Shown one piece after another: positions 1 through 64,000 of a stretch of DNA of 64,000 bases. The position numbers were made by a program, and so were the translations under genes. The DNA is from an uncultured Alphaproteobacteria bacterium (GTDB taxonomy: Bacteria > Pseudomonadota > Alphaproteobacteria > Rhodobacterales > Rhodobacteraceae). How positions within the stretch are numbered: the stretch's first letter is position 1; each line of letters starts with the position of its first letter. The DNA lies in the NCBI GenBank assembly GCA_902540655.1, contig CACBNQ010000003.1:8599-72598 (forward strand). The letters are read 5' to 3'. The notes under the pieces are model-generated. The model was not told the DNA's origin. It saw only the letters and a program-made list of their open reading frames with translations, and ran no database searches.

Positions 1-18
1 ATAACGCTGTTTAACTCA

Positions 19-1095
19 TTGACGTTTTTCTTGCTGACAGTTGCATTATTTGCTTTTTCAGTTCCATCATTCACACAAGAGTACAAAGTTAAGAAAGTTG
101 GAAAAGCTTTCTCTCATCCCTGGGGTATTTCTGTTTTTGATAATGACGAAGTTTTACTCACTGAGAGAGGAGGAAACCTGTTTAAGGTAAATATAAAAAA
201 TGGTTCAAGATTAAAAATCAGTAACTTACCAGAGGTTTTTAACGTCAGGCAAGGTGGTCTTTTAGACGTACTGGTTGATAAAGAGTCGGTGTCTGAGAGA
301 AAGGTTTATATTTGTTACTCATCTAAGGTTTCTGGAGGCTCCTCTACCACTTTGATGGCTGGGACCTTAAAAGAAGATAAACTCATCTCAAAAAAAATAC
401 TATTTAAATCTAATAATGTTTCGGAGTCAGGAGTCCATTTCGGGTGTAGGTTAGCAATTCTGAATGACGAAATTTTTATGTCTATTGGAGATAGAGGAAA
501 TAGATACGAAGCCCAAGATGCAAACTCTCATGCTGGCTCAGTCATCAGGGTAAATAAATATGATGGTTCTACCAGGGAACAGAAGCCCCACGATAGCTGG
601 CCCGCGGAAGTGTATACAAAGGGGCATAGAAATCCTCAAGGAATGGCAATAAATAGTAAGACCAATGAAATTTGGGTTAATGAACATGGTCCAAAAGGTG
701 GAGATGAAATCAATGTGTTGAAGCCAGGGAAAAACTACGGTTGGCCAATCGTGACTTATGGCGAAGAATATTGGGGCGGAAAGATAGGGCAGGGGATAAC
801 TTCATTAGATGGTTTTGAGAATCCCTTATGGTATTGGGTGCCTTCAATTGCACCATCAGGCATGATATTTTATGACAAAAATATGTTTCCTGAATTCAAT
901 GGGCACTTGTTAGTATCTTCACTTAAGTTTAAAAGCCTTTATGTAGTTAAATTAGAAAACGAGTTACCCCAAAAAGAGCTAGTGTTGTTTAAAAAACGGT
1001 TTGGTAGAATTAGGGATATTGAACAACTTAATGACGGCAGTATTCTTATTATTTCTGATGAAAAGAAGGGCGGGTTGTACAGAATATATAGATAA
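19..1095 (+). CDS. PQQ-dependent sugar (glucose/sorbosone) dehydrogenase family protein, exported
   Basis: N-terminal hydrophobic signal-like segment (FFLLTVALFAFSVPSF). Motifs GHRNPQGMA, GPKGGDEIN and GKNYGWP are typical of the soluble aldose sugar dehydrogenase (YliI) and sorbosone dehydrogenase beta-propeller family. The track start is TTG and the gene could extend off the window. Confidence 0.8.
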   Translation: MTFFLLTVALFAFSVPSFTQEYKVKKVGKAFSHPWGISVFDNDEVLLTERGGNLFKVNIKNGSRLKISNLPEVFNVRQGGLLDVLVDKESVSERKVYICYSSKVSGGSSTTLMAGTLKEDKLISKKILFKSNNVSESGVHFGCRLAILNDEIFMSIGDRGNRYEAQDANSHAGSVIRVNKYDGSTREQKPHDSWPAEVYTKGHRNPQGMAINSKTNEIWVNEHGPKGGDEINVLKPGKNYGWPIVTYGEEYWGGKIGQGITSLDGFENPLWYWVPSIAPSGMIFYDKNMFPEFNGHLLVSSLKFKSLYVVKLENELPQKELVLFKKRFGRIRDIEQLNDGSILIISDEKKGGLYRIYR

Positions 1096-1098
1096 AAG

Positions 1099-1695
1099 TT
1101 ACGGGTTCTTCTTTGTAATTATATCTCTTAATTCTTCAATTTGTTGCCTTAAGGAATCTATTTCTTCCACATTACTATTATCTTTTGACACACTGGAGTT
1201 AGATGGCTCTTCAGCTCTCTTTTCTTTAAATAGGGGATTGTTAAGCCAAGGCTGCATCATCTTTTCCATTATTTCAGCCTGACTTTTTTGCCACTCTTCA
1301 AAAAAAACGGCACTGTTTTCGCTAGACTTATTCTCTTTTGCCGGTGAGTTAAATGCTTTTAAAAAACTCTGTTGTTGCTGGTGAAATACTTCGAATGTTT
1401 TTGATAATATCTCAGGCATGAATTTTTGGGCTGTATTGTTATAACTTAGAATTATCTCTTTTAACACATCTTGAGGAAACACATTACCCTCTTTATTTTC
1501 GAGGTCTGATATTATCTGTAGCAAATATTGATTGGTAATATCTTTTCCAGAGTCCTTATCTATGATCTTAAAATTTTTCCCTTCGTTTATAAGCCTACAG
1601 AGATCATCTAATGTTACATATTCGCTAGAATTGGTATTGTATAAGCGTCTGCTGCTATACTTATTGATGATTATTGTATCTGAATCACTATCCAT
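1099..1695 (-). CDS. phaR: Polyhydroxyalkanoate synthesis repressor PhaR
   Basis: N-terminal INKYSSRRLYNT..YVTLDDL block matches the PhaR DNA-binding signature (IKKYPNRRLYDT in the Cupriavidus protein). Sits next to the phasin gene and phaC. The track ORF starts at TTG 1713; ATG at 1695 is preferred. Confidence 0.85.
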   Translation of the reverse strand: MDSDSDTIIINKYSSRRLYNTNSSEYVTLDDLCRLINEGKNFKIIDKDSGKDITNQYLLQIISDLENKEGNVFPQDVLKEIILSYNNTAQKFMPEILSKTFEVFHQQQQSFLKAFNSPAKENKSSENSAVFFEEWQKSQAEIMEKMMQPWLNNPLFKEKRAEEPSNSSVSKDNSNVEEIDSLRQQIEELRDIITKKNP

Positions 1696-1735
1696 AATGT
1701 TGTATTTTATCAACTAGATGATATTTTGATAAGTC

Positions 1736-1761
1736 AAAAAAAATGGCCGCTAAGCGACCAT
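1736..1761 (-). terminator. Rho-independent terminator downstream of the phasin gene
   Basis: Minus strand reads AUGGUCGC-UUA-GCGGCCAU: an 8-bp stem with one G.U pair and a 3-nt loop, followed by U8 (plus-strand A run 1736-1743). The plus-strand version has a C.A mismatch, so the structure is minus-strand specific. Lies between the phaP stop (1788) and the phaR start. Confidence 0.65.
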
Positions 1762-1787
1762 TTTAGGAGGAAATTTTTACGTAAAGT

Positions 1788-2195
1788 CTACTCTTTCGGA
1801 GACGAAGCTTTCTTTGTCACGTTGGTAAGCTCTTCCTGGGCATCTTTTCCGGCCTTCATCATCAAATCTATTGTTTCTAGCTGGGCCTTTTTAGCCACCT
1901 CTGCAAACTCTGCTATATGCTTTGGTGTGCTTTGGGTTTGTGAGCTCACGTAATCAGTGGCAATCTTCATAAAATCTTCAGGTTTTTCAGTACTTTTAAC
2001 AAAGGGGTCTAAGGCCGATAAACTTTCCTTTGCCCATGTCTGTGACAGCTCACTATTCTTTTTTACTGTGTCTAAAGCTATCTTCCCAAATTTTGAGTTA
2101 TAATCCATTATGGATTTCATTGCTTCATCGATTTTTATAGGGCTTTGTGACATCATTTTTTCAAAATTCTTAGTATAATCTTCAAAATTAAACAT
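1788..2195 (-). CDS. phaP: Phasin family protein (PHA granule-associated)
   Basis: Small, helical, Lys/Glu/Ala-rich protein between phaC and phaR. ATG at 2195 is preceded by AAGGAG (2207-2202). The track ORF extends to 2270, but the ATG with a Shine-Dalgarno is preferred. Confidence 0.7.
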   Translation of the reverse strand: MFNFEDYTKNFEKMMSQSPIKIDEAMKSIMDYNSKFGKIALDTVKKNSELSQTWAKESLSALDPFVKSTEKPEDFMKIATDYVSSQTQSTPKHIAEFAEVAKKAQLETIDLMMKAGKDAQEELTNVTKKASSPKE

Positions 2196-2212
2196 TTTCT
2201 GCTCCTTTTTAT

Positions 2213-2255
2213 ATGCGGATACAGCAATATATGCTGCATTTGCATAAAATGTCAA
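2213..2255 (-). promoter_or_regulatory. phaP promoter (TTGACA-N18-TATATT) overlapped by a TGC-rich palindrome, candidate PhaR operator
   Basis: Minus strand: TTGACA (2255-2250), an 18-nt spacer, then TATATT (2231-2226). CAGCA-atata-TGCTG (2222-2236) is nested in ATGC...GCAT (2213-2245). Confidence 0.45.
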
Positions 2256-2278
2256 TATATTTTTTTGCAATCGCAGAA

Positions 2279-4084
2279 TTACTTGTAATTTTTCATAACG
2301 TATTTGCCGGGTGCCAGCCCCAAAGAGGGATAGTCTTTATGAGAACCAGGCACATATGCTTTTTCATGGGAGCTAGATCTAGCTTTGATCCAGGTAGACC
2401 AATAGGGCCACCAAGATCCCTCATGTCGATCTGCAGTCTTAAACCAATCGTCGGGATCCGAAAATGATTTCGAGTTTGTCCAATAGCCATATTTCTTACT
2501 ATATGCTGGATTAATTATACCTGCAATATGTCCACTACCAGCTAAGACAAACCTTTTGTTACCTGAGGACTTATTTAAACCATAGAAGGATGATCGCCAA
2601 GGAGCAATATGATCAGTGTGCGTCGCTACAACGAAAATAGGTATATCAATGTATTTGAGTGAAAGCCTTTCCCCTATTAATGTTAATTCGCCTCTTGACA
2701 GTTGATTTTCTTTGTAAAAATTATTCAAATATTCCAGTGCCATTTTTCCAGGTAAATTGGTAGAATCTCCGTTCCAATAGAGCAAATCAAAACGAGGGGG
2801 CTTTTTCCCCATTAAATATGATCGAACAGCGGGCCCATAAACTAAATCATTTGAGCGTAAAAAACTGAAAGTTTGAGCAAGAAACGACCCTTCCATATAC
2901 CCTACCTTTTCGATTTGTCGATTTATCTCATCTAGATATTCATCTGTAATAAATAATGACAAATCTCCGGGGTCTTCAAAATCGGTTAGCGTAGTAAAAA
3001 AAGTTGCAGAATTAACGAAGTTTTCACCCTTTTTGCAAAGGTAAGATAAGGCCGTAGCTAAAAGTGTTCCTCCTATGCAGTATCCTATGCAATTTATTTT
3101 TTCCTGCTCTGTAATAGCTTTAACTACTTTTGAGGCTTCAAAAAAGCCTTTTTCAATATAATCTGTGAAATTAACCTCAGTATGCTCCTTACCAGGATTT
3201 ACCCAGGAGATAATAAACGTTGAAATGCCTTGTTCTACTGCGAATTTAACGAAACTATTTCTAGGTTGAAGGTCTAAATTATAAAACTTGTTTATCCAAG
3301 GAGGAACAATGAGTAGGGGAGTCTTTGAAACCGTCTCCGTAAGTGGCTTATAGTGTATTAACTCAAATAAATCATTTCTGAAAATAACCCGACCTTCAGT
3401 AATAGCAAGATTTTCTCCTACTTCAAATGCCTGTGTGTCTGTCAGGGATACTGTTAGATCACCAGTACTATTTTCTACATCAGTTACAAGATTTTCGAGA
3501 CCGTCAACCAAAGACTTTCCATTAGTTTCAAGAGCTTGTGTTAGAGCTTCGGGATTAGTTCCTAGAAAATTAGAAGGAGAAAAAAACTCAATCATCTGTT
3601 TGGTAAAAAAACTTATTTGCTTTTTATCAGACTTGCTCAATCCATCTAAATCATCAATTGTTTCTTCAATGATCTTTGACGATATAGTGTAATGCTGTTT
3701 TATTAGTTTAAAGTATAGGTTTTCATCCCAACCCTGATCAGTCTTTTCAGGCTCCTTATTTTGATCTTTTTTGGAACCAGCACTTTTAAGAATGTCATTT
3801 TGGATACTTGTCCAATTTTCCAAAGTCGACTTATAATATTTAACTTGATTTTCAATAAGCTTCGTTGGATTAGACAAAATCTCTGAAAAATATTTTGCAG
3901 AAGCTTTATAATATAACTCTTGAGAAGGTTGAGTTTTAACCTCAGGATCAGGTGTTTTAGAAGATAAAGCTATTACTAGTCGCTTTGTAAGCGTGTCTAT
4001 TTTGTCAAAATTGTTGAGTAATTCCTTGTATTCTTTCGGACCTACAGCAACGTCATCTTTCAGATTTTTGTTTTCTTCTTGCAC
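2279..4084 (-). CDS. phaC: Class I poly(R)-hydroxyalkanoic acid synthase PhaC
   Basis: 601 aa. Lipase-box-like GYCIGGT with the catalytic Cys. The PPWINKFY(N/I)LDL block and alpha/beta-hydrolase C-terminal half are typical of class I PhaC. Confidence 0.95.
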   Translation of the reverse strand: MQEENKNLKDDVAVGPKEYKELLNNFDKIDTLTKRLVIALSSKTPDPEVKTQPSQELYYKASAKYFSEILSNPTKLIENQVKYYKSTLENWTSIQNDILKSAGSKKDQNKEPEKTDQGWDENLYFKLIKQHYTISSKIIEETIDDLDGLSKSDKKQISFFTKQMIEFFSPSNFLGTNPEALTQALETNGKSLVDGLENLVTDVENSTGDLTVSLTDTQAFEVGENLAITEGRVIFRNDLFELIHYKPLTETVSKTPLLIVPPWINKFYNLDLQPRNSFVKFAVEQGISTFIISWVNPGKEHTEVNFTDYIEKGFFEASKVVKAITEQEKINCIGYCIGGTLLATALSYLCKKGENFVNSATFFTTLTDFEDPGDLSLFITDEYLDEINRQIEKVGYMEGSFLAQTFSFLRSNDLVYGPAVRSYLMGKKPPRFDLLYWNGDSTNLPGKMALEYLNNFYKENQLSRGELTLIGERLSLKYIDIPIFVVATHTDHIAPWRSSFYGLNKSSGNKRFVLAGSGHIAGIINPAYSKKYGYWTNSKSFSDPDDWFKTADRHEGSWWPYWSTWIKARSSSHEKAYVPGSHKDYPSLGLAPGKYVMKNYK

Positions 4085-4149
4085 TTTAATTGCTATCGTT
4101 ATTAATAGAGTAGATATAAAACCTTAATTTTAAAAAGCTAGTAAAAACT

Positions 4150-5376
4150 ATGCTATTACCTACATACGACTATTTCGAAAATTTAAGACAATACAATAAG
4201 TGGGTCGCGTCAACAACAAGAGCTTTTTGGGAAAATCCATTATTTGGTTTGTACCCAAGTCCTATTCCTTCAACTCTTGCAGCGTGGGGAAAGGTAACTG
4301 AGCACAGCTTATCAAGAATTACGTCTAAGCCTGACTGGGGAATAGACTCTGTTATTTCGGACGGGATTGAGTATCTTGTAGCGTTAGAGACAATTAAAGA
4401 ACTTCCTTTTTGTAATCTGATTAAATTTAAGAGCACACGACGAAAGAAAATAGATCGAAAAGTGCTAATCATTGCTCCAATGTCTGGACATTACGCAACG
4501 TTGACTAGAAATACTGTTATTTCTCTTCTTCCTAACTGTGATGTGTATGTGACTGACTGGATAAATGCCCGAGATGTTCCTTTTTCTGCAGGTAAGTTCG
4601 ATATTGAAGATTTTACAAAGTACTTGGTAGATTTTTTTCGTGATCTATCGCCAGACCTCAATGTTATGGCTGTTTGCCAACCAGCTCCTCTTGCGCTCGC
4701 AGCTGCAGCGATTACTTCAGAAAGATTTCCTGAATTTAATCCAAAATCACTTACTTTGATAGGTGGGCCAATCGATCCTGATGCCAATCCAACAGATGTC
4801 ACGGACTTTGGTCGCAGAACCTCGATGGAGGCACTTGAATCAACTGTAACCATGCCGGTCGGCTTGAATTATAAAGGAGTAGGACGTGAAGTATATCCAG
4901 GAGCAATCCAATTAGCGTCATTTATGGCAATGAACCAGGAGACTCATAGTAAAGCTTTTATCGATCAAATTGAAAAGGAAGCCGCCGGTCAAGCATCAGA
5001 ATACGATAGACATAACAAATTTTATGACGAATATCTAGCGGTTATGGATATGACAGCTGAATTTTATCTCTCGACAGTAGATAGGATATTTAAAAAGCGA
5101 GAGATCGCTAAGAATGAGTTTTCTATTGATGAACAACCTGTTGATCTTAGAAAAATCACTACCATTCCAACATTTATCATTGAAGGCACTAACGATGATA
5201 TTTCAGCACCTGGTCAATGCTCTGCAGCTTTAAATATTTTGAATAAGTTACCAAAAAATATGAAGTTTTCACATATACAAGATGGGGCAGGTCACTATGG
5301 TATTTTTAGTGGAAAGGCTTGGCGAACAGAGATACGGCCACTTTTTCTTGAATTTATAGATAATAAATTCAGTTAA
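4150..5376 (+). CDS. phaZ: Intracellular polyhydroxyalkanoate (PHB) depolymerase PhaZ
   Basis: Blocks PFCNLIKFK, APMSGHYATL, YVTDWINAR, VCQP, GGPIDP, FYDEYLAVMDMTAEFYL, EG.NDDIS and GHYGIFSG are colinear with the Cupriavidus PhaZa1-type intracellular depolymerase as I recall it. Confidence 0.9.
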   Translation: MLLPTYDYFENLRQYNKWVASTTRAFWENPLFGLYPSPIPSTLAAWGKVTEHSLSRITSKPDWGIDSVISDGIEYLVALETIKELPFCNLIKFKSTRRKKIDRKVLIIAPMSGHYATLTRNTVISLLPNCDVYVTDWINARDVPFSAGKFDIEDFTKYLVDFFRDLSPDLNVMAVCQPAPLALAAAAITSERFPEFNPKSLTLIGGPIDPDANPTDVTDFGRRTSMEALESTVTMPVGLNYKGVGREVYPGAIQLASFMAMNQETHSKAFIDQIEKEAAGQASEYDRHNKFYDEYLAVMDMTAEFYLSTVDRIFKKREIAKNEFSIDEQPVDLRKITTIPTFIIEGTNDDISAPGQCSAALNILNKLPKNMKFSHIQDGAGHYGIFSGKAWRTEIRPLFLEFIDNKFS

Positions 5377-5389
5377 TTTAAAAATTGGA

Positions 5390-5722
5390 TTATTCTTCAG
5401 GGTTTATAAGCTTTTGATCTTTAATATTGTCAGCTGTAACAAAACGCTGCATCTCAGAAGGCATAGTTATCATTAGTTCGTGATATCCTCCTTTATCAAG
5501 CGCGTCCATAATATCATCTGCACTATCGGCATACCAATGACAGAAAAAAAAATCTTCTTTTCCCATCCAATGAGCTAGTGTCTCAGCCTTGTCAGTTTTG
5601 ACTGAGTCAAAAAATTCTTGTTCAGTCATATTAGAAGTGAATTCAGTACCTTGTTTTTTCGCATCCTCATTTAACCAAGTATGCGTACAAATGAAATGTT
5701 TTTTTCCCATTATATCTCCCAA
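5390..5722 (-). CDS. Hypothetical small protein
   Basis: 110-aa ORF convergent with phaZ (13-nt gap). Codon usage looks consistent with its neighbours. No motif that I can assign. Confidence 0.45.
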   Translation of the reverse strand: MGDIMGKKHFICTHTWLNEDAKKQGTEFTSNMTEQEFFDSVKTDKAETLAHWMGKEDFFFCHWYADSADDIMDALDKGGYHELMITMPSEMQRFVTADNIKDQKLINPEE

Positions 5723-5825
5723 GCTTTTAATAATAGATTACGAAAAAACGTGATTAAATCAAATTAAATAGGCTGGAAAATAAGAGTAGTCTATAATATC
5801 TAAATAAAACTTAGAGTAATAAGAT

Positions 5826-7343
5826 ATGTCTAGTGAAATTAAAGCTACAATTCCTGGTGCTTCGCTTGCATCAACAATAAAAGTACTAGCGGGGCTTGGT
5901 CCACTTGGTGAAAAAGTTTTAAAGCAAAATGGAATAAGTGAGATTGATCCAAAAAAAAATTACCCGAGTTCCATTAGACTAAAAATATTTGAGGAGGTAA
6001 GAAGTAGATTTGGTACTGACGCATTATATGCAATTGGTATAGAGCAAGGGCTTTTAATGTTATCTATGCTACCTGATTTTGGTAAGTACATAGATAATTC
6101 TAGAAAAACATACTCGATGAGATCGGTGTCTTCAAACAATAGAACTAGAAATTTCAACTTTATAGATGAAACTTTGCCTGGGCTACAAAAAATTACAAAT
6201 GATTACATGGGGCAATTTCGTAGCAATAAGCTAAAAGGTGATATAGGTTTCAAACGTATATCAGAAGATACATGGGAAATGGCATTTGTTCTCGCTCAGC
6301 CATTGAAAAATTGGAAATTTGGAATTGGAAATTATCATATTTTTCTTATTAACCTTTTTGGCGATTTGTTCGATATTGATTATAAACTTGATGAAAAAAG
6401 TGAAGATATTGATGATGGTTGGTCAAGTGGAGCTTTTATCCTCAAATTTTTACCAAATGAGACTTTAAGGGATCAGAAAGAGATAATCGCAAATACAAGA
6501 CTTAAAGCGCATGAAGGTCTCATGAAAGCTGTTTTAGAGGATGCTGAACGAAAAAAAGAGGAAACCGAGAGGTTATCTGTAAATTTGGCTAAATACCTTC
6601 CTCCGCAAGTCCACGAAGCAATTTTTTCTGGTGAATTTGATACTGGAATTACTACAAAAAGACGTAAATTAACTATTTTTTTTAGTGATATCTCAAATTT
6701 TACATCTACCTCGGAAGGTCTTCAACCGGAAGATCTAACAAGGTATCTTAATGAATACTTTTCAGAGATGACTGATATTGCGCTCGATCACGGTGCAACA
6801 ATTGATAAATATATAGGAGACGCAATGATGGTATTTTTTGGTGACCCAGACAGTAAGGGGGAACAAGAAGATGCAAGAGCATGCGTTAAAATGGCATTGA
6901 AAATGCGCGATAGAATATCTGATTTACAAGATAAATGGCAAAAACAAGGTTTTGCAGATCCATTCGTGATTAGGATGGGCATGAATACTGGTTATTGTAA
7001 CGTAGGTAACTTTGGAAGCGACCAACGGCTTACTTATACAATTATTGGTAGTGAAGTAAATGTTGCTCAACGCTTGGAGGCATCAGCACAGCCAGGAGGG
7101 ATATTGATGTCTTATGAAACATACGCACACGCTCAGGACTTGATAGAAGTAGAGCAACTAAATAGCATTTCGATGAAAGGAGTAAAAAGAGAAATTAAAG
7201 TATTTTCGGTTTTAAATGAAATTAGACAGAGAAATAATAGAAAAGAATCTTCTCATAAAATAAAGAATGTTCCAGAAAGGATAGCGGATAGGCTGGATGC
7301 TCTCGAAACCAAAATTGAAGAGATTTTGGATCGGATAAAATGA
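5826..7343 (+). CDS. Class III adenylate/guanylate cyclase with an uncharacterised ~270-aa N-terminal domain
   Basis: C-terminal catalytic domain motifs FFSDISNFTS, IGDAMMVFFGDP, RMGMNTGYCNVGNFG and IIGSEVNVAQRLE. A coiled-coil linker precedes them. The N-terminal domain (IPGASLASTIKVLAGLGPLGEKVLK...) has no predicted TM segments and is not recognised. Confidence 0.9.
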   Translation: MSSEIKATIPGASLASTIKVLAGLGPLGEKVLKQNGISEIDPKKNYPSSIRLKIFEEVRSRFGTDALYAIGIEQGLLMLSMLPDFGKYIDNSRKTYSMRSVSSNNRTRNFNFIDETLPGLQKITNDYMGQFRSNKLKGDIGFKRISEDTWEMAFVLAQPLKNWKFGIGNYHIFLINLFGDLFDIDYKLDEKSEDIDDGWSSGAFILKFLPNETLRDQKEIIANTRLKAHEGLMKAVLEDAERKKEETERLSVNLAKYLPPQVHEAIFSGEFDTGITTKRRKLTIFFSDISNFTSTSEGLQPEDLTRYLNEYFSEMTDIALDHGATIDKYIGDAMMVFFGDPDSKGEQEDARACVKMALKMRDRISDLQDKWQKQGFADPFVIRMGMNTGYCNVGNFGSDQRLTYTIIGSEVNVAQRLEASAQPGGILMSYETYAHAQDLIEVEQLNSISMKGVKREIKVFSVLNEIRQRNNRKESSHKIKNVPERIADRLDALETKIEEILDRIK

Positions 7344-8902
7344 GCACACCCGCCATCAAAACAATAAATGAAATGAAGATACCAGGAGCCGCGCTAGCTT
7401 CCACGATAAAAGTGCTTGCTGGATTAGGGCCTTTGGGAGAAAGGGTTCTTAAAGAGCACGGAATTACTCAAATTGATAATGATAAAGAGTATCCCAGTCA
7501 TCTAAGAGCAAGAATTTTTGAGGAGATAAGAACCCGTTTCGGGAAAGAAGCACTTTATGCTATTGGGCTTGAACAAGGTATTTTAATGCTTTCAATAGTA
7601 CCTTCAATTGGCAAATTTATAGACGATTTCAGGATAAAATATAAAAAAGAGCTTTTAGATCACTCTAATTTCTCTAAAAACCTCAAGATTTTAGATCAAA
7701 CTCTGCCAGATTGGGAAAAAATAACAAATGATTACCTTGGGCAAATGCACAATGATAAAGTGCGATCTAAATTAAATTTTATAAAGATAGGTCCAGGTAA
7801 ATACGACGTGCCGGTTATAAGCTCTCAAGTAGTTGAAAATAACAATTTTTTTGAAGCCAACTATTCAGTTTTTTTGATAAGTATGTTTTCAGAACTCTTC
7901 GACATTAAAATGGCTATCGATGAAGAAAATAGTGAGGATATGGATAACGGTTTCAGCAGATACCAATATACAATAACTTTTAATCAACTACAAAAAACAA
8001 GGAACCATAAAGAACATTTAGCTGAAATCAGGTTTGATGCAAATCAACTTCTTTTGAGAAGGGTATTAGAGGAAGCAGAACAGCAAAAAAATCTAGTTCA
8101 AAAACAAAAAGAAGATACAGAAAAACTGTCTTCAAAACTAGGTAAGTATTTACCGCCTCAAATTCATAATGCGCTGTTTTCTGGCCAATTTGATACTGGA
8201 ATCGCAACCAAAAGAAAAAAACTAACTATTTTTTTTAGCGATATAAAAAACTTCACATCTTCATCGGAAGGTTTACAACCGGAAGATTTAACTAAATATC
8301 TAAATGAGTATTTCTCTGAAATGACTGACATAGCGCTTACTTATGGAGCAACGATAGATAAATATATTGGTGATGCGATGATGGTATTTTTTGGTGACCC
8401 AGAAAGCAAAGGAGAAAGAGAGGATGCAAGAGCATGTATAAAAATGGCTTTAAATATGCAAAGAAAAATAAAAAGCCTCCAAAGTAAATGGAGAAACGAG
8501 GGGTTTTATGAGCCATTCCAAATTAGAATGGGAATTAATACCGGCTATTGTAATGTCGGAAATTTTGGTAGTGAACAAAGGTTGACGTATACAATTATTG
8601 GAGGAGAGGTAAATATAGCCCAAAGATTAGAGGCTGCCGCGCCGAGTGATGGGATATTAATGTCCTATGAAAGCTATGCTCATGCACAAGATTTAGTCGA
8701 AGTAGATGAATTAAACTCAATTACTATGAAAGGTATTAATAGGGAAATCAAAGTGTTTTCAGTTATTCGTGATCTTAAAACGAAAAAAATAGCAAAAAAT
8801 GAGAGCAAGATATCTCCAATAAAAAGTGAAAGAAATTCACTCGAATTAAGGATAGAAAGGCTAGAAAAACTTATTTCTGAAATGATATCAAAAATAAATT
8901 AA
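7340..8902 (+). CDS. Class III adenylate/guanylate cyclase, tandem paralogue of the preceding gene
   Basis: Same architecture and very similar sequence over the whole length (IPGAALASTIKVLAGLGPLGERVLK...; FFSDIKNFTS; IGDAMMVFFGDP). The start overlaps the upstream stop as ATGA (7340-7343). Confidence 0.9.
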   Translation: MSTPAIKTINEMKIPGAALASTIKVLAGLGPLGERVLKEHGITQIDNDKEYPSHLRARIFEEIRTRFGKEALYAIGLEQGILMLSIVPSIGKFIDDFRIKYKKELLDHSNFSKNLKILDQTLPDWEKITNDYLGQMHNDKVRSKLNFIKIGPGKYDVPVISSQVVENNNFFEANYSVFLISMFSELFDIKMAIDEENSEDMDNGFSRYQYTITFNQLQKTRNHKEHLAEIRFDANQLLLRRVLEEAEQQKNLVQKQKEDTEKLSSKLGKYLPPQIHNALFSGQFDTGIATKRKKLTIFFSDIKNFTSSSEGLQPEDLTKYLNEYFSEMTDIALTYGATIDKYIGDAMMVFFGDPESKGEREDARACIKMALNMQRKIKSLQSKWRNEGFYEPFQIRMGINTGYCNVGNFGSEQRLTYTIIGGEVNIAQRLEAAAPSDGILMSYESYAHAQDLVEVDELNSITMKGINREIKVFSVIRDLKTKKIAKNESKISPIKSERNSLELRIERLEKLISEMISKIN

Positions 8903-9344
8903 AGAGATAACTGTGTAAGTATATGTTTTTATTCTGTTTTGCAATAAATAATTAAAGTAAAAAAATAACATAATATATATTATGCGCCAATTTTACATAA
9001 GCTTAGGTGATTTATCAACCATTAAGTTCTATTACGCCTTCCTTTGGTCTAATGGGAAAAGAAAAATTAAACTCTTTATCTGAACACTTAAAACAAAAAA
9101 TAGTCTATACTTATATAAAACTATTTAAAAATCTTTTCATCCGAATTTACCCATTAATCAACTAAACTTTTTTCAGATACTCAGTACCTGAAGATACTTC
9201 TATTTCGATTAACCTAAAATGACTGGCTCTACTTGGCACGATTATATTAAGGCTAATAAAGGCTGTTTAAATAAAATAAAATTCTCAAAATTGTTTATCG
9301 GGCTTTGCTGATCATTAAAATCAGGTTCTAAACGTGATACACAC

Positions 9345-10640
9345 TTATCTTTTTTTAAATCTATGCATTATTTTAACGTCATCTATCAAAATTCTTTTTG
9401 GAAACATGTGCGGTTGAAGCTTTTTTGATAAAAAACTTTTAAAATCCTTCATATCGAATGCACTTAAATCATTGGGTTGAATTATTAGTTCTACATGCTG
9501 CCCTGAAATCGGATTGCTTTTTGGCATTACTTTTACGAATTTAATGTTGTCGTAATCTAATGCAGTGTGTTCGATTTTAGAAGACATAAATTTTAATCCA
9601 CCTACATTTATAATTTCATTTGTCCGCCCAACAATTTTAATGTACTCGCCTTCGCTTTCAACAACGTCACCCGTATTGTACCAACCATTGTCATAGAATG
9701 GATCTTTTGAATTTAAATAACCGAGCATTCTATTTTTAGAAAAAATTTCAAGAACATTTTTTTTTACCCTTATTTTTATCCCTTCCCCACCAATTTTCAT
9801 AAATAAGCTATCCCTCTTCTTTGATTTTACTCTCAGAATTCCAAGCTCCGACATTCCATAAGTTTGCCTAAAATCAATATTGGGAAGTAGTTCACAGAGG
9901 CTCTTAAGGGTTTGAGCCTCCATTCTTTCAGTGCCATAAGTGATAATTTTTAGAGCTTTTGGAATTTTCCTTGGTATGAAACCACTGAGAAGTAGCAATC
10001 TTAAAAATGTTGGAGTTGTAGGCAATACCTCTACATTGTATTTTTCACAACTATCCAAAATTTGCTCTAATGATCTATCTTTTGGTGATATTATTTCACC
10101 ACAATTGAAAAGATTGTGAAAGAGAGTATTAATACCACCGATGTGATCGAATAACAAAAAGCTAATTGTTTTAAGCTTCACTCTTGGAGTTCGATACCTT
10201 ACAAGAAAACTTGAAAAATCGTGCAATATTGCTTTTGGATCACCGGTAGTTCCAGTGGTGAATAGAACCAACCCAGGGTGATTAATTTCTCTTATTTTTT
10301 GCAAAAGTTTATTGGAGCTATCGTGTGACCTCTCAGAGAGCACTCCATTTTCAATTATAAAATCAACATGAGCCGCTTCAAAAAAGTATTCATGTTGTTC
10401 TTTTGTATCCTTGGTCAGAGGAACGATTATTGTATTTAGATCAATTAAAGTAAGTAAAACAGATATAGTTTCAGCATCAAAATCACCAATTACTGCAACA
10501 ACTGAACCTGATGGAATCTGCAAAATCTGCTTGTTAAGGTTTCCTAATACATCATTAAAACTTAAATTACCGTTAGGATGAATCAAAAAAGGTCTGTCAA
10601 TATCGCGCCACTTATTAGTCAATTCAGTTACAATAGACAT
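9345..10640 (-). CDS. Adenylate-forming (AMP-binding) enzyme, DltA/acyl-carrier-protein ligase-like
   Basis: ANL superfamily motifs FTTGTTGDPK, TYGMSE, YNTGD and NVGGLK. Short (about 431 aa). ATG 10640 overlaps the SDR stop by 1 nt (TGATG). Confidence 0.85.
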   Translation of the reverse strand: MSIVTELTNKWRDIDRPFLIHPNGNLSFNDVLGNLNKQILQIPSGSVVAVIGDFDAETISVLLTLIDLNTIIVPLTKDTKEQHEYFFEAAHVDFIIENGVLSERSHDSSNKLLQKIREINHPGLVLFTTGTTGDPKAILHDFSSFLVRYRTPRVKLKTISFLLFDHIGGINTLFHNLFNCGEIISPKDRSLEQILDSCEKYNVEVLPTTPTFLRLLLLSGFIPRKIPKALKIITYGTERMEAQTLKSLCELLPNIDFRQTYGMSELGILRVKSKKRDSLFMKIGGEGIKIRVKKNVLEIFSKNRMLGYLNSKDPFYDNGWYNTGDVVESEGEYIKIVGRTNEIINVGGLKFMSSKIEHTALDYDNIKFVKVMPKSNPISGQHVELIIQPNDLSAFDMKDFKSFLSKKLQPHMFPKRILIDDVKIMHRFKKR

Positions 10641-11317
10641 CAAACTCCACCGATATTTAAAATTTGACCACTTAAAGAGCTACTTTTTTTATCCAACAAC
10701 AAGTCTACCAAATCACATACATCATCCAAATCAAATTGCCTATTTAAAATTTGCCTTTGTATTATTTCTGATATTTGCTTATCTGTAATCCCCTTTATGA
10801 GGTCTGTATTTATTGGGCCAGGCGCAATGCAATTCACTCTTATATTAAAATCTGCCATCTCTCTTGAAAATGCTCTTGTAAAACCCTCAACACCTGCTTT
10901 GGAGGCAACATAAATTGCTTCGCCTTTAAGAGCAAGAGGGACTGCAATTGTAGAGAAGTTAATTATTGACCCTTTTTTCTTTCTCATCATTAAAGGCGCA
11001 AAAAGCTGGCAACAATTAATAGTACCAACCAAATTGGTATTTATAATTTTAGAGGTAGCTGTAGGAGGAGAAGTGACTAAGAGATTCATTGAAGCTATCC
11101 CCGCAGCATTAATTAAAACATCAACATCTCTCTTATTTTTCTTTATTAATTTGACAACCTTTCTAACGTCCTGATAGTCACTCACATCACATGAGTGACC
11201 ATCGAAATCTGAACAACCAAAATTTCTAGACAAACCAAAAATTTCATGTCCTTGTTCCAACAATCTTAAGGATATTGCTCTTCCTATACCTTTTGAAGCA
11301 CCTGTTATAATAATCAT
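10640..11317 (-). CDS. Short-chain dehydrogenase/reductase (FabG-like)
   Basis: IIITGASKGIGRAIS (TGxxxGxG), NAAG and YVASKAGVEGF (YxxxK). ATGA overlap with the carrier-protein gene (11314-11317). Confidence 0.9.
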   Translation of the reverse strand: MIIITGASKGIGRAISLRLLEQGHEIFGLSRNFGCSDFDGHSCDVSDYQDVRKVVKLIKKNKRDVDVLINAAGIASMNLLVTSPPTATSKIINTNLVGTINCCQLFAPLMMRKKKGSIINFSTIAVPLALKGEAIYVASKAGVEGFTRAFSREMADFNIRVNCIAPGPINTDLIKGITDKQISEIIQRQILNRQFDLDDVCDLVDLLLDKKSSSLSGQILNIGGV

Positions 11318-11604
11318 TTTTGGTTAATATATTGATTAAGGATCTCATTAGACAAGCTTTCTACTGAAATAAACATACTTCTTGACTTAGACATTGCAGA
11401 CTCTGATTGCCAATCAAATTCAATATTTTTTTCAAAAAGTTTATCTTCCAATGCTAAACAAAGCTCTACCAATTTCATAGAGTCTATCACTCCATTTTCA
11501 CCTAATAAGTTAGTTTGCTCGCTGAAAACCACTTGTTGGTCTTCATGCTCAAATATTTCTTCCAGAGAAGAAATAACCAAATTTATAATTTCTGTTTTTT
11601 CCAA
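11314..11604 (-). CDS. Acyl/aminoacyl carrier protein (DltC/ACP-like)
   Basis: 96 aa, acidic, with a GVIDSMKLVEL phosphopantetheine-attachment-type DSx motif. Lies between a ligase/SDR pair and an MBOAT pair. Confidence 0.75.
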   Translation of the reverse strand: MEKTEIINLVISSLEEIFEHEDQQVVFSEQTNLLGENGVIDSMKLVELCLALEDKLFEKNIEFDWQSESAMSKSRSMFISVESLSNEILNQYINQK

Positions 11605-11617
11605 AACCCAAACTCCC

Positions 11618-12490
11618 TCAATTTATACAATCTTGTATTTTGATTGAAATGTTATTCGATAATTTTTTAACGCTATCCTCTAAAAAATGAACCCCATCAT
11701 AGTAGTTAAGTTTAGACGAATAATCTGAAAAATCTATAATGCAGATTTTTTGAGACTCAAAAGAATGTATCATTTCTTTAAACCTATGGTAATTTTCTAA
11801 GCCCCAATGCTCTATTCTTCTTTTATAAAAGGGAGGAATTACAATCATAACATTATTTGATTTCATTTCTGCGCTCGAAAAAGTGGCTTTAAAAGCATCA
11901 ATATTTAATTGTTCAGGGAAATCTTTGAAAACTTTTTTTTCTTCCCAATTATCAAATTTATTTTCTGACCGTACCCTTGCCACCCCATTTTCATTAGCGT
12001 AAAGTTTACAGATAGTTATAACTTGACAGAAAAGATTTTTAAAAAAACTAAAATGAAAAGTCATTAATATTCGCTCTTGATAGGTTAAGCTTTTCCAATC
12101 TTTTACTATCGGTACCGCTGGCCTTCCGAGGTAGGGCTCAGCAATGAAAACAGCATTATTTATACTATCTAATTGACCAAGAAGTATATTTATGTCTACT
12201 AATTTACTCCCTGCGATAGAAGCATTATAGAAAATATTTCCGTTCTTATCTTGAAGTTCAATAGGTTCAGCCATACTTGCTCCGAAAACTAAATTTTTAT
12301 TTTCGTTTTGGGCTTTGAAAATTATGTATGGCTTAAAGAATTGGTCATCAAAAAAAATGTTTAAATGAAGGTATTTTTTTGACATTGCGTAATCGAATAG
12401 CATTAAAATAAAGAACGCTAAGCATGGGACTAACATCGCCCTCAATAAAAGTCGGCACATATTAAGAAAACCTAACCAATTAAAAGTCAT
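11618..12490 (-). CDS. Membrane-anchored SGNH/DltD-AlgJ-like O-acyltransferase partner protein
   Basis: N-terminal TM segment (LLLRAMLVPCLAFFILMLF). FGASM (block I Ser-like) and DGVHF (block V Asp..His-like). Overlaps the MBOAT gene by 11 nt. Confidence 0.55.
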   Translation of the reverse strand: MTFNWLGFLNMCRLLLRAMLVPCLAFFILMLFDYAMSKKYLHLNIFFDDQFFKPYIIFKAQNENKNLVFGASMAEPIELQDKNGNIFYNASIAGSKLVDINILLGQLDSINNAVFIAEPYLGRPAVPIVKDWKSLTYQERILMTFHFSFFKNLFCQVITICKLYANENGVARVRSENKFDNWEEKKVFKDFPEQLNIDAFKATFSSAEMKSNNVMIVIPPFYKRRIEHWGLENYHRFKEMIHSFESQKICIIDFSDYSSKLNYYDGVHFLEDSVKKLSNNISIKIQDCIN

Positions 12491-13793
12491 TATAAATAAA
12501 ACCTTTCTGAGAAGATGTTATATAAAAGGTGATGAAGACAAATACTAAAGTTGAAAACAAAATAGTTGAATTAGAAACGTAATTCTTTATCGAGGACTTT
12601 AATCCAGCTGGAAAAAAAAGTATAACTATCCCTAGAAAAAGAAAAAGTGTGGTTTCTACTACTTTTTCTCCATCAAAATAAATATTAAGTGTTTCTATTC
12701 CTAAAAAGTTTAGCTCCCTTCCAATGGAATACATTGAAAAAATTAAGTCCTTTGCACCTTCAATACTATGAGTGCCAAAAAAAGCCATCGTATGCAGTAT
12801 AAAAAATAGGGTTAAGAAATTTGAAACTAAGAAGTTCAACTTAATTTTCTCCTTAAAGAGATTTTGAACAAATAACCCAATCCCATTTAAAGCGCCCCAA
12901 ATAACGTAATTCAAAGTGAATCCATGCCAAAACCCACTCAACACCATAGTAGATATAGAGGAAATAAAATATGCAAACAGTATATTATTCTTAGTTAGAA
13001 ATTTGAAGATAGTAGAGGATACCACTACTATAAAAAATCGTGATACAGTAATGTGCCACCGCAACCAATAATCTGAAAGAGAGCGGGATAAAAATGGTGA
13101 ATTAAAGTTCTCGGGCAAAGTTATTCCAATCCAACGAGAACCTCCAATTATTATGTCGCAAATGCCACTGAAATTAAAATATAAATAAATCCAAAATGCT
13201 GTTACATAAGACCAAGCTTCAAGTACACTGAAGTTTGAAATATCTTTTTGCTCAACAGGTAAATAAAATTGACCTATATATTCGGCAAAAACAAATATTT
13301 TTATTGTTCCAGAAATTATTCGGAATAAGCACTTAGATTGAATATTATAATCTTTGGAAATATTCTTAAATTTTATAAAATCTAAGTATCGGTATACGGG
13401 TCCTGAAGAAAAAACAGGGAAATAAATAGAAAAGGTAAAATAATCTTTTAGTGACATTTTTTCAGGCTTTCGAGAAATCAAAAAGAAAATCTGAATAAAA
13501 AATACATAGCTTAAACCAAGAAATGGCTCATAAAATATTCTTATGGAAAGTAGATAGAGAATGTTGAATAGAAAAAAAATTTGGTTTTTATTTTCTAATT
13601 TTAGGCGGTAGAGAATAAAGTAATTTATAGCTATGTATATTATGATAATGAAAACATCAAATTTTACAAAAATGGTTATGAATGCGAAGCTGAAAAATAA
13701 AAGAAAGTAATTCAGTTGAGTGTCTTTAATGTTCAAACTGTTAAACATCAAGATTGTAAGAAAAATGAATAATAAAAATACTTCAAAAAACAT
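12480..13793 (-). CDS. MBOAT family membrane-bound O-acyltransferase (DltB/AlgI-like)
   Basis: Polytopic, 437 aa. SDYWLRWHITVSRFF and SGFWHGFTLNYVIWG contain the conserved MBOAT His residues. Confidence 0.85.
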   Translation of the reverse strand: MFFEVFLLFIFLTILMFNSLNIKDTQLNYFLLFFSFAFITIFVKFDVFIIIIYIAINYFILYRLKLENKNQIFFLFNILYLLSIRIFYEPFLGLSYVFFIQIFFLISRKPEKMSLKDYFTFSIYFPVFSSGPVYRYLDFIKFKNISKDYNIQSKCLFRIISGTIKIFVFAEYIGQFYLPVEQKDISNFSVLEAWSYVTAFWIYLYFNFSGICDIIIGGSRWIGITLPENFNSPFLSRSLSDYWLRWHITVSRFFIVVVSSTIFKFLTKNNILFAYFISSISTMVLSGFWHGFTLNYVIWGALNGIGLFVQNLFKEKIKLNFLVSNFLTLFFILHTMAFFGTHSIEGAKDLIFSMYSIGRELNFLGIETLNIYFDGEKVVETTLFLFLGIVILFFPAGLKSSIKNYVSNSTILFSTLVFVFITFYITSSQKGFIYNDF

Positions 13794-14299
13794 CGTTTAA
13801 CTCCGTTATAACGCAATCTCAGATTAGAAGATGTTTTCTAATTGCATTTACAAACAAAGCCACACTACGCTTTAAGAAATCGATATGCAAGATTATTTGA
13901 AAAATTTGGTTATATATTTTTTTTACTAATTAAAGTTAAATAATATTAGTTCGATGGCGACAATTTCTTATATATGAATGAGCTGCTCTGACAAAAAATA
14001 AAAACCAGGCATACACAAACTCCATAAGTTAGCTGATTAAACTTGAACAATAAAAGCAGATTCTTGCTCTACCTTATCCTGGGGAAACAGTACATCTAAC
14101 CCCGAAGATCTTATGGAGCTAATTATATTAATTTTTTGCTTTTACAATTGCTAAAAAAAAGAAATAGCTTTGGTAAAATACAAGCAAAGTAACCGTAGGC
14201 TGACAAGAAGCCTTAATAGATATTTTCATCAATTACTAAAAAGTTTAAATAAATGATTTTTAACTGAAATTTTTCTTCATCTAATCTTCTTTTATTAAT

Positions 14300-14821
14300 T
14301 CAAGTCCTGAGCCATACCCATAGATAAACTCTTAATGAGAAAATCTCAGACAAAAAAGGGTAATAGACATGTGGCCTTTTTTCTAGGTTTTCGATGTAGC
14401 CTCTAGATAAATTGTTTTCTTTCGCTGCATTAATTAAAATTTTTAAATATCGTTTTGATGGAGGAATATCTTTTGTTTCTTCAGTTTTATAAATCAACGT
14501 GTATGCTGTTTCCCTTTTACCATCTTTATAAACTGATAATTTTTCTAGCTGATAATCCTCCCCTTCTGTATTAACAATTTTCTGCAAATCTTTGTCATTA
14601 ATTTTATGTATTACACCCTCAACTGTGGAACCATTGGAAGGCCTGATATTTGCAAAAGAAGGTTCTAAAAAATTTGGTCCACCCATATTCATTATCAATT
14701 CGTAATCTTTTAAAACCCCAACTTTGCTCTCGTGGGGAATAATTTTTCTTCTTTTTATTAGATATTGAGTTGACATATTTGACCCATATCCAAAATAAAG
14801 AATAGTATTTGCTCTAACCAT
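14300..14821 (-). CDS. Gamma-glutamylcyclotransferase (AIG2/GGCT-like) family protein
   Basis: N-terminal LYFGYGSNMS motif and a length typical of the GGCT fold. Confidence 0.7.
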   Translation of the reverse strand: MVRANTILYFGYGSNMSTQYLIKRRKIIPHESKVGVLKDYELIMNMGGPNFLEPSFANIRPSNGSTVEGVIHKINDKDLQKIVNTEGEDYQLEKLSVYKDGKRETAYTLIYKTEETKDIPPSKRYLKILINAAKENNLSRGYIENLEKRPHVYYPFLSEIFSLRVYLWVWLRT

Positions 14822-15213
14822 TACTAAATATTCTCAAAAATTATTTGTAAGCTCACGAGAGTCTTAGCCTTATTAGCGTTTATGTTAATTCTGTATTGTC
14901 GATAATTGCAAATCCTAAGATAGATCAATCTATTACTTTGGTCATTAAAATAAAAAAATCATATTACTTGCAATAGGGGTAAACTCTTTAGAATAGTATG
15001 GAAAGTCTATATGCTAGTAACTCTCTTTAGAATTATTTGTTTATCTTTAGCCCTTTTTTTTGTGCTAGATATATTTTTCTTTTCTGGGTCTAAAGTTTTT
15101 GTTGAGACCGGATTTGGAAAGCAATTATGATTTTTTACCTTGTGGTCGCTGATATCGAATTTTGTTGCTTTGATCTTTTTAACTCTATCTTCTAGTTTTA
15201 AAATATTCGATAG

Positions 15214-15640
15214 AGCGGCACCATTCATTTCTATATCGGCTTTGATGGGCTTCTTTACAATTATACTATATTGGGACTGTTTTTTATTGACCCAACTTTG
15301 GTAAATTATGCAGGAGAAAGACTAGACTTTTCCCGTGACATTTATTTGCATTTTACTGGACTAGCGCTTTTATTTGTTGATGCATTTGTTTTAAAAAGAA
15401 CATTTACTGATTTCTATAGAATTACAATATTTTCTTTTTTCATAAACTTTGGATAATTTGGATGGTTAGAATTTTTTGTTCAACCGAACAGTGATTTTCC
15501 TGTTGGTAAAATAATTGGCGGCCTACCCCTTTATGAATGATATGCCTTTTGAGTATCGATTAATTTTTATGGTGTTGTGTTTTTTATTTGGAGCGTTGTT
15601 TATATGGGTTTTAACAAAAGTTCAAAAGATATTTAGATAG
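15214..15640 (+). pseudogene. Probable frameshifted remnant of a small polytopic membrane protein
   Basis: Three consecutive hydrophobic reading-frame pieces in different frames: ...LGLFFIDPTLVNYAGERLDFSRDIYLHFTGLALLFVDAFVLKR...INFG*; FGWLEFFVQPNSDFPVGKIIGGLPLYE*; MPFEYRLIFMVLCFLFGALFIWVLTKVQKIFR*. The first piece has no ATG. Lies in an otherwise unexplained 530-nt gap. Confidence 0.4.
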
Positions 15641-15759
15641 AATTTTATATGGTATTAAAATTTAATTAACTGGTGTTTTTAGTTTGCAAAAAATTAAGTA
15701 ACTGGCATCGTTTAAATCTTGTTTATAGATTAAACTTAATTTTTATAGAAAATCCTGGC

Positions 15760-17043
15760 CTACACTGTTAATTTATGGAGTGTTATTTTTTTATCTCTTC
15801 CCCGAACCTCAAAATTCTTTACTTCTTCTGTAGGTAAGTTTTCACTGAGTCGCAATTTAACTTCGTCAGAAATTAAAACATCGGATTTCACCTCTTTACA
15901 CGCCTCACAAATTCTACTGGCTACGTTAACGGTATCTCCAATGACTGTGAATTCTACACGGTCTTCACTTCCGACGTTTCCAACGAAGCAAGAACCATAA
16001 TGAACACCAACGCGATGTCTGATAGCGGGCAAATCATTTTCAGACCGTTCTTTCTCCCATTCTCGCATTGAGATTTGCATCTGTCTTATACAATTTAAAG
16101 CGTTTTGAGCATCATTCCCTCTAGAAACAGGTGTACCAAACGTCGCCATGACGCTATCACCAATAAATTTATCAACGGATCCTCCATTTTGGAAAACTGC
16201 AGCAACCATTTTTGTTTGGTACTCCGAAAGTAAATTAAGTACCTCCTTAGGTTCCAAGCCCTCAGATAGCTTAGTAAAATCAGAAATATCAGTAAACATT
16301 ACGGCTATGTTTTGCTCTTTTTCAGAATTTTGATTGAAATCAAGCTTATTTTTTTCAATCTCATCTCTTACTTCAGGTGAAAAATATCTTCCTAGCAGAT
16401 TATTAGATCTTTCTTGAAGAGTTGCTTCTCTAAGATTGCTTTCAATAACCCATGCTAGGGTAACCAATCCAACAGCCACTACAATTAAATAAGTAATATT
16501 TTGACCGAATATCCCTCCATTTATTGCATTAATATTTGTTGCTATCTCATTGTAATTAAACGAAAAAAATACCTCTCCTCGATTGTATGTACTGAATGCT
16601 TGGAGAAGCGCAATGGCAAAGTTGTATACAATAAAAAATATAGATAAATAGAACCTAGCAAATAAAATAGATACAACCATAGGTCCGGCAGCCCCCACAA
16701 AAGCATAATCCATCAATCTTGCTCCAAAAAGTTCATTTGCACCTACCATTGAAAACTCATAATTTATGACTGCACCAAAAAGTAAGGGGAAAGCTATCTG
16801 CATAGCCACAGCAAAGAAAAGACAAATATTATAATTCTCGTCCTTAATAAGTGTAGCTATAGCACCAAAGGTAATAAAACCAGTTACCATGATAACAGTA
16901 GATAATTGCTTTACGAGCAAAGTTTCGAGTCCAGGAACAAAAGTAATATTAAGAAAACCAATAAGGTATAAACCAAACAAGGTTATTGAGGCTAACCTAA
17001 GGCCTTTTACATATCGCTTGTTTATAAAAAGCTCGTTTTCCAT
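15760..17043 (-). CDS. Membrane-anchored class III adenylate/guanylate cyclase
   Basis: About 6 N-terminal TM helices. Catalytic domain motifs VMFTDISDFTKL, FIGDSVMATFG, RVGVHYGSCFVGNVG and VIGDTVNVASR. Confidence 0.9.
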   Translation of the reverse strand: MENELFINKRYVKGLRLASITLFGLYLIGFLNITFVPGLETLLVKQLSTVIMVTGFITFGAIATLIKDENYNICLFFAVAMQIAFPLLFGAVINYEFSMVGANELFGARLMDYAFVGAAGPMVVSILFARFYLSIFFIVYNFAIALLQAFSTYNRGEVFFSFNYNEIATNINAINGGIFGQNITYLIVVAVGLVTLAWVIESNLREATLQERSNNLLGRYFSPEVRDEIEKNKLDFNQNSEKEQNIAVMFTDISDFTKLSEGLEPKEVLNLLSEYQTKMVAAVFQNGGSVDKFIGDSVMATFGTPVSRGNDAQNALNCIRQMQISMREWEKERSENDLPAIRHRVGVHYGSCFVGNVGSEDRVEFTVIGDTVNVASRICEACKEVKSDVLISDEVKLRLSENLPTEEVKNFEVRGRDKKITLHKLTV

Positions 17044-17144
17044 CTTTACTAAATAAGTTTATAATATGGACCATGTTCTTATAAATACGGACACTAAGCA
17101 AGTGTTGAGTGCAAACAATTACACAAAAAAGAGTTTAAGTGGAA

Positions 17145-19046
17145 TTAAGAGGAGATGCCTGCCTTCTCCAAAGTGTTAGCAAGCTTTCCCATGAAAGGTC
17201 TATCCATAATAATAAAGGTTTTCATGGCTCTTCTTAATTTTTTAAAATTAACACTACCATCGATTTTTAATATCCTTTCGGCTACTTTCTTAGCGTCATT
17301 TGACCTACCCTCTTCCATATCTATAAAGGCCCTGATTCCAAGAGCCCCTATTTGTGACCCTCCAAAATATTGTTCATTTTCTGATAAATCAGACGCCAAC
17401 TTATAGGCTTTCTCATACTCTTTCAAATATGTAAGAGCCAAAGCATAGTTTAACTTTACATTTCCTGGTGGATGAGGAGCTACTTTTAAAGCTTTTTCAT
17501 AATTTTCAACCGCCTGGTCATACAGGCCTACGATAAAAAGAGAATTTGCGGCAGATAGAATACTGATTATATTAGAAGGATTTAAATCTGATGCTTTTAT
17601 CGCAAACTTTCTTGCAGCATCAAACAACTCATCTTCGGTGTACTCCGGAAACTCTTTTGGGTTTTTTGCCATAAGTCCCGCTAAAAGACTATTAGCATCT
17701 GATAAATCTGGACCGTATTGAACTGCTCGCCGAGCAGTTTCTATCATATCTTTACCAATATTCCAATCACGTAGCCCAACACTCGCTTGGGCAGTAAAAT
17801 ACCAAGCATACATAGATAGAACAACGGGGTTATTTGGTTCTGTTTCAAAAATAGCATCAAATAGAGTTCCAGCCTCTTTTACTCCGTCTAGTGACATTGA
17901 AAGCCAAAGAGAATTCGCTTTTAAAAATCTTTGCCAATTTTCAGGACTCTTAAAATATCTTCTGTCGTCATCAAAGGATGTACCTAACGTCAATTTAACT
18001 TGTAATTTTTCTAAAACTTTTTCGGAAATCGTATCTTGAATTTCAAATATATCTTTAAGTTTGAAATCATATTTGTTTGTCCAGACAATTCTGTTCTTTA
18101 CGATGTCTGAAAGTTCGACTGTAGTTCTAATTTTTTCTCCTGAAACTTGGTTATAGCCTCTTAAGATGTAATTTACAAAATATTCATTTTTTATTTCTTG
18201 ATCAGACATACCTTTTTTCTTTATGAAATTACTAGTGCTGCTTGATTGCACTAAAAGTCTTGGATAACCAGCCAATGAAGAGATAATTATATCAGTCATC
18301 CCACTACTGAGCTGGTCGTCTGATTTATTTCCTGATCTATTTTCAAATGGCATTACTAAAACCATTGGCCTATCGGACTCGGCAATAATTTGTTCAGCAT
18401 TCTTTATTTCCGTATCGTCATTTAAATAAAAGGAAAATACACCTATAACTGATACTAAAATGCCTGCAGCTAGAATACTTATAAGATCTTTTGACCGCCT
18501 AGGCTTCAGAGATCTTTTTTGGGAAGGATCTAATACAATATCAAAAGCATGGAATTCATTTTGTTTTACTTTTTGAATGCCAAGATCATTGAATTGATGT
18601 TTTGTTTTACCTTTCACATAATCAAAAACACTCTTAGATACTGAGATTCCGCCCGCTAATGCTAATGCTTCTAGTCGAGCTGCTATATTAACCCCTTCAC
18701 CTAATAAATTTCCCTTTTCCTTAATTACATCTCCCGTATTGATACCAATACGAAATTCTAGCGTAACTTTTGTAGATGATGATGCATAACTAGTTTTTAT
18801 CTTTTTTTGAAACTCGACAGCGCAATCGACCGCATCCACAGCGCTAACAAATTCCGCCATAAAAGAGTCGCCCCCCGAATTAAATAAATTGCCATTATAT
18901 TTTTTAAACAACCCTTTAAGTATCTTTTCATAAAACCTAAGACTTTTTACAGTCTCACTTTCATCTATTTCCATATGCTTACTGTAATTCACTACGTCAG
19001 TAGCAAAAATTACAGCAATCTTTCGGTCAATTTCCTTAGTGGGCAT
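17145..19046 (-). CDS. Class III adenylate cyclase fused to a TM segment and a periplasmic TolB-N-like/TPR region
   Basis: N-terminal cyclase domain (IFATDVVNYS, GGDSFMAEF, RIGINTGDV, GEGVNIAARLE), one TM (ILAAGILVSVIGVFSFYL), then TPR-like repeats (YEKAYKLA, YDQAVENYEKALKVAP). Confidence 0.85.
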   Translation of the reverse strand: MPTKEIDRKIAVIFATDVVNYSKHMEIDESETVKSLRFYEKILKGLFKKYNGNLFNSGGDSFMAEFVSAVDAVDCAVEFQKKIKTSYASSSTKVTLEFRIGINTGDVIKEKGNLLGEGVNIAARLEALALAGGISVSKSVFDYVKGKTKHQFNDLGIQKVKQNEFHAFDIVLDPSQKRSLKPRRSKDLISILAAGILVSVIGVFSFYLNDDTEIKNAEQIIAESDRPMVLVMPFENRSGNKSDDQLSSGMTDIIISSLAGYPRLLVQSSSTSNFIKKKGMSDQEIKNEYFVNYILRGYNQVSGEKIRTTVELSDIVKNRIVWTNKYDFKLKDIFEIQDTISEKVLEKLQVKLTLGTSFDDDRRYFKSPENWQRFLKANSLWLSMSLDGVKEAGTLFDAIFETEPNNPVVLSMYAWYFTAQASVGLRDWNIGKDMIETARRAVQYGPDLSDANSLLAGLMAKNPKEFPEYTEDELFDAARKFAIKASDLNPSNIISILSAANSLFIVGLYDQAVENYEKALKVAPHPPGNVKLNYALALTYLKEYEKAYKLASDLSENEQYFGGSQIGALGIRAFIDMEEGRSNDAKKVAERILKIDGSVNFKKLRRAMKTFIIMDRPFMGKLANTLEKAGISS

Positions 19047-19144
19047 TCATTAATACTCAATTTTATAAATGAAGTAAGTAGTCAACTTATTTTTACTGAT
19101 AATTAATAAGTTTCAAATAGAAACTTACCACTATTTTTTTATTT

Positions 19145-20821
19145 ATGTTAAAATTAAGCATGAATATTGAAAGTCTTCCGTCATTAAATGATAAAACGCT
19201 TGGCTGGTTAACTTTTTTACACCGGAAAGTTTCAATTAATGATGACTGGTCTGAAGACGGCGAACCCTTAGATTGGTGGGATAAAACATCTAACCCTCCT
19301 GTATTAAATTTTGCTAGATTTGACCTTTCTGAGTCTAGCTATGCACTCGGATTAATGGCTGATGTTACTCCAGCATGGCGAGAATTGTATGCTTTCATTT
19401 TAAAAGGTTTGAGCGAACGACATCTTACCTTTTGGGCTGCTTACGATTGGTTAACTCAAATTGGACCTGATCCTAATCGAGGCAAATATCCTCAAGAATG
19501 GATAGATCTTTGGATACCTGATCACTTGGTAGGAAAATATGACACTCCAGGCTGGGTTGCGAACGGCATTGAGCCTTGGGGATTACAAAAAGATCCGATT
19601 GGTGCAGATGGGAATTTATTTTTTAAAGGTTGGCTAAATTTAATTCAAAGCTTACACGTCTACACAACCGGTGAAGACGCATGGGGATCGAGTTTCCAAG
19701 TAGCTGGTGTCGATAGATCGAAGTTTGATTGGACACAACATAGATTAGTTGAACATTTATCTTCACAATGGACAAAAAACAGAATGGGCCCGCATTGTGA
19801 AAATACGAAAATATGGCCCTATTGCTTATCGGCAGCAGGATTAGGTCTTCAACTTTATGATGCAATTTTTCAAAAAAATACTCACTCTGTTTATCCAGAA
19901 TGGGTTGAACATACGAAAGATAAGTATTACGGCTTTGATAGTTCAGGAGCACTAGAATGGACACCAATCTATTATGACCCATTAATAGATCATATTCATG
20001 CAGCTGGACCATCTAATGGATTAACAATAGCCTTTTATATGATGCCTCAAGATCCAGTTTTTGCCGAGTTTCTATATCGAACTGCGGTAAAAAAACTTGG
20101 TTGGGACAATATCAACAAAGAAATAAAAATGAAGCCTGAACCACGCTTTATGGCTCTAGGGTTAGCCTGTGCAAAGGAATTTGGAGATACAACAGTAGAA
20201 ATGCGTTTAAGAGCATTTGCAGAAGCACACTTTGAACCGCGATGGTTTGGTGAAAATAATATAAACTTTGGCTATTGGTTTAATTTGAATGAAAAATGGC
20301 CAAGAGGACAATGGGCTGCACTGGCTATGATGGCTGAAGTTGGGAAATCAGGTGCATGGTCAAACCTATTTAGAAACCCCAATCTAGAAAAATTCAATGC
20401 TCCATCGCTTGAAGGCGTCGACTTTCCAAATATTTTGGTCGAGCAAGCATTTAACGAGCCTAACAGCCAAACATTGTTTATAAAACTTAAGGCGGCAAAT
20501 AAAAGTAAGGAGAATAGTCCCTCCAAGATAGTTATAAAAAAGATACCAGACTTATCTGCGGTTAAGGTCAAAAGGGATGGATATCTCTACGATATGTGGA
20601 AGGCAACTGGAAAAAGCTCAATTGAAATTGATATTTCTTATTCTGATATGAAACTTGAAATCTATACTGGATGGTCAGGTGCGAAGAAAAGAGGTGAATT
20701 CAACAAGGTTATTAAAAAAGATAATTTAACGAGCATTGGAGCAGGAATAATGCAAAGACCACAATCTCTTAAAATAATAAATACGTCATCATGTCCGTGT
20801 TGTTCTTCCATTGGCAATTAG
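19145..20821 (+). CDS. Linalool dehydratase/isomerase-like (alpha/alpha)6-barrel domain protein with a C-terminal extension
   Basis: Blocks GNLFFKGWLNLIQSLHVYTTG and CENTKIWPYCLSAAGLGLQLYD resemble my recollection of the Castellaniella Ldi sequence ([42 protein letters not shown]). No signal peptide. About 170 extra C-terminal residues end in SSCPCCSS. Confidence 0.5.
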   Translation: MLKLSMNIESLPSLNDKTLGWLTFLHRKVSINDDWSEDGEPLDWWDKTSNPPVLNFARFDLSESSYALGLMADVTPAWRELYAFILKGLSERHLTFWAAYDWLTQIGPDPNRGKYPQEWIDLWIPDHLVGKYDTPGWVANGIEPWGLQKDPIGADGNLFFKGWLNLIQSLHVYTTGEDAWGSSFQVAGVDRSKFDWTQHRLVEHLSSQWTKNRMGPHCENTKIWPYCLSAAGLGLQLYDAIFQKNTHSVYPEWVEHTKDKYYGFDSSGALEWTPIYYDPLIDHIHAAGPSNGLTIAFYMMPQDPVFAEFLYRTAVKKLGWDNINKEIKMKPEPRFMALGLACAKEFGDTTVEMRLRAFAEAHFEPRWFGENNINFGYWFNLNEKWPRGQWAALAMMAEVGKSGAWSNLFRNPNLEKFNAPSLEGVDFPNILVEQAFNEPNSQTLFIKLKAANKSKENSPSKIVIKKIPDLSAVKVKRDGYLYDMWKATGKSSIEIDISYSDMKLEIYTGWSGAKKRGEFNKVIKKDNLTSIGAGIMQRPQSLKIINTSSCPCCSSIGN

Positions 20822-20840
20822 CGTTTTGAATGAAGAGCTA

Positions 20841-21509
20841 TTATTTTTTTAAACTCAGCTTGTAAATTTTTTCTTTTGCTAGAGGAAATATTTCGTATTG
20901 GGCATCAAATAACTCTTGTATTTGTGCGCTCTTAATAGAGAGGCCTCCCGTATAATAACCATATGATGGCATTAATATTCTTTTTTTATTTAATACAAAG
21001 CATGCAACCCAAATTCCTCCAGCATTAATTATAAGCTTAACTTTTGGATGATAGTGACCAAAAACAGAAAACCTCTGATCAATTGACGGGTAATGACTGA
21101 AACAAATACCATCAATAACAACCTTGTCAGTTAAGGTTAATCCAATATCTTCTAGAAAACTTATATTATCATGGTTACCAACAGTTAAGGTACAATCTAT
21201 ATTTTTAAGGATTCTAAAAAAAATTTCTTTTGATTTTGCAGTCATCCTTTGAAAGGCAAATTTGTCATGGATCAAATCGCCTAGAAAAATTATCTTTTCG
21301 ACAGGATGATTGTTTATAAAATTTGAAAGTTGTCTAAGCGTCTCAATAGTATCAAATGGTGGAATATACTGATTTGACTCAGTGAAAAAAGAACCTTTTT
21401 CAAAGTGTAGATCAGAAATAATCAAAGTCTTTTTACTTGGCCAATAAAGTTCACCATTTGCAAAGAAGGAAAACTTTTTATCAGCAAAAATAACGTCCTT
21501 ATGATGCAT
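20841..21509 (-). CDS. pdeM: Ligase-associated DNA damage response metallophosphoesterase/endonuclease PdeM (MPE)
   Basis: Calcineurin-like phosphoesterase motifs DLHFEKG, GDLIHD, GNHD and GHYHP. Overlaps the lhr gene by 11 nt. Confidence 0.8.
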   Translation of the reverse strand: MHHKDVIFADKKFSFFANGELYWPSKKTLIISDLHFEKGSFFTESNQYIPPFDTIETLRQLSNFINNHPVEKIIFLGDLIHDKFAFQRMTAKSKEIFFRILKNIDCTLTVGNHDNISFLEDIGLTLTDKVVIDGICFSHYPSIDQRFSVFGHYHPKVKLIINAGGIWVACFVLNKKRILMPSYGYYTGGLSIKSAQIQELFDAQYEIFPLAKEKIYKLSLKK

Positions 21510-23883
21510 TGACTTCTTTGAGCAATTCGTTCTCGAGCTTCTCTAAATAAAAATTATCTAGTTCATTTTTATCCGGTGTCTCTTTATGATATTCAAAGAG
21601 TAAAGAGAAGGCTAGAGCAGATGCTCTATTGAGTTTGTTTATCTTTATTTTGTTTTTAATTCTAAATAGAAACGTTGAAAGCCTATCGAGATCAACGAGG
21701 TCTCTCTTAGCATTTTCTGTAGTGATTTTTAATAATATATGGTGCGGCTCATGCTTTCTTAATACTTCATAAATCAAGTCAGTATTAAAAGTCACTTGTT
21801 TACCCGTTTTTTGGTTGCCTGGGAGATTTTTATAAATTAATCCGGAGATTATAGCAATTTCTCTAAATAGTCTTTTTATTAATGGAGTTTCTTCTAACCA
21901 TTCATATAAATCCTCGATTAAAATATCTTGAGAGAAAAGGAAGTCGATGTCTTCAATTTCTTTAGAAAATGAAAATAAAATAGAATAATCATTCGCAACA
22001 AATCCAAATGGTTGTACACCAAGCTTTTTAATTCGTCTTAGAATAAGAAATCCAAGAGTTTGGTGCGTGTTTCTTCCTTCAAATGGATGAACTGCCATGT
22101 AATATTTTTCCTGCTTACCATTTTTCCTCTTAAAGGTTTCAACAAGGAATTCATTCTCTTTTGGGAAGGAAGAAAACTTTGTCTGCAGCTCTGTCCATTT
22201 TTTTAAACTATCGGGAAGATCTACTAACTCAAGTCGTTTGGAAAAAATCTTTCTTACAGTTTTTGAGAGATGGGTCGACAGCGGTAAATTTCCTCCTTTA
22301 AAAGATGGTATTTTTTGATGCTCAAGGGCAGTTATTTTAGCATATGCAATATTACCAATAACTTTCTCAAACATCAGCCTCTTTCCGCCAAATATGAACG
22401 TGTCTCCTGCTGACAAACCACTAATGAACCACTCTTCAATATTTCCTAAATATCTATTGCCTACCCTTAGACGTAACATTTCGGCTTCAACAATAGTTCC
22501 GATATTCATTTTATATTTTGTGACTAGTGATTTATCCCTAATTTCATAATATTCGCCATCCCTCCTCAACCGTGAATACTCTTCATAAGCCTGAAGGGAA
22601 TAACCTCCATTTTCAACAAATGAAAGAGTTTTTTCAAAATCCTCAATATTAAGATTTCTGTACGGCCATGCTTCTTTAATTTGTTTGTATAAATCTTCTT
22701 TTTTAAATTTTTGGGAAATTGCAACACCAACAATATGCTGGGCAAGTACATCTAAAGAGCCTTCAGAGTATATTTCATCTTCAAGAAAATTTAACTCCAC
22801 ACACTCTTTTGCAGCAATACATTCTACATACTCGAAACAATTAGTTGGGACTAGAATAGCTCTTGAAGGAGTATCGATCGTGTGATTTGCTCGACCAATT
22901 CTCTGGACCAACCTTGCAACACCTTTAGGAGCTCCTATCTGCATAACCAAGTCAATATTACCCCAGTCAAGACCCAAGTCTAATGAACTGGTGGCAACTA
23001 CACACTCTACATGCCCTTCTACTATTTCCTTTTCTACTTTTTTCCTAAGATCTTTTTCTAAACTTCCATGATGAATCGCTATTTTTTTATTTTTATTGTT
23101 AATTGCCCAGAGGCTTTCAAATAATATTTCCGCCTGAGCTCGTGTGTTTACAAAAAGAATAGATGACTTAAATTTAAGTATTTCAGAATATATTTCTGAA
23201 AGAGCATATCTTGGGGAATGGCCCGACCAGGGAATTCTATTTCCTGAATTTAATATCGTAATTTCTGGTGCAACCTTTGAATGAGTACTGACGAGCTTTG
23301 TATTCTTATTATTTGAAAGATATTTTTTCGCAAGATTAGTATTCTTTAGAGTAGCTGAGAGCCCAATTACTCGAAACGGTTTAATAGATCGTAGCCTTGC
23401 AACATTTAAGCTTAATAAGTGCCCTCTTTTTGAGTCGAAAAATGTATGTAGCTCATCAATAATAACAAATTTTAAATTCTTAAACAAATTAATGACATCC
23501 GTCCTTGCCATCAGAAGTGCGAATGACTCAGGAGTTGTCATCAGAAAATTAGGAGGCTTTTTAATTTGCTTTGCTTTATTGTATGTTGACGTGTCACTCG
23601 TCCGGGTCTCTACTTTAATATTGATTTTTAAATCATTGATAGGATTGAGTAAATTTCTTTGAACATCAGTTGTTAAGGCTTTTAAGGGTGATATATATAA
23701 AGTATGGAATTCCTGACTTTTGTAATTATTTTTTATAAAGTCGTCGATCGATGGCATAAAACCACCAATTGTTTTACCTCCGCCCGTTGGGGCATGTAAA
23801 ATTACATCAAACCCCTTCTTAATCAAGCTTAAGGTTTCAATTTGATGGTCATATAAAGACCAACCTTTTTTCTTGAGCCACAT
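21499..23883 (-). CDS. lhr: Ligase-associated DEXH-box helicase (Lhr-core type)
   Basis: Walker A APTGGGKT, DExH box IIDELH, SAT and QRIGRANH, plus a long C-terminal Lhr-type extension. 794 aa. Confidence 0.85.
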   Translation of the reverse strand: MWLKKKGWSLYDHQIETLSLIKKGFDVILHAPTGGGKTIGGFMPSIDDFIKNNYKSQEFHTLYISPLKALTTDVQRNLLNPINDLKINIKVETRTSDTSTYNKAKQIKKPPNFLMTTPESFALLMARTDVINLFKNLKFVIIDELHTFFDSKRGHLLSLNVARLRSIKPFRVIGLSATLKNTNLAKKYLSNNKNTKLVSTHSKVAPEITILNSGNRIPWSGHSPRYALSEIYSEILKFKSSILFVNTRAQAEILFESLWAINNKNKKIAIHHGSLEKDLRKKVEKEIVEGHVECVVATSSLDLGLDWGNIDLVMQIGAPKGVARLVQRIGRANHTIDTPSRAILVPTNCFEYVECIAAKECVELNFLEDEIYSEGSLDVLAQHIVGVAISQKFKKEDLYKQIKEAWPYRNLNIEDFEKTLSFVENGGYSLQAYEEYSRLRRDGEYYEIRDKSLVTKYKMNIGTIVEAEMLRLRVGNRYLGNIEEWFISGLSAGDTFIFGGKRLMFEKVIGNIAYAKITALEHQKIPSFKGGNLPLSTHLSKTVRKIFSKRLELVDLPDSLKKWTELQTKFSSFPKENEFLVETFKRKNGKQEKYYMAVHPFEGRNTHQTLGFLILRRIKKLGVQPFGFVANDYSILFSFSKEIEDIDFLFSQDILIEDLYEWLEETPLIKRLFREIAIISGLIYKNLPGNQKTGKQVTFNTDLIYEVLRKHEPHHILLKITTENAKRDLVDLDRLSTFLFRIKNKIKINKLNRASALAFSLLFEYHKETPDKNELDNFYLEKLENELLKEVNAS

Positions 23884-23933
23884 GTCAATTGGATTATGTT
23901 TAAAACTTACAGTAATAACTAATCTTTCTAAAT

Positions 23934-24923
23934 ATGATATCTATTGATAACAAACTTTATATAAGAGACATCGATACATATATAGACCCTTTTTTTCCTG
24001 TAGAAAGGGCAATAATAACCCATGGACACGCTGATCACGCTAGAGCAGGTCACAAGCATGTACTCTGTACTCCTGAAACCTCCGATATTATGAAAATTAG
24101 ATATGGCGAGAACTGTGCAAGCAGTTTTCAAACAATTAAATATGGGCATTCGGTGAAAATAGGAAAGATAAGCGTTACGCTGTACCCTGCGGCACATATA
24201 TTGGGAAGCGCACAAGTTTTACTAGAGACAGAAAAGCATAGAATTGTGGTTACTGGGGACTATAAAACAATATTAGATCGACATTTAGATCCCTTTGAGG
24301 TCGTTCCCTGTGATTTGCTTATTACCGAGGCTACCTTCGGATTGCCAATATTTAAATTTAATAAACCAGAAATGGAAATTGAGCGATTGCTGGACAATAT
24401 TTCCAAAAATAGAGAGAATACATTCTTAATTGGGGCTTATTCACTTGGTAAAGCACAAAGGATTATCTGGCTTCTTCGAGAGGCAGGTTTTTCAGACGAT
24501 ATTTTTGTTCATGGATCTATGGATAAACTGTGTGACTTTTATCAAAGTAAGGGAATTAGGCTTGGCACTCTAAGAAAGGCTACTTTAGACAACAGAAAAG
24601 ACTTTAAAGGAAAAATCATTGTAGCACCCCCTTCTGCACTCAAGGATAGATGGTCACGACGTTTTGAAAATATTACTAGATGTTATGCTTCAGGCTGGAT
24701 GCAAGTCAAACAGCGCGCTAAGCAAAGCCAAATTGAAATTCCTCTTGTTATATCGGATCATTCCGATTGGAATGAGCTTACCAATACTATTAAACAGACT
24801 GGTGCAGAAAAAGTTTGGATAACACACGGAAGAGAAGATGCTCTAAAATATTGGTGTGAAAAAAACGGAATTCAAGCTGAGCCGCTTTCTCTTCAACACA
24901 GAGATGAAACAGGCGAACTATAA
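23934..24923 (+). CDS. Ligase-associated DNA damage response exonuclease (metallo-beta-lactamase/beta-CASP fold)
   Basis: ITHGHADHAR (HxHxDH) motif. Followed with a 1-nt overlap by the ATP-dependent ligase gene. Confidence 0.8.
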   Translation: MISIDNKLYIRDIDTYIDPFFPVERAIITHGHADHARAGHKHVLCTPETSDIMKIRYGENCASSFQTIKYGHSVKIGKISVTLYPAAHILGSAQVLLETEKHRIVVTGDYKTILDRHLDPFEVVPCDLLITEATFGLPIFKFNKPEMEIERLLDNISKNRENTFLIGAYSLGKAQRIIWLLREAGFSDDIFVHGSMDKLCDFYQSKGIRLGTLRKATLDNRKDFKGKIIVAPPSALKDRWSRRFENITRCYASGWMQVKQRAKQSQIEIPLVISDHSDWNELTNTIKQTGAEKVWITHGREDALKYWCEKNGIQAEPLSLQHRDETGEL

Positions 24924-26491
24924 TGAAAGCTTTTTCGAATTTACTATCGGATCTTATTTTGACGAGCTCGAGAAACAGAAAACTATCACTATTAGAACAG
25001 TATTTTAGCTCAACACCTGACCCCGACCGAGGGTATGCTTTGGCAGCACTTACTGGCTCACTTAACTTTAAAAACATAAAATCTTCATTCTTTAAAGATT
25101 TAATCAAAGAAAAGCAAGACGAACACTTATTTGACCTATCTTACGACTATGTAGGTGATTTAGCTGAAACTATATCTTTGTTATGGGACCAAGAAAAAGG
25201 TGGCAATATGCCGAAACTTTCTTCTTTATTCGAAAACTTAAAAAAGGCTAAAACTAATGAGCTGAAGAACCATATAATTAATATTCTAAACATCAGTACG
25301 GCTGATCAGAGATGGGCTTTTATTAAACTTTTTACAGGAGGCTTGCGCATTGGAGTATCAAGCAGGCTCGTAAAGCAAGCACTAGCAAATTATGGCAACG
25401 TTGATCTTGAAGAAATTGAAAAGATTTGGCATGGTTTACGCCTTCCTTACATTAATTTGTTTTCGTGGCTTGAGAATAAGAGTAGTAAACCGAAAATTTC
25501 AATCTATGACATTTTTCATCCAATGATGCTTGCTCATCCGCTTGTGGTGGAAAAAGATTTGGTAGCAGCAAATCCAAAAGATTTCGTTGCTGAATATAAA
25601 TGGGACGGAATTAGAGTTCAAATTGTAAGCCATGGTGAAGGATGTCGCCTTTATTCAAGGACAGGCGATGAAGTTTCTAAGTCTTTTCCAGAAATAATTA
25701 AGACAATACAAGGTAATTTTGTACTAGATGGAGAATTACTCGCTGGAATTAACAATAATCCAAAAACATTTAACGATCTTCAGCAAAGGCTAAACAAAAA
25801 AGCTCCCTCAGAAAAGTTTATAGAAAAAAATCCATGTTTTATAAAGGTATATGATGTTTTGTTTTTCAACGGCAATGATTTAAGAGATAAAACGCTTATT
25901 GAAAGGAAAAAAGTTCTGAATTCGTATTTTAGTACAAATAGATCCCCAATGTTTTTATCGGAAACAATTGAGTTTAAAGACTGGAGATTTTTAGACAAAA
26001 TAAGAGATATTTCCAACAAGCAAATACATGAAGGTGTAATGATCAAATCAGTTTTCAGTCCTTATATTGCCGGGAGACCACGCGGCAAATGGTTTAAATG
26101 GAAAAGAAACCCAAAGAATGTAGATGCGATAATTATGTATGCACAAAGAGGACATGGAAAGCGGAGTTCTTTTTACTCAGACTATACTTTTGGTGTCTTT
26201 AACAAAGAAAAGGAACTTGTTCCTATAGGCAAGGCATATTCCGGATTTACCGATGAAGAGTTAAATAGATTAGATAAATTTGTAAGATCAAAAACTATAA
26301 ACCGGTTTGGACCTGTTAGAGAGGTTGAAAAAACATTGGTCGTAGAGATTGCATTTGATGAAATGTCTTTGAGTAATAGACATAAGTCGGGAATTGCTTT
26401 ACGGTTTCCTAGGTTCAAAAGAATTAGATGGGATAAGCCAACTAATGAAGTAGAAACATTGGACCAAATTAGAAAAAATTTTTTGGAATAA
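24923..26491 (+). CDS. ATP-dependent DNA ligase
   Basis: Motif I EYKWDGIRVQ (KxDG adenylation lysine). DGELL, EGVMIK and WFKWK motifs of the nucleotidyltransferase/OB domains. Confidence 0.9.
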   Translation: MKAFSNLLSDLILTSSRNRKLSLLEQYFSSTPDPDRGYALAALTGSLNFKNIKSSFFKDLIKEKQDEHLFDLSYDYVGDLAETISLLWDQEKGGNMPKLSSLFENLKKAKTNELKNHIINILNISTADQRWAFIKLFTGGLRIGVSSRLVKQALANYGNVDLEEIEKIWHGLRLPYINLFSWLENKSSKPKISIYDIFHPMMLAHPLVVEKDLVAANPKDFVAEYKWDGIRVQIVSHGEGCRLYSRTGDEVSKSFPEIIKTIQGNFVLDGELLAGINNNPKTFNDLQQRLNKKAPSEKFIEKNPCFIKVYDVLFFNGNDLRDKTLIERKKVLNSYFSTNRSPMFLSETIEFKDWRFLDKIRDISNKQIHEGVMIKSVFSPYIAGRPRGKWFKWKRNPKNVDAIIMYAQRGHGKRSSFYSDYTFGVFNKEKELVPIGKAYSGFTDEELNRLDKFVRSKTINRFGPVREVEKTLVVEIAFDEMSLSNRHKSGIALRFPRFKRIRWDKPTNEVETLDQIRKNFLE

Positions 26492-27808
26492 TTAAGTGCC
26501 AGGGATCCAGTTGGTTCCGGCTAATGGCACTCCAGCCATTGCAGCCGACTCCACTGTTAAAGCGCATAAATCTTCTGGTTCTAAGTTTCTAAGATCATTT
26601 TTACCACAAGCTCTTGCAATGGTTTGTGCTTCCATAGTCATTACATTAAGGTAATTTGCCAACCGCCTCCCCCCTAGCTTAGGGTCCAAACGCTTAGACA
26701 GTTTTTTATCTTGAGTAGTTATTCCTGCAGGATCGAGACCTTCGTGCCAATCATCAAACGAACCAGCTTTTGTACCTAATTTTTCATAATCTTTCTGATA
26801 CCTAGGATCATTGTCTCCAAGTGCAATCAAAGCAGCAGACCCAATCGATACTGCATCAGCACCTAAAGCCAATGCTTTTGCTACATCAGCACCATTCCTT
26901 ATTCCTCCTGAAATAATGAGCTGTACCTTTCTATGCAAGCCTAATTCCTGCAATGCTCTTACCGCGGGCCTTACACACGCCAGCGTGGGCATACCTACAT
27001 TTTCGATAAATACCTCTTGAGTCGCTGCTGTACCTCCTTGCATTCCGTCGACAACCACGACATCGGCACCAGATTTGGCAGCTAGAGCAACATCATAATA
27101 TGGTCTGGAACCAGCAACTTTTACAAAAATAGGAACCTTCCATCCAGTAATTTCTCTCAACTCTAGTATCTTGATCTCCATATCGTCTGGCCCTGTCCAA
27201 TCAGGATGCCTACATGGTGATCTTTGATCAATTCCTTTTGGCAGCGTTCGCATCTCCGCAACTCTATCATTTATCTTTTGACCAAGTAACATTCCTCCAC
27301 CACCTGGCTTTGCACCCTGACCCACAACGATTTCGATTGCATCAGCCTTTCTAAGGTCATCAGGGTTCATTCCATATCTAGAGGGAAGAAGTTGATAAAC
27401 TAACTGCTTTGAGTGACCTCTTTCCTCTTTTGTCATTCCTCCATCACCTGTTGTTGTTGACGTTCCAACCAAACTAGCACCTCTTCCTAAAGCCTCTTTT
27501 GCTTGTGCGGATAGCGCTCCGAAGCTCATTCCTGCTATAGTAATTGGAATTTCAAGATTAAGAGGATTAGAACTAAATCGGTCACCCAGGATCACTTTTG
27601 TATTGCAAGATTCTCTGTAGCCCTCCAAAGGATACCTAGAAATTGAAGCTCCAAGAAATAATAAATCATCAAAGTTTGGTAAATTTCTTTTAGATCCCCC
27701 TCCCCTTATGTCATATATACCAGTCTCAGCTGCTCTTCTAATTTCAGAGTTTGTATATGCATCGAAAGTATGCGAAGTTCTTGGTTCTGTTATTGATTTC
27801 TTTTTCAC
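26492..27808 (-). CDS. FMN-binding glutamate synthase family protein (GltB central-domain homologue; GlxD/MgsC-like)
   Basis: VGQGAKPGGGG, ISGGIRNGADVAKALALGADAV and an FMN/Fe-S-domain-like TIM-barrel sequence. Confidence 0.85.
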   Translation of the reverse strand: MKKKSITEPRTSHTFDAYTNSEIRRAAETGIYDIRGGGSKRNLPNFDDLLFLGASISRYPLEGYRESCNTKVILGDRFSSNPLNLEIPITIAGMSFGALSAQAKEALGRGASLVGTSTTTGDGGMTKEERGHSKQLVYQLLPSRYGMNPDDLRKADAIEIVVGQGAKPGGGGMLLGQKINDRVAEMRTLPKGIDQRSPCRHPDWTGPDDMEIKILELREITGWKVPIFVKVAGSRPYYDVALAAKSGADVVVVDGMQGGTAATQEVFIENVGMPTLACVRPAVRALQELGLHRKVQLIISGGIRNGADVAKALALGADAVSIGSAALIALGDNDPRYQKDYEKLGTKAGSFDDWHEGLDPAGITTQDKKLSKRLDPKLGGRRLANYLNVMTMEAQTIARACGKNDLRNLEPEDLCALTVESAAMAGVPLAGTNWIPGT

Positions 27809-27817
27809 GTAATTTTC

Positions 27818-28495
27818 CTAATATATTTTAGCATTATCTACATTAAAGTTATAAAGTGAACGAGCAGAGCCAAACCGCCTAAAGGTATCTGGATTATAAT
27901 CAGAAACATTAGCATTTGATAAAATATTTTCTAAATTACTAAGATGCTTTTTTGTCATTTTTTTCTCAATACAATCTGCACCTAAAGAGGCAACTTCACC
28001 GGCGACATATATATTTGCTTCGTATATGCTATCCCCTAAAGCATGTCCAGCATTACCGAAAATAACCAAATTCCCCTTCTGTGCCATGAAGGCAGACATG
28101 TGGCCAACATTTCCCTTCACAATGATGTCTACACCCTTCATTGAAATACCACATCTTGAAGATGCATTTCCTTCGACTAAGATACTTCCTCCATGTCCCG
28201 AAGCTCCTGCATATTGACTTACATCACCGGTAACATGAATGTTACCTGACATCATATTTTCGCCTAACCCTGGGCCAGCTGATCCTTCAACTTTGATATC
28301 AGATAATTTATTCATTCCTGCAAAGTAATATCCAACACTACCAACAACTTTCACAGTAATCTGTTTATTAATACCAACAGCTAACGCGTGGCTTCCTTTT
28401 GGATTTCTAATAGAAAAAAAGCTATTTTTATCAGATCCTTGCAAAGTCTTATTAATGTCTCTCAAGGACAATTTATTAAAATCAAGAATATTCAT
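27818..28495 (-). CDS. GXGXG-motif protein (GltB C-terminal domain homologue; GlxC/MgsB-like)
   Basis: Repeated beta-helix G-x-G-x-G strings (VKVVGSVGYYFAGM, IKVEGSAGPGLGENM, IHVTGDV, ILVEGNA, IIVKGNVGH). ATG 28495 is preferred over the track TTG at 28510. Confidence 0.85.
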   Translation of the reverse strand: MNILDFNKLSLRDINKTLQGSDKNSFFSIRNPKGSHALAVGINKQITVKVVGSVGYYFAGMNKLSDIKVEGSAGPGLGENMMSGNIHVTGDVSQYAGASGHGGSILVEGNASSRCGISMKGVDIIVKGNVGHMSAFMAQKGNLVIFGNAGHALGDSIYEANIYVAGEVASLGADCIEKKMTKKHLSNLENILSNANVSDYNPDTFRRFGSARSLYNFNVDNAKIY

Positions 28496-28497
28496 TT

Positions 28498-29394
28498 TTA
28501 ATGTCCCCAAAAATAAACAGTGGCGGGCTCTGGCTCCCAGACCTTAGCCTTTTCTATTTTTGGTAAAGAGGTTAAGGCTCTATACTCGGACCCAAAAGCT
28601 ACATAATCAGGGGTCTCTGCAAGTACAGCGGGCTTGCAGGCGATCGGATCTCTTAGAACGCCAAAACCGTTTTCCGTACCAACAACGAACGTATAAAAAC
28701 CATCAAGCTCTACAAGTGCGCTTTCCAAAGCTTCTTTAAGCGTTTTTCCACTATTCATTCTGTAAGTAATAAAGCTGGCAGCTACCTCAGAGTCATTTTC
28801 TGTTTCAAAAGTCATCTCTTTTCTCATTAATTCTCTTCGAAGAGAGTTATGATTTGATAGCGACCCATTATGCACCAAACATTGATCTTCACCCGTGGAG
28901 AATGGATGTGCACCAAGTGTTGTAACTTCAGATTCTGTTGCCATACGGGTATGCCCAATACCGTGGGAACCCTTCATTTTAGCTATATCAAATCTTTTTA
29001 CTACTTCAGCAGGCCTGCCTACCTCTTTATAAATTTCCATTTTTTTACCGACACTTAATATTCTCAAATTGGGGAAGGTGTCATTTATTAGATTGATAAC
29101 CTTATCTTTTTGCTTCACGTCAAGCTTTATGACTGCATGTGTGGAATGAGTTTCAAAACTGAATGATATTTCTTTCTTAGTCGATAAAAACTTTTTTAGC
29201 TTTTGAAAATCATCCTCGGGGGACTGAGACTGAACCATTATTTTAGCTCTCTTTGCAATTGGCTTCCCAAAAATCGCTAATCCAGCACTATCGGGACCTC
29301 TATCGCTCATACTTTCAAGCATTTTTGATAGATGAAGTCCTAGATTTGCAGATATATTCTTTTTTTTTGCGTATAGACCAACTATCCCACACAT
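28498..29394 (-). CDS. Class II (Ntn) glutamine amidotransferase-like protein (GltB N-terminal domain homologue; GlxB/MgsA-like)
   Basis: N-terminal MCGIVGL with the catalytic Cys2. HTRMATES and HNGSLSNH blocks. Confidence 0.85.
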   Translation of the reverse strand: MCGIVGLYAKKKNISANLGLHLSKMLESMSDRGPDSAGLAIFGKPIAKRAKIMVQSQSPEDDFQKLKKFLSTKKEISFSFETHSTHAVIKLDVKQKDKVINLINDTFPNLRILSVGKKMEIYKEVGRPAEVVKRFDIAKMKGSHGIGHTRMATESEVTTLGAHPFSTGEDQCLVHNGSLSNHNSLRRELMRKEMTFETENDSEVAASFITYRMNSGKTLKEALESALVELDGFYTFVVGTENGFGVLRDPIACKPAVLAETPDYVAFGSEYRALTSLPKIEKAKVWEPEPATVYFWGH

Positions 29395-29463
29395 AACAAC
29401 CTCGATATAAAATTTTCAAGCTTTAAACAATATTATGTCATGAAAATATATTTAATTTTTATC

Positions 29464-29994
29464 TTACCTAAAATTTTCAATAGCTTTTTTTAAATCTTTA
29501 TACTCGTCACAGTTTACACCGCAAATTCGTTCAAGCAACTTCAGATTAGCATTTGCCTTTTCTAAATTTTTGTACTGAAGAAATAACTCTCCTTGATACT
29601 CTAAGGCTCCTTTGTGCATTGGGTTTAATTGAAGTGCCTTTTTATAGTATGCATCACTTTTCCCCAATTTATTCATTTTACGGCTAACAAAGCCCAAATA
29701 ATTCTGAATGTCTGCGTTTTGTGGAAATTTTACCTCCAGTGAAATTAATTTAATTTCCGCCTTTTCATATTTTTTTCCATAGACAAGCGATTGCACCATA
29801 TTTAGACCGTTTTTTAATTCAAGGGCGGTTAAGGGATTTGATAAAGAATTACCGGCACCCCCTGAATAACTGCTTGAGGACGAACCACTACTTGAAGATG
29901 TTCCACCTGAATTTGAGGTGGGCAACCCTCCAGCACCCACTAGGGTGAAAAACGAAAAAGCGTACGCAGCGCACGTTAAGAACCTTATTATCAT
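29464..29994 (-). CDS. Exported TPR-repeat protein with a Ser/Gly-rich linker
   Basis: Signal peptide (FLTCAAYAFSFFTLVGAGG), an SSSGSSSSSYSGG low-complexity tract, and TPR-like YYKKALQLNPMHKGALEYQG. Confidence 0.6.
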   Translation of the reverse strand: MIIRFLTCAAYAFSFFTLVGAGGLPTSNSGGTSSSSGSSSSSYSGGAGNSLSNPLTALELKNGLNMVQSLVYGKKYEKAEIKLISLEVKFPQNADIQNYLGFVSRKMNKLGKSDAYYKKALQLNPMHKGALEYQGELFLQYKNLEKANANLKLLERICGVNCDEYKDLKKAIENFR

Positions 29995-30058
29995 CTCAGT
30001 CTCCTTAGAACTCTTAATATATAGTTAGTCAAATTCTTGAAAAAAACAAAAAATGACT

Positions 30059-31087
30059 TCACATTTTTGACGTTTTCTTGTTTTCGGCCATTACACATAT
30101 CATCTCAAACATTATAGCCATAGCTGTATGTGCTGTTATATTATTTGGACTATCTTTTGTTGGCATCATACAAACAATGTCTCCACCAATGACATTCATG
30201 CCTCGTGTGAGCCTTACTAAACTTATTGCTTCATCTATATCGAAGCCTTTAGAGCTTGCTTCCAAATTTGCAACAGCAGGTGCTATTGTTGGATCAAGGC
30301 AATCAAGATCAAACGTAATATATACAGGTCTTCCATCGAGTATTTGTTTTGCTTGAGCGATTACAGATTCAAGACCCCTCTCCCTAAATTCTTTCATTGT
30401 GACAACGTTGTATCCGTACTCATAACTTGGTTCCAGCCAGTCTAATGTACGTGGGTGTCCTCTTAGACCAATTTGCATAGATGATTTGGGATCAACATTA
30501 CCCTGATCAGCAAGGTAAGCGCCCCAATGCGCGGCAGACTTCTTTGAACCTAAAAAATGATCGACTTTCGTAAAAACATCGGTATGCGCATCTAGATGCA
30601 GCAAACTAACAGGCCTCCCATCCGAAATTTTGCCATTTCCAAGAGCTTGGATTATCCCTCCAGTTATGGAATGGTCACCCCCAATAGAGATAGGTTTAGA
30701 GTTGGCATTATCTATTGTTTTAAAAAAATTAGTGATTTGCACTATACAATCTTCGTTATCGTTTGCCTTTGGGAAAGGTACGTCACCCGCATCAATAATT
30801 TTTGCAACATCCCAAGGATTTATTCCAAAATCTAAATGTGCTCGTCGACCAATTGCTGAGATATTCCTAAGCGCCCTTGGCCCCAAATGTTGGTCTCTTT
30901 CGGTTGTCCCATTTCCTGTGGAATGCGGAACGCCCACCAATGAAATATCGCTTCCTAAAACTTTTTCCTGAGGACATCTGAAGAGAGTGGGCACACCCCA
31001 CCAGTATAAGTTTTCCATCATTGAGTTATCGTGTTCTAGTGCCATCTGAAACTCCTCAATATAAAATTCTTTCGATTTTTTGACCAA
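30059..31087 (-). CDS. Ureohydrolase family protein (agmatinase/guanidino-acid hydrolase)
   Basis: Arginase-fold metal motifs GGDHSITGG, LDAHTD and FDLDCLDP. Confidence 0.85.
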   Translation of the reverse strand: MVKKSKEFYIEEFQMALEHDNSMMENLYWWGVPTLFRCPQEKVLGSDISLVGVPHSTGNGTTERDQHLGPRALRNISAIGRRAHLDFGINPWDVAKIIDAGDVPFPKANDNEDCIVQITNFFKTIDNANSKPISIGGDHSITGGIIQALGNGKISDGRPVSLLHLDAHTDVFTKVDHFLGSKKSAAHWGAYLADQGNVDPKSSMQIGLRGHPRTLDWLEPSYEYGYNVVTMKEFRERGLESVIAQAKQILDGRPVYITFDLDCLDPTIAPAVANLEASSKGFDIDEAISLVRLTRGMNVIGGDIVCMMPTKDSPNNITAHTAMAIMFEMICVMAENKKTSKM

Positions 31088-31139
31088 TCTATAGTATAAA
31101 CTAAACTGAGATATCGGGCCAGTCCACCTTTTGGATTAA

Positions 31140-32012
31140 ATGAGATGTAATATGAGAACAATTATACTTGCTATTTTTTCTTTTTTCGTAGTGACTGGCT
31201 ACGCGTTTTCTGATCAAATTCCTTTAAAGTATCAAGGATATTGGTCTGGTAAATCTTGTAAGTTTTCAATAGAGCAATATGCTTTATTTATTGGAACCAA
31301 TGGTTATATTTATGAAGATGACTCTCAGGTTGAATTTAATTTTGTGTTTCCTAAAAATGTAGAAAATTGGACAGCATTTCAAACAAGCGATAACAATCCA
31401 AATTTTAACTATTTTTATCAATTAGATAGGGGACAACTAGTAGAAAGATATCCTCCAGAAAACTGGGATGGGTCTGATTACAGTTTTCTGAAAAACCAGC
31501 AAACGCAAGACACAATATATTATAAATGCGATAGTAATGATCCGTTGATAGAGAGCAAATATGGAGAATTACTTAGCTTGCTAAACAGCTCAGTAGTACA
31601 GTCATGTAGAAACCCTGAGCAAGACAAATGTCTTCAAGATTTATTTAAATTTTTAGATGTAAACAAAGACAAGAGACTTCACCGAGCTGAATTAAATAGA
31701 GGGCTACGTTCCCTAAGCTTGGTTTCAGTTCTTTTTGGCCAAAATACAAATGATGACTTAGATAAGACCACCACCTTTGGAGTGTATGTTGCAATTGTAC
31801 CTTTTTTGCCTCTGATTACCCAAACGTTAATGGCTAATATTGATTATGATGGATCTAATAGTCTTTCAATTGATGAAATATCACAGGATCGAAATGACTT
31901 GTTTTCAGCAATCGTATCTGCAAAAGATGGGGTTATTGAAGATATAAGGTCGCTTCCTGGTGTGCTTCAAAATTTTGCGCCATTGTTACAAGGCTTAGGT
32001 AATTTTAACTAA
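31140..32012 (+). CDS. Exported hypothetical protein with EF-hand-like calcium-binding loops
   Basis: Signal peptide (ILAIFSFFVVTGYAFS). DVNKDKRLHRAEL and DYDGSNSLSIDEI match the DxDxDG-type EF-hand loop pattern. Confidence 0.55.
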   Translation: MRCNMRTIILAIFSFFVVTGYAFSDQIPLKYQGYWSGKSCKFSIEQYALFIGTNGYIYEDDSQVEFNFVFPKNVENWTAFQTSDNNPNFNYFYQLDRGQLVERYPPENWDGSDYSFLKNQQTQDTIYYKCDSNDPLIESKYGELLSLLNSSVVQSCRNPEQDKCLQDLFKFLDVNKDKRLHRAELNRGLRSLSLVSVLFGQNTNDDLDKTTTFGVYVAIVPFLPLITQTLMANIDYDGSNSLSIDEISQDRNDLFSAIVSAKDGVIEDIRSLPGVLQNFAPLLQGLGNFN

Positions 32013-32017
32013 CACAA

Positions 32018-32632
32018 TTAATCATTATCTATATTGCCAGCCCCTGCTCCCGTTGTTCGAGATAGTTCGCTTTCGGGGACCAGCATATTAGATGCTAGAT
32101 TAGAAAGTTCTTTGAATACATTATCATCTAACAACATTCTTGAGCGTTTAGCTAATGGATTGTTCAGTTCACGATTGTTTAAGCGTATCTCTATATCCTT
32201 GCTACGTCTGTAGTTGTCGTTTTCCCAATTAAGTTGATCATTAAAAAGTGCAGCACATATTTCTTCATTTTTATGGAAACTAAAACTAAAACCACAATAG
32301 TTAGATGCTAGTCCAACCAAAAGCATCGAAGAGTCAATATTTTTCAATATCACACTTTTACAAGCCTCTGAAACAAGCAAATCAATTGCGCTAAGACCTT
32401 CGAAAATTGCTCGTGAATTGCTAAAAATAAGACTTACGCCGTTCTTTTGAGGTGATACGGGTGGGTGCCGTTCACATTTTAGGGAATATAAAAGTTCTTT
32501 GCCACCGGGCAAAGAACGTGACTCTAGAAAGGTAACACCAAACGATAAATCTTCACAGACGCCAGCAGGAAGGTTACTACCCATACTTGCGTTAAATACT
32601 AAGTCTTTAAGCTCCGAAAAAGAAAGATCCAT
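32018..32632 (-). CDS. Hypothetical protein (204 aa), translationally coupled to the upstream 565-aa protein
   Basis: ATG 32632 overlaps the upstream TAA by 1 nt (TAATG). No motif that I can assign. Last gene of the minus-strand operon. Confidence 0.6.
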   Translation of the reverse strand: MDLSFSELKDLVFNASMGSNLPAGVCEDLSFGVTFLESRSLPGGKELLYSLKCERHPPVSPQKNGVSLIFSNSRAIFEGLSAIDLLVSEACKSVILKNIDSSMLLVGLASNYCGFSFSFHKNEEICAALFNDQLNWENDNYRRSKDIEIRLNNRELNNPLAKRSRMLLDDNVFKELSNLASNMLVPESELSRTTGAGAGNIDND

Positions 32633-34329
32633 TAGGAGTATTCAAGTGTAGGCATCCACCAATCGTCATTTTTTTGGTCATTAAGCTCGTTTTTTAGAGG
32701 TGCTCCTTGAAATAAATTTACTCTAACCCATCTGTCTGATTTCGGATCAAATTTGGATGCGCCAAAAAAAGATAATTTACAACGTAGCATATCTATAGGT
32801 TTGCAGTGTTCATCAATTAAATTATCGTGTATTTCGGAGTAAGGAGCCCAAGCATTCGTTTGTATCCTGCGAATAATAAATCGATGTTCAGGGTGTTTCA
32901 TTAAAAATTCTGCTAAGATCATATCACCGTGGAAACTTCCAAGATCGGCATGCAAAAAATACACCCTCCTGGCAATATCTAAAGGCCTTTCTAAATCCTG
33001 CCCTTCCTCTTCATACCTGTTTCCCAATCTTGGCTCCAGCTTTTCTTGTGAAACGTACCAAAATCTTGATTGATTTTCTTTCAAAGAAAAATCTATTTTC
33101 AAAGCCCAAGAGAAGTTCTTTTTTATTAAATTAGCTAACTCATGCACTCTCATTTTAGGGTAGAGCATAGGCAATTTGGTGCTCTCTAAACATAGATCAA
33201 GCCCGTCAATCAGATCTCCACCAACTTCCAAAAACAATGAAACGATAAGCTCTTGGCATTCTGTCGAATAATTTTTTGAAATATTAAAAATATTCTTTAA
33301 AGAATTGATTTTTAACAATTTTTCTAAGGTAAATTCATTTATTATTGATGCCCACTCAGCTTTTAAAACATCAATTCTTTTCTTCTGTCTATCATCGTCA
33401 GTATTCCAAGAGTTAATAAAGACTTTAACTCTAGATGTAAGCTCAATTAATCTTTCGGCCTTTTCCTTAGAAAGCTCTGCTAAATCTACCATCCGCGACA
33501 ATGCAGTTTCACGAACTTGAAACCAATTATTCAATAAGACAGGATGTTTGACCAAAAATGGAGCCATCCCAAGCCCAGTTGCATTACCAATTCCTAGATA
33601 TCTTTGAATTTTTTTATCAAGGGGAACAAATTTTTTAGGGTTACGGGCTTTTGCAACATGATTTACTAAGTCTAGTGAAAAGCCTCTAATCAAGTACACG
33701 GTGAGCATTTCAAGCTGAAACGGTACAGAAAAGTCCGAAAGTTCACAATGATTTTTTCTATCATCAATGCCGAATTTTCCGTTTCCATACACTGCTGTGG
33801 TTCGCATTAAATATCCAATTTTATTTATCAGCTCGCTAGGAGGTTGCATGCCTTCACTTAATGACTGCGCTACCAGCTCAAACATTCTTACAGATTTATT
33901 AGCCCTACTCAGAACTAGCTCTGTATTTTTATATCTACCCGCCTCTTGAAAAGGTAACTGCGTTTTAAGCCTTTCAATATCTGAAATTGATGGAACGCCA
34001 TCAAACAGAGCAAAAGAGGTATCCCAAGCAGATGCAATAACTCTATCAGTCCTTTGTGAAGTCTCTATATGATTAGAAAATGCGATTAAAGCCAGGTTTT
34101 TACCAAAGAGGTTCAATTGATAAACCGCACTACCAAATCCGTTTTCATCCATTTTCCAACGCGAACAACTGATGCGCGTTTTTTGCTGTATCATTTTACG
34201 GATCAATATTCTTGAAAAAGACAGCCTTGATGGATGGATAGACCCCATTCTTTCCAGTTTCATAACCTCAGAAGGCTTTCTAATATTTGGCTGTGGCGCA
34301 CACAACTGTTCTTCTTTTTCTATCACCAA
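32632..34329 (-). CDS. Hypothetical protein (about 565 aa), no recognisable family
   Basis: Long uninterrupted ORF one nucleotide downstream of the M19 dipeptidase stop. Conserved-looking blocks SRANKSVRMFE and GIGNATGLGMAPFLVKHP. No TM segments, Walker motifs or Cys clusters. The start is uncertain (TTG 34329, GTG 34326 or a later ATG). Confidence 0.65.
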   Translation of the reverse strand: MVIEKEEQLCAPQPNIRKPSEVMKLERMGSIHPSRLSFSRILIRKMIQQKTRISCSRWKMDENGFGSAVYQLNLFGKNLALIAFSNHIETSQRTDRVIASAWDTSFALFDGVPSISDIERLKTQLPFQEAGRYKNTELVLSRANKSVRMFELVAQSLSEGMQPPSELINKIGYLMRTTAVYGNGKFGIDDRKNHCELSDFSVPFQLEMLTVYLIRGFSLDLVNHVAKARNPKKFVPLDKKIQRYLGIGNATGLGMAPFLVKHPVLLNNWFQVRETALSRMVDLAELSKEKAERLIELTSRVKVFINSWNTDDDRQKKRIDVLKAEWASIINEFTLEKLLKINSLKNIFNISKNYSTECQELIVSLFLEVGGDLIDGLDLCLESTKLPMLYPKMRVHELANLIKKNFSWALKIDFSLKENQSRFWYVSQEKLEPRLGNRYEEEGQDLERPLDIARRVYFLHADLGSFHGDMILAEFLMKHPEHRFIIRRIQTNAWAPYSEIHDNLIDEHCKPIDMLRCKLSFFGASKFDPKSDRWVRVNLFQGAPLKNELNDQKNDDWWMPTLEYS

Positions 34330-34330
34330 C

Positions 34331-35335
34331 TTATATCTCTTTATTAAAAGAATTTTTAAAAAACTTCATCCAGTTGAGTCCCATAATAGAATTAATTTCA
34401 TCATTATCAAATCCAATATGCTTTAATCCATCCTTAATATTGTTAAAATCTTTGTTTGATTTGAACCAATTAGGCTGAATAGGAAAGCCAGGGTTAGAAG
34501 AATCTCCTTCTCCAAAGTCTTTTGTTTTGGTCCATCTTCCATTTCTCATCCACTCCACGATACTATCAGGCTGATTTTGACAAAGATCACTTCCTATCCC
34601 AATATTTTTTGATCCAAATTTTTCTGCCGTTTTTGCGATCATTTTACAAAAATCTTTAATAGTACAATCACTTCCATTATGTAAATGGTGAGGATAAAGA
34701 GAAAATCCCAGCATACCACCATTTTTAAACATTCGATCTAGAACTTCATCTGACTTATTTCTTAAAGCAGAATGCCAGAAGGCTGGATTAGCATGAGTAA
34801 TTGCAATCGGCCGTGACGAATTATCAATTGCCTCTAAAGTTGACCGATCAGAAGAATGGCTCATGTCAACAACAATCCCAAGCCTATTCATTTCTTTAAT
34901 AACTTCTTTCCCCATTCTTGTTAAGCCAGGGTCATTCTTTTCATAACAACCTGTAGCAAGAAGCGATTGATTATTATAAGAAAGCTGCATAAATCGAACA
35001 CCAAGCTTTTGCCAAACTTCTAACAAAGAAATATCATCTTCTATTGGAGACGGGTTTTGAAAACCAAAAATAATCGCTGTTTTATTATTTTTCTTAGCAG
35101 ATAATATTTCATCATAGCTACTTGCTTGCACTATATACTCCGAATAACTATTGAAATATTCGTTCCATTTCTCAAGGTTTAAAACAGCTTCCCGAAAGTT
35201 TTCATGGTAAGCAATAGTTACGTGGACACAGTCAACTGCACCTTGTCTCATCTGCTCAAAAATTTCCTTAGACCAATTAGCATACTGCAAACAATCTACT
35301 GTAAAATTATTGCTTGTTTCCGAGTCAATAGACAA
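34331..35335 (-). CDS. Membrane (renal-type) dipeptidase family M19 protein
   Basis: Amidohydrolase-fold M19 blocks VDCVHVTI, VDMSHSSDRS, ITHANP and GIGSDL. Confidence 0.8.
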   Translation of the reverse strand: MSIDSETSNNFTVDCLQYANWSKEIFEQMRQGAVDCVHVTIAYHENFREAVLNLEKWNEYFNSYSEYIVQASSYDEILSAKKNNKTAIIFGFQNPSPIEDDISLLEVWQKLGVRFMQLSYNNQSLLATGCYEKNDPGLTRMGKEVIKEMNRLGIVVDMSHSSDRSTLEAIDNSSRPIAITHANPAFWHSALRNKSDEVLDRMFKNGGMLGFSLYPHHLHNGSDCTIKDFCKMIAKTAEKFGSKNIGIGSDLCQNQPDSIVEWMRNGRWTKTKDFGEGDSSNPGFPIQPNWFKSNKDFNNIKDGLKHIGFDNDEINSIMGLNWMKFFKNSFNKEI

Positions 35336-35359
35336 ATCAAATCCCCCTGCTGATATCCT

Positions 35360-36784
35360 TTACTCCATAATAGCTTTAGTCTCTAAGAATTCTTCCAAAC
35401 CCCACTCAGCCTTCTCTCGCCCATTACCCGATTGCTTAAACCCGCCAAATGGTGCATTAGTTCCCCCGCTACCATAATTAATATGGATTTGACCTGCTCT
35501 AATTTGCCTTGCGACACTCCTTAATTTTCTGGGGTCACTACCACATACATAAGCAGAAAGGCCATAACTTGTATCATTCGCAATCTGAACCGCATTATCA
35601 ATATCTTCATATGGGATTACAGATAAGACGGGGCCGAATATTTCTTCTTGTGCAATTTCCATGGAGTTATTTACATCTCCAAAAACAGTTGGCTTAACAA
35701 AATAACCGGCATTAAGCCCTGTAGGCTTGCCTAATCCACCAGTTACTAATTGAGCACCAGCCTTAATCCCAGATTCAATTAACCTTTGTACCTTATCAAA
35801 TTGAGCTTGACTTACTAGAGGACCAATATCTGTGTCTTCTTTTGTAGGGTCACCAGTTTTCAATTTTTCTGCAACATTTTTTGCAATTTCCAAAGCTTCA
35901 TGTTGTCGATTCTTTGGCACTATCATTCGAGTTGGCGCATTACAAGACTGTCCAGTATTCTCCATTATTTTTTGTACACCAACAGTGACCGATTGTTCAA
36001 ACTTTTCATCATCAAAAATTATATTTGGTGATTTTCCTCCAAGTTCCTGACTTACTCTCTTGACCGACTTTGCTGCAGCCTGAGCAACAGCGACCCCTCC
36101 CCTCGTTGAACCAGTAAAAGACATCATGTCTACATCCTTATGGTTGGATAAGGCCTCTCCTACAACCGGACCCAAGCCATGTACCATATTAAAAACTCCT
36201 TTAGGAACTTTTGCAGTATCCATTATTTCAGCAATTATATTAGCTGATATTGGTGATATTTCGCTTGGCTTCAGAATTGCCGTACACCCTGAGGCAAGAC
36301 ACGGTCCAAGCTTCGATATAGTTTGGTTTATTGGCCAATTCCAAGGTGTGATTAGCCCGCATACTCCAATTGGCTCGTGCCTTACAGTATAGCCATTAAA
36401 AGGGTATTCAAATTTATGCTCCTCTAAAACTCTAATTGCTGTCTTTAGATGGTTCATGCCCACAGCAGCTTGTGCACTACGAGAGAGTTTAATCGGCGCT
36501 CCCATTTCTTTTGTTATAGCTTCCACAAAATCCTCAAAGCGATTTTCGAATTGGCTTCTTATTTCTTTCAACAGGTCTAAACGCTCAGCTACACTTGTCC
36601 GTGCATAGCTTGAAAACGCAGCTTTTGCAGCCTCTACTGCCTTGTCAATATCCTGCTGAGAGCCAACGTTTAGTGTCCCAATAACTGATTCATCAGATGG
36701 ATTAATAATATCAATTTTTTCATCCTTTACAGGGAAGACCCATTCGCCATTAATGTAGAATTTAGCTAATTTCATTGATTGCAC
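35360..36784 (-). CDS. NAD(P)-dependent aldehyde dehydrogenase
   Basis: ALDH motifs ITPWNWP, FTGSTRGG, ELGGKSP (catalytic Glu), GQSCNA (catalytic Cys) and EEIFGPV. Confidence 0.9.
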   Translation of the reverse strand: MQSMKLAKFYINGEWVFPVKDEKIDIINPSDESVIGTLNVGSQQDIDKAVEAAKAAFSSYARTSVAERLDLLKEIRSQFENRFEDFVEAITKEMGAPIKLSRSAQAAVGMNHLKTAIRVLEEHKFEYPFNGYTVRHEPIGVCGLITPWNWPINQTISKLGPCLASGCTAILKPSEISPISANIIAEIMDTAKVPKGVFNMVHGLGPVVGEALSNHKDVDMMSFTGSTRGGVAVAQAAAKSVKRVSQELGGKSPNIIFDDEKFEQSVTVGVQKIMENTGQSCNAPTRMIVPKNRQHEALEIAKNVAEKLKTGDPTKEDTDIGPLVSQAQFDKVQRLIESGIKAGAQLVTGGLGKPTGLNAGYFVKPTVFGDVNNSMEIAQEEIFGPVLSVIPYEDIDNAVQIANDTSYGLSAYVCGSDPRKLRSVARQIRAGQIHINYGSGGTNAPFGGFKQSGNGREKAEWGLEEFLETKAIME

Positions 36785-36792
36785 CTTTTCTG

Positions 36793-37395
36793 TTATATAC
36801 CAGCTGGATTATCAATAGATTTGCCGAAGGCTTTTAGATCTGAGTATCGATCACCTATTCTATGATGGGGCCTACCGCATGTAGCAGCTCCGAGAGCACA
36901 CACTATTTCGTCGACATCAGGCGCATCATATATGGAAAACTGAACAGTCAAATAATGTGATCGCCTTCCAGTATCATGCTTATCCATTAATGGTATTTGA
37001 ATTTGTGTATTTGCTGGACCCCTTGTGTTTGTGAAACCTAGGTAACTCTTTGCACCAACCGCTTCCCTATAAAAGTTTCCAAATTGTAAAGTATGAATAA
37101 TAGCCGAAGCATGCTCAATTTCACAACTGGTCCCAGCTAATGCTGCCTTCCCGTATGCTTCAATTTTTTCTCCACTACCAACCATTGAAATCAAACGGTC
37201 GGTCAAAGCTTTTCCCATCACAGGAGCAATTCTTTTAATTTCTGGTTGCAAGTCCTCTACAAACCCCCGACCTTTCCACGGATTAGATAATACTGCAGCA
37301 ACACCTATTATGCGAAGAATAGGATTGGCTTCTTTTCCTCCTTCACTGTATATATCTTCATCAAAGGTTACAATCTTTCTCAGTTCTTTAAGCAT
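36793..37395 (-). CDS. Amino-acid-synthesis (AA_synth/DUF1185) family protein, function unknown
   Basis: Blocks AVLSNPWKGRGFVEDL, IEAYGKAALAGTSCEIEHASAIIH and GRPHHRIGDR match my recollection of the PF06684 family pattern. Confidence 0.7.
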   Translation of the reverse strand: MLKELRKIVTFDEDIYSEGGKEANPILRIIGVAAVLSNPWKGRGFVEDLQPEIKRIAPVMGKALTDRLISMVGSGEKIEAYGKAALAGTSCEIEHASAIIHTLQFGNFYREAVGAKSYLGFTNTRGPANTQIQIPLMDKHDTGRRSHYLTVQFSIYDAPDVDEIVCALGAATCGRPHHRIGDRYSDLKAFGKSIDNPAGI

Positions 37396-37472
37396 CTGGA
37401 GCTCCTATTCTTTTGCAAATAAAGCACGTAGCGATCATTAAAGATACTTTGTAATTAAGTATCAAAAAAATG

Positions 37473-38267
37473 TTAATGTAAATTCAATGATACAAGAAAT
37501 TCATCGATTTTTACAAAAACCTTTTTGTAGTCTTCGACCAATGCCATATGCCTCAAGTTTTGTAAAACACAGACATAGCTATTTTTAAAATTTTTTGCAA
37601 TTTCTTTTGCAGAATTAGGACCATTAGCGAAATCTTGGTCGCACGTTATTATAAGTGTTGGCTTCCTTTCATGTAGCGATTTAAGGTCAATAGATCCGTA
37701 ATATAGTATAGGGTAAACTTTTGAATAAATTTCTTTTCTATTGTTATTTACCCAGTTACGTACAAGTTGGATGATATGAGGATTACTTTTCTGAAAAGGA
37801 ATGCTAAACCATCTTTTTATCGCCGCATCGGTTGTAGACTCTGGGCCCTCGTCTTTCAACAACTTTGCTCTTTCTAAAATTTCATCCCTTTCCTGATCTA
37901 ACAATCGATTTGGTGAATTTAAAAGAACTAGTGCTTCAACTATGCTTGGGTGTAAAGACGCAAATTTTCGAGAAATCATTGATCCCAGAGAAAACCCAAT
38001 AAGTATAAATTTTTCTAATTTAATGTGATTGATTATTTGTAGCAGTTGATCTGCAAACAGGTTTAAAGAAATCTCACCTTCAGGATCTTTACTATCACCA
38101 TGACCAAGAAGATCATATATAAGTACATTATGGTTTTTAAACAATGAAACCTGCCATGACCAGACATCTTGGTTGAGTCCTAAACCATGTATAAAAACAA
38201 TAGTTTTAAACTTAGGATTCTTAAAAAAATATTTAAAGCAGTTTCCGTTAAAATATTGCCTCTTCAT
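37473..38267 (-). CDS. Alpha/beta-fold hydrolase
   Basis: FIHGLGLNQDVW oxyanion region and the nucleophile elbow GFSLGS. Confidence 0.8.
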   Translation of the reverse strand: MKRQYFNGNCFKYFFKNPKFKTIVFIHGLGLNQDVWSWQVSLFKNHNVLIYDLLGHGDSKDPEGEISLNLFADQLLQIINHIKLEKFILIGFSLGSMISRKFASLHPSIVEALVLLNSPNRLLDQERDEILERAKLLKDEGPESTTDAAIKRWFSIPFQKSNPHIIQLVRNWVNNNRKEIYSKVYPILYYGSIDLKSLHERKPTLIITCDQDFANGPNSAKEIAKNFKNSYVCVLQNLRHMALVEDYKKVFVKIDEFLVSLNLH

Positions 38268-38268
38268 T

Positions 38269-38664
38269 TCACGACTCAGGTTTATAAGCTACTACTTCTA
38301 CTTCAACTAAAACATCTACCAAAAGATCGCTGACCACGGCTGATCTAGCAGGTGGATCATGGTCAAAATACTCCCCGTAAATCGAATTAAACCCTGGGAA
38401 GTCTTCTTTATTTTTCAGCCAAACCATAGCTTTAATAACATCCTGTAACTCACATCCAGCCTCTATCAAGGTATTTTTAATTTCATCGAGCACTATTCTT
38501 GTTTGCTCTTCTATAGAACCTTCAGTTATGACCACACCGTTTTTCATAGGAACTTGACCCGTTAAATACACAAAGTCACCAGCTCTAACGGCCTTAGATA
38601 ATGACAGCTTTCGTCCATTAATAATCAATGGATCGCCAATAATTTTTTTAGACATTTTATTCAC
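38269..38664 (-). CDS. RidA/YjgF/UK114 family reactive-intermediate deaminase
   Basis: Size and blocks YLTGQVP, LIEAG and PARSAV..L.....VEVEVVA are typical of the family. Confidence 0.85.
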   Translation of the reverse strand: MNKMSKKIIGDPLIINGRKLSLSKAVRAGDFVYLTGQVPMKNGVVITEGSIEEQTRIVLDEIKNTLIEAGCELQDVIKAMVWLKNKEDFPGFNSIYGEYFDHDPPARSAVVSDLLVDVLVEVEVVAYKPES

Positions 38665-38803
38665 CTATATTGATAGTTAGATTATTCGTAAAAATAACGG
38701 TTGTGAAAATAACTTTTTATTTATTATACAATAAATAGTTATTGTTTTTGATCATTTTTCTCTTGTAAACTTAACGGCGAATAAACAGAAAGTGTGAGCA
38801 AAA

Positions 38804-40285
38804 ATGGGCAGATTAGAAAACTTTAAAATGTTGATTGATGGAGAGTGGGTCTTATCCTCTGATAATAAGACCTTTGAAAGCTCAAATCCCACAACGGGAG
38901 AGAGTTGGTGCACTATACCAGAAGCATCAACAAAGGATGTTAATAGCGCAGTAGAAGCGGCTCACAAAGCATTTATTGATGGACCATGGTCAAAAATGAC
39001 TCCGACAGAAAGAGGAGAGCATCTCAGAAAATTAGCCGATATACTAGCTAGTAAATCTGAGGAATTGGGTAAAATTGAAACCATAGACACCGGGAAAATG
39101 TTAAAGGAAACTAAATGGCAGGCAAAATATATCTCACAATTTTTTAACTTCTTTGCTGGGTGCGCTGATAAAGTCTCTGGTCAAACCTTACCAATTGATA
39201 AACCAGATTTATTTGTATTTACAAACAGAGAGCCACTGGGCGTTGTAGCAGCAATTGTTCCTTGGAATTCCCAATTGTTTCTTGTTGCCGTAAAGATTGG
39301 TCCAGCATTGGCTGCGGGAAATACTATCGTTTTGAAAGCGTCCGAACACGCATCTGCAGCTATGCTTGCTTTTGGTAAATGCGTTGAAGAAGCGGGTATC
39401 CCACCTGGAGTCGTAAATATTATAACAGGCCATGGAGATCCTTGTGGAAAAGAATTAACAAGCCACCCCAAGGTCGCCAGGATTTCGTTTACTGGGGGAC
39501 CAACTTCTGCGCGTCATGTTATTAGAAATTCTGCTGAAAATTTTGCAGAAGTGTCCTTAGAGCTGGGGGGTAAGTCACCTTTTATTGTATTTGATGATGC
39601 GGATATAGAGAACGCAATTAATTGTTCTATAGCTGGAATTTTTGGCGCAACAGGTCAAAGCTGTGTAGCTGGGTCGAGATTATACCTTCAAGAAAATATA
39701 GCAGATGAATTTTTAAGCTTAATTGTTAAGCAGGCAAAAAACATAAAAATTGGAGATCCCTTATTGGACGAAACCCAAATGGGCCCTCTATGCACTAGAG
39801 GCCAACTCGAAAATATTAAAACTGAGCTTGCGTTTGCTGTTGAAGAAGGTGCAACCTTGTTGTGCGGTGGCAAATCGCCCGAAGGTCTTGGTGAATTGTT
39901 TTTCGAGCCAACAATAGTAGACTGCCCTAGTCAGAAACTAAAAATAGTAGATACTGAATTATTTGGACCTGTACTATCCGTAATAAAATTTAAAACTGAA
40001 GAAGAGGTCATATCTCTTGCTAATGATACAAAACATGGTTTGGCAGCAGGCATTTTTTCAAAAAGTAATTCTAGGTGTCTAAGAGTAAGTAAGGCAGTTC
40101 ATGCTGGAATAGTATGGGTTAACACATATAGGGTTGTGTCTCCGATTGCAGAATTTGGAGGATTTAAAAACTCAGGTTATGGTAGAGAAAGTGGTTTTCA
40201 AGCGATATATGACTACACTCGACCTAAAACGGTTTGGATGAATATGTCAGATGAACCGGCAGCTAATCCATTTGTAATGAAATAA
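38804..40285 (+). CDS. NAD(P)-dependent aldehyde dehydrogenase
   Basis: VPWNSQ, FTGGPTSA, ELGGKSP, GQSCVAGSR and ELFGPV. Confidence 0.9.
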   Translation: MGRLENFKMLIDGEWVLSSDNKTFESSNPTTGESWCTIPEASTKDVNSAVEAAHKAFIDGPWSKMTPTERGEHLRKLADILASKSEELGKIETIDTGKMLKETKWQAKYISQFFNFFAGCADKVSGQTLPIDKPDLFVFTNREPLGVVAAIVPWNSQLFLVAVKIGPALAAGNTIVLKASEHASAAMLAFGKCVEEAGIPPGVVNIITGHGDPCGKELTSHPKVARISFTGGPTSARHVIRNSAENFAEVSLELGGKSPFIVFDDADIENAINCSIAGIFGATGQSCVAGSRLYLQENIADEFLSLIVKQAKNIKIGDPLLDETQMGPLCTRGQLENIKTELAFAVEEGATLLCGGKSPEGLGELFFEPTIVDCPSQKLKIVDTELFGPVLSVIKFKTEEEVISLANDTKHGLAAGIFSKSNSRCLRVSKAVHAGIVWVNTYRVVSPIAEFGGFKNSGYGRESGFQAIYDYTRPKTVWMNMSDEPAANPFVMK

Positions 40286-40317
40286 AGGATAAAGGATTTT
40301 TTAGGGGGATAAAGTAT

Positions 40318-41355
40318 ATGAAATTTGATTTAGCAATAAATCTAGAAAGAGCAGACAACTCTTTATCAATGAAGGACGTGAAAAACCATACACTAGAGAT
40401 GGTACAAATGGCTGATCAGAGTGGTTTTAATATTATATGGGCTGCCGAACACCACGCCTTGGAAATGACAATTGCACCAAACCCTTTTCAAATAATTACA
40501 TGGTGGGCAGAAAATACAAACGATGTAAGGCTCGGTACCGCTGTAGCAGCAGCTCCGTACTGGCATCCAATCAAACTTGCTGGAGAGGCTGCTTTCACCG
40601 ACCTAATTACTGAGGGTCGCCTTGAATTTGGTATAGGTTCGGGGGCATACCAACGAGAATTTGATCGAATGCACCCAGGACTAAAGCAATCTGATGCATG
40701 GAAATATATGCAGGAGAGTCTTCCAGTTATCAAGAAGCTATGGGAAGGAGATTATGAGCATAATGGTGAATTTTGGTCTTTCCCATTATCTACGTCTGTT
40801 CCAAAACCTGTGCAAAAAGGTGGTCCCCCTGTATGGGTCGCTGCTAGAGCACCTATAACCTATGACTATGCAGTAAAAAATCATTGCAACATAATGTCTT
40901 GGCCTCTAACTAGACCATTTTCAGAAGCAGAGCTCTATAAACAACGCCTTGATGATGCTTTAGAAAGTGCCTCTAATGGCTTCAAACCTATTTTTGCGAT
41001 GATGAGGCATGCTGCTGTCTATAAAAACAAGGAAGAATCGAGTATCTATGTCAGAGCAATTCAACGTATATTAGGCCAATTTGAAAATTTGTTTAAAAAT
41101 TTAGGTGACGTTAAAGACGGATTTCCCAAGGAAATTGCTTTGAAAGAACTAGAAAATAGGGAAGAATATAATCCAACTATGCTTGAAGAAAATCTACTGT
41201 TTGGAACACCAGACGAGGTTATTAAAAAATTAAAGCGTTATGAAGATCTCGGGGTGGATAATTTTATCTATTACGCATCGATGGGGTTGGATCATGGTTC
41301 ACAGAAGAGATCACTAGAGTTGTTCTGTGAAGAAGTCCTTCCTGCTTTTCAATAG
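40318..41355 (+). CDS. LLM-class (luciferase-like) flavin-dependent oxidoreductase
   Basis: TIM-barrel LLM pattern: AAEHHAL, RLGTAV, GRLEFGIGSG, and a C-terminal GVDNFI... Confidence 0.75.
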   Translation: MKFDLAINLERADNSLSMKDVKNHTLEMVQMADQSGFNIIWAAEHHALEMTIAPNPFQIITWWAENTNDVRLGTAVAAAPYWHPIKLAGEAAFTDLITEGRLEFGIGSGAYQREFDRMHPGLKQSDAWKYMQESLPVIKKLWEGDYEHNGEFWSFPLSTSVPKPVQKGGPPVWVAARAPITYDYAVKNHCNIMSWPLTRPFSEAELYKQRLDDALESASNGFKPIFAMMRHAAVYKNKEESSIYVRAIQRILGQFENLFKNLGDVKDGFPKEIALKELENREEYNPTMLEENLLFGTPDEVIKKLKRYEDLGVDNFIYYASMGLDHGSQKRSLELFCEEVLPAFQ

Positions 41356-41364
41356 GAATAAAAA

Positions 41365-42168
41365 ATGACAAGTCATCTAGAGGTAGAAGTAAAAGAAAAA
41401 GTACTAGAAATCAAAATCAATAAGCCAAAAGTAAATGCTATAGACCTTAAACTTAGTCAAGATCTTGGAAAAGCTTTTGCGGAATTACGAGATAATCCCG
41501 ACCTTAGAGTTGGAATAATTACTGGTGAAGGAGATAAGATATTTTCAGCTGGATGGGACCTCAAAGCCGTTAATTCTGGAGAGATGGCGCTAGACAATTG
41601 GTGGGAAAAGGCGGACTATGGTGATGGTGGTTTTGCCGGATTAACAGAAAATTGGAATTTGAACAAGCCAGTGATTTGCGCTCTAAATGGTCACGCAATT
41701 GGTGGCGGTTTTGAGCTTGCAATGTCCTGTGATTTGATTATAGCAGCAGAACACGTTGAATTTGGTCTGCCTGAGATGCCGCTAGGTATTGTTCCTGATG
41801 CAGGTGCACTTCAAAGGTTACCTAGAAGAATTCCATACAATATTGCAATGGAAATGTTTTTTCTTGGTCGTAGAATGTCGGCTCAGGAAGCAAAAAGCTT
41901 TGGATTGGTAAATAAAGTGGTTGATAAATCCTTACTTTTAGATTCTGCAAGAGAGTGGGCAGAAAAAATGTCGCAGACAGCTCCACTAGCAATGCAAAGC
42001 GTAAAGGAAGTTTTAAGAGCGATAGAATGTAAAGCTTTAAAAGAGGCTTTTTCAGAAATGCGGTCAGGCAATTTGTCGACATATTCGAATATGCTTAAAT
42101 CTGACGATGCAGCTGAAGGTGTGGCGGCGTTTGTTGAAAAAAGAGATCCAAATTTTAAAGGAAAATAG
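41365..42168 (+). CDS. caiD: Carnitinyl-CoA dehydratase-like enoyl-CoA hydratase (CaiD family)
   Basis: Colinear with the E. coli CaiD sequence as I recall it: KANAID, ITGEGDKIFSAGWDLKA, GGFAGLTE, NLNKPVI, GGGFELA, LPE..LGIVPD, GRRM and EG..AF.EKRDP.FKG. Confidence 0.8.
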   Translation: MTSHLEVEVKEKVLEIKINKPKVNAIDLKLSQDLGKAFAELRDNPDLRVGIITGEGDKIFSAGWDLKAVNSGEMALDNWWEKADYGDGGFAGLTENWNLNKPVICALNGHAIGGGFELAMSCDLIIAAEHVEFGLPEMPLGIVPDAGALQRLPRRIPYNIAMEMFFLGRRMSAQEAKSFGLVNKVVDKSLLLDSAREWAEKMSQTAPLAMQSVKEVLRAIECKALKEAFSEMRSGNLSTYSNMLKSDDAAEGVAAFVEKRDPNFKGK

Positions 42169-42169
42169 C

Positions 42170-43120
42170 TTGGAAAGTTTAGATAAGATCTCAACAGTGG
42201 CTAGTATTGGAGGCGGACCCATAGGAGCTGGTTGGGCCGCTCACTTTCTTGCCAAAGGCCTAAATGTAAAATGTTATCTGCATTCAGAGAATGAAATAGA
42301 TGATTATATTTCATTAATCAAAATGGCTTGGGAAACATTAGAAAAATTAGGTATTGATAAAGCAGCATCGTTAGAAAAAATGCAAATTATCACAAATTTA
42401 AAAGAGAGCTTAGCCGAGGTCGACTTCGTGCAGGAGAGTATTCCAGAGATATTAAATGTAAAGCAAGATTTTTATTCCCAAATTGATTTATTTTTAAATC
42501 CGAACGTTATTATAGCTTCATCAACTTCTGGGCTATTAATTTCAGACATTGTAAAGAACTGCAATACAAAAGATAGAGCAATAGTAGGACATCCTTTTAA
42601 CCCTCCCTACTTACTACCGCTGGTAGAAGTTGTTGCTGGTGAATACACCAATAAACTATGTGTTGATAAGGCGGTCAGCTTTTATAAAACGGTCGGTAAA
42701 GTCCCAATTGTACTTAAAAAAGAGATTCCGGGATTTATTGCAACTCGTTTACAGGAAGCATTGTGGCGAGAGGCGTTACACATGGTCGCAAATGACGAAG
42801 CAACTCCTGAACAAATTGATTTAGCACTAATTAATGGGCCAGCACCTAGGATGGCTTACCAAGGTCAATGCATGGCATTTCACGTAGCCTGTGGCGATGG
42901 AGGTATGGCTACAAATCTCGACCAATTCGGTCCTGCATTACAATTACCATGGACTAGACTTAAAGCTCCCGAATTAACACAAGAATTACGTGATAAGATG
43001 GTTAGTGGGTGTAAAGATATGTCAAAAGGTAAGCATTTTCTTGAAATGGCTAAAGATCGTGATAACGCAATTGCTGCAATTTTGAGTGCCATAAAAAACA
43101 TTCATCCAAATAAATTATGA
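42170..43120 (+). CDS. lcdH: L-carnitine 3-dehydrogenase (3-hydroxyacyl-CoA dehydrogenase fold)
   Basis: Rossmann [11 protein letters not shown]. Blocks [54 protein letters not shown] and [17 protein letters not shown] match the Pseudomonas LcdH sequence as I recall it. An in-frame TTG at 42170 lies right after the caiD stop and is preferred over the track ATG at 42107, which would overlap caiD by 62 nt. Confidence 0.85.
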
Positions 43121-43127
43121 GGTTAGC

Positions 43128-44015
43128 ATGAATTTTGAGGTAATAGTGACATGTGCGGTTACAGGAGCCGGTGAGACTGTTGATAAAAGTCCTCATGTTC
43201 CAGTGACTCCAAAAGAGGTCGCAAATGCTGCTATCGAAGCTGCGAAAGCAGGTGCGTCTGCAGCCCATGTTCATGTGCGAGATCCAGAAACTGGTAAAGG
43301 ATCCCGAGATGTAAACTTATTTAAAGAAGCAGTTGACAGAATAAGAGATGATAAAACTGATGTAGTGATAAATCTTACTGCAGGAATGGGCGGTGATTGG
43401 GCTCCTGATGAAAATGATTTTTCGATGCCTGGCCCCGGAACGGACATGATTGGTCCTGATGAGAGGCTTGCACATATAGAGATATGTAAGCCAGAAATTT
43501 GTTCCTTAGACTGTGGAACCTTGAATTTTGGTGTCAACGATCATTCTATTTATATTTCCACTCTACCTATCCTAAGAAGAATGGCCGAATTGACAAAATC
43601 TTGGGGAGTAAAACCAGAATTAGAGGTTTTTGACTTAGGTCATATTAGATTAGCCAAACAGCTAATTGAAGAGGGATTAATTAAAGAACCTCCAATGTTT
43701 CAAATATGTTTAGGAATACCGTGGGGTGCTGATCAAAGTGCTGATACTATGAAGGCAATGAAGGATCATCTCCCATCAAATGCAACTTGGTCTGGGTTTG
43801 GTATTTCAAGAATGCAAATACCAATGGCCGCAGCAGCAGTCACTATGGGAGGAAATGTTCGTGTTGGCTTAGAGGATAATCTTTATCTTTCAAAAGGCGT
43901 GCTTGCTACGAATGGACAATTGGTTGAAAAAGTTATAAAAATAATCACGCTAATGGGTGGAAGAGTTCTTACCCCAGATGAAACAAGAAAAAAGCTTTCA
44001 TTAATAAAAAACTAA
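43128..44015 (+). CDS. BKACE (3-keto-5-aminohexanoate cleavage/DUF849) family enzyme, probable 3-dehydrocarnitine cleavage enzyme
   Basis: N-terminal [34 protein letters not shown] and VRVGLEDN are typical of BKACE. Lies immediately downstream of lcdH. Confidence 0.8.
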
Positions 44016-44030
44016 TTATTGAGATAAACA

Positions 44031-45188
44031 ATGTATGACACTTTAAGCGATTCAAAAATTCTATTAGATACTGTCCAAAAATTTATGGCTGACGAAATTT
44101 ATCCTCACGAAGACCGTGTGGATAAACTTGGTTATGTTCCCGATGAAATAGGCAAACAAATAGAAGAAAAATCAAAAGAAGTTGGATTATTTGCTGCAAA
44201 TCTGCCAGAAAAATATGGTGGAGGAGGATTGGATTATTCTTCAATGATGGTCGTTGAAAGAGAGTATGGAAAAACTTCACATGCTTTACATTCATGGATA
44301 GCACGTCCTACCGAAATACTTCTAGCCTGCAACGAAAAGCAAATGGAAGAATATCTTTATCCCTGTGTAAAAGGCGATAAACGAGAATTATTTGCATTAA
44401 CAGAGCCTGACGCGGGCTCTGATATAATGAGTATGAAGTCGAACGCTAAAAAAGAAGGAGCTGACTGGATTTTGAATGGTTCTAAACATTTTATCTCTGG
44501 ACCATGTATGCCAGATTTTGCGATTGTATTTGCTGCTACAGGAGAAGATGAAACGCCTCGCGGAAAAAGAAAAAGAATTACAGCCTTCTTAGTAGATGTT
44601 GGCATTCCCGGATTTGATATTCAAGAGGGTACAAAGTGTATCAGCTACAGGGGATATAAAAATTACCAGTTAAGTTTTAATGACGTAAGGCTTTCTGCTG
44701 ATAAGATACTAGGTACTGAGGGTAATGGACTTTCATTATCTGGGAAATGGCTTGGCATGGGTCGTATTTGGGTAGGAGCGACTTGTTGTGGTAAGGCAGA
44801 ACGAATTCTTGATTTAGCTTTAGACTGGGCTGCTCAAAGAAAACAATTTGGCAAGCCAATAGGAACTTTCCAAGCTACAGGTTTCAAGCTAGCAGATATG
44901 AAGATGAACTTACGAGCCGCAGACCTATTAGTAAAAGATGCTGTGGACAGGGCTCTGTCTGGTCAAATGATGGATGAGGATGCAGCTATTGTTAAGATTT
45001 TCTGTTCAGAAATGCTTAATAAGGTAGCAGATGATACTGTTCAGATTTTTGGAGGAATGGGCTTAATGGAAGAGATGCCTGTTGAAAGGCTTTGGAGAGA
45101 CTCACGTTTGGAAAGAATTTGGGATGGAACCTCTGAAATACAAAGGCATATTGTAACACGCTCAATGCTTAGACCTCTTGGGGCATGA
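44031..45188 (+). CDS. Acyl-CoA dehydrogenase
   Basis: ALTEPDAGSD, QRKQFGKPIG.FQ, QIFGGMG and IWDGTSEIQR. Confidence 0.9.
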   Translation: MYDTLSDSKILLDTVQKFMADEIYPHEDRVDKLGYVPDEIGKQIEEKSKEVGLFAANLPEKYGGGGLDYSSMMVVEREYGKTSHALHSWIARPTEILLACNEKQMEEYLYPCVKGDKRELFALTEPDAGSDIMSMKSNAKKEGADWILNGSKHFISGPCMPDFAIVFAATGEDETPRGKRKRITAFLVDVGIPGFDIQEGTKCISYRGYKNYQLSFNDVRLSADKILGTEGNGLSLSGKWLGMGRIWVGATCCGKAERILDLALDWAAQRKQFGKPIGTFQATGFKLADMKMNLRAADLLVKDAVDRALSGQMMDEDAAIVKIFCSEMLNKVADDTVQIFGGMGLMEEMPVERLWRDSRLERIWDGTSEIQRHIVTRSMLRPLGA

Positions 45189-47260
45189 TTTTAAACTCTT
45201 TTAAAAGAATTGATCGTTTTTTTAAAGCAAAGTCAGTCGTTTTTATCGGTGGCAAAGACATATTTGTTCCCATAAGGGAGTTAAAAAGAAGAGGTTATAA
45301 GGGGAAAATATTTGTTGTTAACCCAACCAGAAATAAAATTGATAATTATAAATGTTTAAGAAAGGTTTCTGACCTTCCGTTGAGTCCGGATGCTGCGTTC
45401 ATCGCTGTGCCTGCTAAAGAGGTTATTTCAACTGTAAGAGCTCTTAAAGCCATTAGGTGCAAGGGAATAGTATGTTATTCGGCAGGGTTTAAAGAAATCG
45501 GTAAGACTGGAAAATACCTTGAGGATAGACTAATTAAGGAATGCGGTGATACCCCGTTAATTGGGCCTAATTGTTATGGATTTATTAATTTTTCTGACAA
45601 CCTTGCACTTTGGCCGTTTTCACACAAAGGCAAACATTGCAAAAAGGGAATTGCGCTTATTACTCAAAGTGGAATGCTATCATCAGATATTATTATGGCG
45701 ACTAGATCACTTCCAATTAGCTTTATGGTATCCGCGGGGAATCAAGCTGTAACAAAGATTGAAGACTTAATTCACTATTTCAGCAGAAAGACAAATGTGT
45801 CCTGCATTGCTATACACATCGAAGGAATTTCTGATTTAACTAGATTTGTGGAGGCCTCAAAATTTTCATTTAATGCAGGAAAACCTATTATTGTTTACAA
45901 ATCTGGTAAATCACAAATTGGTAAAAGGATTGCTAAAAGCCATACCGGATCTCTTTCCGGAAATAATGAAATGTATTCTGCACTTTTTAAGCAATTGGCT
46001 ATCACGGAAGTGCATGACCCAATACAATTGCTTGAAACAGCTAAATTATTTAGTATTTCGAGCCCAATAAAAACAAATAAAATTTTAGCACTTACCTGTT
46101 CTGGAGGTGGAGCTGCAATGGTTGCAGATAACGCAGAAGATTTAGAATTAAAGTTACCAAACTTTAGAAAAAGTCAGAAAAAATCACTGGACAAAGTGTT
46201 ACCAAAAATAGCAACGATATCAAACCCCTTGGATTACACAACTCCCATATGGGGTATTCCAGAAAAGACAGGTCCAGTATTTAAAAACGCATTGAAAAAC
46301 GACTATTCCACAGCAATTTTGGTACAGGATTTTCCTCATACGCAAATAAACGATACTGAACAACTCTATTTAAACGATACAAAGGCTTTTATAGATGAGA
46401 GTAAACTCGTTGGTCTTACTCCCATTATCTGTTCAACTCTGCCTGAAAATATAAATGAAAATGTTGGCAATAAGATTTTGAGGTTAGGTGGTGTCCCAAT
46501 GCAGGGCATATATAACTGTTTAAACGCAGTAAGACACCTTCTAGATTACAATAATTTCAGTGATAAAAAAGAGTTACAAAAATTTAAGCTAGCGCAACGC
46601 AAAAATGATAAATTTCTAAACGCAAACGAGTACCAAGGAAAAATTAGTATTAGAGCACAAGGAATAAAGGTTCCCAATGCTCAGCTTGTAAAAAATATAA
46701 AAGATTTAGAAAAAGTAAAAATTAAATTTCCAATCGCTTTAAAGTTTACTAGCTCAAAAATTTTACATAAGACCGAGTTAGGAGCTGTTAAATTAAACAT
46801 TAATAGTCGAATGGAGCTCGTATCAAAATATCATGAAATTAAAAAATCATTGGGCTTAAAGGCGATTAATAATGGTATATTTTTTATTGAAGAAATGCTT
46901 CCAGCTCCAATTGCAGAAATGTTTTTAAGCATTCGAAGTGACAAAACATTTGGTAATGTATTAGTTGTTGGAATGGGAGGAGCATTAACTGAATTATACA
47001 GGGATACAAAAACTTTTATATTACCTGTATCAAAAAAATATATTTCACAAGAAATTAAAAAAATGAAATTTTTCAATATAATCAATGGCTTTCGTAATAA
47101 TAGTAAAGTAAAATTAAATATGATTATAAATGAAATATTTAAAATAGCAGATTTTCATAACCAAGAAGAAAATGGGTGCGCATCAATAGAGATAAATCCA
47201 TTTTTTGTATACGAAGATAGCATGATAGCAGCTGATTGTGTTTTAAGTCGAAAAATATAA
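45185..47260 (+). CDS. ADP-forming acyl-CoA synthetase (fused CoA-binding/ligase-CoA/ATP-grasp domains)
   Basis: N-terminal CoA-binding domain (KSVVFIGG..., NPT....I....C), GPNCYGFIN, a His-loop-like KSHTGSLSG and a C-terminal ATP-grasp region. ATGA overlap with the ACAD gene. Confidence 0.8.
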   Translation: MILNSFKRIDRFFKAKSVVFIGGKDIFVPIRELKRRGYKGKIFVVNPTRNKIDNYKCLRKVSDLPLSPDAAFIAVPAKEVISTVRALKAIRCKGIVCYSAGFKEIGKTGKYLEDRLIKECGDTPLIGPNCYGFINFSDNLALWPFSHKGKHCKKGIALITQSGMLSSDIIMATRSLPISFMVSAGNQAVTKIEDLIHYFSRKTNVSCIAIHIEGISDLTRFVEASKFSFNAGKPIIVYKSGKSQIGKRIAKSHTGSLSGNNEMYSALFKQLAITEVHDPIQLLETAKLFSISSPIKTNKILALTCSGGGAAMVADNAEDLELKLPNFRKSQKKSLDKVLPKIATISNPLDYTTPIWGIPEKTGPVFKNALKNDYSTAILVQDFPHTQINDTEQLYLNDTKAFIDESKLVGLTPIICSTLPENINENVGNKILRLGGVPMQGIYNCLNAVRHLLDYNNFSDKKELQKFKLAQRKNDKFLNANEYQGKISIRAQGIKVPNAQLVKNIKDLEKVKIKFPIALKFTSSKILHKTELGAVKLNINSRMELVSKYHEIKKSLGLKAINNGIFFIEEMLPAPIAEMFLSIRSDKTFGNVLVVGMGGALTELYRDTKTFILPVSKKYISQEIKKMKFFNIINGFRNNSKVKLNMIINEIFKIADFHNQEENGCASIEINPFFVYEDSMIAADCVLSRKI

Positions 47261-47264
47261 GATC

Positions 47265-48308
47265 CTATTTATATTTTTCTTTATTTCTAGAAGCTTTCTC
47301 TTTGAAAAGTGCACCTATAGCTGCGTCTAATGTGACTTTTCCTATTTTTTTACCTTTATCATCGACGACGCTACACTCATTGTTCTTTTCATTATTTAAG
47401 ACCTTTAAAGCGTCTTCGAGAGAACAAGAGCTATCTAAAGAAGTGCCTTCACTACTACCTTTTTGCATAATGGATTTAACTTCAATTACTTTCCCACGGT
47501 TAATATCTTTAATGAAATCAGAGATATAGTCATCGGCTGGCTTCATAATTATTTGTTGAGGATCACCTTTTTGAATAATCTTTCCATCCCTCAATATTGC
47601 AATGTTATCTCCAATTCTGAGCGCTTCATCTAAATCGTGCGTAATAAAGATAATTGTCTTATGTAAATCTTTTTGAAGTTCTAAAAGAATATTTTGCATG
47701 TCAGTTCTTATTAAAGGGTCTAAGGCTGAAAATGCTTCATCCATCAATAATATGGGAGCATCTGTTGCCAATGCTCTAGCCAAACCAACTCTCTGTTGCA
47801 TACCACCGGAAAGTTGAGCAGGATATCTTTCCTCAAAACCTGATAATCCCACACTCTCAATCCACTTATGACTTTTCTCCTTCGCTATACTCTCTTGCTC
47901 TCCTTGGATGGTCAGGCCATACGCAACGTTTTGCGCTACTGTTTTATGCGGTAATAGAGCAAACTTTTGAAAAACCATAGACGTCTTTTTTCGTCTGAAT
48001 TCACGCAACTGAAGTTGTGACATGGAAAGAATATCCTCATCATCTACGGTAATTGCGCCTGCTGTAGGTTCAATCAAACGATTGATATGTCTTATCAGAG
48101 TTGACTTTCCAGAGCCTGATAGTCCCATAATCACTTGTATTCTTTGTTCAGGAATATCTAAATTAATATTGTTTAGTCCAAGGACATGACTATGATTATC
48201 CAATAGCTCCTGTTTTGACATCCCATTTTTTACAGGGTCTATAAAAGATTTACCTCTAGGACCAAAGATTTTATAGAGATTTTCTATTTTAAGCTTCGTT
48301 TTACTCAT
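47265..48308 (-). CDS. proV: Glycine betaine/proline-betaine-type ABC transporter ATP-binding protein ProV with a C-terminal CBS region
   Basis: Walker A GLSGSGKST, signature LSGGMQQRV and Walker B ILLMDEAFSALD. ATG 48308 (MSKTKLKIENLYKIFG) is preferred; it overlaps the proW stop by 8 nt. Confidence 0.9.
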   Translation of the reverse strand: MSKTKLKIENLYKIFGPRGKSFIDPVKNGMSKQELLDNHSHVLGLNNINLDIPEQRIQVIMGLSGSGKSTLIRHINRLIEPTAGAITVDDEDILSMSQLQLREFRRKKTSMVFQKFALLPHKTVAQNVAYGLTIQGEQESIAKEKSHKWIESVGLSGFEERYPAQLSGGMQQRVGLARALATDAPILLMDEAFSALDPLIRTDMQNILLELQKDLHKTIIFITHDLDEALRIGDNIAILRDGKIIQKGDPQQIIMKPADDYISDFIKDINRGKVIEVKSIMQKGSSEGTSLDSSCSLEDALKVLNNEKNNECSVVDDKGKKIGKVTLDAAIGALFKEKASRNKEKYK

Positions 48309-49191
48309 GCTCTTTTCCGTACCGATGAGCCTGAAGTCTTTGTCCGTATCGCTGTGATACCCTATCAAAAATTATTGCCAACGCGACAATTGCTAAACCG
48401 TTCATCAAGCCGAGTGTTAAATATTGATTTTGAACAGCTTGCAGAACCGGCATACCTAACCCTTTAACACCAATCATTGAAGCTATAACAACCATTGCAA
48501 GCGCCATCATGATAGTTTGGTTTACTCCAGCAAAAATATTTGGTAATGCCAAGGGGATTTGAACCGAAAAGAGCTTTTGTCTGTAGCTAGAGCCAAAAGC
48601 ATCTGCAGCCTCAAGAATTTCTTTATCCACAAGCCTTATACCTAGATTAGTTAAACGAATAATTGGAGGTATAGCGTATACACAGACAGCTATTAATCCC
48701 GGTACTCTTCCAATGCCTAAAAGCATTACAACGGGTAACAAGTATACGAAGATTGGAATAGTTTGCATTAAATCTAAAATTGGTGTTATAGCACTTTGCA
48801 CGCGATCGTAGCGCGACATTAATATTCCAATTGGGATTCCGACTGCTATACAAATAAGTGTAGAGACAGATATTAATGAAATAGTTGCCATCATATCTTT
48901 CCACATTCCAAAATAACCAATTAACATAAAAGAAACTACAGAGCCTAAAGCCAGTTTCCAGCTTCTAGACCCCAGATATGCAAGCCCCGCGACTATTAAA
49001 AGTATAATTGGCCATGGAGTTGCTATTAAGAGTTTTTCTAACCAGACTAAGAAGAAATACAGGGGATCAAAGAATGCTTCAATAGCATCTCCATTTGACC
49101 TAGACCATTCTCTAAAAGATCCATCAATACCTTTTTTCAGATCTCTTAGGTCTCGTTTGCCCAAACTCGGAAACTCCGACAGCCAATCCAT
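48301..49191 (-). CDS. proW: Betaine-type ABC transporter permease ProW
   Basis: Polytopic, with the EAA-loop-like EAADAFGSSYRQKLFSVQIPLALP. Confidence 0.9.
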   Translation of the reverse strand: MDWLSEFPSLGKRDLRDLKKGIDGSFREWSRSNGDAIEAFFDPLYFFLVWLEKLLIATPWPIILLIVAGLAYLGSRSWKLALGSVVSFMLIGYFGMWKDMMATISLISVSTLICIAVGIPIGILMSRYDRVQSAITPILDLMQTIPIFVYLLPVVMLLGIGRVPGLIAVCVYAIPPIIRLTNLGIRLVDKEILEAADAFGSSYRQKLFSVQIPLALPNIFAGVNQTIMMALAMVVIASMIGVKGLGMPVLQAVQNQYLTLGLMNGLAIVALAIIFDRVSQRYGQRLQAHRYGKEHE

Positions 49192-49213
49192 GAGGTACCC
49201 TTATCAAAAAATT

Positions 49214-49248
49214 AAAAAAAAAGTCGCCTCAGTTACCCGAGGCGACTT
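49214..49248 (-). terminator. Strong intrinsic terminator/attenuator hairpin between proX and proW
   Basis: Minus strand: AAGUCGCCUC-GGGUAACU-GAGGCGACUU, a perfect 10-bp stem followed by a U run (UUUUUUUAAUUUUUU). Located 17 nt after the proX stop and about 25 nt before the proW ATG. Confidence 0.8.
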
Positions 49249-49264
49249 GAATAAACATATATTT

Positions 49265-50269
49265 TTAGAGAGATGCCTTAACCTTCTTAGCGACGTCTGC
49301 AGACACCCAAGGTGTCCAAACATCTTCATATTCGATTAAAAACTCAACAGCTGCATCTGGACCATTTGCTTGGTTGTCTTCCATATACACCAACATTTTG
49401 TTCATAATTGGACCTGGGAAAATACGTTTTGCAAAATAACCCATAGCATCTGCTCCTGCAGATTCTTTGAAGTTTGTAGTCACAATAGTGTGAACTTCTG
49501 ACTTAGTCCAAGCTGATGGCTTTGGATCAGCACAGTCTTGTTCAGCTTTTGCAATACATCCATCCCAGTTTTCTGCACCAGCAAAGGGCACTCCAAACGG
49601 AACAAGCTGCATATTAAATTTTCCAATAGGAGCTGTTGGAGCCCAATAATACCCAAACCAGTTATCTCCTCTTTGTACAGCTTTTGCCATTGATGCATCA
49701 AGACCAGCTTGTGAACCTGGGTCAACTAAGATCCAGCCTTTATCTTCCATTTTGAACGCTCTAAAGAGGTTTATGTTTGAAAGTTGGCATCCCCATCCTG
49801 CGGGACATCCAATGAATTCACCTTTTGAAGGATCCTCTTTTGCAGGGAAAAGATCTGGTCTCTCAAGAATATCTAAAACAGTCTTTAGACCTGGGTTCTT
49901 TGTAAGCACGTAATCTGGCACCCACCATCCTTCTCCAAGGTCAGTGATTGGCATTTCTCTTGCTGAATGCAATCTTCCTTCGTCCATTGCCTTGAAAAGT
50001 GGTTCCCTAACCGCGTTTATCCATAATTCGGCAGCAACGTCAGGTTGTCCCTTCTCATTCATAGATGCAAAAGTCGTAGTAGTTGCACCGGCAACCATTT
50101 CGATTTCGCAGCCATAACCCTCTTCAAGGATAATTTTATCGACATTTGCCATTAGTGTAGCTGATGGCCAGTTCATATCAGCCATTGAAATTGATCCACA
50201 TGCCGCGTAGACATTTGTGGCTAAAGCCATAGTGCCAGCAACGACAGTTGACATCAAAAATTTATACAT
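49265..50269 (-). CDS. proX: Quaternary-amine (glycine betaine/carnitine-type) ABC transporter substrate-binding protein ProX
   Basis: Signal peptide (MSTVVAGTMALATNVYA). An aromatic-rich OpuAC-type binding protein (WPS, ELWINA, GWWVPDY, YYWAPT). Lies upstream of proWV. Confidence 0.85.
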   Translation of the reverse strand: MYKFLMSTVVAGTMALATNVYAACGSISMADMNWPSATLMANVDKIILEEGYGCEIEMVAGATTTTFASMNEKGQPDVAAELWINAVREPLFKAMDEGRLHSAREMPITDLGEGWWVPDYVLTKNPGLKTVLDILERPDLFPAKEDPSKGEFIGCPAGWGCQLSNINLFRAFKMEDKGWILVDPGSQAGLDASMAKAVQRGDNWFGYYWAPTAPIGKFNMQLVPFGVPFAGAENWDGCIAKAEQDCADPKPSAWTKSEVHTIVTTNFKESAGADAMGYFAKRIFPGPIMNKMLVYMEDNQANGPDAAVEFLIEYEDVWTPWVSADVAKKVKASL

Positions 50270-50816
50270 ATCTCTTTCCTTCCATTTTAGGTCATACGTT
50301 AAAGACCAAGATTTGTTTATACCAAGGCTACCCGTTTCATTAAGCTCTTGTCAATAGCAACAACCTTTTTTAGTAGCCAGCTTTACAATTGCAACCCAAT
50401 ATTCATTCAATTATTGAGATAGTACTTTAAAAAATGCTTGAAAAAGCGCTGGTTTGTTTTAGGATGAATTGAGAGGTCGGTCGCTAGCCCTCTATAAAAA
50501 AAGGCCTTAAATGTTTTCGGAGGCCATAGTGACATTGTTCAATTTAATATTTTCTAAGCTTAACAACAAGAAAACCACTTATAGTGTGGGTCAGAGGCTA
50601 TACTCAAGAACAAAACGCAATGCCCTCCTTCTAGAAAAAGAAATCTTTGTAAATGACATAAAGCATTTTCGTGTAAGCATTGAGGGTGCGCCAATAAAAA
50701 AAGCTGTCATTTTAAGTGAGAATGCTTTACAAAATGACAAATATAAAGAATTTGAAAATAGATCAAAAATAGAAAAACTTTTTTGATTTTCTTTGTCTTT
50801 AAACCTTAGTTTACTT

Positions 50817-52451
50817 CTAACGATCAGGGGTCAGCATTATCACGTCATCTGTTAGGCCTTCTTTTCTGACATCTACCTTACTTAACTTCCCAGACCCAGT
50901 TTTTCTGATGCTGTCTATAAACCTGATATACTTTGGAACAGCAAATCTAGGTAGCTTTTCTTGACAAAAGAGCAGAAATTTCTCGTTATCTATTTTGTCT
51001 CCTTTATTTTTAACAATGCAAACGAGGACTTCATCCTCACCGCCTGATTTTTCTGTTTTTACCCCTATTGCTGCACTTTCATCCACTTGCGGATATGAAT
51101 TAATAACTTGTTCCAACTCAAAAGCAGAAATGTTCTCGCCTCTACGCCTGATGCAGTCCTTTATTCTATCAAAATAATGCATCCTTCCCTTTTCATCAAA
51201 ATAGCACGCATCGCCAGTGTGAAACCATAAATTTCGCCAAGACTCTAAAGTTTTCTCTGGCATTTTATAATAACCTGCAGAAAAGATACCTGGGTGCTTA
51301 GGCCTTATAAGAAGTTCTCCAATTTTATTACTGGGTAGAGTTTCATCGTTTTCAGGATTAGCTATTTTGACCTCATATAATTCGCCAATTGGATAGCCTG
51401 CGCAGCCAGGAATAGTCTTGTCACTAGAGATTTGCTCATAGAAACTCATTCCACTTTCGGTCATACCAAAACCTTGGAAAAACTTTATATCAAATCGTTT
51501 CTCAAATTTATCGGCCCACTCGGCACCAATGGGAACGGCTCCTATATGCCTCAAAGAATGATCTCTATCAAAACCACTGTTAGCAGTATTGAAAATAAAT
51601 TCAGTCATGACGCCTAGTAGATTTGTTACAGTTGCTTTACAATTAATAATATCCTGCAACCATTTGTTGGGACTGAACCTTTCTATACAGTAAACATTCA
51701 TACCCGCGTAGAGAGCAGCAAAACATTGAATACTTAACGCATTGATATGGAAAAGTGGCATGCAAATGTAATAGGTATCTTCAGTGGTTAAATGTTGAAC
51801 CTCCGCGCTTATAATTGAATACGAAAAAAAATGCCCGTGTGTTAATAAGACTCCCTTAGATGGCCCAGTAGTACCAGACGTATACATTATCGCACAAATT
51901 TTATGAATTGACGCAGTCTTCAGTAGACCTATATCGCTAGCACGACTAGGAGAGTCAAAGCATGATTGAAAGGTGATATCCGCTTCTGAATGGAGAGCCA
52001 TTGGCACTAATTTTTTATCAAAAGATTTAGTTACTATAGTGCTTTTAAGTTTATTTTTTTGTGGTTTGACATCTTTAAAAACATCAAGCAACATATTGTC
52101 AATTATAACTATTTTAGGATCAGAATTAAGAAACTGATGCTCTAAGAATTGCCCTCTTAATTCTGTATTTATAGGAACAAAAACAGCCCCGATCTTCATT
52201 ACGGCAAATAGAGAAATAAGAAATTCTGGACTATTTTTTAGAAGACAAAAGACATTTTCGTCCTCTTTAAGTCCGATATCTAAAAGTTTATAAGCTAATT
52301 TATCTGACTGCTCATCAAGCAATTTAAACGAGAGAGAAGTGCCGGAGTCAAATCTAATGAATTCTTTGTCCCCATATTCAGACGCTCTGATCTTTAACAA
52401 CTTCAAAATATTCCAATTTGATTTCTCTGCAAAAACACCTCTTTCTTTCAT
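50817..52451 (-). CDS. AMP-forming acyl-CoA ligase (CaiC-like by context)
   Basis: YTSGTTGPSKGV, GFGMTE, FHTGD and the SGKLSK lysine loop. ATG 52451, preceded by GGAG, is preferred over the track GTG at 52469. Confidence 0.85.
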   Translation of the reverse strand: MKERGVFAEKSNWNILKLLKIRASEYGDKEFIRFDSGTSLSFKLLDEQSDKLAYKLLDIGLKEDENVFCLLKNSPEFLISLFAVMKIGAVFVPINTELRGQFLEHQFLNSDPKIVIIDNMLLDVFKDVKPQKNKLKSTIVTKSFDKKLVPMALHSEADITFQSCFDSPSRASDIGLLKTASIHKICAIMYTSGTTGPSKGVLLTHGHFFSYSIISAEVQHLTTEDTYYICMPLFHINALSIQCFAALYAGMNVYCIERFSPNKWLQDIINCKATVTNLLGVMTEFIFNTANSGFDRDHSLRHIGAVPIGAEWADKFEKRFDIKFFQGFGMTESGMSFYEQISSDKTIPGCAGYPIGELYEVKIANPENDETLPSNKIGELLIRPKHPGIFSAGYYKMPEKTLESWRNLWFHTGDACYFDEKGRMHYFDRIKDCIRRRGENISAFELEQVINSYPQVDESAAIGVKTEKSGGEDEVLVCIVKNKGDKIDNEKFLLFCQEKLPRFAVPKYIRFIDSIRKTGSGKLSKVDVRKEGLTDDVIMLTPDR

Positions 52452-52495
52452 AATTAAACTCCGTACCACAAAATAGCTTTAAATTATTATTTTAT

Positions 52496-53359
52496 TTATT
52501 TGTCGGTGTTAGAATACAGCGCATTATATACTACAGCAAAGCAAATTAAAGATCCTCCTAGAATAGTATTGAGTAAAACCTTTTCCCCTATAAAAATCCA
52601 TACCCAAACCGGTCCCAAAAATACCTCTCCAAGCATTAGTATGGTTAGTTGCGTTGCAGGAACAAATTTTGAGCCTAAAGTATATAAAACAAGGCCACCA
52701 CCTACCTGGAAGACACCTAAAATGAAAATAATGAAGAAGTCTTTGCTGATAAGCTGAAAACTATAATTTGAAAACAATATAATTAAGAAAGCAACAGAGG
52801 ATGCGATGATCCCAGAAGCGAAAACAGATGGCAACATTTGCATATGTTTGTTTAGTCTTAGATTGATAGTAAAAAAAGAAAAGCCGATGGCTGAAATAAT
52901 AGCGGATAAGTTTCCTTTCCAATCACCGCCACCAAAACCACCCCAAATCATAATAACGACGCCCGTAAAAGCAATGGCAATGGACAGCAATGTTTTGATT
53001 GATATTGTTTCTCTTAGAAATATTGGTGACAAAATAGCTGTAAATATTGGGGCACAAGCAAATAATAGAAGAGCATTTGCTGCTGATGTAATTAATAAAG
53101 CGTAAATTCCTCCTATATATGCAAAAAATAGTGCAGTACCACCAGACAAATAAGACACCCAGTTTTTTAAAAGAAGAAAAAAGTTAAACCTGAAAAAAAA
53201 ACGGAGCAAAAACCCAATAAGAATTGAAATAAAAATTGAACGAAAAAATAATATTTCAAACGCATTGGCCTGCTCAATGCTCTTGATACTTAATCCTATA
53301 GTGGACCAAAGTATTCCTGCGGTAACAGCTAAAAGAATACCAAAACTCTTATCTGTCAT
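52496..53359 (-). CDS. EamA/DMT superfamily transporter
   Basis: 10-TM-type hydrophobic profile in two EamA-like halves. Confidence 0.8.
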   Translation of the reverse strand: MTDKSFGILLAVTAGILWSTIGLSIKSIEQANAFEILFFRSIFISILIGFLLRFFFRFNFFLLLKNWVSYLSGGTALFFAYIGGIYALLITSAANALLLFACAPIFTAILSPIFLRETISIKTLLSIAIAFTGVVIMIWGGFGGGDWKGNLSAIISAIGFSFFTINLRLNKHMQMLPSVFASGIIASSVAFLIILFSNYSFQLISKDFFIIFILGVFQVGGGLVLYTLGSKFVPATQLTILMLGEVFLGPVWVWIFIGEKVLLNTILGGSLICFAVVYNALYSNTDK

Positions 53360-53472
53360 AGTCTTCTAAAATTTGCAATATTCTCATTAATCTTTTCTCA
53401 AATAGACAAAGAACCTCTAATAGCTTTAAGTAATAAAGTAAACATGATAATCTTTCCGTAGGGGTAAATGAA

Positions 53473-54894
53473 ATGGCAGGAAAAGAATTTTTAGAGTCGA
53501 TTGAAATCAATTTCAAGCAAGCTATAAAATTTTTAAACAGTAATAAATCACAGAGTGCTTTAACTGACGATCTTGCAGAACAAATTATGCAGGCAAATTC
53601 AACTTATTTAGTAAGATTTGGCGTTAGATTAAGGAATAAAGTTTATACATTTCAAGGATATAGATCAGTACACTCCGATCACTTTGAACCTGTGAAAGGC
53701 GGCATAAGGTACGATTTAGAAGTAAATCAAGAGGAAGTTGAGGCTTTAGCAGCTCTTATGACTTATAAGTGTTCGCTTGTTGAGGTACCTTTCGGGGGAT
53801 CAAAAGGAGGTCTAATCATTGACCCAAAAAAATGGAGTACCGAAGAGCTAGAAAAAATTACCCGACGGTTTACTCAAGAACTGGCTAAAAGAGATTTAAT
53901 TCATCCATCACAGAATGTACCAGCACCTGATGTGGGAACTGGGGAACGAGAAATGGCCTGGATGGCAGACGAATATAGGAGGTTGAACCCCACGGATTTA
54001 AATGCTTGGGCCTGCGTTACTGGAAAACCTGTAAGCAAGGGAGGGATTGCTGGCAGAACTGAAGCTACGGGGCGTGGTGTAAAATACGCACTAAACGCAT
54101 TCTTTGACTGTAAAATTGATTTAGAAAAGACTGGGCTCTCACCAGGGTTAAGTGGAAAGCGAGTAATAGTACAGGGTCTAGGTAATGTTGGTTATCATGC
54201 TGCACTATTTTTATCGAAAGAGGATGGTGCAAAAATAACTCATGTTTTGGAACGGGATGGAGCTATAATAAATGAACAAGGGATCGATATCCAGGAATTA
54301 CGAGACAATATAATAAAAAATGGCTCAATAAAAGGCTATCCAGGGTTTACCGACAAAGGGCCAGAGCTTCTGGAAGCTGATGCCGATATTTTGATTCCCG
54401 CAGCAATGGAGTTGGTAATAACTGAAGAAAATGCTGCAAGAATTAAGGCTCCTCTAATCATTGAAGCAGCAAACGGACCAATATCGTCCAATGCTGATAA
54501 GATATTGAATAAAAATAGTAAAATCATTATTCCAGATTTATATGCTAATGCTGGAGGGGTTACAGTTAGCTACTTCGAATGGATCAAAAATTTAAGCAGA
54601 ATAAGATTTGGTAGACTACAAAGACGTGCGCAAGAAAACCAACTGTCTTCTTTAATTAGTGGAATTGAGTCTATGACCAAGGAAAAGTTTTCTGACGAGT
54701 TTAAAAAAGAGATTGTTAAAGGCGATTCAGAGCTTGATTTAGTAAGATCAGGACTAGAAGATACCATGCGAACCACGTATGATGTAATAAGTGCTCGTTG
54801 GAACTCAGATACAGATATTCCTGACCTGCGCACTGCTGCTATGATGGTTTCGATTAGTAGAATAGCCAGCACCTATTCAACGTTAGGTATTTGA
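53473..54894 (+). CDS. Glu/Leu/Phe/Val dehydrogenase family protein (glutamate dehydrogenase-like)
   Basis: Catalytic-Lys block VPFGGSKGG, VPAPDVGT and the Rossmann GLGNVG. Confidence 0.85.
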   Translation: MAGKEFLESIEINFKQAIKFLNSNKSQSALTDDLAEQIMQANSTYLVRFGVRLRNKVYTFQGYRSVHSDHFEPVKGGIRYDLEVNQEEVEALAALMTYKCSLVEVPFGGSKGGLIIDPKKWSTEELEKITRRFTQELAKRDLIHPSQNVPAPDVGTGEREMAWMADEYRRLNPTDLNAWACVTGKPVSKGGIAGRTEATGRGVKYALNAFFDCKIDLEKTGLSPGLSGKRVIVQGLGNVGYHAALFLSKEDGAKITHVLERDGAIINEQGIDIQELRDNIIKNGSIKGYPGFTDKGPELLEADADILIPAAMELVITEENAARIKAPLIIEAANGPISSNADKILNKNSKIIIPDLYANAGGVTVSYFEWIKNLSRIRFGRLQRRAQENQLSSLISGIESMTKEKFSDEFKKEIVKGDSELDLVRSGLEDTMRTTYDVISARWNSDTDIPDLRTAAMMVSISRIASTYSTLGI

Positions 54895-54925
54895 TAAACT
54901 ATAAATGTGTATGCAATCTAATCGC

Positions 54926-55690
54926 TTACATTCTTCTTTCTCTGATATCAGAAATAATTAGTTCAAGCTCCTCTAAAGGTATAAAGCCTGGAAAAAATTT
55001 ACCCTCGATAATAAATAGGGGTGTACCAGAAAAGCCTATTCGTCTTGCTAGTGCGGTAGATTTTGCTATATGGTTTATTACGAATTCACTTTCCATATCT
55101 TTTTTCAAGCTAGCGATATCAATCTCTAAATTTTTTGCTATTTCAAAAATTTTAGTCTCAGTTAGACTACCTTCCTTCATAAGCCGCCAATGATATTCTT
55201 TGTACTTGCCTTGTGCAATTGATGCTAAAGCCGCTTTTGCAGCAATAACACTATTATTGTTTAAAATAGGCCACTCGCGTGGAATAAATTTTATGTTCTC
55301 ATCAGATTTTATTAAATCTTGAAGATCCTTTGCGGCCGTTTTGCAATACGGACAGTTATAATCAAAGAATTCAACAAGCGTAATATCTCCGGTTGGATTA
55401 CCAATAACAACTGTATCTTCAGTGTCAGTCAGTTCTGAACTATATTCTCTGATAAGATTTGAGACATTATCATTTCTTTGCTGTTCTTCCCTAGCTTGAA
55501 GAATCCTAGAAGCCTCTCGCAGTATTTCAGGATTTTCGAGCAATGCTTCCAGTGCTAACTTTTTTATTGTTGCCATCTCATTTTCTGAAAAGCTGTTGTT
55601 TCTTTTATCTTGAGCAAATAAAGGTATGGTTACAAAAACATAAACTACGAAAAAGATGGTGTATGAGATACATTTAAGCTTCATAAGCAT
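54926..55690 (-). CDS. DsbA-family thiol:disulfide oxidoreductase, exported
   Basis: Signal/anchor segment and the thioredoxin-fold active site FFDYNCPYCK. Confidence 0.85.
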   Translation of the reverse strand: MLMKLKCISYTIFFVVYVFVTIPLFAQDKRNNSFSENEMATIKKLALEALLENPEILREASRILQAREEQQRNDNVSNLIREYSSELTDTEDTVVIGNPTGDITLVEFFDYNCPYCKTAAKDLQDLIKSDENIKFIPREWPILNNNSVIAAKAALASIAQGKYKEYHWRLMKEGSLTETKIFEIAKNLEIDIASLKKDMESEFVINHIAKSTALARRIGFSGTPLFIIEGKFFPGFIPLEELELIISDIRERRM

Positions 55691-57069
55691 TAGGAACTAA
55701 GACTCCCAATCTTATGAAATAGTTGCCGATATGCCTCCTGCCCTTTATAAAAACTAGATAATCGGAAAAATTCATTAGGCGCATGCCAGTTTTCGTCATT
55801 AAGTTGAAAAGAAAATGTTGTTGTATAGACGCCTAAAAATCGGTAAAAAGCAGAAAGAATGGGAATTGAGCCTCCAACTCTTATAATGTATGGATCTTTT
55901 CCATAAATATTTTTAAGCACCTCTTTTGCCAATTTCATCGAATTCAAGTCACTGGGGATTAATAAGGGATCGCCTTGATCTTGAAGCGGTATAACCTTAC
56001 CAATGACTCCCGATGGCAGATGTTTTTCAACATGTTTCTCAATCTTTTTAAGTATCTCTTTTGGTTTTTGATCTGCTACTAAACGACAAGTTATTTTTGC
56101 AAAGGCTTTGGAAGGTAGAACCGTTTTAGTACCTGCTCCTTGATAACCACCCGAAATACCATTTAAATCAATAGTAGGGCGTGCGCTTACTCGCTCTAAT
56201 GGTGTATAGGCAATTTCACCATCTAAACAAATGGCGCCTGTCTGTTCTACAAATTTTTTCTCATCAAAAGGAACTCTTGATATCTCCTCTTTGTCTTTAG
56301 AAGTAAGAGGAACAACTTCATCATAAAAACCTTCAACAGCGATCTCTCCGTTATCATTCTTCATGGAAGCGATCAATTGTGATAATGCCATTACAGGATT
56401 TGCAATCGCCGCACCATACAATCCCGAATGCTTGTCGGTATCTGGACCAGTTACCTCAATATCAAAACCTAATATACCTTTATAAGCTACTGCCAATTCA
56501 CACTCATCTTCAGAAAACTGACCACCATCAGCTGAAAAAATCATGTCACAGGTCAGTTTGTCAACATTTTTGGAGACAAATTCAGGCATGTTTGGTGAGG
56601 CCACTTCTTCTTCCCCTTCAAAAATGAATTTGATGTTGAAGGGGAAAGTCTCCGACGTTTTAAATATTGACTCAAACACAACGATAGGTATGAACATGGA
56701 ACCCTTATCATCAGAAGCTCCTCTCCCAAAAATTTTATTATCTTTAATAATCGGTTTGAAGGGATCAATATCCCACAATTCAAGCGGATCTACAGGTTGA
56801 ACATCATAATGACCATATATAAGTACCGTAGGTTTATCACTTCCGGCATGCAACCAATCACCATAAACTGCAGGTTGCCCACCAGTATCCATTAGCTCCA
56901 CATTGTCTATGCCAGCTTTTAACATTCGCTCTTTTAACCAGGCCGCAGCTCTTTGAACGTCTTTAGAATGTTCTGGCAAAGCAGCAATCGAAGGTATAGA
57001 TATAAAATCTAACAAATCATTATTAAATTTTTCTCTATTTTCTGTTAGATATTTTTGATCATTTTTCAT
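55690..57069 (-). CDS. M20 family dipeptidase/peptidase
   Basis: GHYDVQP, GRGASDDKG and FEGEEE metal-ligand blocks. Confidence 0.85.
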   Translation of the reverse strand: MKNDQKYLTENREKFNNDLLDFISIPSIAALPEHSKDVQRAAAWLKERMLKAGIDNVELMDTGGQPAVYGDWLHAGSDKPTVLIYGHYDVQPVDPLELWDIDPFKPIIKDNKIFGRGASDDKGSMFIPIVVFESIFKTSETFPFNIKFIFEGEEEVASPNMPEFVSKNVDKLTCDMIFSADGGQFSEDECELAVAYKGILGFDIEVTGPDTDKHSGLYGAAIANPVMALSQLIASMKNDNGEIAVEGFYDEVVPLTSKDKEEISRVPFDEKKFVEQTGAICLDGEIAYTPLERVSARPTIDLNGISGGYQGAGTKTVLPSKAFAKITCRLVADQKPKEILKKIEKHVEKHLPSGVIGKVIPLQDQGDPLLIPSDLNSMKLAKEVLKNIYGKDPYIIRVGGSIPILSAFYRFLGVYTTTFSFQLNDENWHAPNEFFRLSSFYKGQEAYRQLFHKIGSLSS

Positions 57070-57214
57070 TATTTAAGCACCTTCTTACTATCTATCCTAG
57101 ACAACTTAATATGTTATACGTTCAAATTTATTTAAAGTAACTTTTTTATTAAGTAAACGAAGTTAGTTTATCTAAACAAACATTAATAAAGCAACCCTCA
57201 TACTCAATCAGTAT

Positions 57215-58087
57215 TTAATTGTAATAGAAACTAACCGAATGTTTAGCCTCAGCAAAAAATAACCATCTTGAAAAATAAATTCCTACAAAATGAATGCCTA
57301 TCACAAAAACGCTTACACTAAAGTTACTAGGAAACATTAAAATTAATAACATTGGCAAAACAAATGCCGCAAAGAAAGAGATATATCTTATTTTTATCGC
57401 ATGTTTCCTAGCAACTTTATAAACCATCTCATTAAGCAAATAATTTCTATTAGTATGAGCAACATCAAAAGCTCTGATATCTTCATTTTTACTAAATCCC
57501 AAAGCGGTACCAACACTCGTTTCTTTATATATAAAACTTTGGTCAGCAATATACCAAAACAAGACTTGAAGAACTGCAAAAATCAATAGCAAAACTAAGC
57601 TAGCGTAATCCAATAATAGAATTGAGCCACCTGCCAAAGCTGTAAAAATAAAAAGAGCAGGCGTTAACAAATTATTCCAAGATGGCACGGTTTTTAACTG
57701 TGCATAAATCATGGAAGTAGTAAAAATAGTAAATAAAGATAAAAGAAATAATATAATGCCAACCTCGTTGATATATCGATTTTGTACAAAAACCCAACCA
57801 ATGTTTCCTACAACAATCGATAGGCAGAAGATCGAGGAAATTGCCTCTCGACTTAACCAGCTAGTTTGCCATTGAGACATGGATTTGATTGCATTTTTTT
57901 TGTTTGCAAGATGAAAAAAAGAGGAAATCAATCCAATAATTGAAAAAAAAAGACCAATTACAGAAAAAATCACAATATCAACCGTGCTGATCTGATTCAA
58001 AAATTGTAGCAGTCCAACAATTGAAATCAGCCCAAAACCGAAACCAGAAAGAACAGTAAAAAGGATTATTGATGGAGCAGGATGCAT
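57215..58087 (-). CDS. DmsC-like membrane anchor subunit of a molybdopterin oxidoreductase
   Basis: About 8 TM helices, with N-terminal HPAPSIILFTVLSGFGFG resembling the DmsC/YnfH start. 1-nt overlap with the Fe-S subunit gene. Confidence 0.7.
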   Translation of the reverse strand: MHPAPSIILFTVLSGFGFGLISIVGLLQFLNQISTVDIVIFSVIGLFFSIIGLISSFFHLANKKNAIKSMSQWQTSWLSREAISSIFCLSIVVGNIGWVFVQNRYINEVGIILFLLSLFTIFTTSMIYAQLKTVPSWNNLLTPALFIFTALAGGSILLLDYASLVLLLIFAVLQVLFWYIADQSFIYKETSVGTALGFSKNEDIRAFDVAHTNRNYLLNEMVYKVARKHAIKIRYISFFAAFVLPMLLILMFPSNFSVSVFVIGIHFVGIYFSRWLFFAEAKHSVSFYYN

Positions 58088-58830
58088 TAGAATTTACTAA
58101 GAGCTCTATCCACCCAACCAAGTAGCCCTGTAGCATCTGTTTCCTCCTCAACAACTGACCCAACAGAGCTGACAGAATTCTTAGACTTTATTCTAGGAAG
58201 TAGATATTTATTAACTGGTTTTGTTTGCATTTCAGGCATAAGATCAACTCCACCTCTCTCTTTGACCTTCTTTGAAACATCTGAATTAGGGTCATTGAAA
58301 TCACCAAATGCTCTTGCGCCAGTGGGACAACTCTTTACACACACAGGCACTCTGTCCTCTGGTGGAAGCTCTTCACTATAAATTCTATCAACACACAAAG
58401 TACACTTTTTCATCACACCGCTCACTAAATCTAGCTCTCGAGCTCCATAGGGACACGCCCAAGCACAAAGCCCACAGCCCATGCAATCATATTCATTTAC
58501 AAGAACTATCCCATCTTCTTCTCTCTTGTAACTTGCTCCTGTCGGGCAAACAGTCACACAAGGTGCATCTTCACAGTGAAGGCAAGATCTTGGAAAGTAA
58601 AACGTCTCAGCTTCATTCGTACAGCTGTTTTCTCTCTCATATGAATGAACTCGATTTAAAAAAGTACCAACTGGACCCTTCTGATGAGAGTTGATATCAC
58701 TTAACTGCTTTTCGCCTCCTGATGAATTCCACTCTTTACAACTCACTACACATCCGTGACATCCAACACAAGTATCAAGATCAATTAAAAGCCCTAATTT
58801 TTTATCTTCGCATTTAGGTAATTTTGTCAA
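58087..58830 (-). CDS. 4Fe-4S ferredoxin-type electron-transfer subunit (DmsB-like)
   Basis: Four Cys clusters: CVGCHGCVVSC, CLHCEDAPCVTVCP, CMGCGLCAWACP and CTLC...CVKSCP. Confidence 0.9.
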   Translation of the reverse strand: MTKLPKCEDKKLGLLIDLDTCVGCHGCVVSCKEWNSSGGEKQLSDINSHQKGPVGTFLNRVHSYERENSCTNEAETFYFPRSCLHCEDAPCVTVCPTGASYKREEDGIVLVNEYDCMGCGLCAWACPYGARELDLVSGVMKKCTLCVDRIYSEELPPEDRVPVCVKSCPTGARAFGDFNDPNSDVSKKVKERGGVDLMPEMQTKPVNKYLLPRIKSKNSVSSVGSVVEEETDATGLLGWVDRALSKF

Positions 58831-58837
58831 TTCTTAC

Positions 58838-61636
58838 TCATTTCTTTTTATCTACCCCAACATTTACAGGAGAGCTCAATACTGGAAACTGCGGGAGAGA
58901 TACGTTACTGGGGTTGTCCACCTTCTCAATGTTAACTAATAGGTCATACCATGCAGCTTGTCCAGTAATAGGATCAGAATTACTATATCTGTAGCCGCTA
59001 TCATTCTTGGGCAAGAGATCAGAAATGAGGTGATTTATTATAAAACCTTTATTAGCCTCCTCCACATTTTCATCTAGAGCCCAAGATCCTTTTCTTTTGC
59101 CAATTGCGTTCCATGTCCATACTGTATCTTCATTCTGGCTCTTCATAAGCGCAACCGGAACAACTATTGATGAATTTTCCGACGTTAATCTAGCCCAGTC
59201 TCCATCTTTAAAATTCTTTTCTTTCCAAATACCTTTAGACACAAATAATTTGTTAGAACCATGAATTTGTCTCAACCAAACATTCTGACTGCCCCAACTA
59301 TGATACATCGCTGCGGGTCTCTGTGTAATTGCATGTATAGGATATTGTTTGACTTTTTTTGGATCATGATTTGACCACCAAATTGGTAATGGATCCATTT
59401 TTTCGTCAATTCTTTTATACAAATGCTCCTGAGGTTTCAAATTAACTGGCAATTGGTGGTAATTTTGCAACTTTGCTAGTGGTTCTAAATAGATTTGAAA
59501 GACAAAAGGCTCTTCTTTATCGTAGAAACCCATTTCAACAGCCCACTTTTGATATGCTTTATTCCATGGTTTATAATATTGAGCTTCGTCGGGTATTTTT
59601 TCACTCCAAAAACCGCCATTCTTTATATAATTGTCAATTTGATTTAAGCTAATGTCTCCTCGGCCACAATCTGTATTAGTCTCACCTCTAAATCCTGCTA
59701 AAGGCCCAATGCCCGGGCGTCTCTGATGCCTCTGCATGTAATCAGCGTAATCCTCATATAATGGCCGCTTGTCGCTGTCTACCATTCCTGGTAGCTCCAG
59801 CATAACGCCAAGTTGCAGCAAAACATCTTGAAAACTTCTCACATCTCTATCTGGCTTAACAACTGGCCAGCGTATTGCATCACTAACTTGATCCGGCTCA
59901 CCTATAGGCCGATCCAATAACGATATACAATCATATCTTTCTAAATATGTCGTATCTGGCAAAATAAGATCAGCATAGGCAACAGTCTCCGAGTAATAGC
60001 TATCGGAGTATATTATCCTAGGGATTCTATACGCGCCTGAGTCAGGGTCTCGTTCTGTTAATTTCTTGATTGTTTCCTCGGTATTCATAGAGGAATTCCA
60101 TGCCATATTTGCCATGTAGAGAAATAACGTATCTATTTTATAAGGATCTCCACTGTGACAATTAGATATTACAGTATGCATTAATCCATGTGAAGACATA
60201 GGGTTTTCCCATGTAAAACCTTTATCAATTCTTGCTGGCTTACCATCCTTAGTATAAGCTAAGTCTTCGGGTCCACTTATATATCCAAGATGAGGTCCAT
60301 CTAATTCACTATCAGGACTAAATTTAAAATGTGGTCTAGGGTGCGCATCAAACGGCTTAGGATAAGGCGGTTTATACCGAAATCCGCCTGGAACATCAAC
60401 GCTACCAATTAAAATTTGAAGCAAGTGTATAGCTCGGCAGGTTTGAAATCCATTGGAGTGCGCTGAAATACCTCTCATCGCATGGAAACTAACCGGCCTG
60501 CCGGTGAACCCCAACCTTTTTTTCCCTCTAAAGTCCACCCAACTTTGATCAATGTATATTGACTTGTTAAACGCAGTTATAGCTATATCATCGGCCAACC
60601 TTAATATTTGCTCTTCCTTCAATCCGCACTGCGGTGCAACTAATTTTGGAGAATATGCGTTATCCAAATATTTTTCAGTTAACAAACTAAATACAGTCTT
60701 ATAGGAACCATCTTCATTTGAATAAGACTTGGTCAAAGATGGCCTCACTCCCTTATCTGAAAATCTCTTTAATTCACCAGAAAAATGATCTATCACAAGA
60801 GGACAGCCTTCTTTATCTCTTAAAAACAATCCCTTGCTATCATTAGTTGATGTAACACTCACAAGGAATGGTGAATTTGTAAAACTTTGCAAATAATCTA
60901 AATCAATTTTTTTCTTTTTAAGCAGCGTATGCACAATCGAAAGAACCAAGAGGCCATCGGTTCCTGGGCGTATCCCTAACCATTGATCTGCAACTGAATT
61001 ATAGCCAGTCCTTACTGGATTAATTGCGATAACTTTTGCACCTCTATTTTTCAACTTTCCTAACCCTCTTTTAATAGGATTACTGTCATGATCTTCTGCC
61101 ACACCAAAAAGAAGCATTAGCTCTGTTTTATCCCAATCAGGAGAACCAAATTCCCAAAATGAACCTCCCATAGTATAAATACCTGCAGCAGCCATATTTA
61201 CAGAACAAAAGCCGCCATGAGCTGCGTAGTTGGGTGTGCCAAACTTTTGTGCCCACCAACCAGTAAATGACTGAGATTGATCTCGACCAGTATAAAAGAC
61301 AAGTTTTTCTGGCGATTTTTTACGAATGGGAGATAACCACTCAACCGCTATCTTAAGAGCCTCATCCCAGGATATCTCTTCAAACTTCCCCTCTCCACGC
61401 TCACCAACCCTACGTAGTGGCTTTTTTAGCCTAGAGGCTGCTTTATGCTGAAAAATACCAGAAGCACCTTTCGCACATAAAACACCCTTATTTACTGGAT
61501 GATCTCTATTACCTTCTATATGAACGACTTCATTGTCTTTTATATGCACATCAATGCCACAGCGACACGCACACATATAACAAGTTGTTTTAGAAACTTT
61601 TACAAGGCTTTCAGTGGCGTAAACTTCTTTATCCAT
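58838..61636 (-). CDS. Molybdopterin (bis-MGD) oxidoreductase catalytic subunit, no Tat signal
   Basis: N-terminal Fe-S motif CYMCACRCG...(x26)...C. MopB-type domains. A likely Cys Mo ligand in AHGGFCSVN. 932 aa. The N-terminus MDKEVYATESLVK has no twin-arginine motif. Confidence 0.85.
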   Translation of the reverse strand: MDKEVYATESLVKVSKTTCYMCACRCGIDVHIKDNEVVHIEGNRDHPVNKGVLCAKGASGIFQHKAASRLKKPLRRVGERGEGKFEEISWDEALKIAVEWLSPIRKKSPEKLVFYTGRDQSQSFTGWWAQKFGTPNYAAHGGFCSVNMAAAGIYTMGGSFWEFGSPDWDKTELMLLFGVAEDHDSNPIKRGLGKLKNRGAKVIAINPVRTGYNSVADQWLGIRPGTDGLLVLSIVHTLLKKKKIDLDYLQSFTNSPFLVSVTSTNDSKGLFLRDKEGCPLVIDHFSGELKRFSDKGVRPSLTKSYSNEDGSYKTVFSLLTEKYLDNAYSPKLVAPQCGLKEEQILRLADDIAITAFNKSIYIDQSWVDFRGKKRLGFTGRPVSFHAMRGISAHSNGFQTCRAIHLLQILIGSVDVPGGFRYKPPYPKPFDAHPRPHFKFSPDSELDGPHLGYISGPEDLAYTKDGKPARIDKGFTWENPMSSHGLMHTVISNCHSGDPYKIDTLFLYMANMAWNSSMNTEETIKKLTERDPDSGAYRIPRIIYSDSYYSETVAYADLILPDTTYLERYDCISLLDRPIGEPDQVSDAIRWPVVKPDRDVRSFQDVLLQLGVMLELPGMVDSDKRPLYEDYADYMQRHQRRPGIGPLAGFRGETNTDCGRGDISLNQIDNYIKNGGFWSEKIPDEAQYYKPWNKAYQKWAVEMGFYDKEEPFVFQIYLEPLAKLQNYHQLPVNLKPQEHLYKRIDEKMDPLPIWWSNHDPKKVKQYPIHAITQRPAAMYHSWGSQNVWLRQIHGSNKLFVSKGIWKEKNFKDGDWARLTSENSSIVVPVALMKSQNEDTVWTWNAIGKRKGSWALDENVEEANKGFIINHLISDLLPKNDSGYRYSNSDPITGQAAWYDLLVNIEKVDNPSNVSLPQFPVLSSPVNVGVDKKK

Positions 61637-61650
61637 ATTTTTCTTTTAGA

Positions 61651-61893
61651 TTAATCTTTAGTATTTATTTCTATTAATTGTTGGTCTTCATCGACCATTT
61701 CGCCTTCAACTACAAAAATAGAGACAACCGAGCCAGAAACATTTGAAACAACGGGGATTTCCATTTTCATAGATTCAATAACTATCACGTCTTGACCAGA
61801 TTCAACAACATCCCCAACTTTACAATTAATTTTCCAAATCGATCCTGATATTTCTGACAAAAGAATAGCTCTTCCCACAGTGTTTCCCCTCAA
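61651..61893 (-). CDS. Stand-alone biotinyl/lipoyl-attachment domain protein (BCCP-like)
   Basis: 80 aa with VIESMKMEIPV (the E-x-M-K-M biotinylation-type motif) in a hammerhead-like beta fold. 14 nt upstream of the Mo-enzyme gene, same strand. Confidence 0.75.
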   Translation of the reverse strand: MRGNTVGRAILLSEISGSIWKINCKVGDVVESGQDVIVIESMKMEIPVVSNVSGSVVSIFVVEGEMVDEDQQLIEINTKD

Positions 61894-61979
61894 TAAATGA
61901 ATTACAACCTAACGTAATTAAAAAATATTTAAAAGATTTAAAAAAAATATTAACATAAAAATTGTATTGGGAGAGTCAA

Positions 61980-63278
61980 ATGCGGGCACCTTCTTTTAAA
62001 AATAAAATAAATCCTGGCAAGGCTCCAGAAAAAATCAATGTTTTTTCTGAACCGACAGAACTAGCTCTAAAAGAATGGAATAATAAAGGCTTACAATTGC
62101 CGGACGTATCTATAATTAATTCATATAGAAAGGAACAAGTCGTAACGCAATTAAAGAAGAACAGAGTCGATGCCATTTTGCTTTTTGACCCATTAAATAT
62201 TAGGTACGCAACTGGCACATCAAATATGCTTTTGTGGAATACACATAACCCTTTTAGATCCTGCTTAATTTTTGATGACGGCCACTGTATTCTTTGGGAT
62301 TACCAAGAAAGCACGCATTATTTAGAATCCAATTATCTGTACGTCGATGAAGTTAGAACTGGCGCATCCATGTTTTATTTTGCAAAAGGAGATAAAGTGA
62401 AGTCTGCCGCTGAAGATTTTTCTCATCAAGTAAGTCAATTCTTCGAAAAAAAAAGAAAAAACAATAAGAAATTGGCGATAGATAAAATAATGCTCGATGG
62501 GTTTAAAAGTCTAGAAAGTAGAGACTTTAAAATCGAAAATGGAGAAAAAATAATGGAGCATGCGCGATCGATAAAATCTGCCGAAGAGATAAAAGCTATG
62601 AGATGCTCTATTTCGGCGTGTGAAACCTCAATACATGTTATGGAGAAAGAAACAAAGCCAGGTATGACTGAAAATGATATCTGGTCAATTCTTCATTCGG
62701 AAAACATTAAAAGAGGTGGAGAGTGGATTGAAACTCGATTACTCTCGTCCGGTACCAAAACAAACCCCTGGTTTCAGGAATGTGGCTCTAGAATACTTCA
62801 GAATAATGAAATAGTGGCTTTTGATACTGATCTAGTTGGTTGTTACTCGATGTGCACTGATATTTCTAGAACATGGTGGATAGGAGACCAAGAGCCAACA
62901 AAGGAAATGAAACAAGATTATCAAATAGCATTGGAACATATCCAAAAGAATGCTGAACTTGTTGCTCCTGGTGTTCACTTTAACGATTTAACGTTCAAAG
63001 GACATCAACTTGATGATATGTATAAAAAACAACAATACAGTTGCAGGTTTCACGGTGTTGGGCTGTGCGACGAGTTTCCTCTAATAACATATCCAGAGGA
63101 CTATGAAGAGGGTGCTTTTGATTATGTCCTTCAGCCAGGAATGACGTTATGTGTAGAGGCATTAATCAGCCGTGAAAACGGCGACTTTTCAATTAAGCTT
63201 GAAGATCAATTACTTGTAACAGATAGTGGATTTGAAAATCTTACCTCTTATCCATTCGATGAAAAGTTTCTAAATTAA
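61980..63278 (+). CDS. M24 family metalloenzyme, DddP-like (candidate DMSP lyase; alternatively a creatinase/Xaa-Pro peptidase/ectoine-hydrolase-type enzyme)
   Basis: Pita-bread-fold metal ligands are present (track numbering D288-x-D290, D300, H364, E399, E414). The N-terminal block LLFDPLNIRYATGTSNMLLWNTHNPFR resembles DddP as I recall it. ATG 61980, preceded by GGGAGAG, is preferred over the TTG at 61962. Confidence 0.6.
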   Translation: MRAPSFKNKINPGKAPEKINVFSEPTELALKEWNNKGLQLPDVSIINSYRKEQVVTQLKKNRVDAILLFDPLNIRYATGTSNMLLWNTHNPFRSCLIFDDGHCILWDYQESTHYLESNYLYVDEVRTGASMFYFAKGDKVKSAAEDFSHQVSQFFEKKRKNNKKLAIDKIMLDGFKSLESRDFKIENGEKIMEHARSIKSAEEIKAMRCSISACETSIHVMEKETKPGMTENDIWSILHSENIKRGGEWIETRLLSSGTKTNPWFQECGSRILQNNEIVAFDTDLVGCYSMCTDISRTWWIGDQEPTKEMKQDYQIALEHIQKNAELVAPGVHFNDLTFKGHQLDDMYKKQQYSCRFHGVGLCDEFPLITYPEDYEEGAFDYVLQPGMTLCVEALISRENGDFSIKLEDQLLVTDSGFENLTSYPFDEKFLN

Positions 63279-63284
63279 TCCTCT

Positions 63285-64000
63285 TTAAATTTTACCTTCT
63301 GTTAAAAACACAAGAGCAAACGAGTCCTTATTTATCTCGAAAATTTGGTTTTCTGTGGCATACATCAAGGCTGCAATGCCTGCACCCCCGGAAGGGCTAG
63401 TTGTTATTCCAAAATCATTTATAAATTTCAGTTTTTTCTCGACATAATCATCTTCCAAGTGCATGAAATAATTGGCTGTCTTTGAAAGCGAATAAAATGC
63501 CGACCAGGATGGCTCTTTGCAATCTAAACGCCCCATTGTTGACACTTGGCCTTCGGCAACACTTGGTTTTTCATTTTGCAAAGACACAAACAAGGTCTTT
63601 GCTTGACTAGGCTCAACAACAATTATCTGTGCATCTTGCCTTAAAAACTTTCGAAGGGATAAGGCAATGGCAGCCGCAAATCCACCAACTCCTGCCTGCA
63701 AAAAAACATGTGTTATTTGATTTAAATTATGTGATGATAATTGTTTGCGAACCTCTTCACCTATAATCATGTATCCTTCCATAACATCAACGCCCGACTG
63801 ACAAGTTTCCCAAGTTGAGTCAGATAATAAAACATAATTATTCTTACGTGCATATTTTTCGGCCTCAATCATACTTACCTCGTAGGTATCCCCTTTAAAC
63901 TTGACATCTGCCCCTATGTTTTCAAGCTGATCTGCAAAAGCTTTAGGTACGTTCTTTGAAATAAAAACAATCGCATTTGCACCAAATAATTTAGCTCCTA
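63285..64000 (-). CDS. PLP-dependent beta-family enzyme (diaminopropionate ammonia-lyase/threonine-dehydratase-like), 5' end off the window
   Basis: The reading frame stays open upstream of the track Met (63872) to the window edge (...GAKLFGANAIVFISKNVP...). GVGGFAAA glycine loop and the SW..C....VMEGY block are typical of the fold-type II DAP ammonia-lyase group. Confidence 0.65.
   Translation of the reverse strand, partial: GAKLFGANAIVFISKNVPKAFADQLENIGADVKFKGDTYEVSMIEAEKYARKNNYVLLSDSTWETCQSGVDVMEGYMIIGEEVRKQLSSHNLNQITHVFLQAGVGGFAAAIALSLRKFLRQDAQIIVVEPSQAKTLFVSLQNEKPSVAEGQVSTMGRLDCKEPSWSAFYSLSKTANYFMHLEDDYVEKKLKFINDFGITTSPSGGAGIAALMYATENQIFEINKDSFALVFLTEGKI

What the first reader, a model, noticed from the sequence alone, without database searches (positions are those of the whole stretch)
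57215..61893. DmsABC-like molybdoenzyme without a Tat signal, co-transcribed with an orphan biotinyl/lipoyl-domain protein
The sequence shows four co-directional genes with 14-, 7- and -1-nt junctions. They are an 80-aa BCCP-like domain protein (ESMKME), a 932-aa bis-MGD catalytic subunit, a 4x[4Fe-4S] subunit and a DmsC-type 8-TM anchor. The catalytic subunit has an N-terminal CxxCxxxC...C cluster and a probable Cys Mo ligand (HGGFCSVN). It starts MDKEVYATES... with no twin-arginine leader. DmsA/PsrA/TtrA-type enzymes with DmsC/NrfD-type anchors are normally Tat-exported and periplasm-facing, and cytoplasm-facing exceptions are few. Biotinyl domains normally accompany carboxylases or decarboxylases, and none is in the window. 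By inference this is either a cytoplasm-facing quinone-linked oxidoreductase for an unknown substrate, or one that uses the small swinging-arm domain in a new way. The large size of the catalytic subunit (about 150-200 aa more than many family members) also suggests extra domains.
Basis: partly seen in the sequence, partly recalled or inferred. Interest (0 to 1): 0.62.

Follow-up and report, generated by a model that had tools for sequence, protein, structure and literature searches.

The report
SoeABC sulfite dehydrogenase plus small BCCP
These genes encode SoeABC, the already known inward-facing molybdenum enzyme that turns toxic sulfite into sulfate, here in an abundant low-GC ocean roseobacter beside genes that release sulfite from organic sulfur compounds; the only unusual point is a small biotin-carrier gene that this one lineage has placed at the head of the operon.

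Summary
In detail: four tightly packed minus-strand genes encode a small biotinyl-domain protein, a 932-aa Mo-bisPGD subunit, a 4x[4Fe-4S] subunit and an 8-TM DmsC-type anchor. None has a Tat leader. The missing Tat signal is not an anomaly. The three large genes are SoeABC, the known cytoplasm-facing sulfite:quinone oxidoreductase. The catalytic subunit is 63% identical end to end to the Ruegeria protein in the published tauR-xsc-pta-soeABC cluster. The anchor has a strong N-in charge bias. In close relatives with identical synteny, sulfite-releasing Xsc and Pta lie about 3.6 kb upstream, and the DMSP lyase DddP is the divergent neighbour. The extra size is a family trait.

The small gene is real. 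It is probably 75 aa from a GTG start, its ESMKMEIP motif is invariant, and dN/dS is about 0.15-0.23. Metatranscriptome contigs span its junction with soeA. It was gained once, in a low-GC pelagic Paracoccaceae clade, and is absent from 84 other SoeABC loci examined. Its family (B. subtilis BLAP/YngHB type) consists of BCCP subunits of multi-piece carboxylases that are often scattered in genomes. It is therefore most likely a BCCP for an unlinked carboxylase. A SoeABC accessory role is not excluded. This is a new member of a known kind, of low to moderate interest.

The parts
61651..61878 (-). Small BLAP/BCCP-type biotinyl-domain protein, 75 aa from GTG 61878 (an alternative TTG at 61893 gives 80 aa). 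The attachment lysine lies in an invariant ESMKMEIP motif.
   Evidence: PF00364 4.5e-15. Best PDB match is B. subtilis BLAP 1Z6H, E 2.8e-15. An AGGGGA SD precedes the GTG. Homologues are 75 aa. The motif is invariant down to 41% identity. dN/dS is 0.15-0.23.
58838..61636 (-). soeA: Mo-bisPGD catalytic subunit, 932 aa, with an N-terminal [4Fe-4S] motif, Cys144 as probable Mo ligand, and no signal peptide.
   Evidence: Pfam and NCBIfam. 63% identity over 916 aa to Ruegeria sp. B32 SoeA. Aligned to PsrA. AF2 pLDDT 83, MopB fold.
58087..58830 (-). soeB: 4x[4Fe-4S] electron-transfer subunit, 247 aa, with no Tat leader.
   Evidence: Fer4_11 2.2e-25. Residue 8 aligns with position 35-40 of the TtrB, NrfC, DsrO and HybA models. 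59-67% identical to the soeB of named Rhodobacterales.
57215..58087 (-). soeC: 8-TM DmsC/NrfD-type quinone-interacting anchor with predicted N-in/C-in topology.
   Evidence: PF04976 1.7e-13. K+R is 13 on the termini side against 1 on the other; 62 of 62 homologues predicted with 8 TMs have the same polarity.
61879..61979 (.). AT-rich divergent intergenic region between dddP and the small gene; presumed promoter region of the four-gene operon.
   Evidence: Sequence. There is one weak sigma-70-like match on the minus strand at 61979-61952, not above chance. No terminator is predicted between the four genes. RNA contigs span 61107-61773.
61962..63278 (+). Context: dddP, a DMSP lyase of the M24 family, transcribed divergently from the operon (ATG at 61980 is also possible).
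   Evidence: NCBIfam NF043017 scores 620.9 bits against a cutoff of 600. The divergent pairing is conserved in L001 and L003-L006.

Best explanation
The three large genes encode SoeABC, a membrane-bound complex that faces the cytoplasm. SoeA (Mo-bisPGD, Cys-ligated, one [4Fe-4S]) oxidises sulfite to sulfate in the cytoplasm. Electrons pass through the four [4Fe-4S] clusters of SoeB to SoeC, an 8-helix anchor without cofactors, which reduces quinone on the cytoplasmic side. In this low-GC pelagic Paracoccaceae bacterium the enzyme removes, and gains energy from, sulfite released by organosulfonate breakdown. In close relatives with the same gene order, Xsc and Pta lie just beyond the window's end. 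The first gene of the operon encodes a 75-aa BLAP/BCCP-type carrier that is very probably biotinylated on the lysine of ESMKMEIP. It was inserted once, together with dddP and two other genes, between xsc-pta and soeA in the ancestor of this clade. It is co-transcribed with soeABC. Most likely it serves as the carrier subunit of a biotin-dependent carboxylase encoded elsewhere, and is not part of the sulfite dehydrogenase. Shown here: gene structure, absence of signal peptides, orthology to the Ruegeria soeABC cluster, synteny with xsc-pta, in-situ transcription across the junction, and single-clade distribution of the small gene. Inferred: sulfite as substrate, biotinylation, and the unlinked carboxylase partner.
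For: SoeABC identity. SoeA is 63% identical with 4 gaps to Ruegeria sp. B32 SoeA, which sits in tauR-xsc-pta-soeA-soeB-soeC. That is the order annotated as SoeABC in R. pomeroyi, SPO3562..SPO3557. No NCBIfam model for PhsA, DmsA, TtrA, ArrA or FdnG reaches its cutoff. SoeA and SoeB lack leaders. SoeC has a 13:1 positive-inside bias, and 62 of 62 homologues agree, matching the inverted orientation proposed for SoeC. Xsc (882 bits against a cutoff of 676) and Pta lie about 3.6 kb upstream in relatives with identical synteny. Xsc lies within 7 kb of soeA in 33 of 80 named alphaproteobacterial loci. The locus is transcribed in seawater metatranscriptomes.

Small gene. BLAP is the best solved relative and shares ESMKMEIP. 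BLAP is biotinylated by its cognate BirA, not lipoylated by cognate enzymes, and is thought to be the BCCP of a neighbouring carboxylase. Among 47 metagenome loci with standalone ESMKMEI proteins, 12 have a BCCP-less biotin carboxylase immediately adjacent. Others have only a carboxyltransferase or unrelated genes next door. The small gene is absent from 84 other SoeABC loci by tblastn, and from 83 of them also by HMM search. It was gained once, in a clade with SH-aLRT 100.
Against: I could not compare directly with the experimentally characterised A. vinosum or A. aeolicus SoeA; the link runs through the Ruegeria orthologue and the literature. Xsc and Pta are not inside the window itself. The small gene's adjacency to soeA survives divergence down to 41-44% identity of the small protein, with a 14-nt spacer and RNA contigs across the junction. 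That degree of conservation is more than chance placement would predict.
Confidence: 0.8

Rival explanations
1. The small biotinyl-domain protein is a lineage-specific fourth component of SoeABC. It could be a swinging-arm carrier, chaperone or regulator that docks on SoeA or SoeB.
For: It is the first gene of the operon with a 14-nt spacer. Metatranscriptome contigs from two studies span the junction. The adjacency is retained in both sub-lineages of the clade while the small protein diverges to 41-44% identity, and the motif stays invariant.
Against: It is absent from 84 other SoeABC loci, including the Ruegeria cluster, so SoeABC does not need it. SoeA in this clade has no clade-specific insertion relative to Ruegeria SoeA, only 4 gaps. 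The protein's family consists of ordinary BCCP subunits. No chemistry is known that links biotin to sulfite oxidation. The same synteny links it equally to dddP.
Confidence: 0.12
2. The small protein belongs functionally with its divergent neighbour dddP. It would serve a carboxylation step downstream of DMSP cleavage (acrylate to propionyl-CoA to methylmalonyl-CoA), and its co-transcription with soeABC is incidental.
For: The dddP/small-gene divergent pair is as conserved as the small-gene/soeA pair in every locus of the clade. DddP passes its NCBIfam cutoff.
Against: None of the 80 metagenome loci with related small proteins has dddP nearby. It is transcribed with soeA, not with dddP. I could not examine other roseobacters' dddP loci.
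Confidence: 0.08
3. The complex is not a sulfite dehydrogenase. It would be a cytoplasm-facing oxidoreductase for another substrate, such as another sulfur oxyanion or an organosulfur compound.
For: No enzyme of this alphaproteobacterial SoeA clade has been assayed in the papers I read. NCBIfam has no SoeA model, so the assignment rests on orthology and context.
Against: It is orthologous to the Ruegeria cluster annotated SoeABC. soeABC is transcriptionally induced under sulfur-oxidising conditions in Ruegeria. It is widely linked to the sulfite-releasing Xsc. The literature treats this family as the cytoplasmic sulfite oxidase.
Confidence: 0.05
4. The enzyme is periplasmic after all, through a missed Tat leader or by hitch-hiking on a partner.
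For: None found.
Against: An in-frame stop lies 12 nt upstream of the soeA ATG. The same start is found in all relatives. None of the four proteins has an RR motif. SoeC's charge bias places the SoeB-binding side in the cytoplasm.
Confidence: 0.01

Closest known systems
SoeABC sulfite:quinone oxidoreductase (Allochromatium vinosum Alvin_2491-2489; Aquifex aeolicus; annotated in Ruegeria pomeroyi as SPO3559-3557)
   Same: The three-subunit architecture is the same: a MopB subunit with FS0, a 4x[4Fe-4S] subunit, and a haem-free NrfD/DmsC-type anchor. There are no signal peptides. SoeA is about 930-970 aa. The genes are linked to cytoplasmic sulfite producers. SoeA is 63% identical to the Ruegeria orthologue.
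   Different: An extra 75-aa biotinyl-domain gene heads the operon in this clade only. In this clade xsc-pta is separated from soeA by four inserted genes: an alpha/beta-hydrolase, a PALP enzyme, dddP and the small gene.
Polysulfide reductase PsrABC (Thermus thermophilus, PDB 2VPZ/2VPW)
   Same: It is the closest solved structure by sequence (E 4.8e-38). The Cys Mo ligand aligns, the FeS and 8-TM anchor layout is the same, and the model's TM-score on PsrA is 0.76.
   Different: PsrA is Tat-exported and faces the periplasm, and it is about 170 aa shorter. It is only about 20% identical, and it works as a quinol-oxidising reductase, not a dehydrogenase.
DMSO reductase DmsABC (E. coli)
   Same: It has the same three-subunit CISM layout, and the anchor matches Pfam DmsC.
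   Different: DmsA has the SRRGLV Tat leader and a Ser Mo ligand (the ligand is from my own knowledge). The DmsA/YnfE model scores 130 bits against a cutoff of 778. The enzyme is periplasm-facing.
BLAP / YngHB, the single-domain biotin/lipoyl attachment protein of Bacillus subtilis (PDB 1Z6H)
   Same: Both are 72-75-aa standalone barrel-sandwich domains with an identical ESMKMEIP motif. BLAP is the best PDB match (E 2.8e-15).
   Different: yngHB lies among carboxylase subunit genes, whereas here no carboxylase gene is among the window ORFs scanned and the gene is co-transcribed with soeABC.

Membership tests
SoeABC (cytoplasmic sulfite:quinone oxidoreductase) | Three subunits: a Mo-bisPGD MopB protein with an N-terminal [4Fe-4S] motif, a 4x[4Fe-4S] protein, and a haem-free NrfD/DmsC-type membrane anchor. 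| tested here: met
   Pfam domains and Cys motifs; 8 predicted TM helices.
SoeABC (cytoplasmic sulfite:quinone oxidoreductase) | No Tat or Sec signal on SoeA or SoeB; peripheral subunits on the cytoplasmic (N) side. | tested here: met
   The N-termini start 25-40 residues into the PsrA, PhsA, DmsA, TtrB and NrfC models. There is an in-frame stop upstream and a clear contrast with the E. coli DmsA leader. SoeC K+R bias is 13:1 with termini inside, and 62 of 62 homologues agree.
SoeABC (cytoplasmic sulfite:quinone oxidoreductase) | Orthology to a protein already assigned as SoeA. | tested here: met
   63% identity over 916 aa with 4 gaps to Ruegeria sp. B32 SoeA, in the tauR-xsc-pta-soeABC order published for R. 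pomeroyi SPO3562-3557. The protein nests within Rhodobacterales SoeA in the tree.
SoeABC (cytoplasmic sulfite:quinone oxidoreductase) | Direct relationship to the experimentally characterised A. vinosum and A. aeolicus SoeA. | not testable with these tools
   Those sequences could not be fetched.
SoeABC (cytoplasmic sulfite:quinone oxidoreductase) | Genomic association with a cytoplasmic sulfite-generating pathway. | tested here: met
   Xsc (TIGR03457, 882 bits against a cutoff of 676) and Pta lie about 3.6 kb upstream in relatives with identical synteny. Xsc lies within 7 kb in 33 of 80 other loci. Xsc is not inside the window itself, which ends in the PALP gene.
SoeABC (cytoplasmic sulfite:quinone oxidoreductase) | Sulfite-dependent quinone reduction. 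| not testable with these tools
   This needs a biochemical assay.
Tat-exported DmsABC/PsrABC/PhsABC/TtrABC-type reductases | A twin-arginine leader on the catalytic (or FeS) subunit, and a score above the family model's cutoff. | tested here: not met
   There is no RR leader. The best NCBIfam scores are PhsA 188.6 against 694, DmsA/YnfE 129.8 against 777.7, and TtrA 104.7 against 1750.
BCCP/BLAP-type biotinyl carrier proteins | A biotinyl/lipoyl barrel-sandwich domain with the attachment lysine in an (A/S)MKM hairpin motif. | tested here: met
   PF00364 4.5e-15. ESMKMEIP is invariant across the clade and shared with BLAP.
BCCP/BLAP-type biotinyl carrier proteins | A partner biotin carboxylase and carboxyltransferase in the same genome. 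| not testable with these tools
   None is among the 44 window ORFs scanned. In related metagenome loci, 12 of 47 have an adjacent BCCP-less biotin carboxylase.
BCCP/BLAP-type biotinyl carrier proteins | Covalent biotinylation in vivo. | not testable with these tools
   This needs a streptavidin blot or mass spectrometry.

The most novel reading that the evidence does not exclude
In this abundant pelagic roseobacter clade the BLAP-like protein has been recruited as a fourth, lineage-specific partner of the cytoplasmic sulfite dehydrogenase. It could be a modified-lysine swinging arm or a small regulatory subunit that docks on SoeAB. That would be a use of a biotinyl/lipoyl domain outside carboxylases and 2-oxoacid or glycine-cleavage complexes.
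Probability: 0.12. Interest if true: 0.6.

Novelty: new member of a known kind. Interest (0 to 1): 0.22.

Why it matters
The assignment gives a firm annotation for a gene set that is abundant and expressed in surface seawater. The 90%-identity clusters hold 866 SoeA and 367 small-protein sequences, and many metatranscriptomes contain the locus. It places sulfite oxidation in an organosulfur island with dddP and xsc-pta in a streamlined roseobacter, which is relevant to marine sulfonate and DMSP cycling. It also removes a false lead: a Tat-less DmsABC-like enzyme is the normal state of SoeABC. The co-transcribed small BCCP is a cheap, testable curiosity. If it binds SoeABC it would be a new role for a biotinyl domain. 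If not, it is one more example of scattered subunits of multi-piece carboxylases in streamlined genomes.

Tried and rejected
1. Periplasmic enzyme with a hidden Tat leader or hitch-hiking: rejected because of the in-frame stop upstream and the absence of an RR motif in any subunit.

2. A link to biotin sulfoxide reductase (BisC), a cytoplasmic Mo enzyme that acts on biotin sulfoxide: rejected. The bisC_fam model scores only 61 bits over 66 residues, and SoeA has an FeS cluster and a Cys ligand, unlike BisC (the BisC features are from my own knowledge).

3. A lipoylated arm capturing sulfite as an S-sulfonate: considered, but made unlikely by the MKM motif and by the finding that BLAP is not lipoylated by cognate enzymes.

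4. Naming the divergent full-length representatives (P0242 and others) to reach A. vinosum or Aquifex: their clusters carry no useful names, and most hits of the representative search are fragments.

5. Profile search with the small-protein alignment to find outgroups: the top 120 hits were saturated by the clade itself.

6. PDB sequence search with SoeC: no meaningful hit.

7. E. coli DmsC as an opposite-polarity control for the topology script: uninformative, because DmsC has almost no loop K/R, 2 against 1.

9. Promoter and terminator scan: nothing above chance.

10. Literature search for soeABC together with a biotin carrier: one paper holds both terms, a peatland Acidobacteria preprint that I did not open.
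Full report
**Observation.** The window carries four co-directional minus-strand ORFs at 61893..57215, with junctions of 14 nt, 7 nt and a 1-nt overlap.
- Pfam assigns them to Biotin_lipoyl; Molybdop_Fe4S4 + Molybdopterin + Molydop_binding; the Fer4_11 dicluster families; and DmsC.
- The FeS protein has four Cys groups (read).
- The catalytic subunit has C19-x2-C22-x3-C26...C54. Its Cys144 aligns with Cys173 of T. thermophilus PsrA, which I recall as the Mo ligand.
- The small gene most likely starts at the GTG at 61878, which is preceded by AGGGGA. That gives 75 aa, the length of its homologues and of the gene call in public records.
- No biotin carboxylase or carboxyltransferase is among the 44 window ORFs scanned. 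Six further ORFs of 110 aa or more, at 9345-13793 and 26492-29394, were not scanned; they are described only in unchecked earlier notes as an MBOAT acylation module and a split GltB-like enzyme.

**No export signal.**
- The SoeA Cys cluster begins at residue 19. E. coli DmsA, fetched as a control, has the SRRGLV leader and its cluster starts near residue 62.
- Residue 13 aligns with residue 38 of PsrA and with positions 42-43 of the PhsA, DmsA and FdnG models.
- An in-frame TAA lies 12 nt upstream of the ATG, inside the 14-nt spacer.
- The FeS subunit starts at position 35-40 of the TtrB, NrfC, DsrO and HybA models.
- The small protein and the anchor have no leader either, so hitch-hiking is excluded.

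**What it is.** The closest named homologues (62-64% identity, 938-947 aa) come from Ruegeria, Roseibium and other marine Alphaproteobacteria, under generic names.
- In Ruegeria sp. B32 the homologue sits in the order tauR - xsc - pta - MopB(939 aa) - FeS - DmsC-type anchor. This is the order of SPO3562..SPO3557 in R. pomeroyi, where the last three genes are annotated soeA, soeB and soeC.
- The window protein is 63% identical to that Ruegeria protein over 916 residues with only 4 gaps.
- SoeABC is described as a sulfite:quinone oxidoreductase of A. vinosum and A. aeolicus, with SoeAB on the cytoplasmic side and SoeC inverted in the membrane. It is treated as the standard cytoplasmic sulfite oxidase of sulfur oxidisers, and it has been reported in pelagic roseobacters alongside dddP.
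- In Ruegeria, soeABC transcripts rise under sulfur-oxidising or stress conditions.
- No NCBIfam model for PhsA, DmsA, TtrA, ArrA or FdnG comes near its cutoff.

**Independent support for the orientation.** A hydropathy and charge analysis of the anchor predicts 8 TM helices, with 13 Lys+Arg on the side of the termini and 1 on the other side.
- All 62 homologues predicted with 8 helices have the same polarity, 845 against 37 in total.
- The E. coli DmsC control has almost no loop charges (2 against 1). It does not show the opposite polarity, but it shows that the bias is not a general property of the family.

**Context.** Relatives of the window's clade share one gene order: M16 peptidase | pta | xsc | alpha/beta-hydrolase | PALP enzyme | dddP, then divergently the small gene - soeA - soeB - soeC | M20 | DsbA-like | GDH | EamA.
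- The window shows this order from the PALP gene onward and ends there.
- The 591-aa TPP enzyme is Xsc (TIGR03457, 882 bits against a cutoff of 676). The M24 gene in the window is DddP (NF043017, 620.9 against 600).
- Among 80 SoeABC loci from named alphaproteobacterial genomes, 33 have Xsc within 7 kb upstream.
- The locus is thus part of an organosulfur island in which a sulfite-releasing enzyme and the sulfite oxidiser are linked.
- Seawater metatranscriptomes from many studies hold about 40% of the locus's sampled words.

**Size.** The roughly 170 extra residues relative to PsrA are shared by the whole SoeA family.
- An AlphaFold2 model (35-sequence alignment, pLDDT 83.3, pTM 0.88) is a MopB fold. 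Its best PDB matches are ArrA, PcrA and PsrA at 15-20% identity, with TM on the target of 0.72-0.76.
- The extra segments are confidently folded elaborations, not a new terminal domain.
- No SoeA structure appears in the PDB copy.

**The small gene.** It is a real coding gene under purifying selection. dN/dS is 0.15-0.23, similar to soeC at 0.12-0.15.
- Its ESMKMEIP motif is invariant even in the L001 lineage. There the protein is only 41-44% identical while SoeA is 74% identical.
- A third variant's C-terminus is visible just upstream of soeA on the truncated contig L090.
- Metatranscriptome contigs from two independent studies (61271-61772 and 61107-61773) run across the junction with soeA. 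DNA carry-over in such libraries cannot be excluded.
- In a SoeA tree the six loci that carry the small gene form one clade (SH-aLRT 100), nested within Rhodobacterales and sister to low-GC lineages without it.
- None of the 80 named loci, nor L002, L008, L009 or L091, has a related ORF within the flanks. This is by tblastn for all 84 and by profile HMM for all but L091.
- The gene was therefore gained once and kept, and SoeABC elsewhere works without it.

**What the small protein's family does.** Its best solved relative is B. subtilis BLAP/YngHB (E 2.8e-15).
- BLAP is biotinylated by its cognate BirA and is not lipoylated by cognate enzymes. It is thought to be the BCCP of a neighbouring acyl-CoA carboxylase.
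- A metagenome scan seeded on the conserved motifs returned 80 loci with proteins 39-56% identical. None lies near SoeABC or dddP, and 59 are standalone ORFs of at most 115 aa.
- Of 47 loci with complete neighbours, 12 have a BCCP-less biotin carboxylase immediately adjacent. Carboxyltransferase, enoyl-CoA hydratase and HMG-CoA-lyase genes recur.
- Individual loci show BC-BCCP-CT, BCCP-CT alone, or the small gene beside unrelated genes.
- An earlier unchecked note from this scan describes another genome with a 75-aa ESMKME BCCP whose carboxylase partners are scattered.
- By family, then, this is a carboxylase carrier subunit, and orphan placement is common.

**Verdict.** The Tat-less DmsABC-like enzyme is SoeABC, a known kind, and the lack of a signal peptide is its hallmark.
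- The small BCCP-type gene at the head of the operon is a clade-specific addition. My best estimate is that it serves an unlinked carboxylase, at about 55-60% when the dddP-linked variant is counted separately at about 8%. A SoeABC accessory role gets about 12%.
- The test that would decide this is a search of the clade's genome for a BCCP-less biotin carboxylase.
- The organism is a low-GC (36%) pelagic member of the Paracoccaceae/Roseobacter group. Its resemblance to the NAC11-7/HTCC2255 lineage is my recollection and was not tested.

Noticed in passing
window 61962-63278 (+), with relatives L003, L005 and L006: The M24 gene divergent from the operon is a DddP DMSP lyase that passes NCBIfam's equivalog cutoff (620.9 against 600). 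Together with xsc-pta in relatives, the region is an organosulfur island.
   Followed up: partly
window 63285-64000 (-), with L005 5724-7594: A PALP enzyme and a PcaD-like alpha/beta-hydrolase are strictly conserved between xsc and dddP in this clade. The PALP enzyme resembles diaminopropionate ammonia-lyase but scores below cutoff (247.8 against 276). The hydrolase hits TIGR02427 at 295 bits against a cutoff of 256. Their role in a sulfur-metabolite island is unexplained; the PALP enzyme could act on a sulfonated amino acid.
   Followed up: no
L090 (GCA_001757005.1 contig, 5609 nt): In this 74%-identity relative, soeB is followed by an M24-family gene instead of soeC. This could be a rearrangement or an assembly chimera.
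   Followed up: no
L004 9315-12114: soeA is split into two ORFs (620 + 321 aa) in a 2.06-Mb long-read-style contig, while the near-identical L003 is intact. This is probably a sequencing frameshift.
   Followed up: no
L114, L125, L141, L142, L159, L162, L167 (soil and other metagenome loci): There is a recurrent arrangement of BCCP-less biotin carboxylase, 70-aa ESMKMEI carrier, then a convergent TPP enzyme of about 550-600 aa (about 23% identical to Xsc). This may be an uncharacterised carboxylase/TPP-enzyme module.
   Followed up: no
window 5826-8902 and 15760-19046: Four genes with adenylate/guanylate cyclase catalytic domains lie within 13 kb, which is unusual for a streamlined genome.
   Followed up: no
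window 54926-57069 (-): An M20 dipeptidase (NF006053, 529 bits against a cutoff of 441) and a ScsC/DsbA-like thioredoxin-fold protein follow soeC co-directionally in the window's sub-clade. In L001 a TerC gene takes that place, so they are probably not part of the operon.
   Followed up: partly
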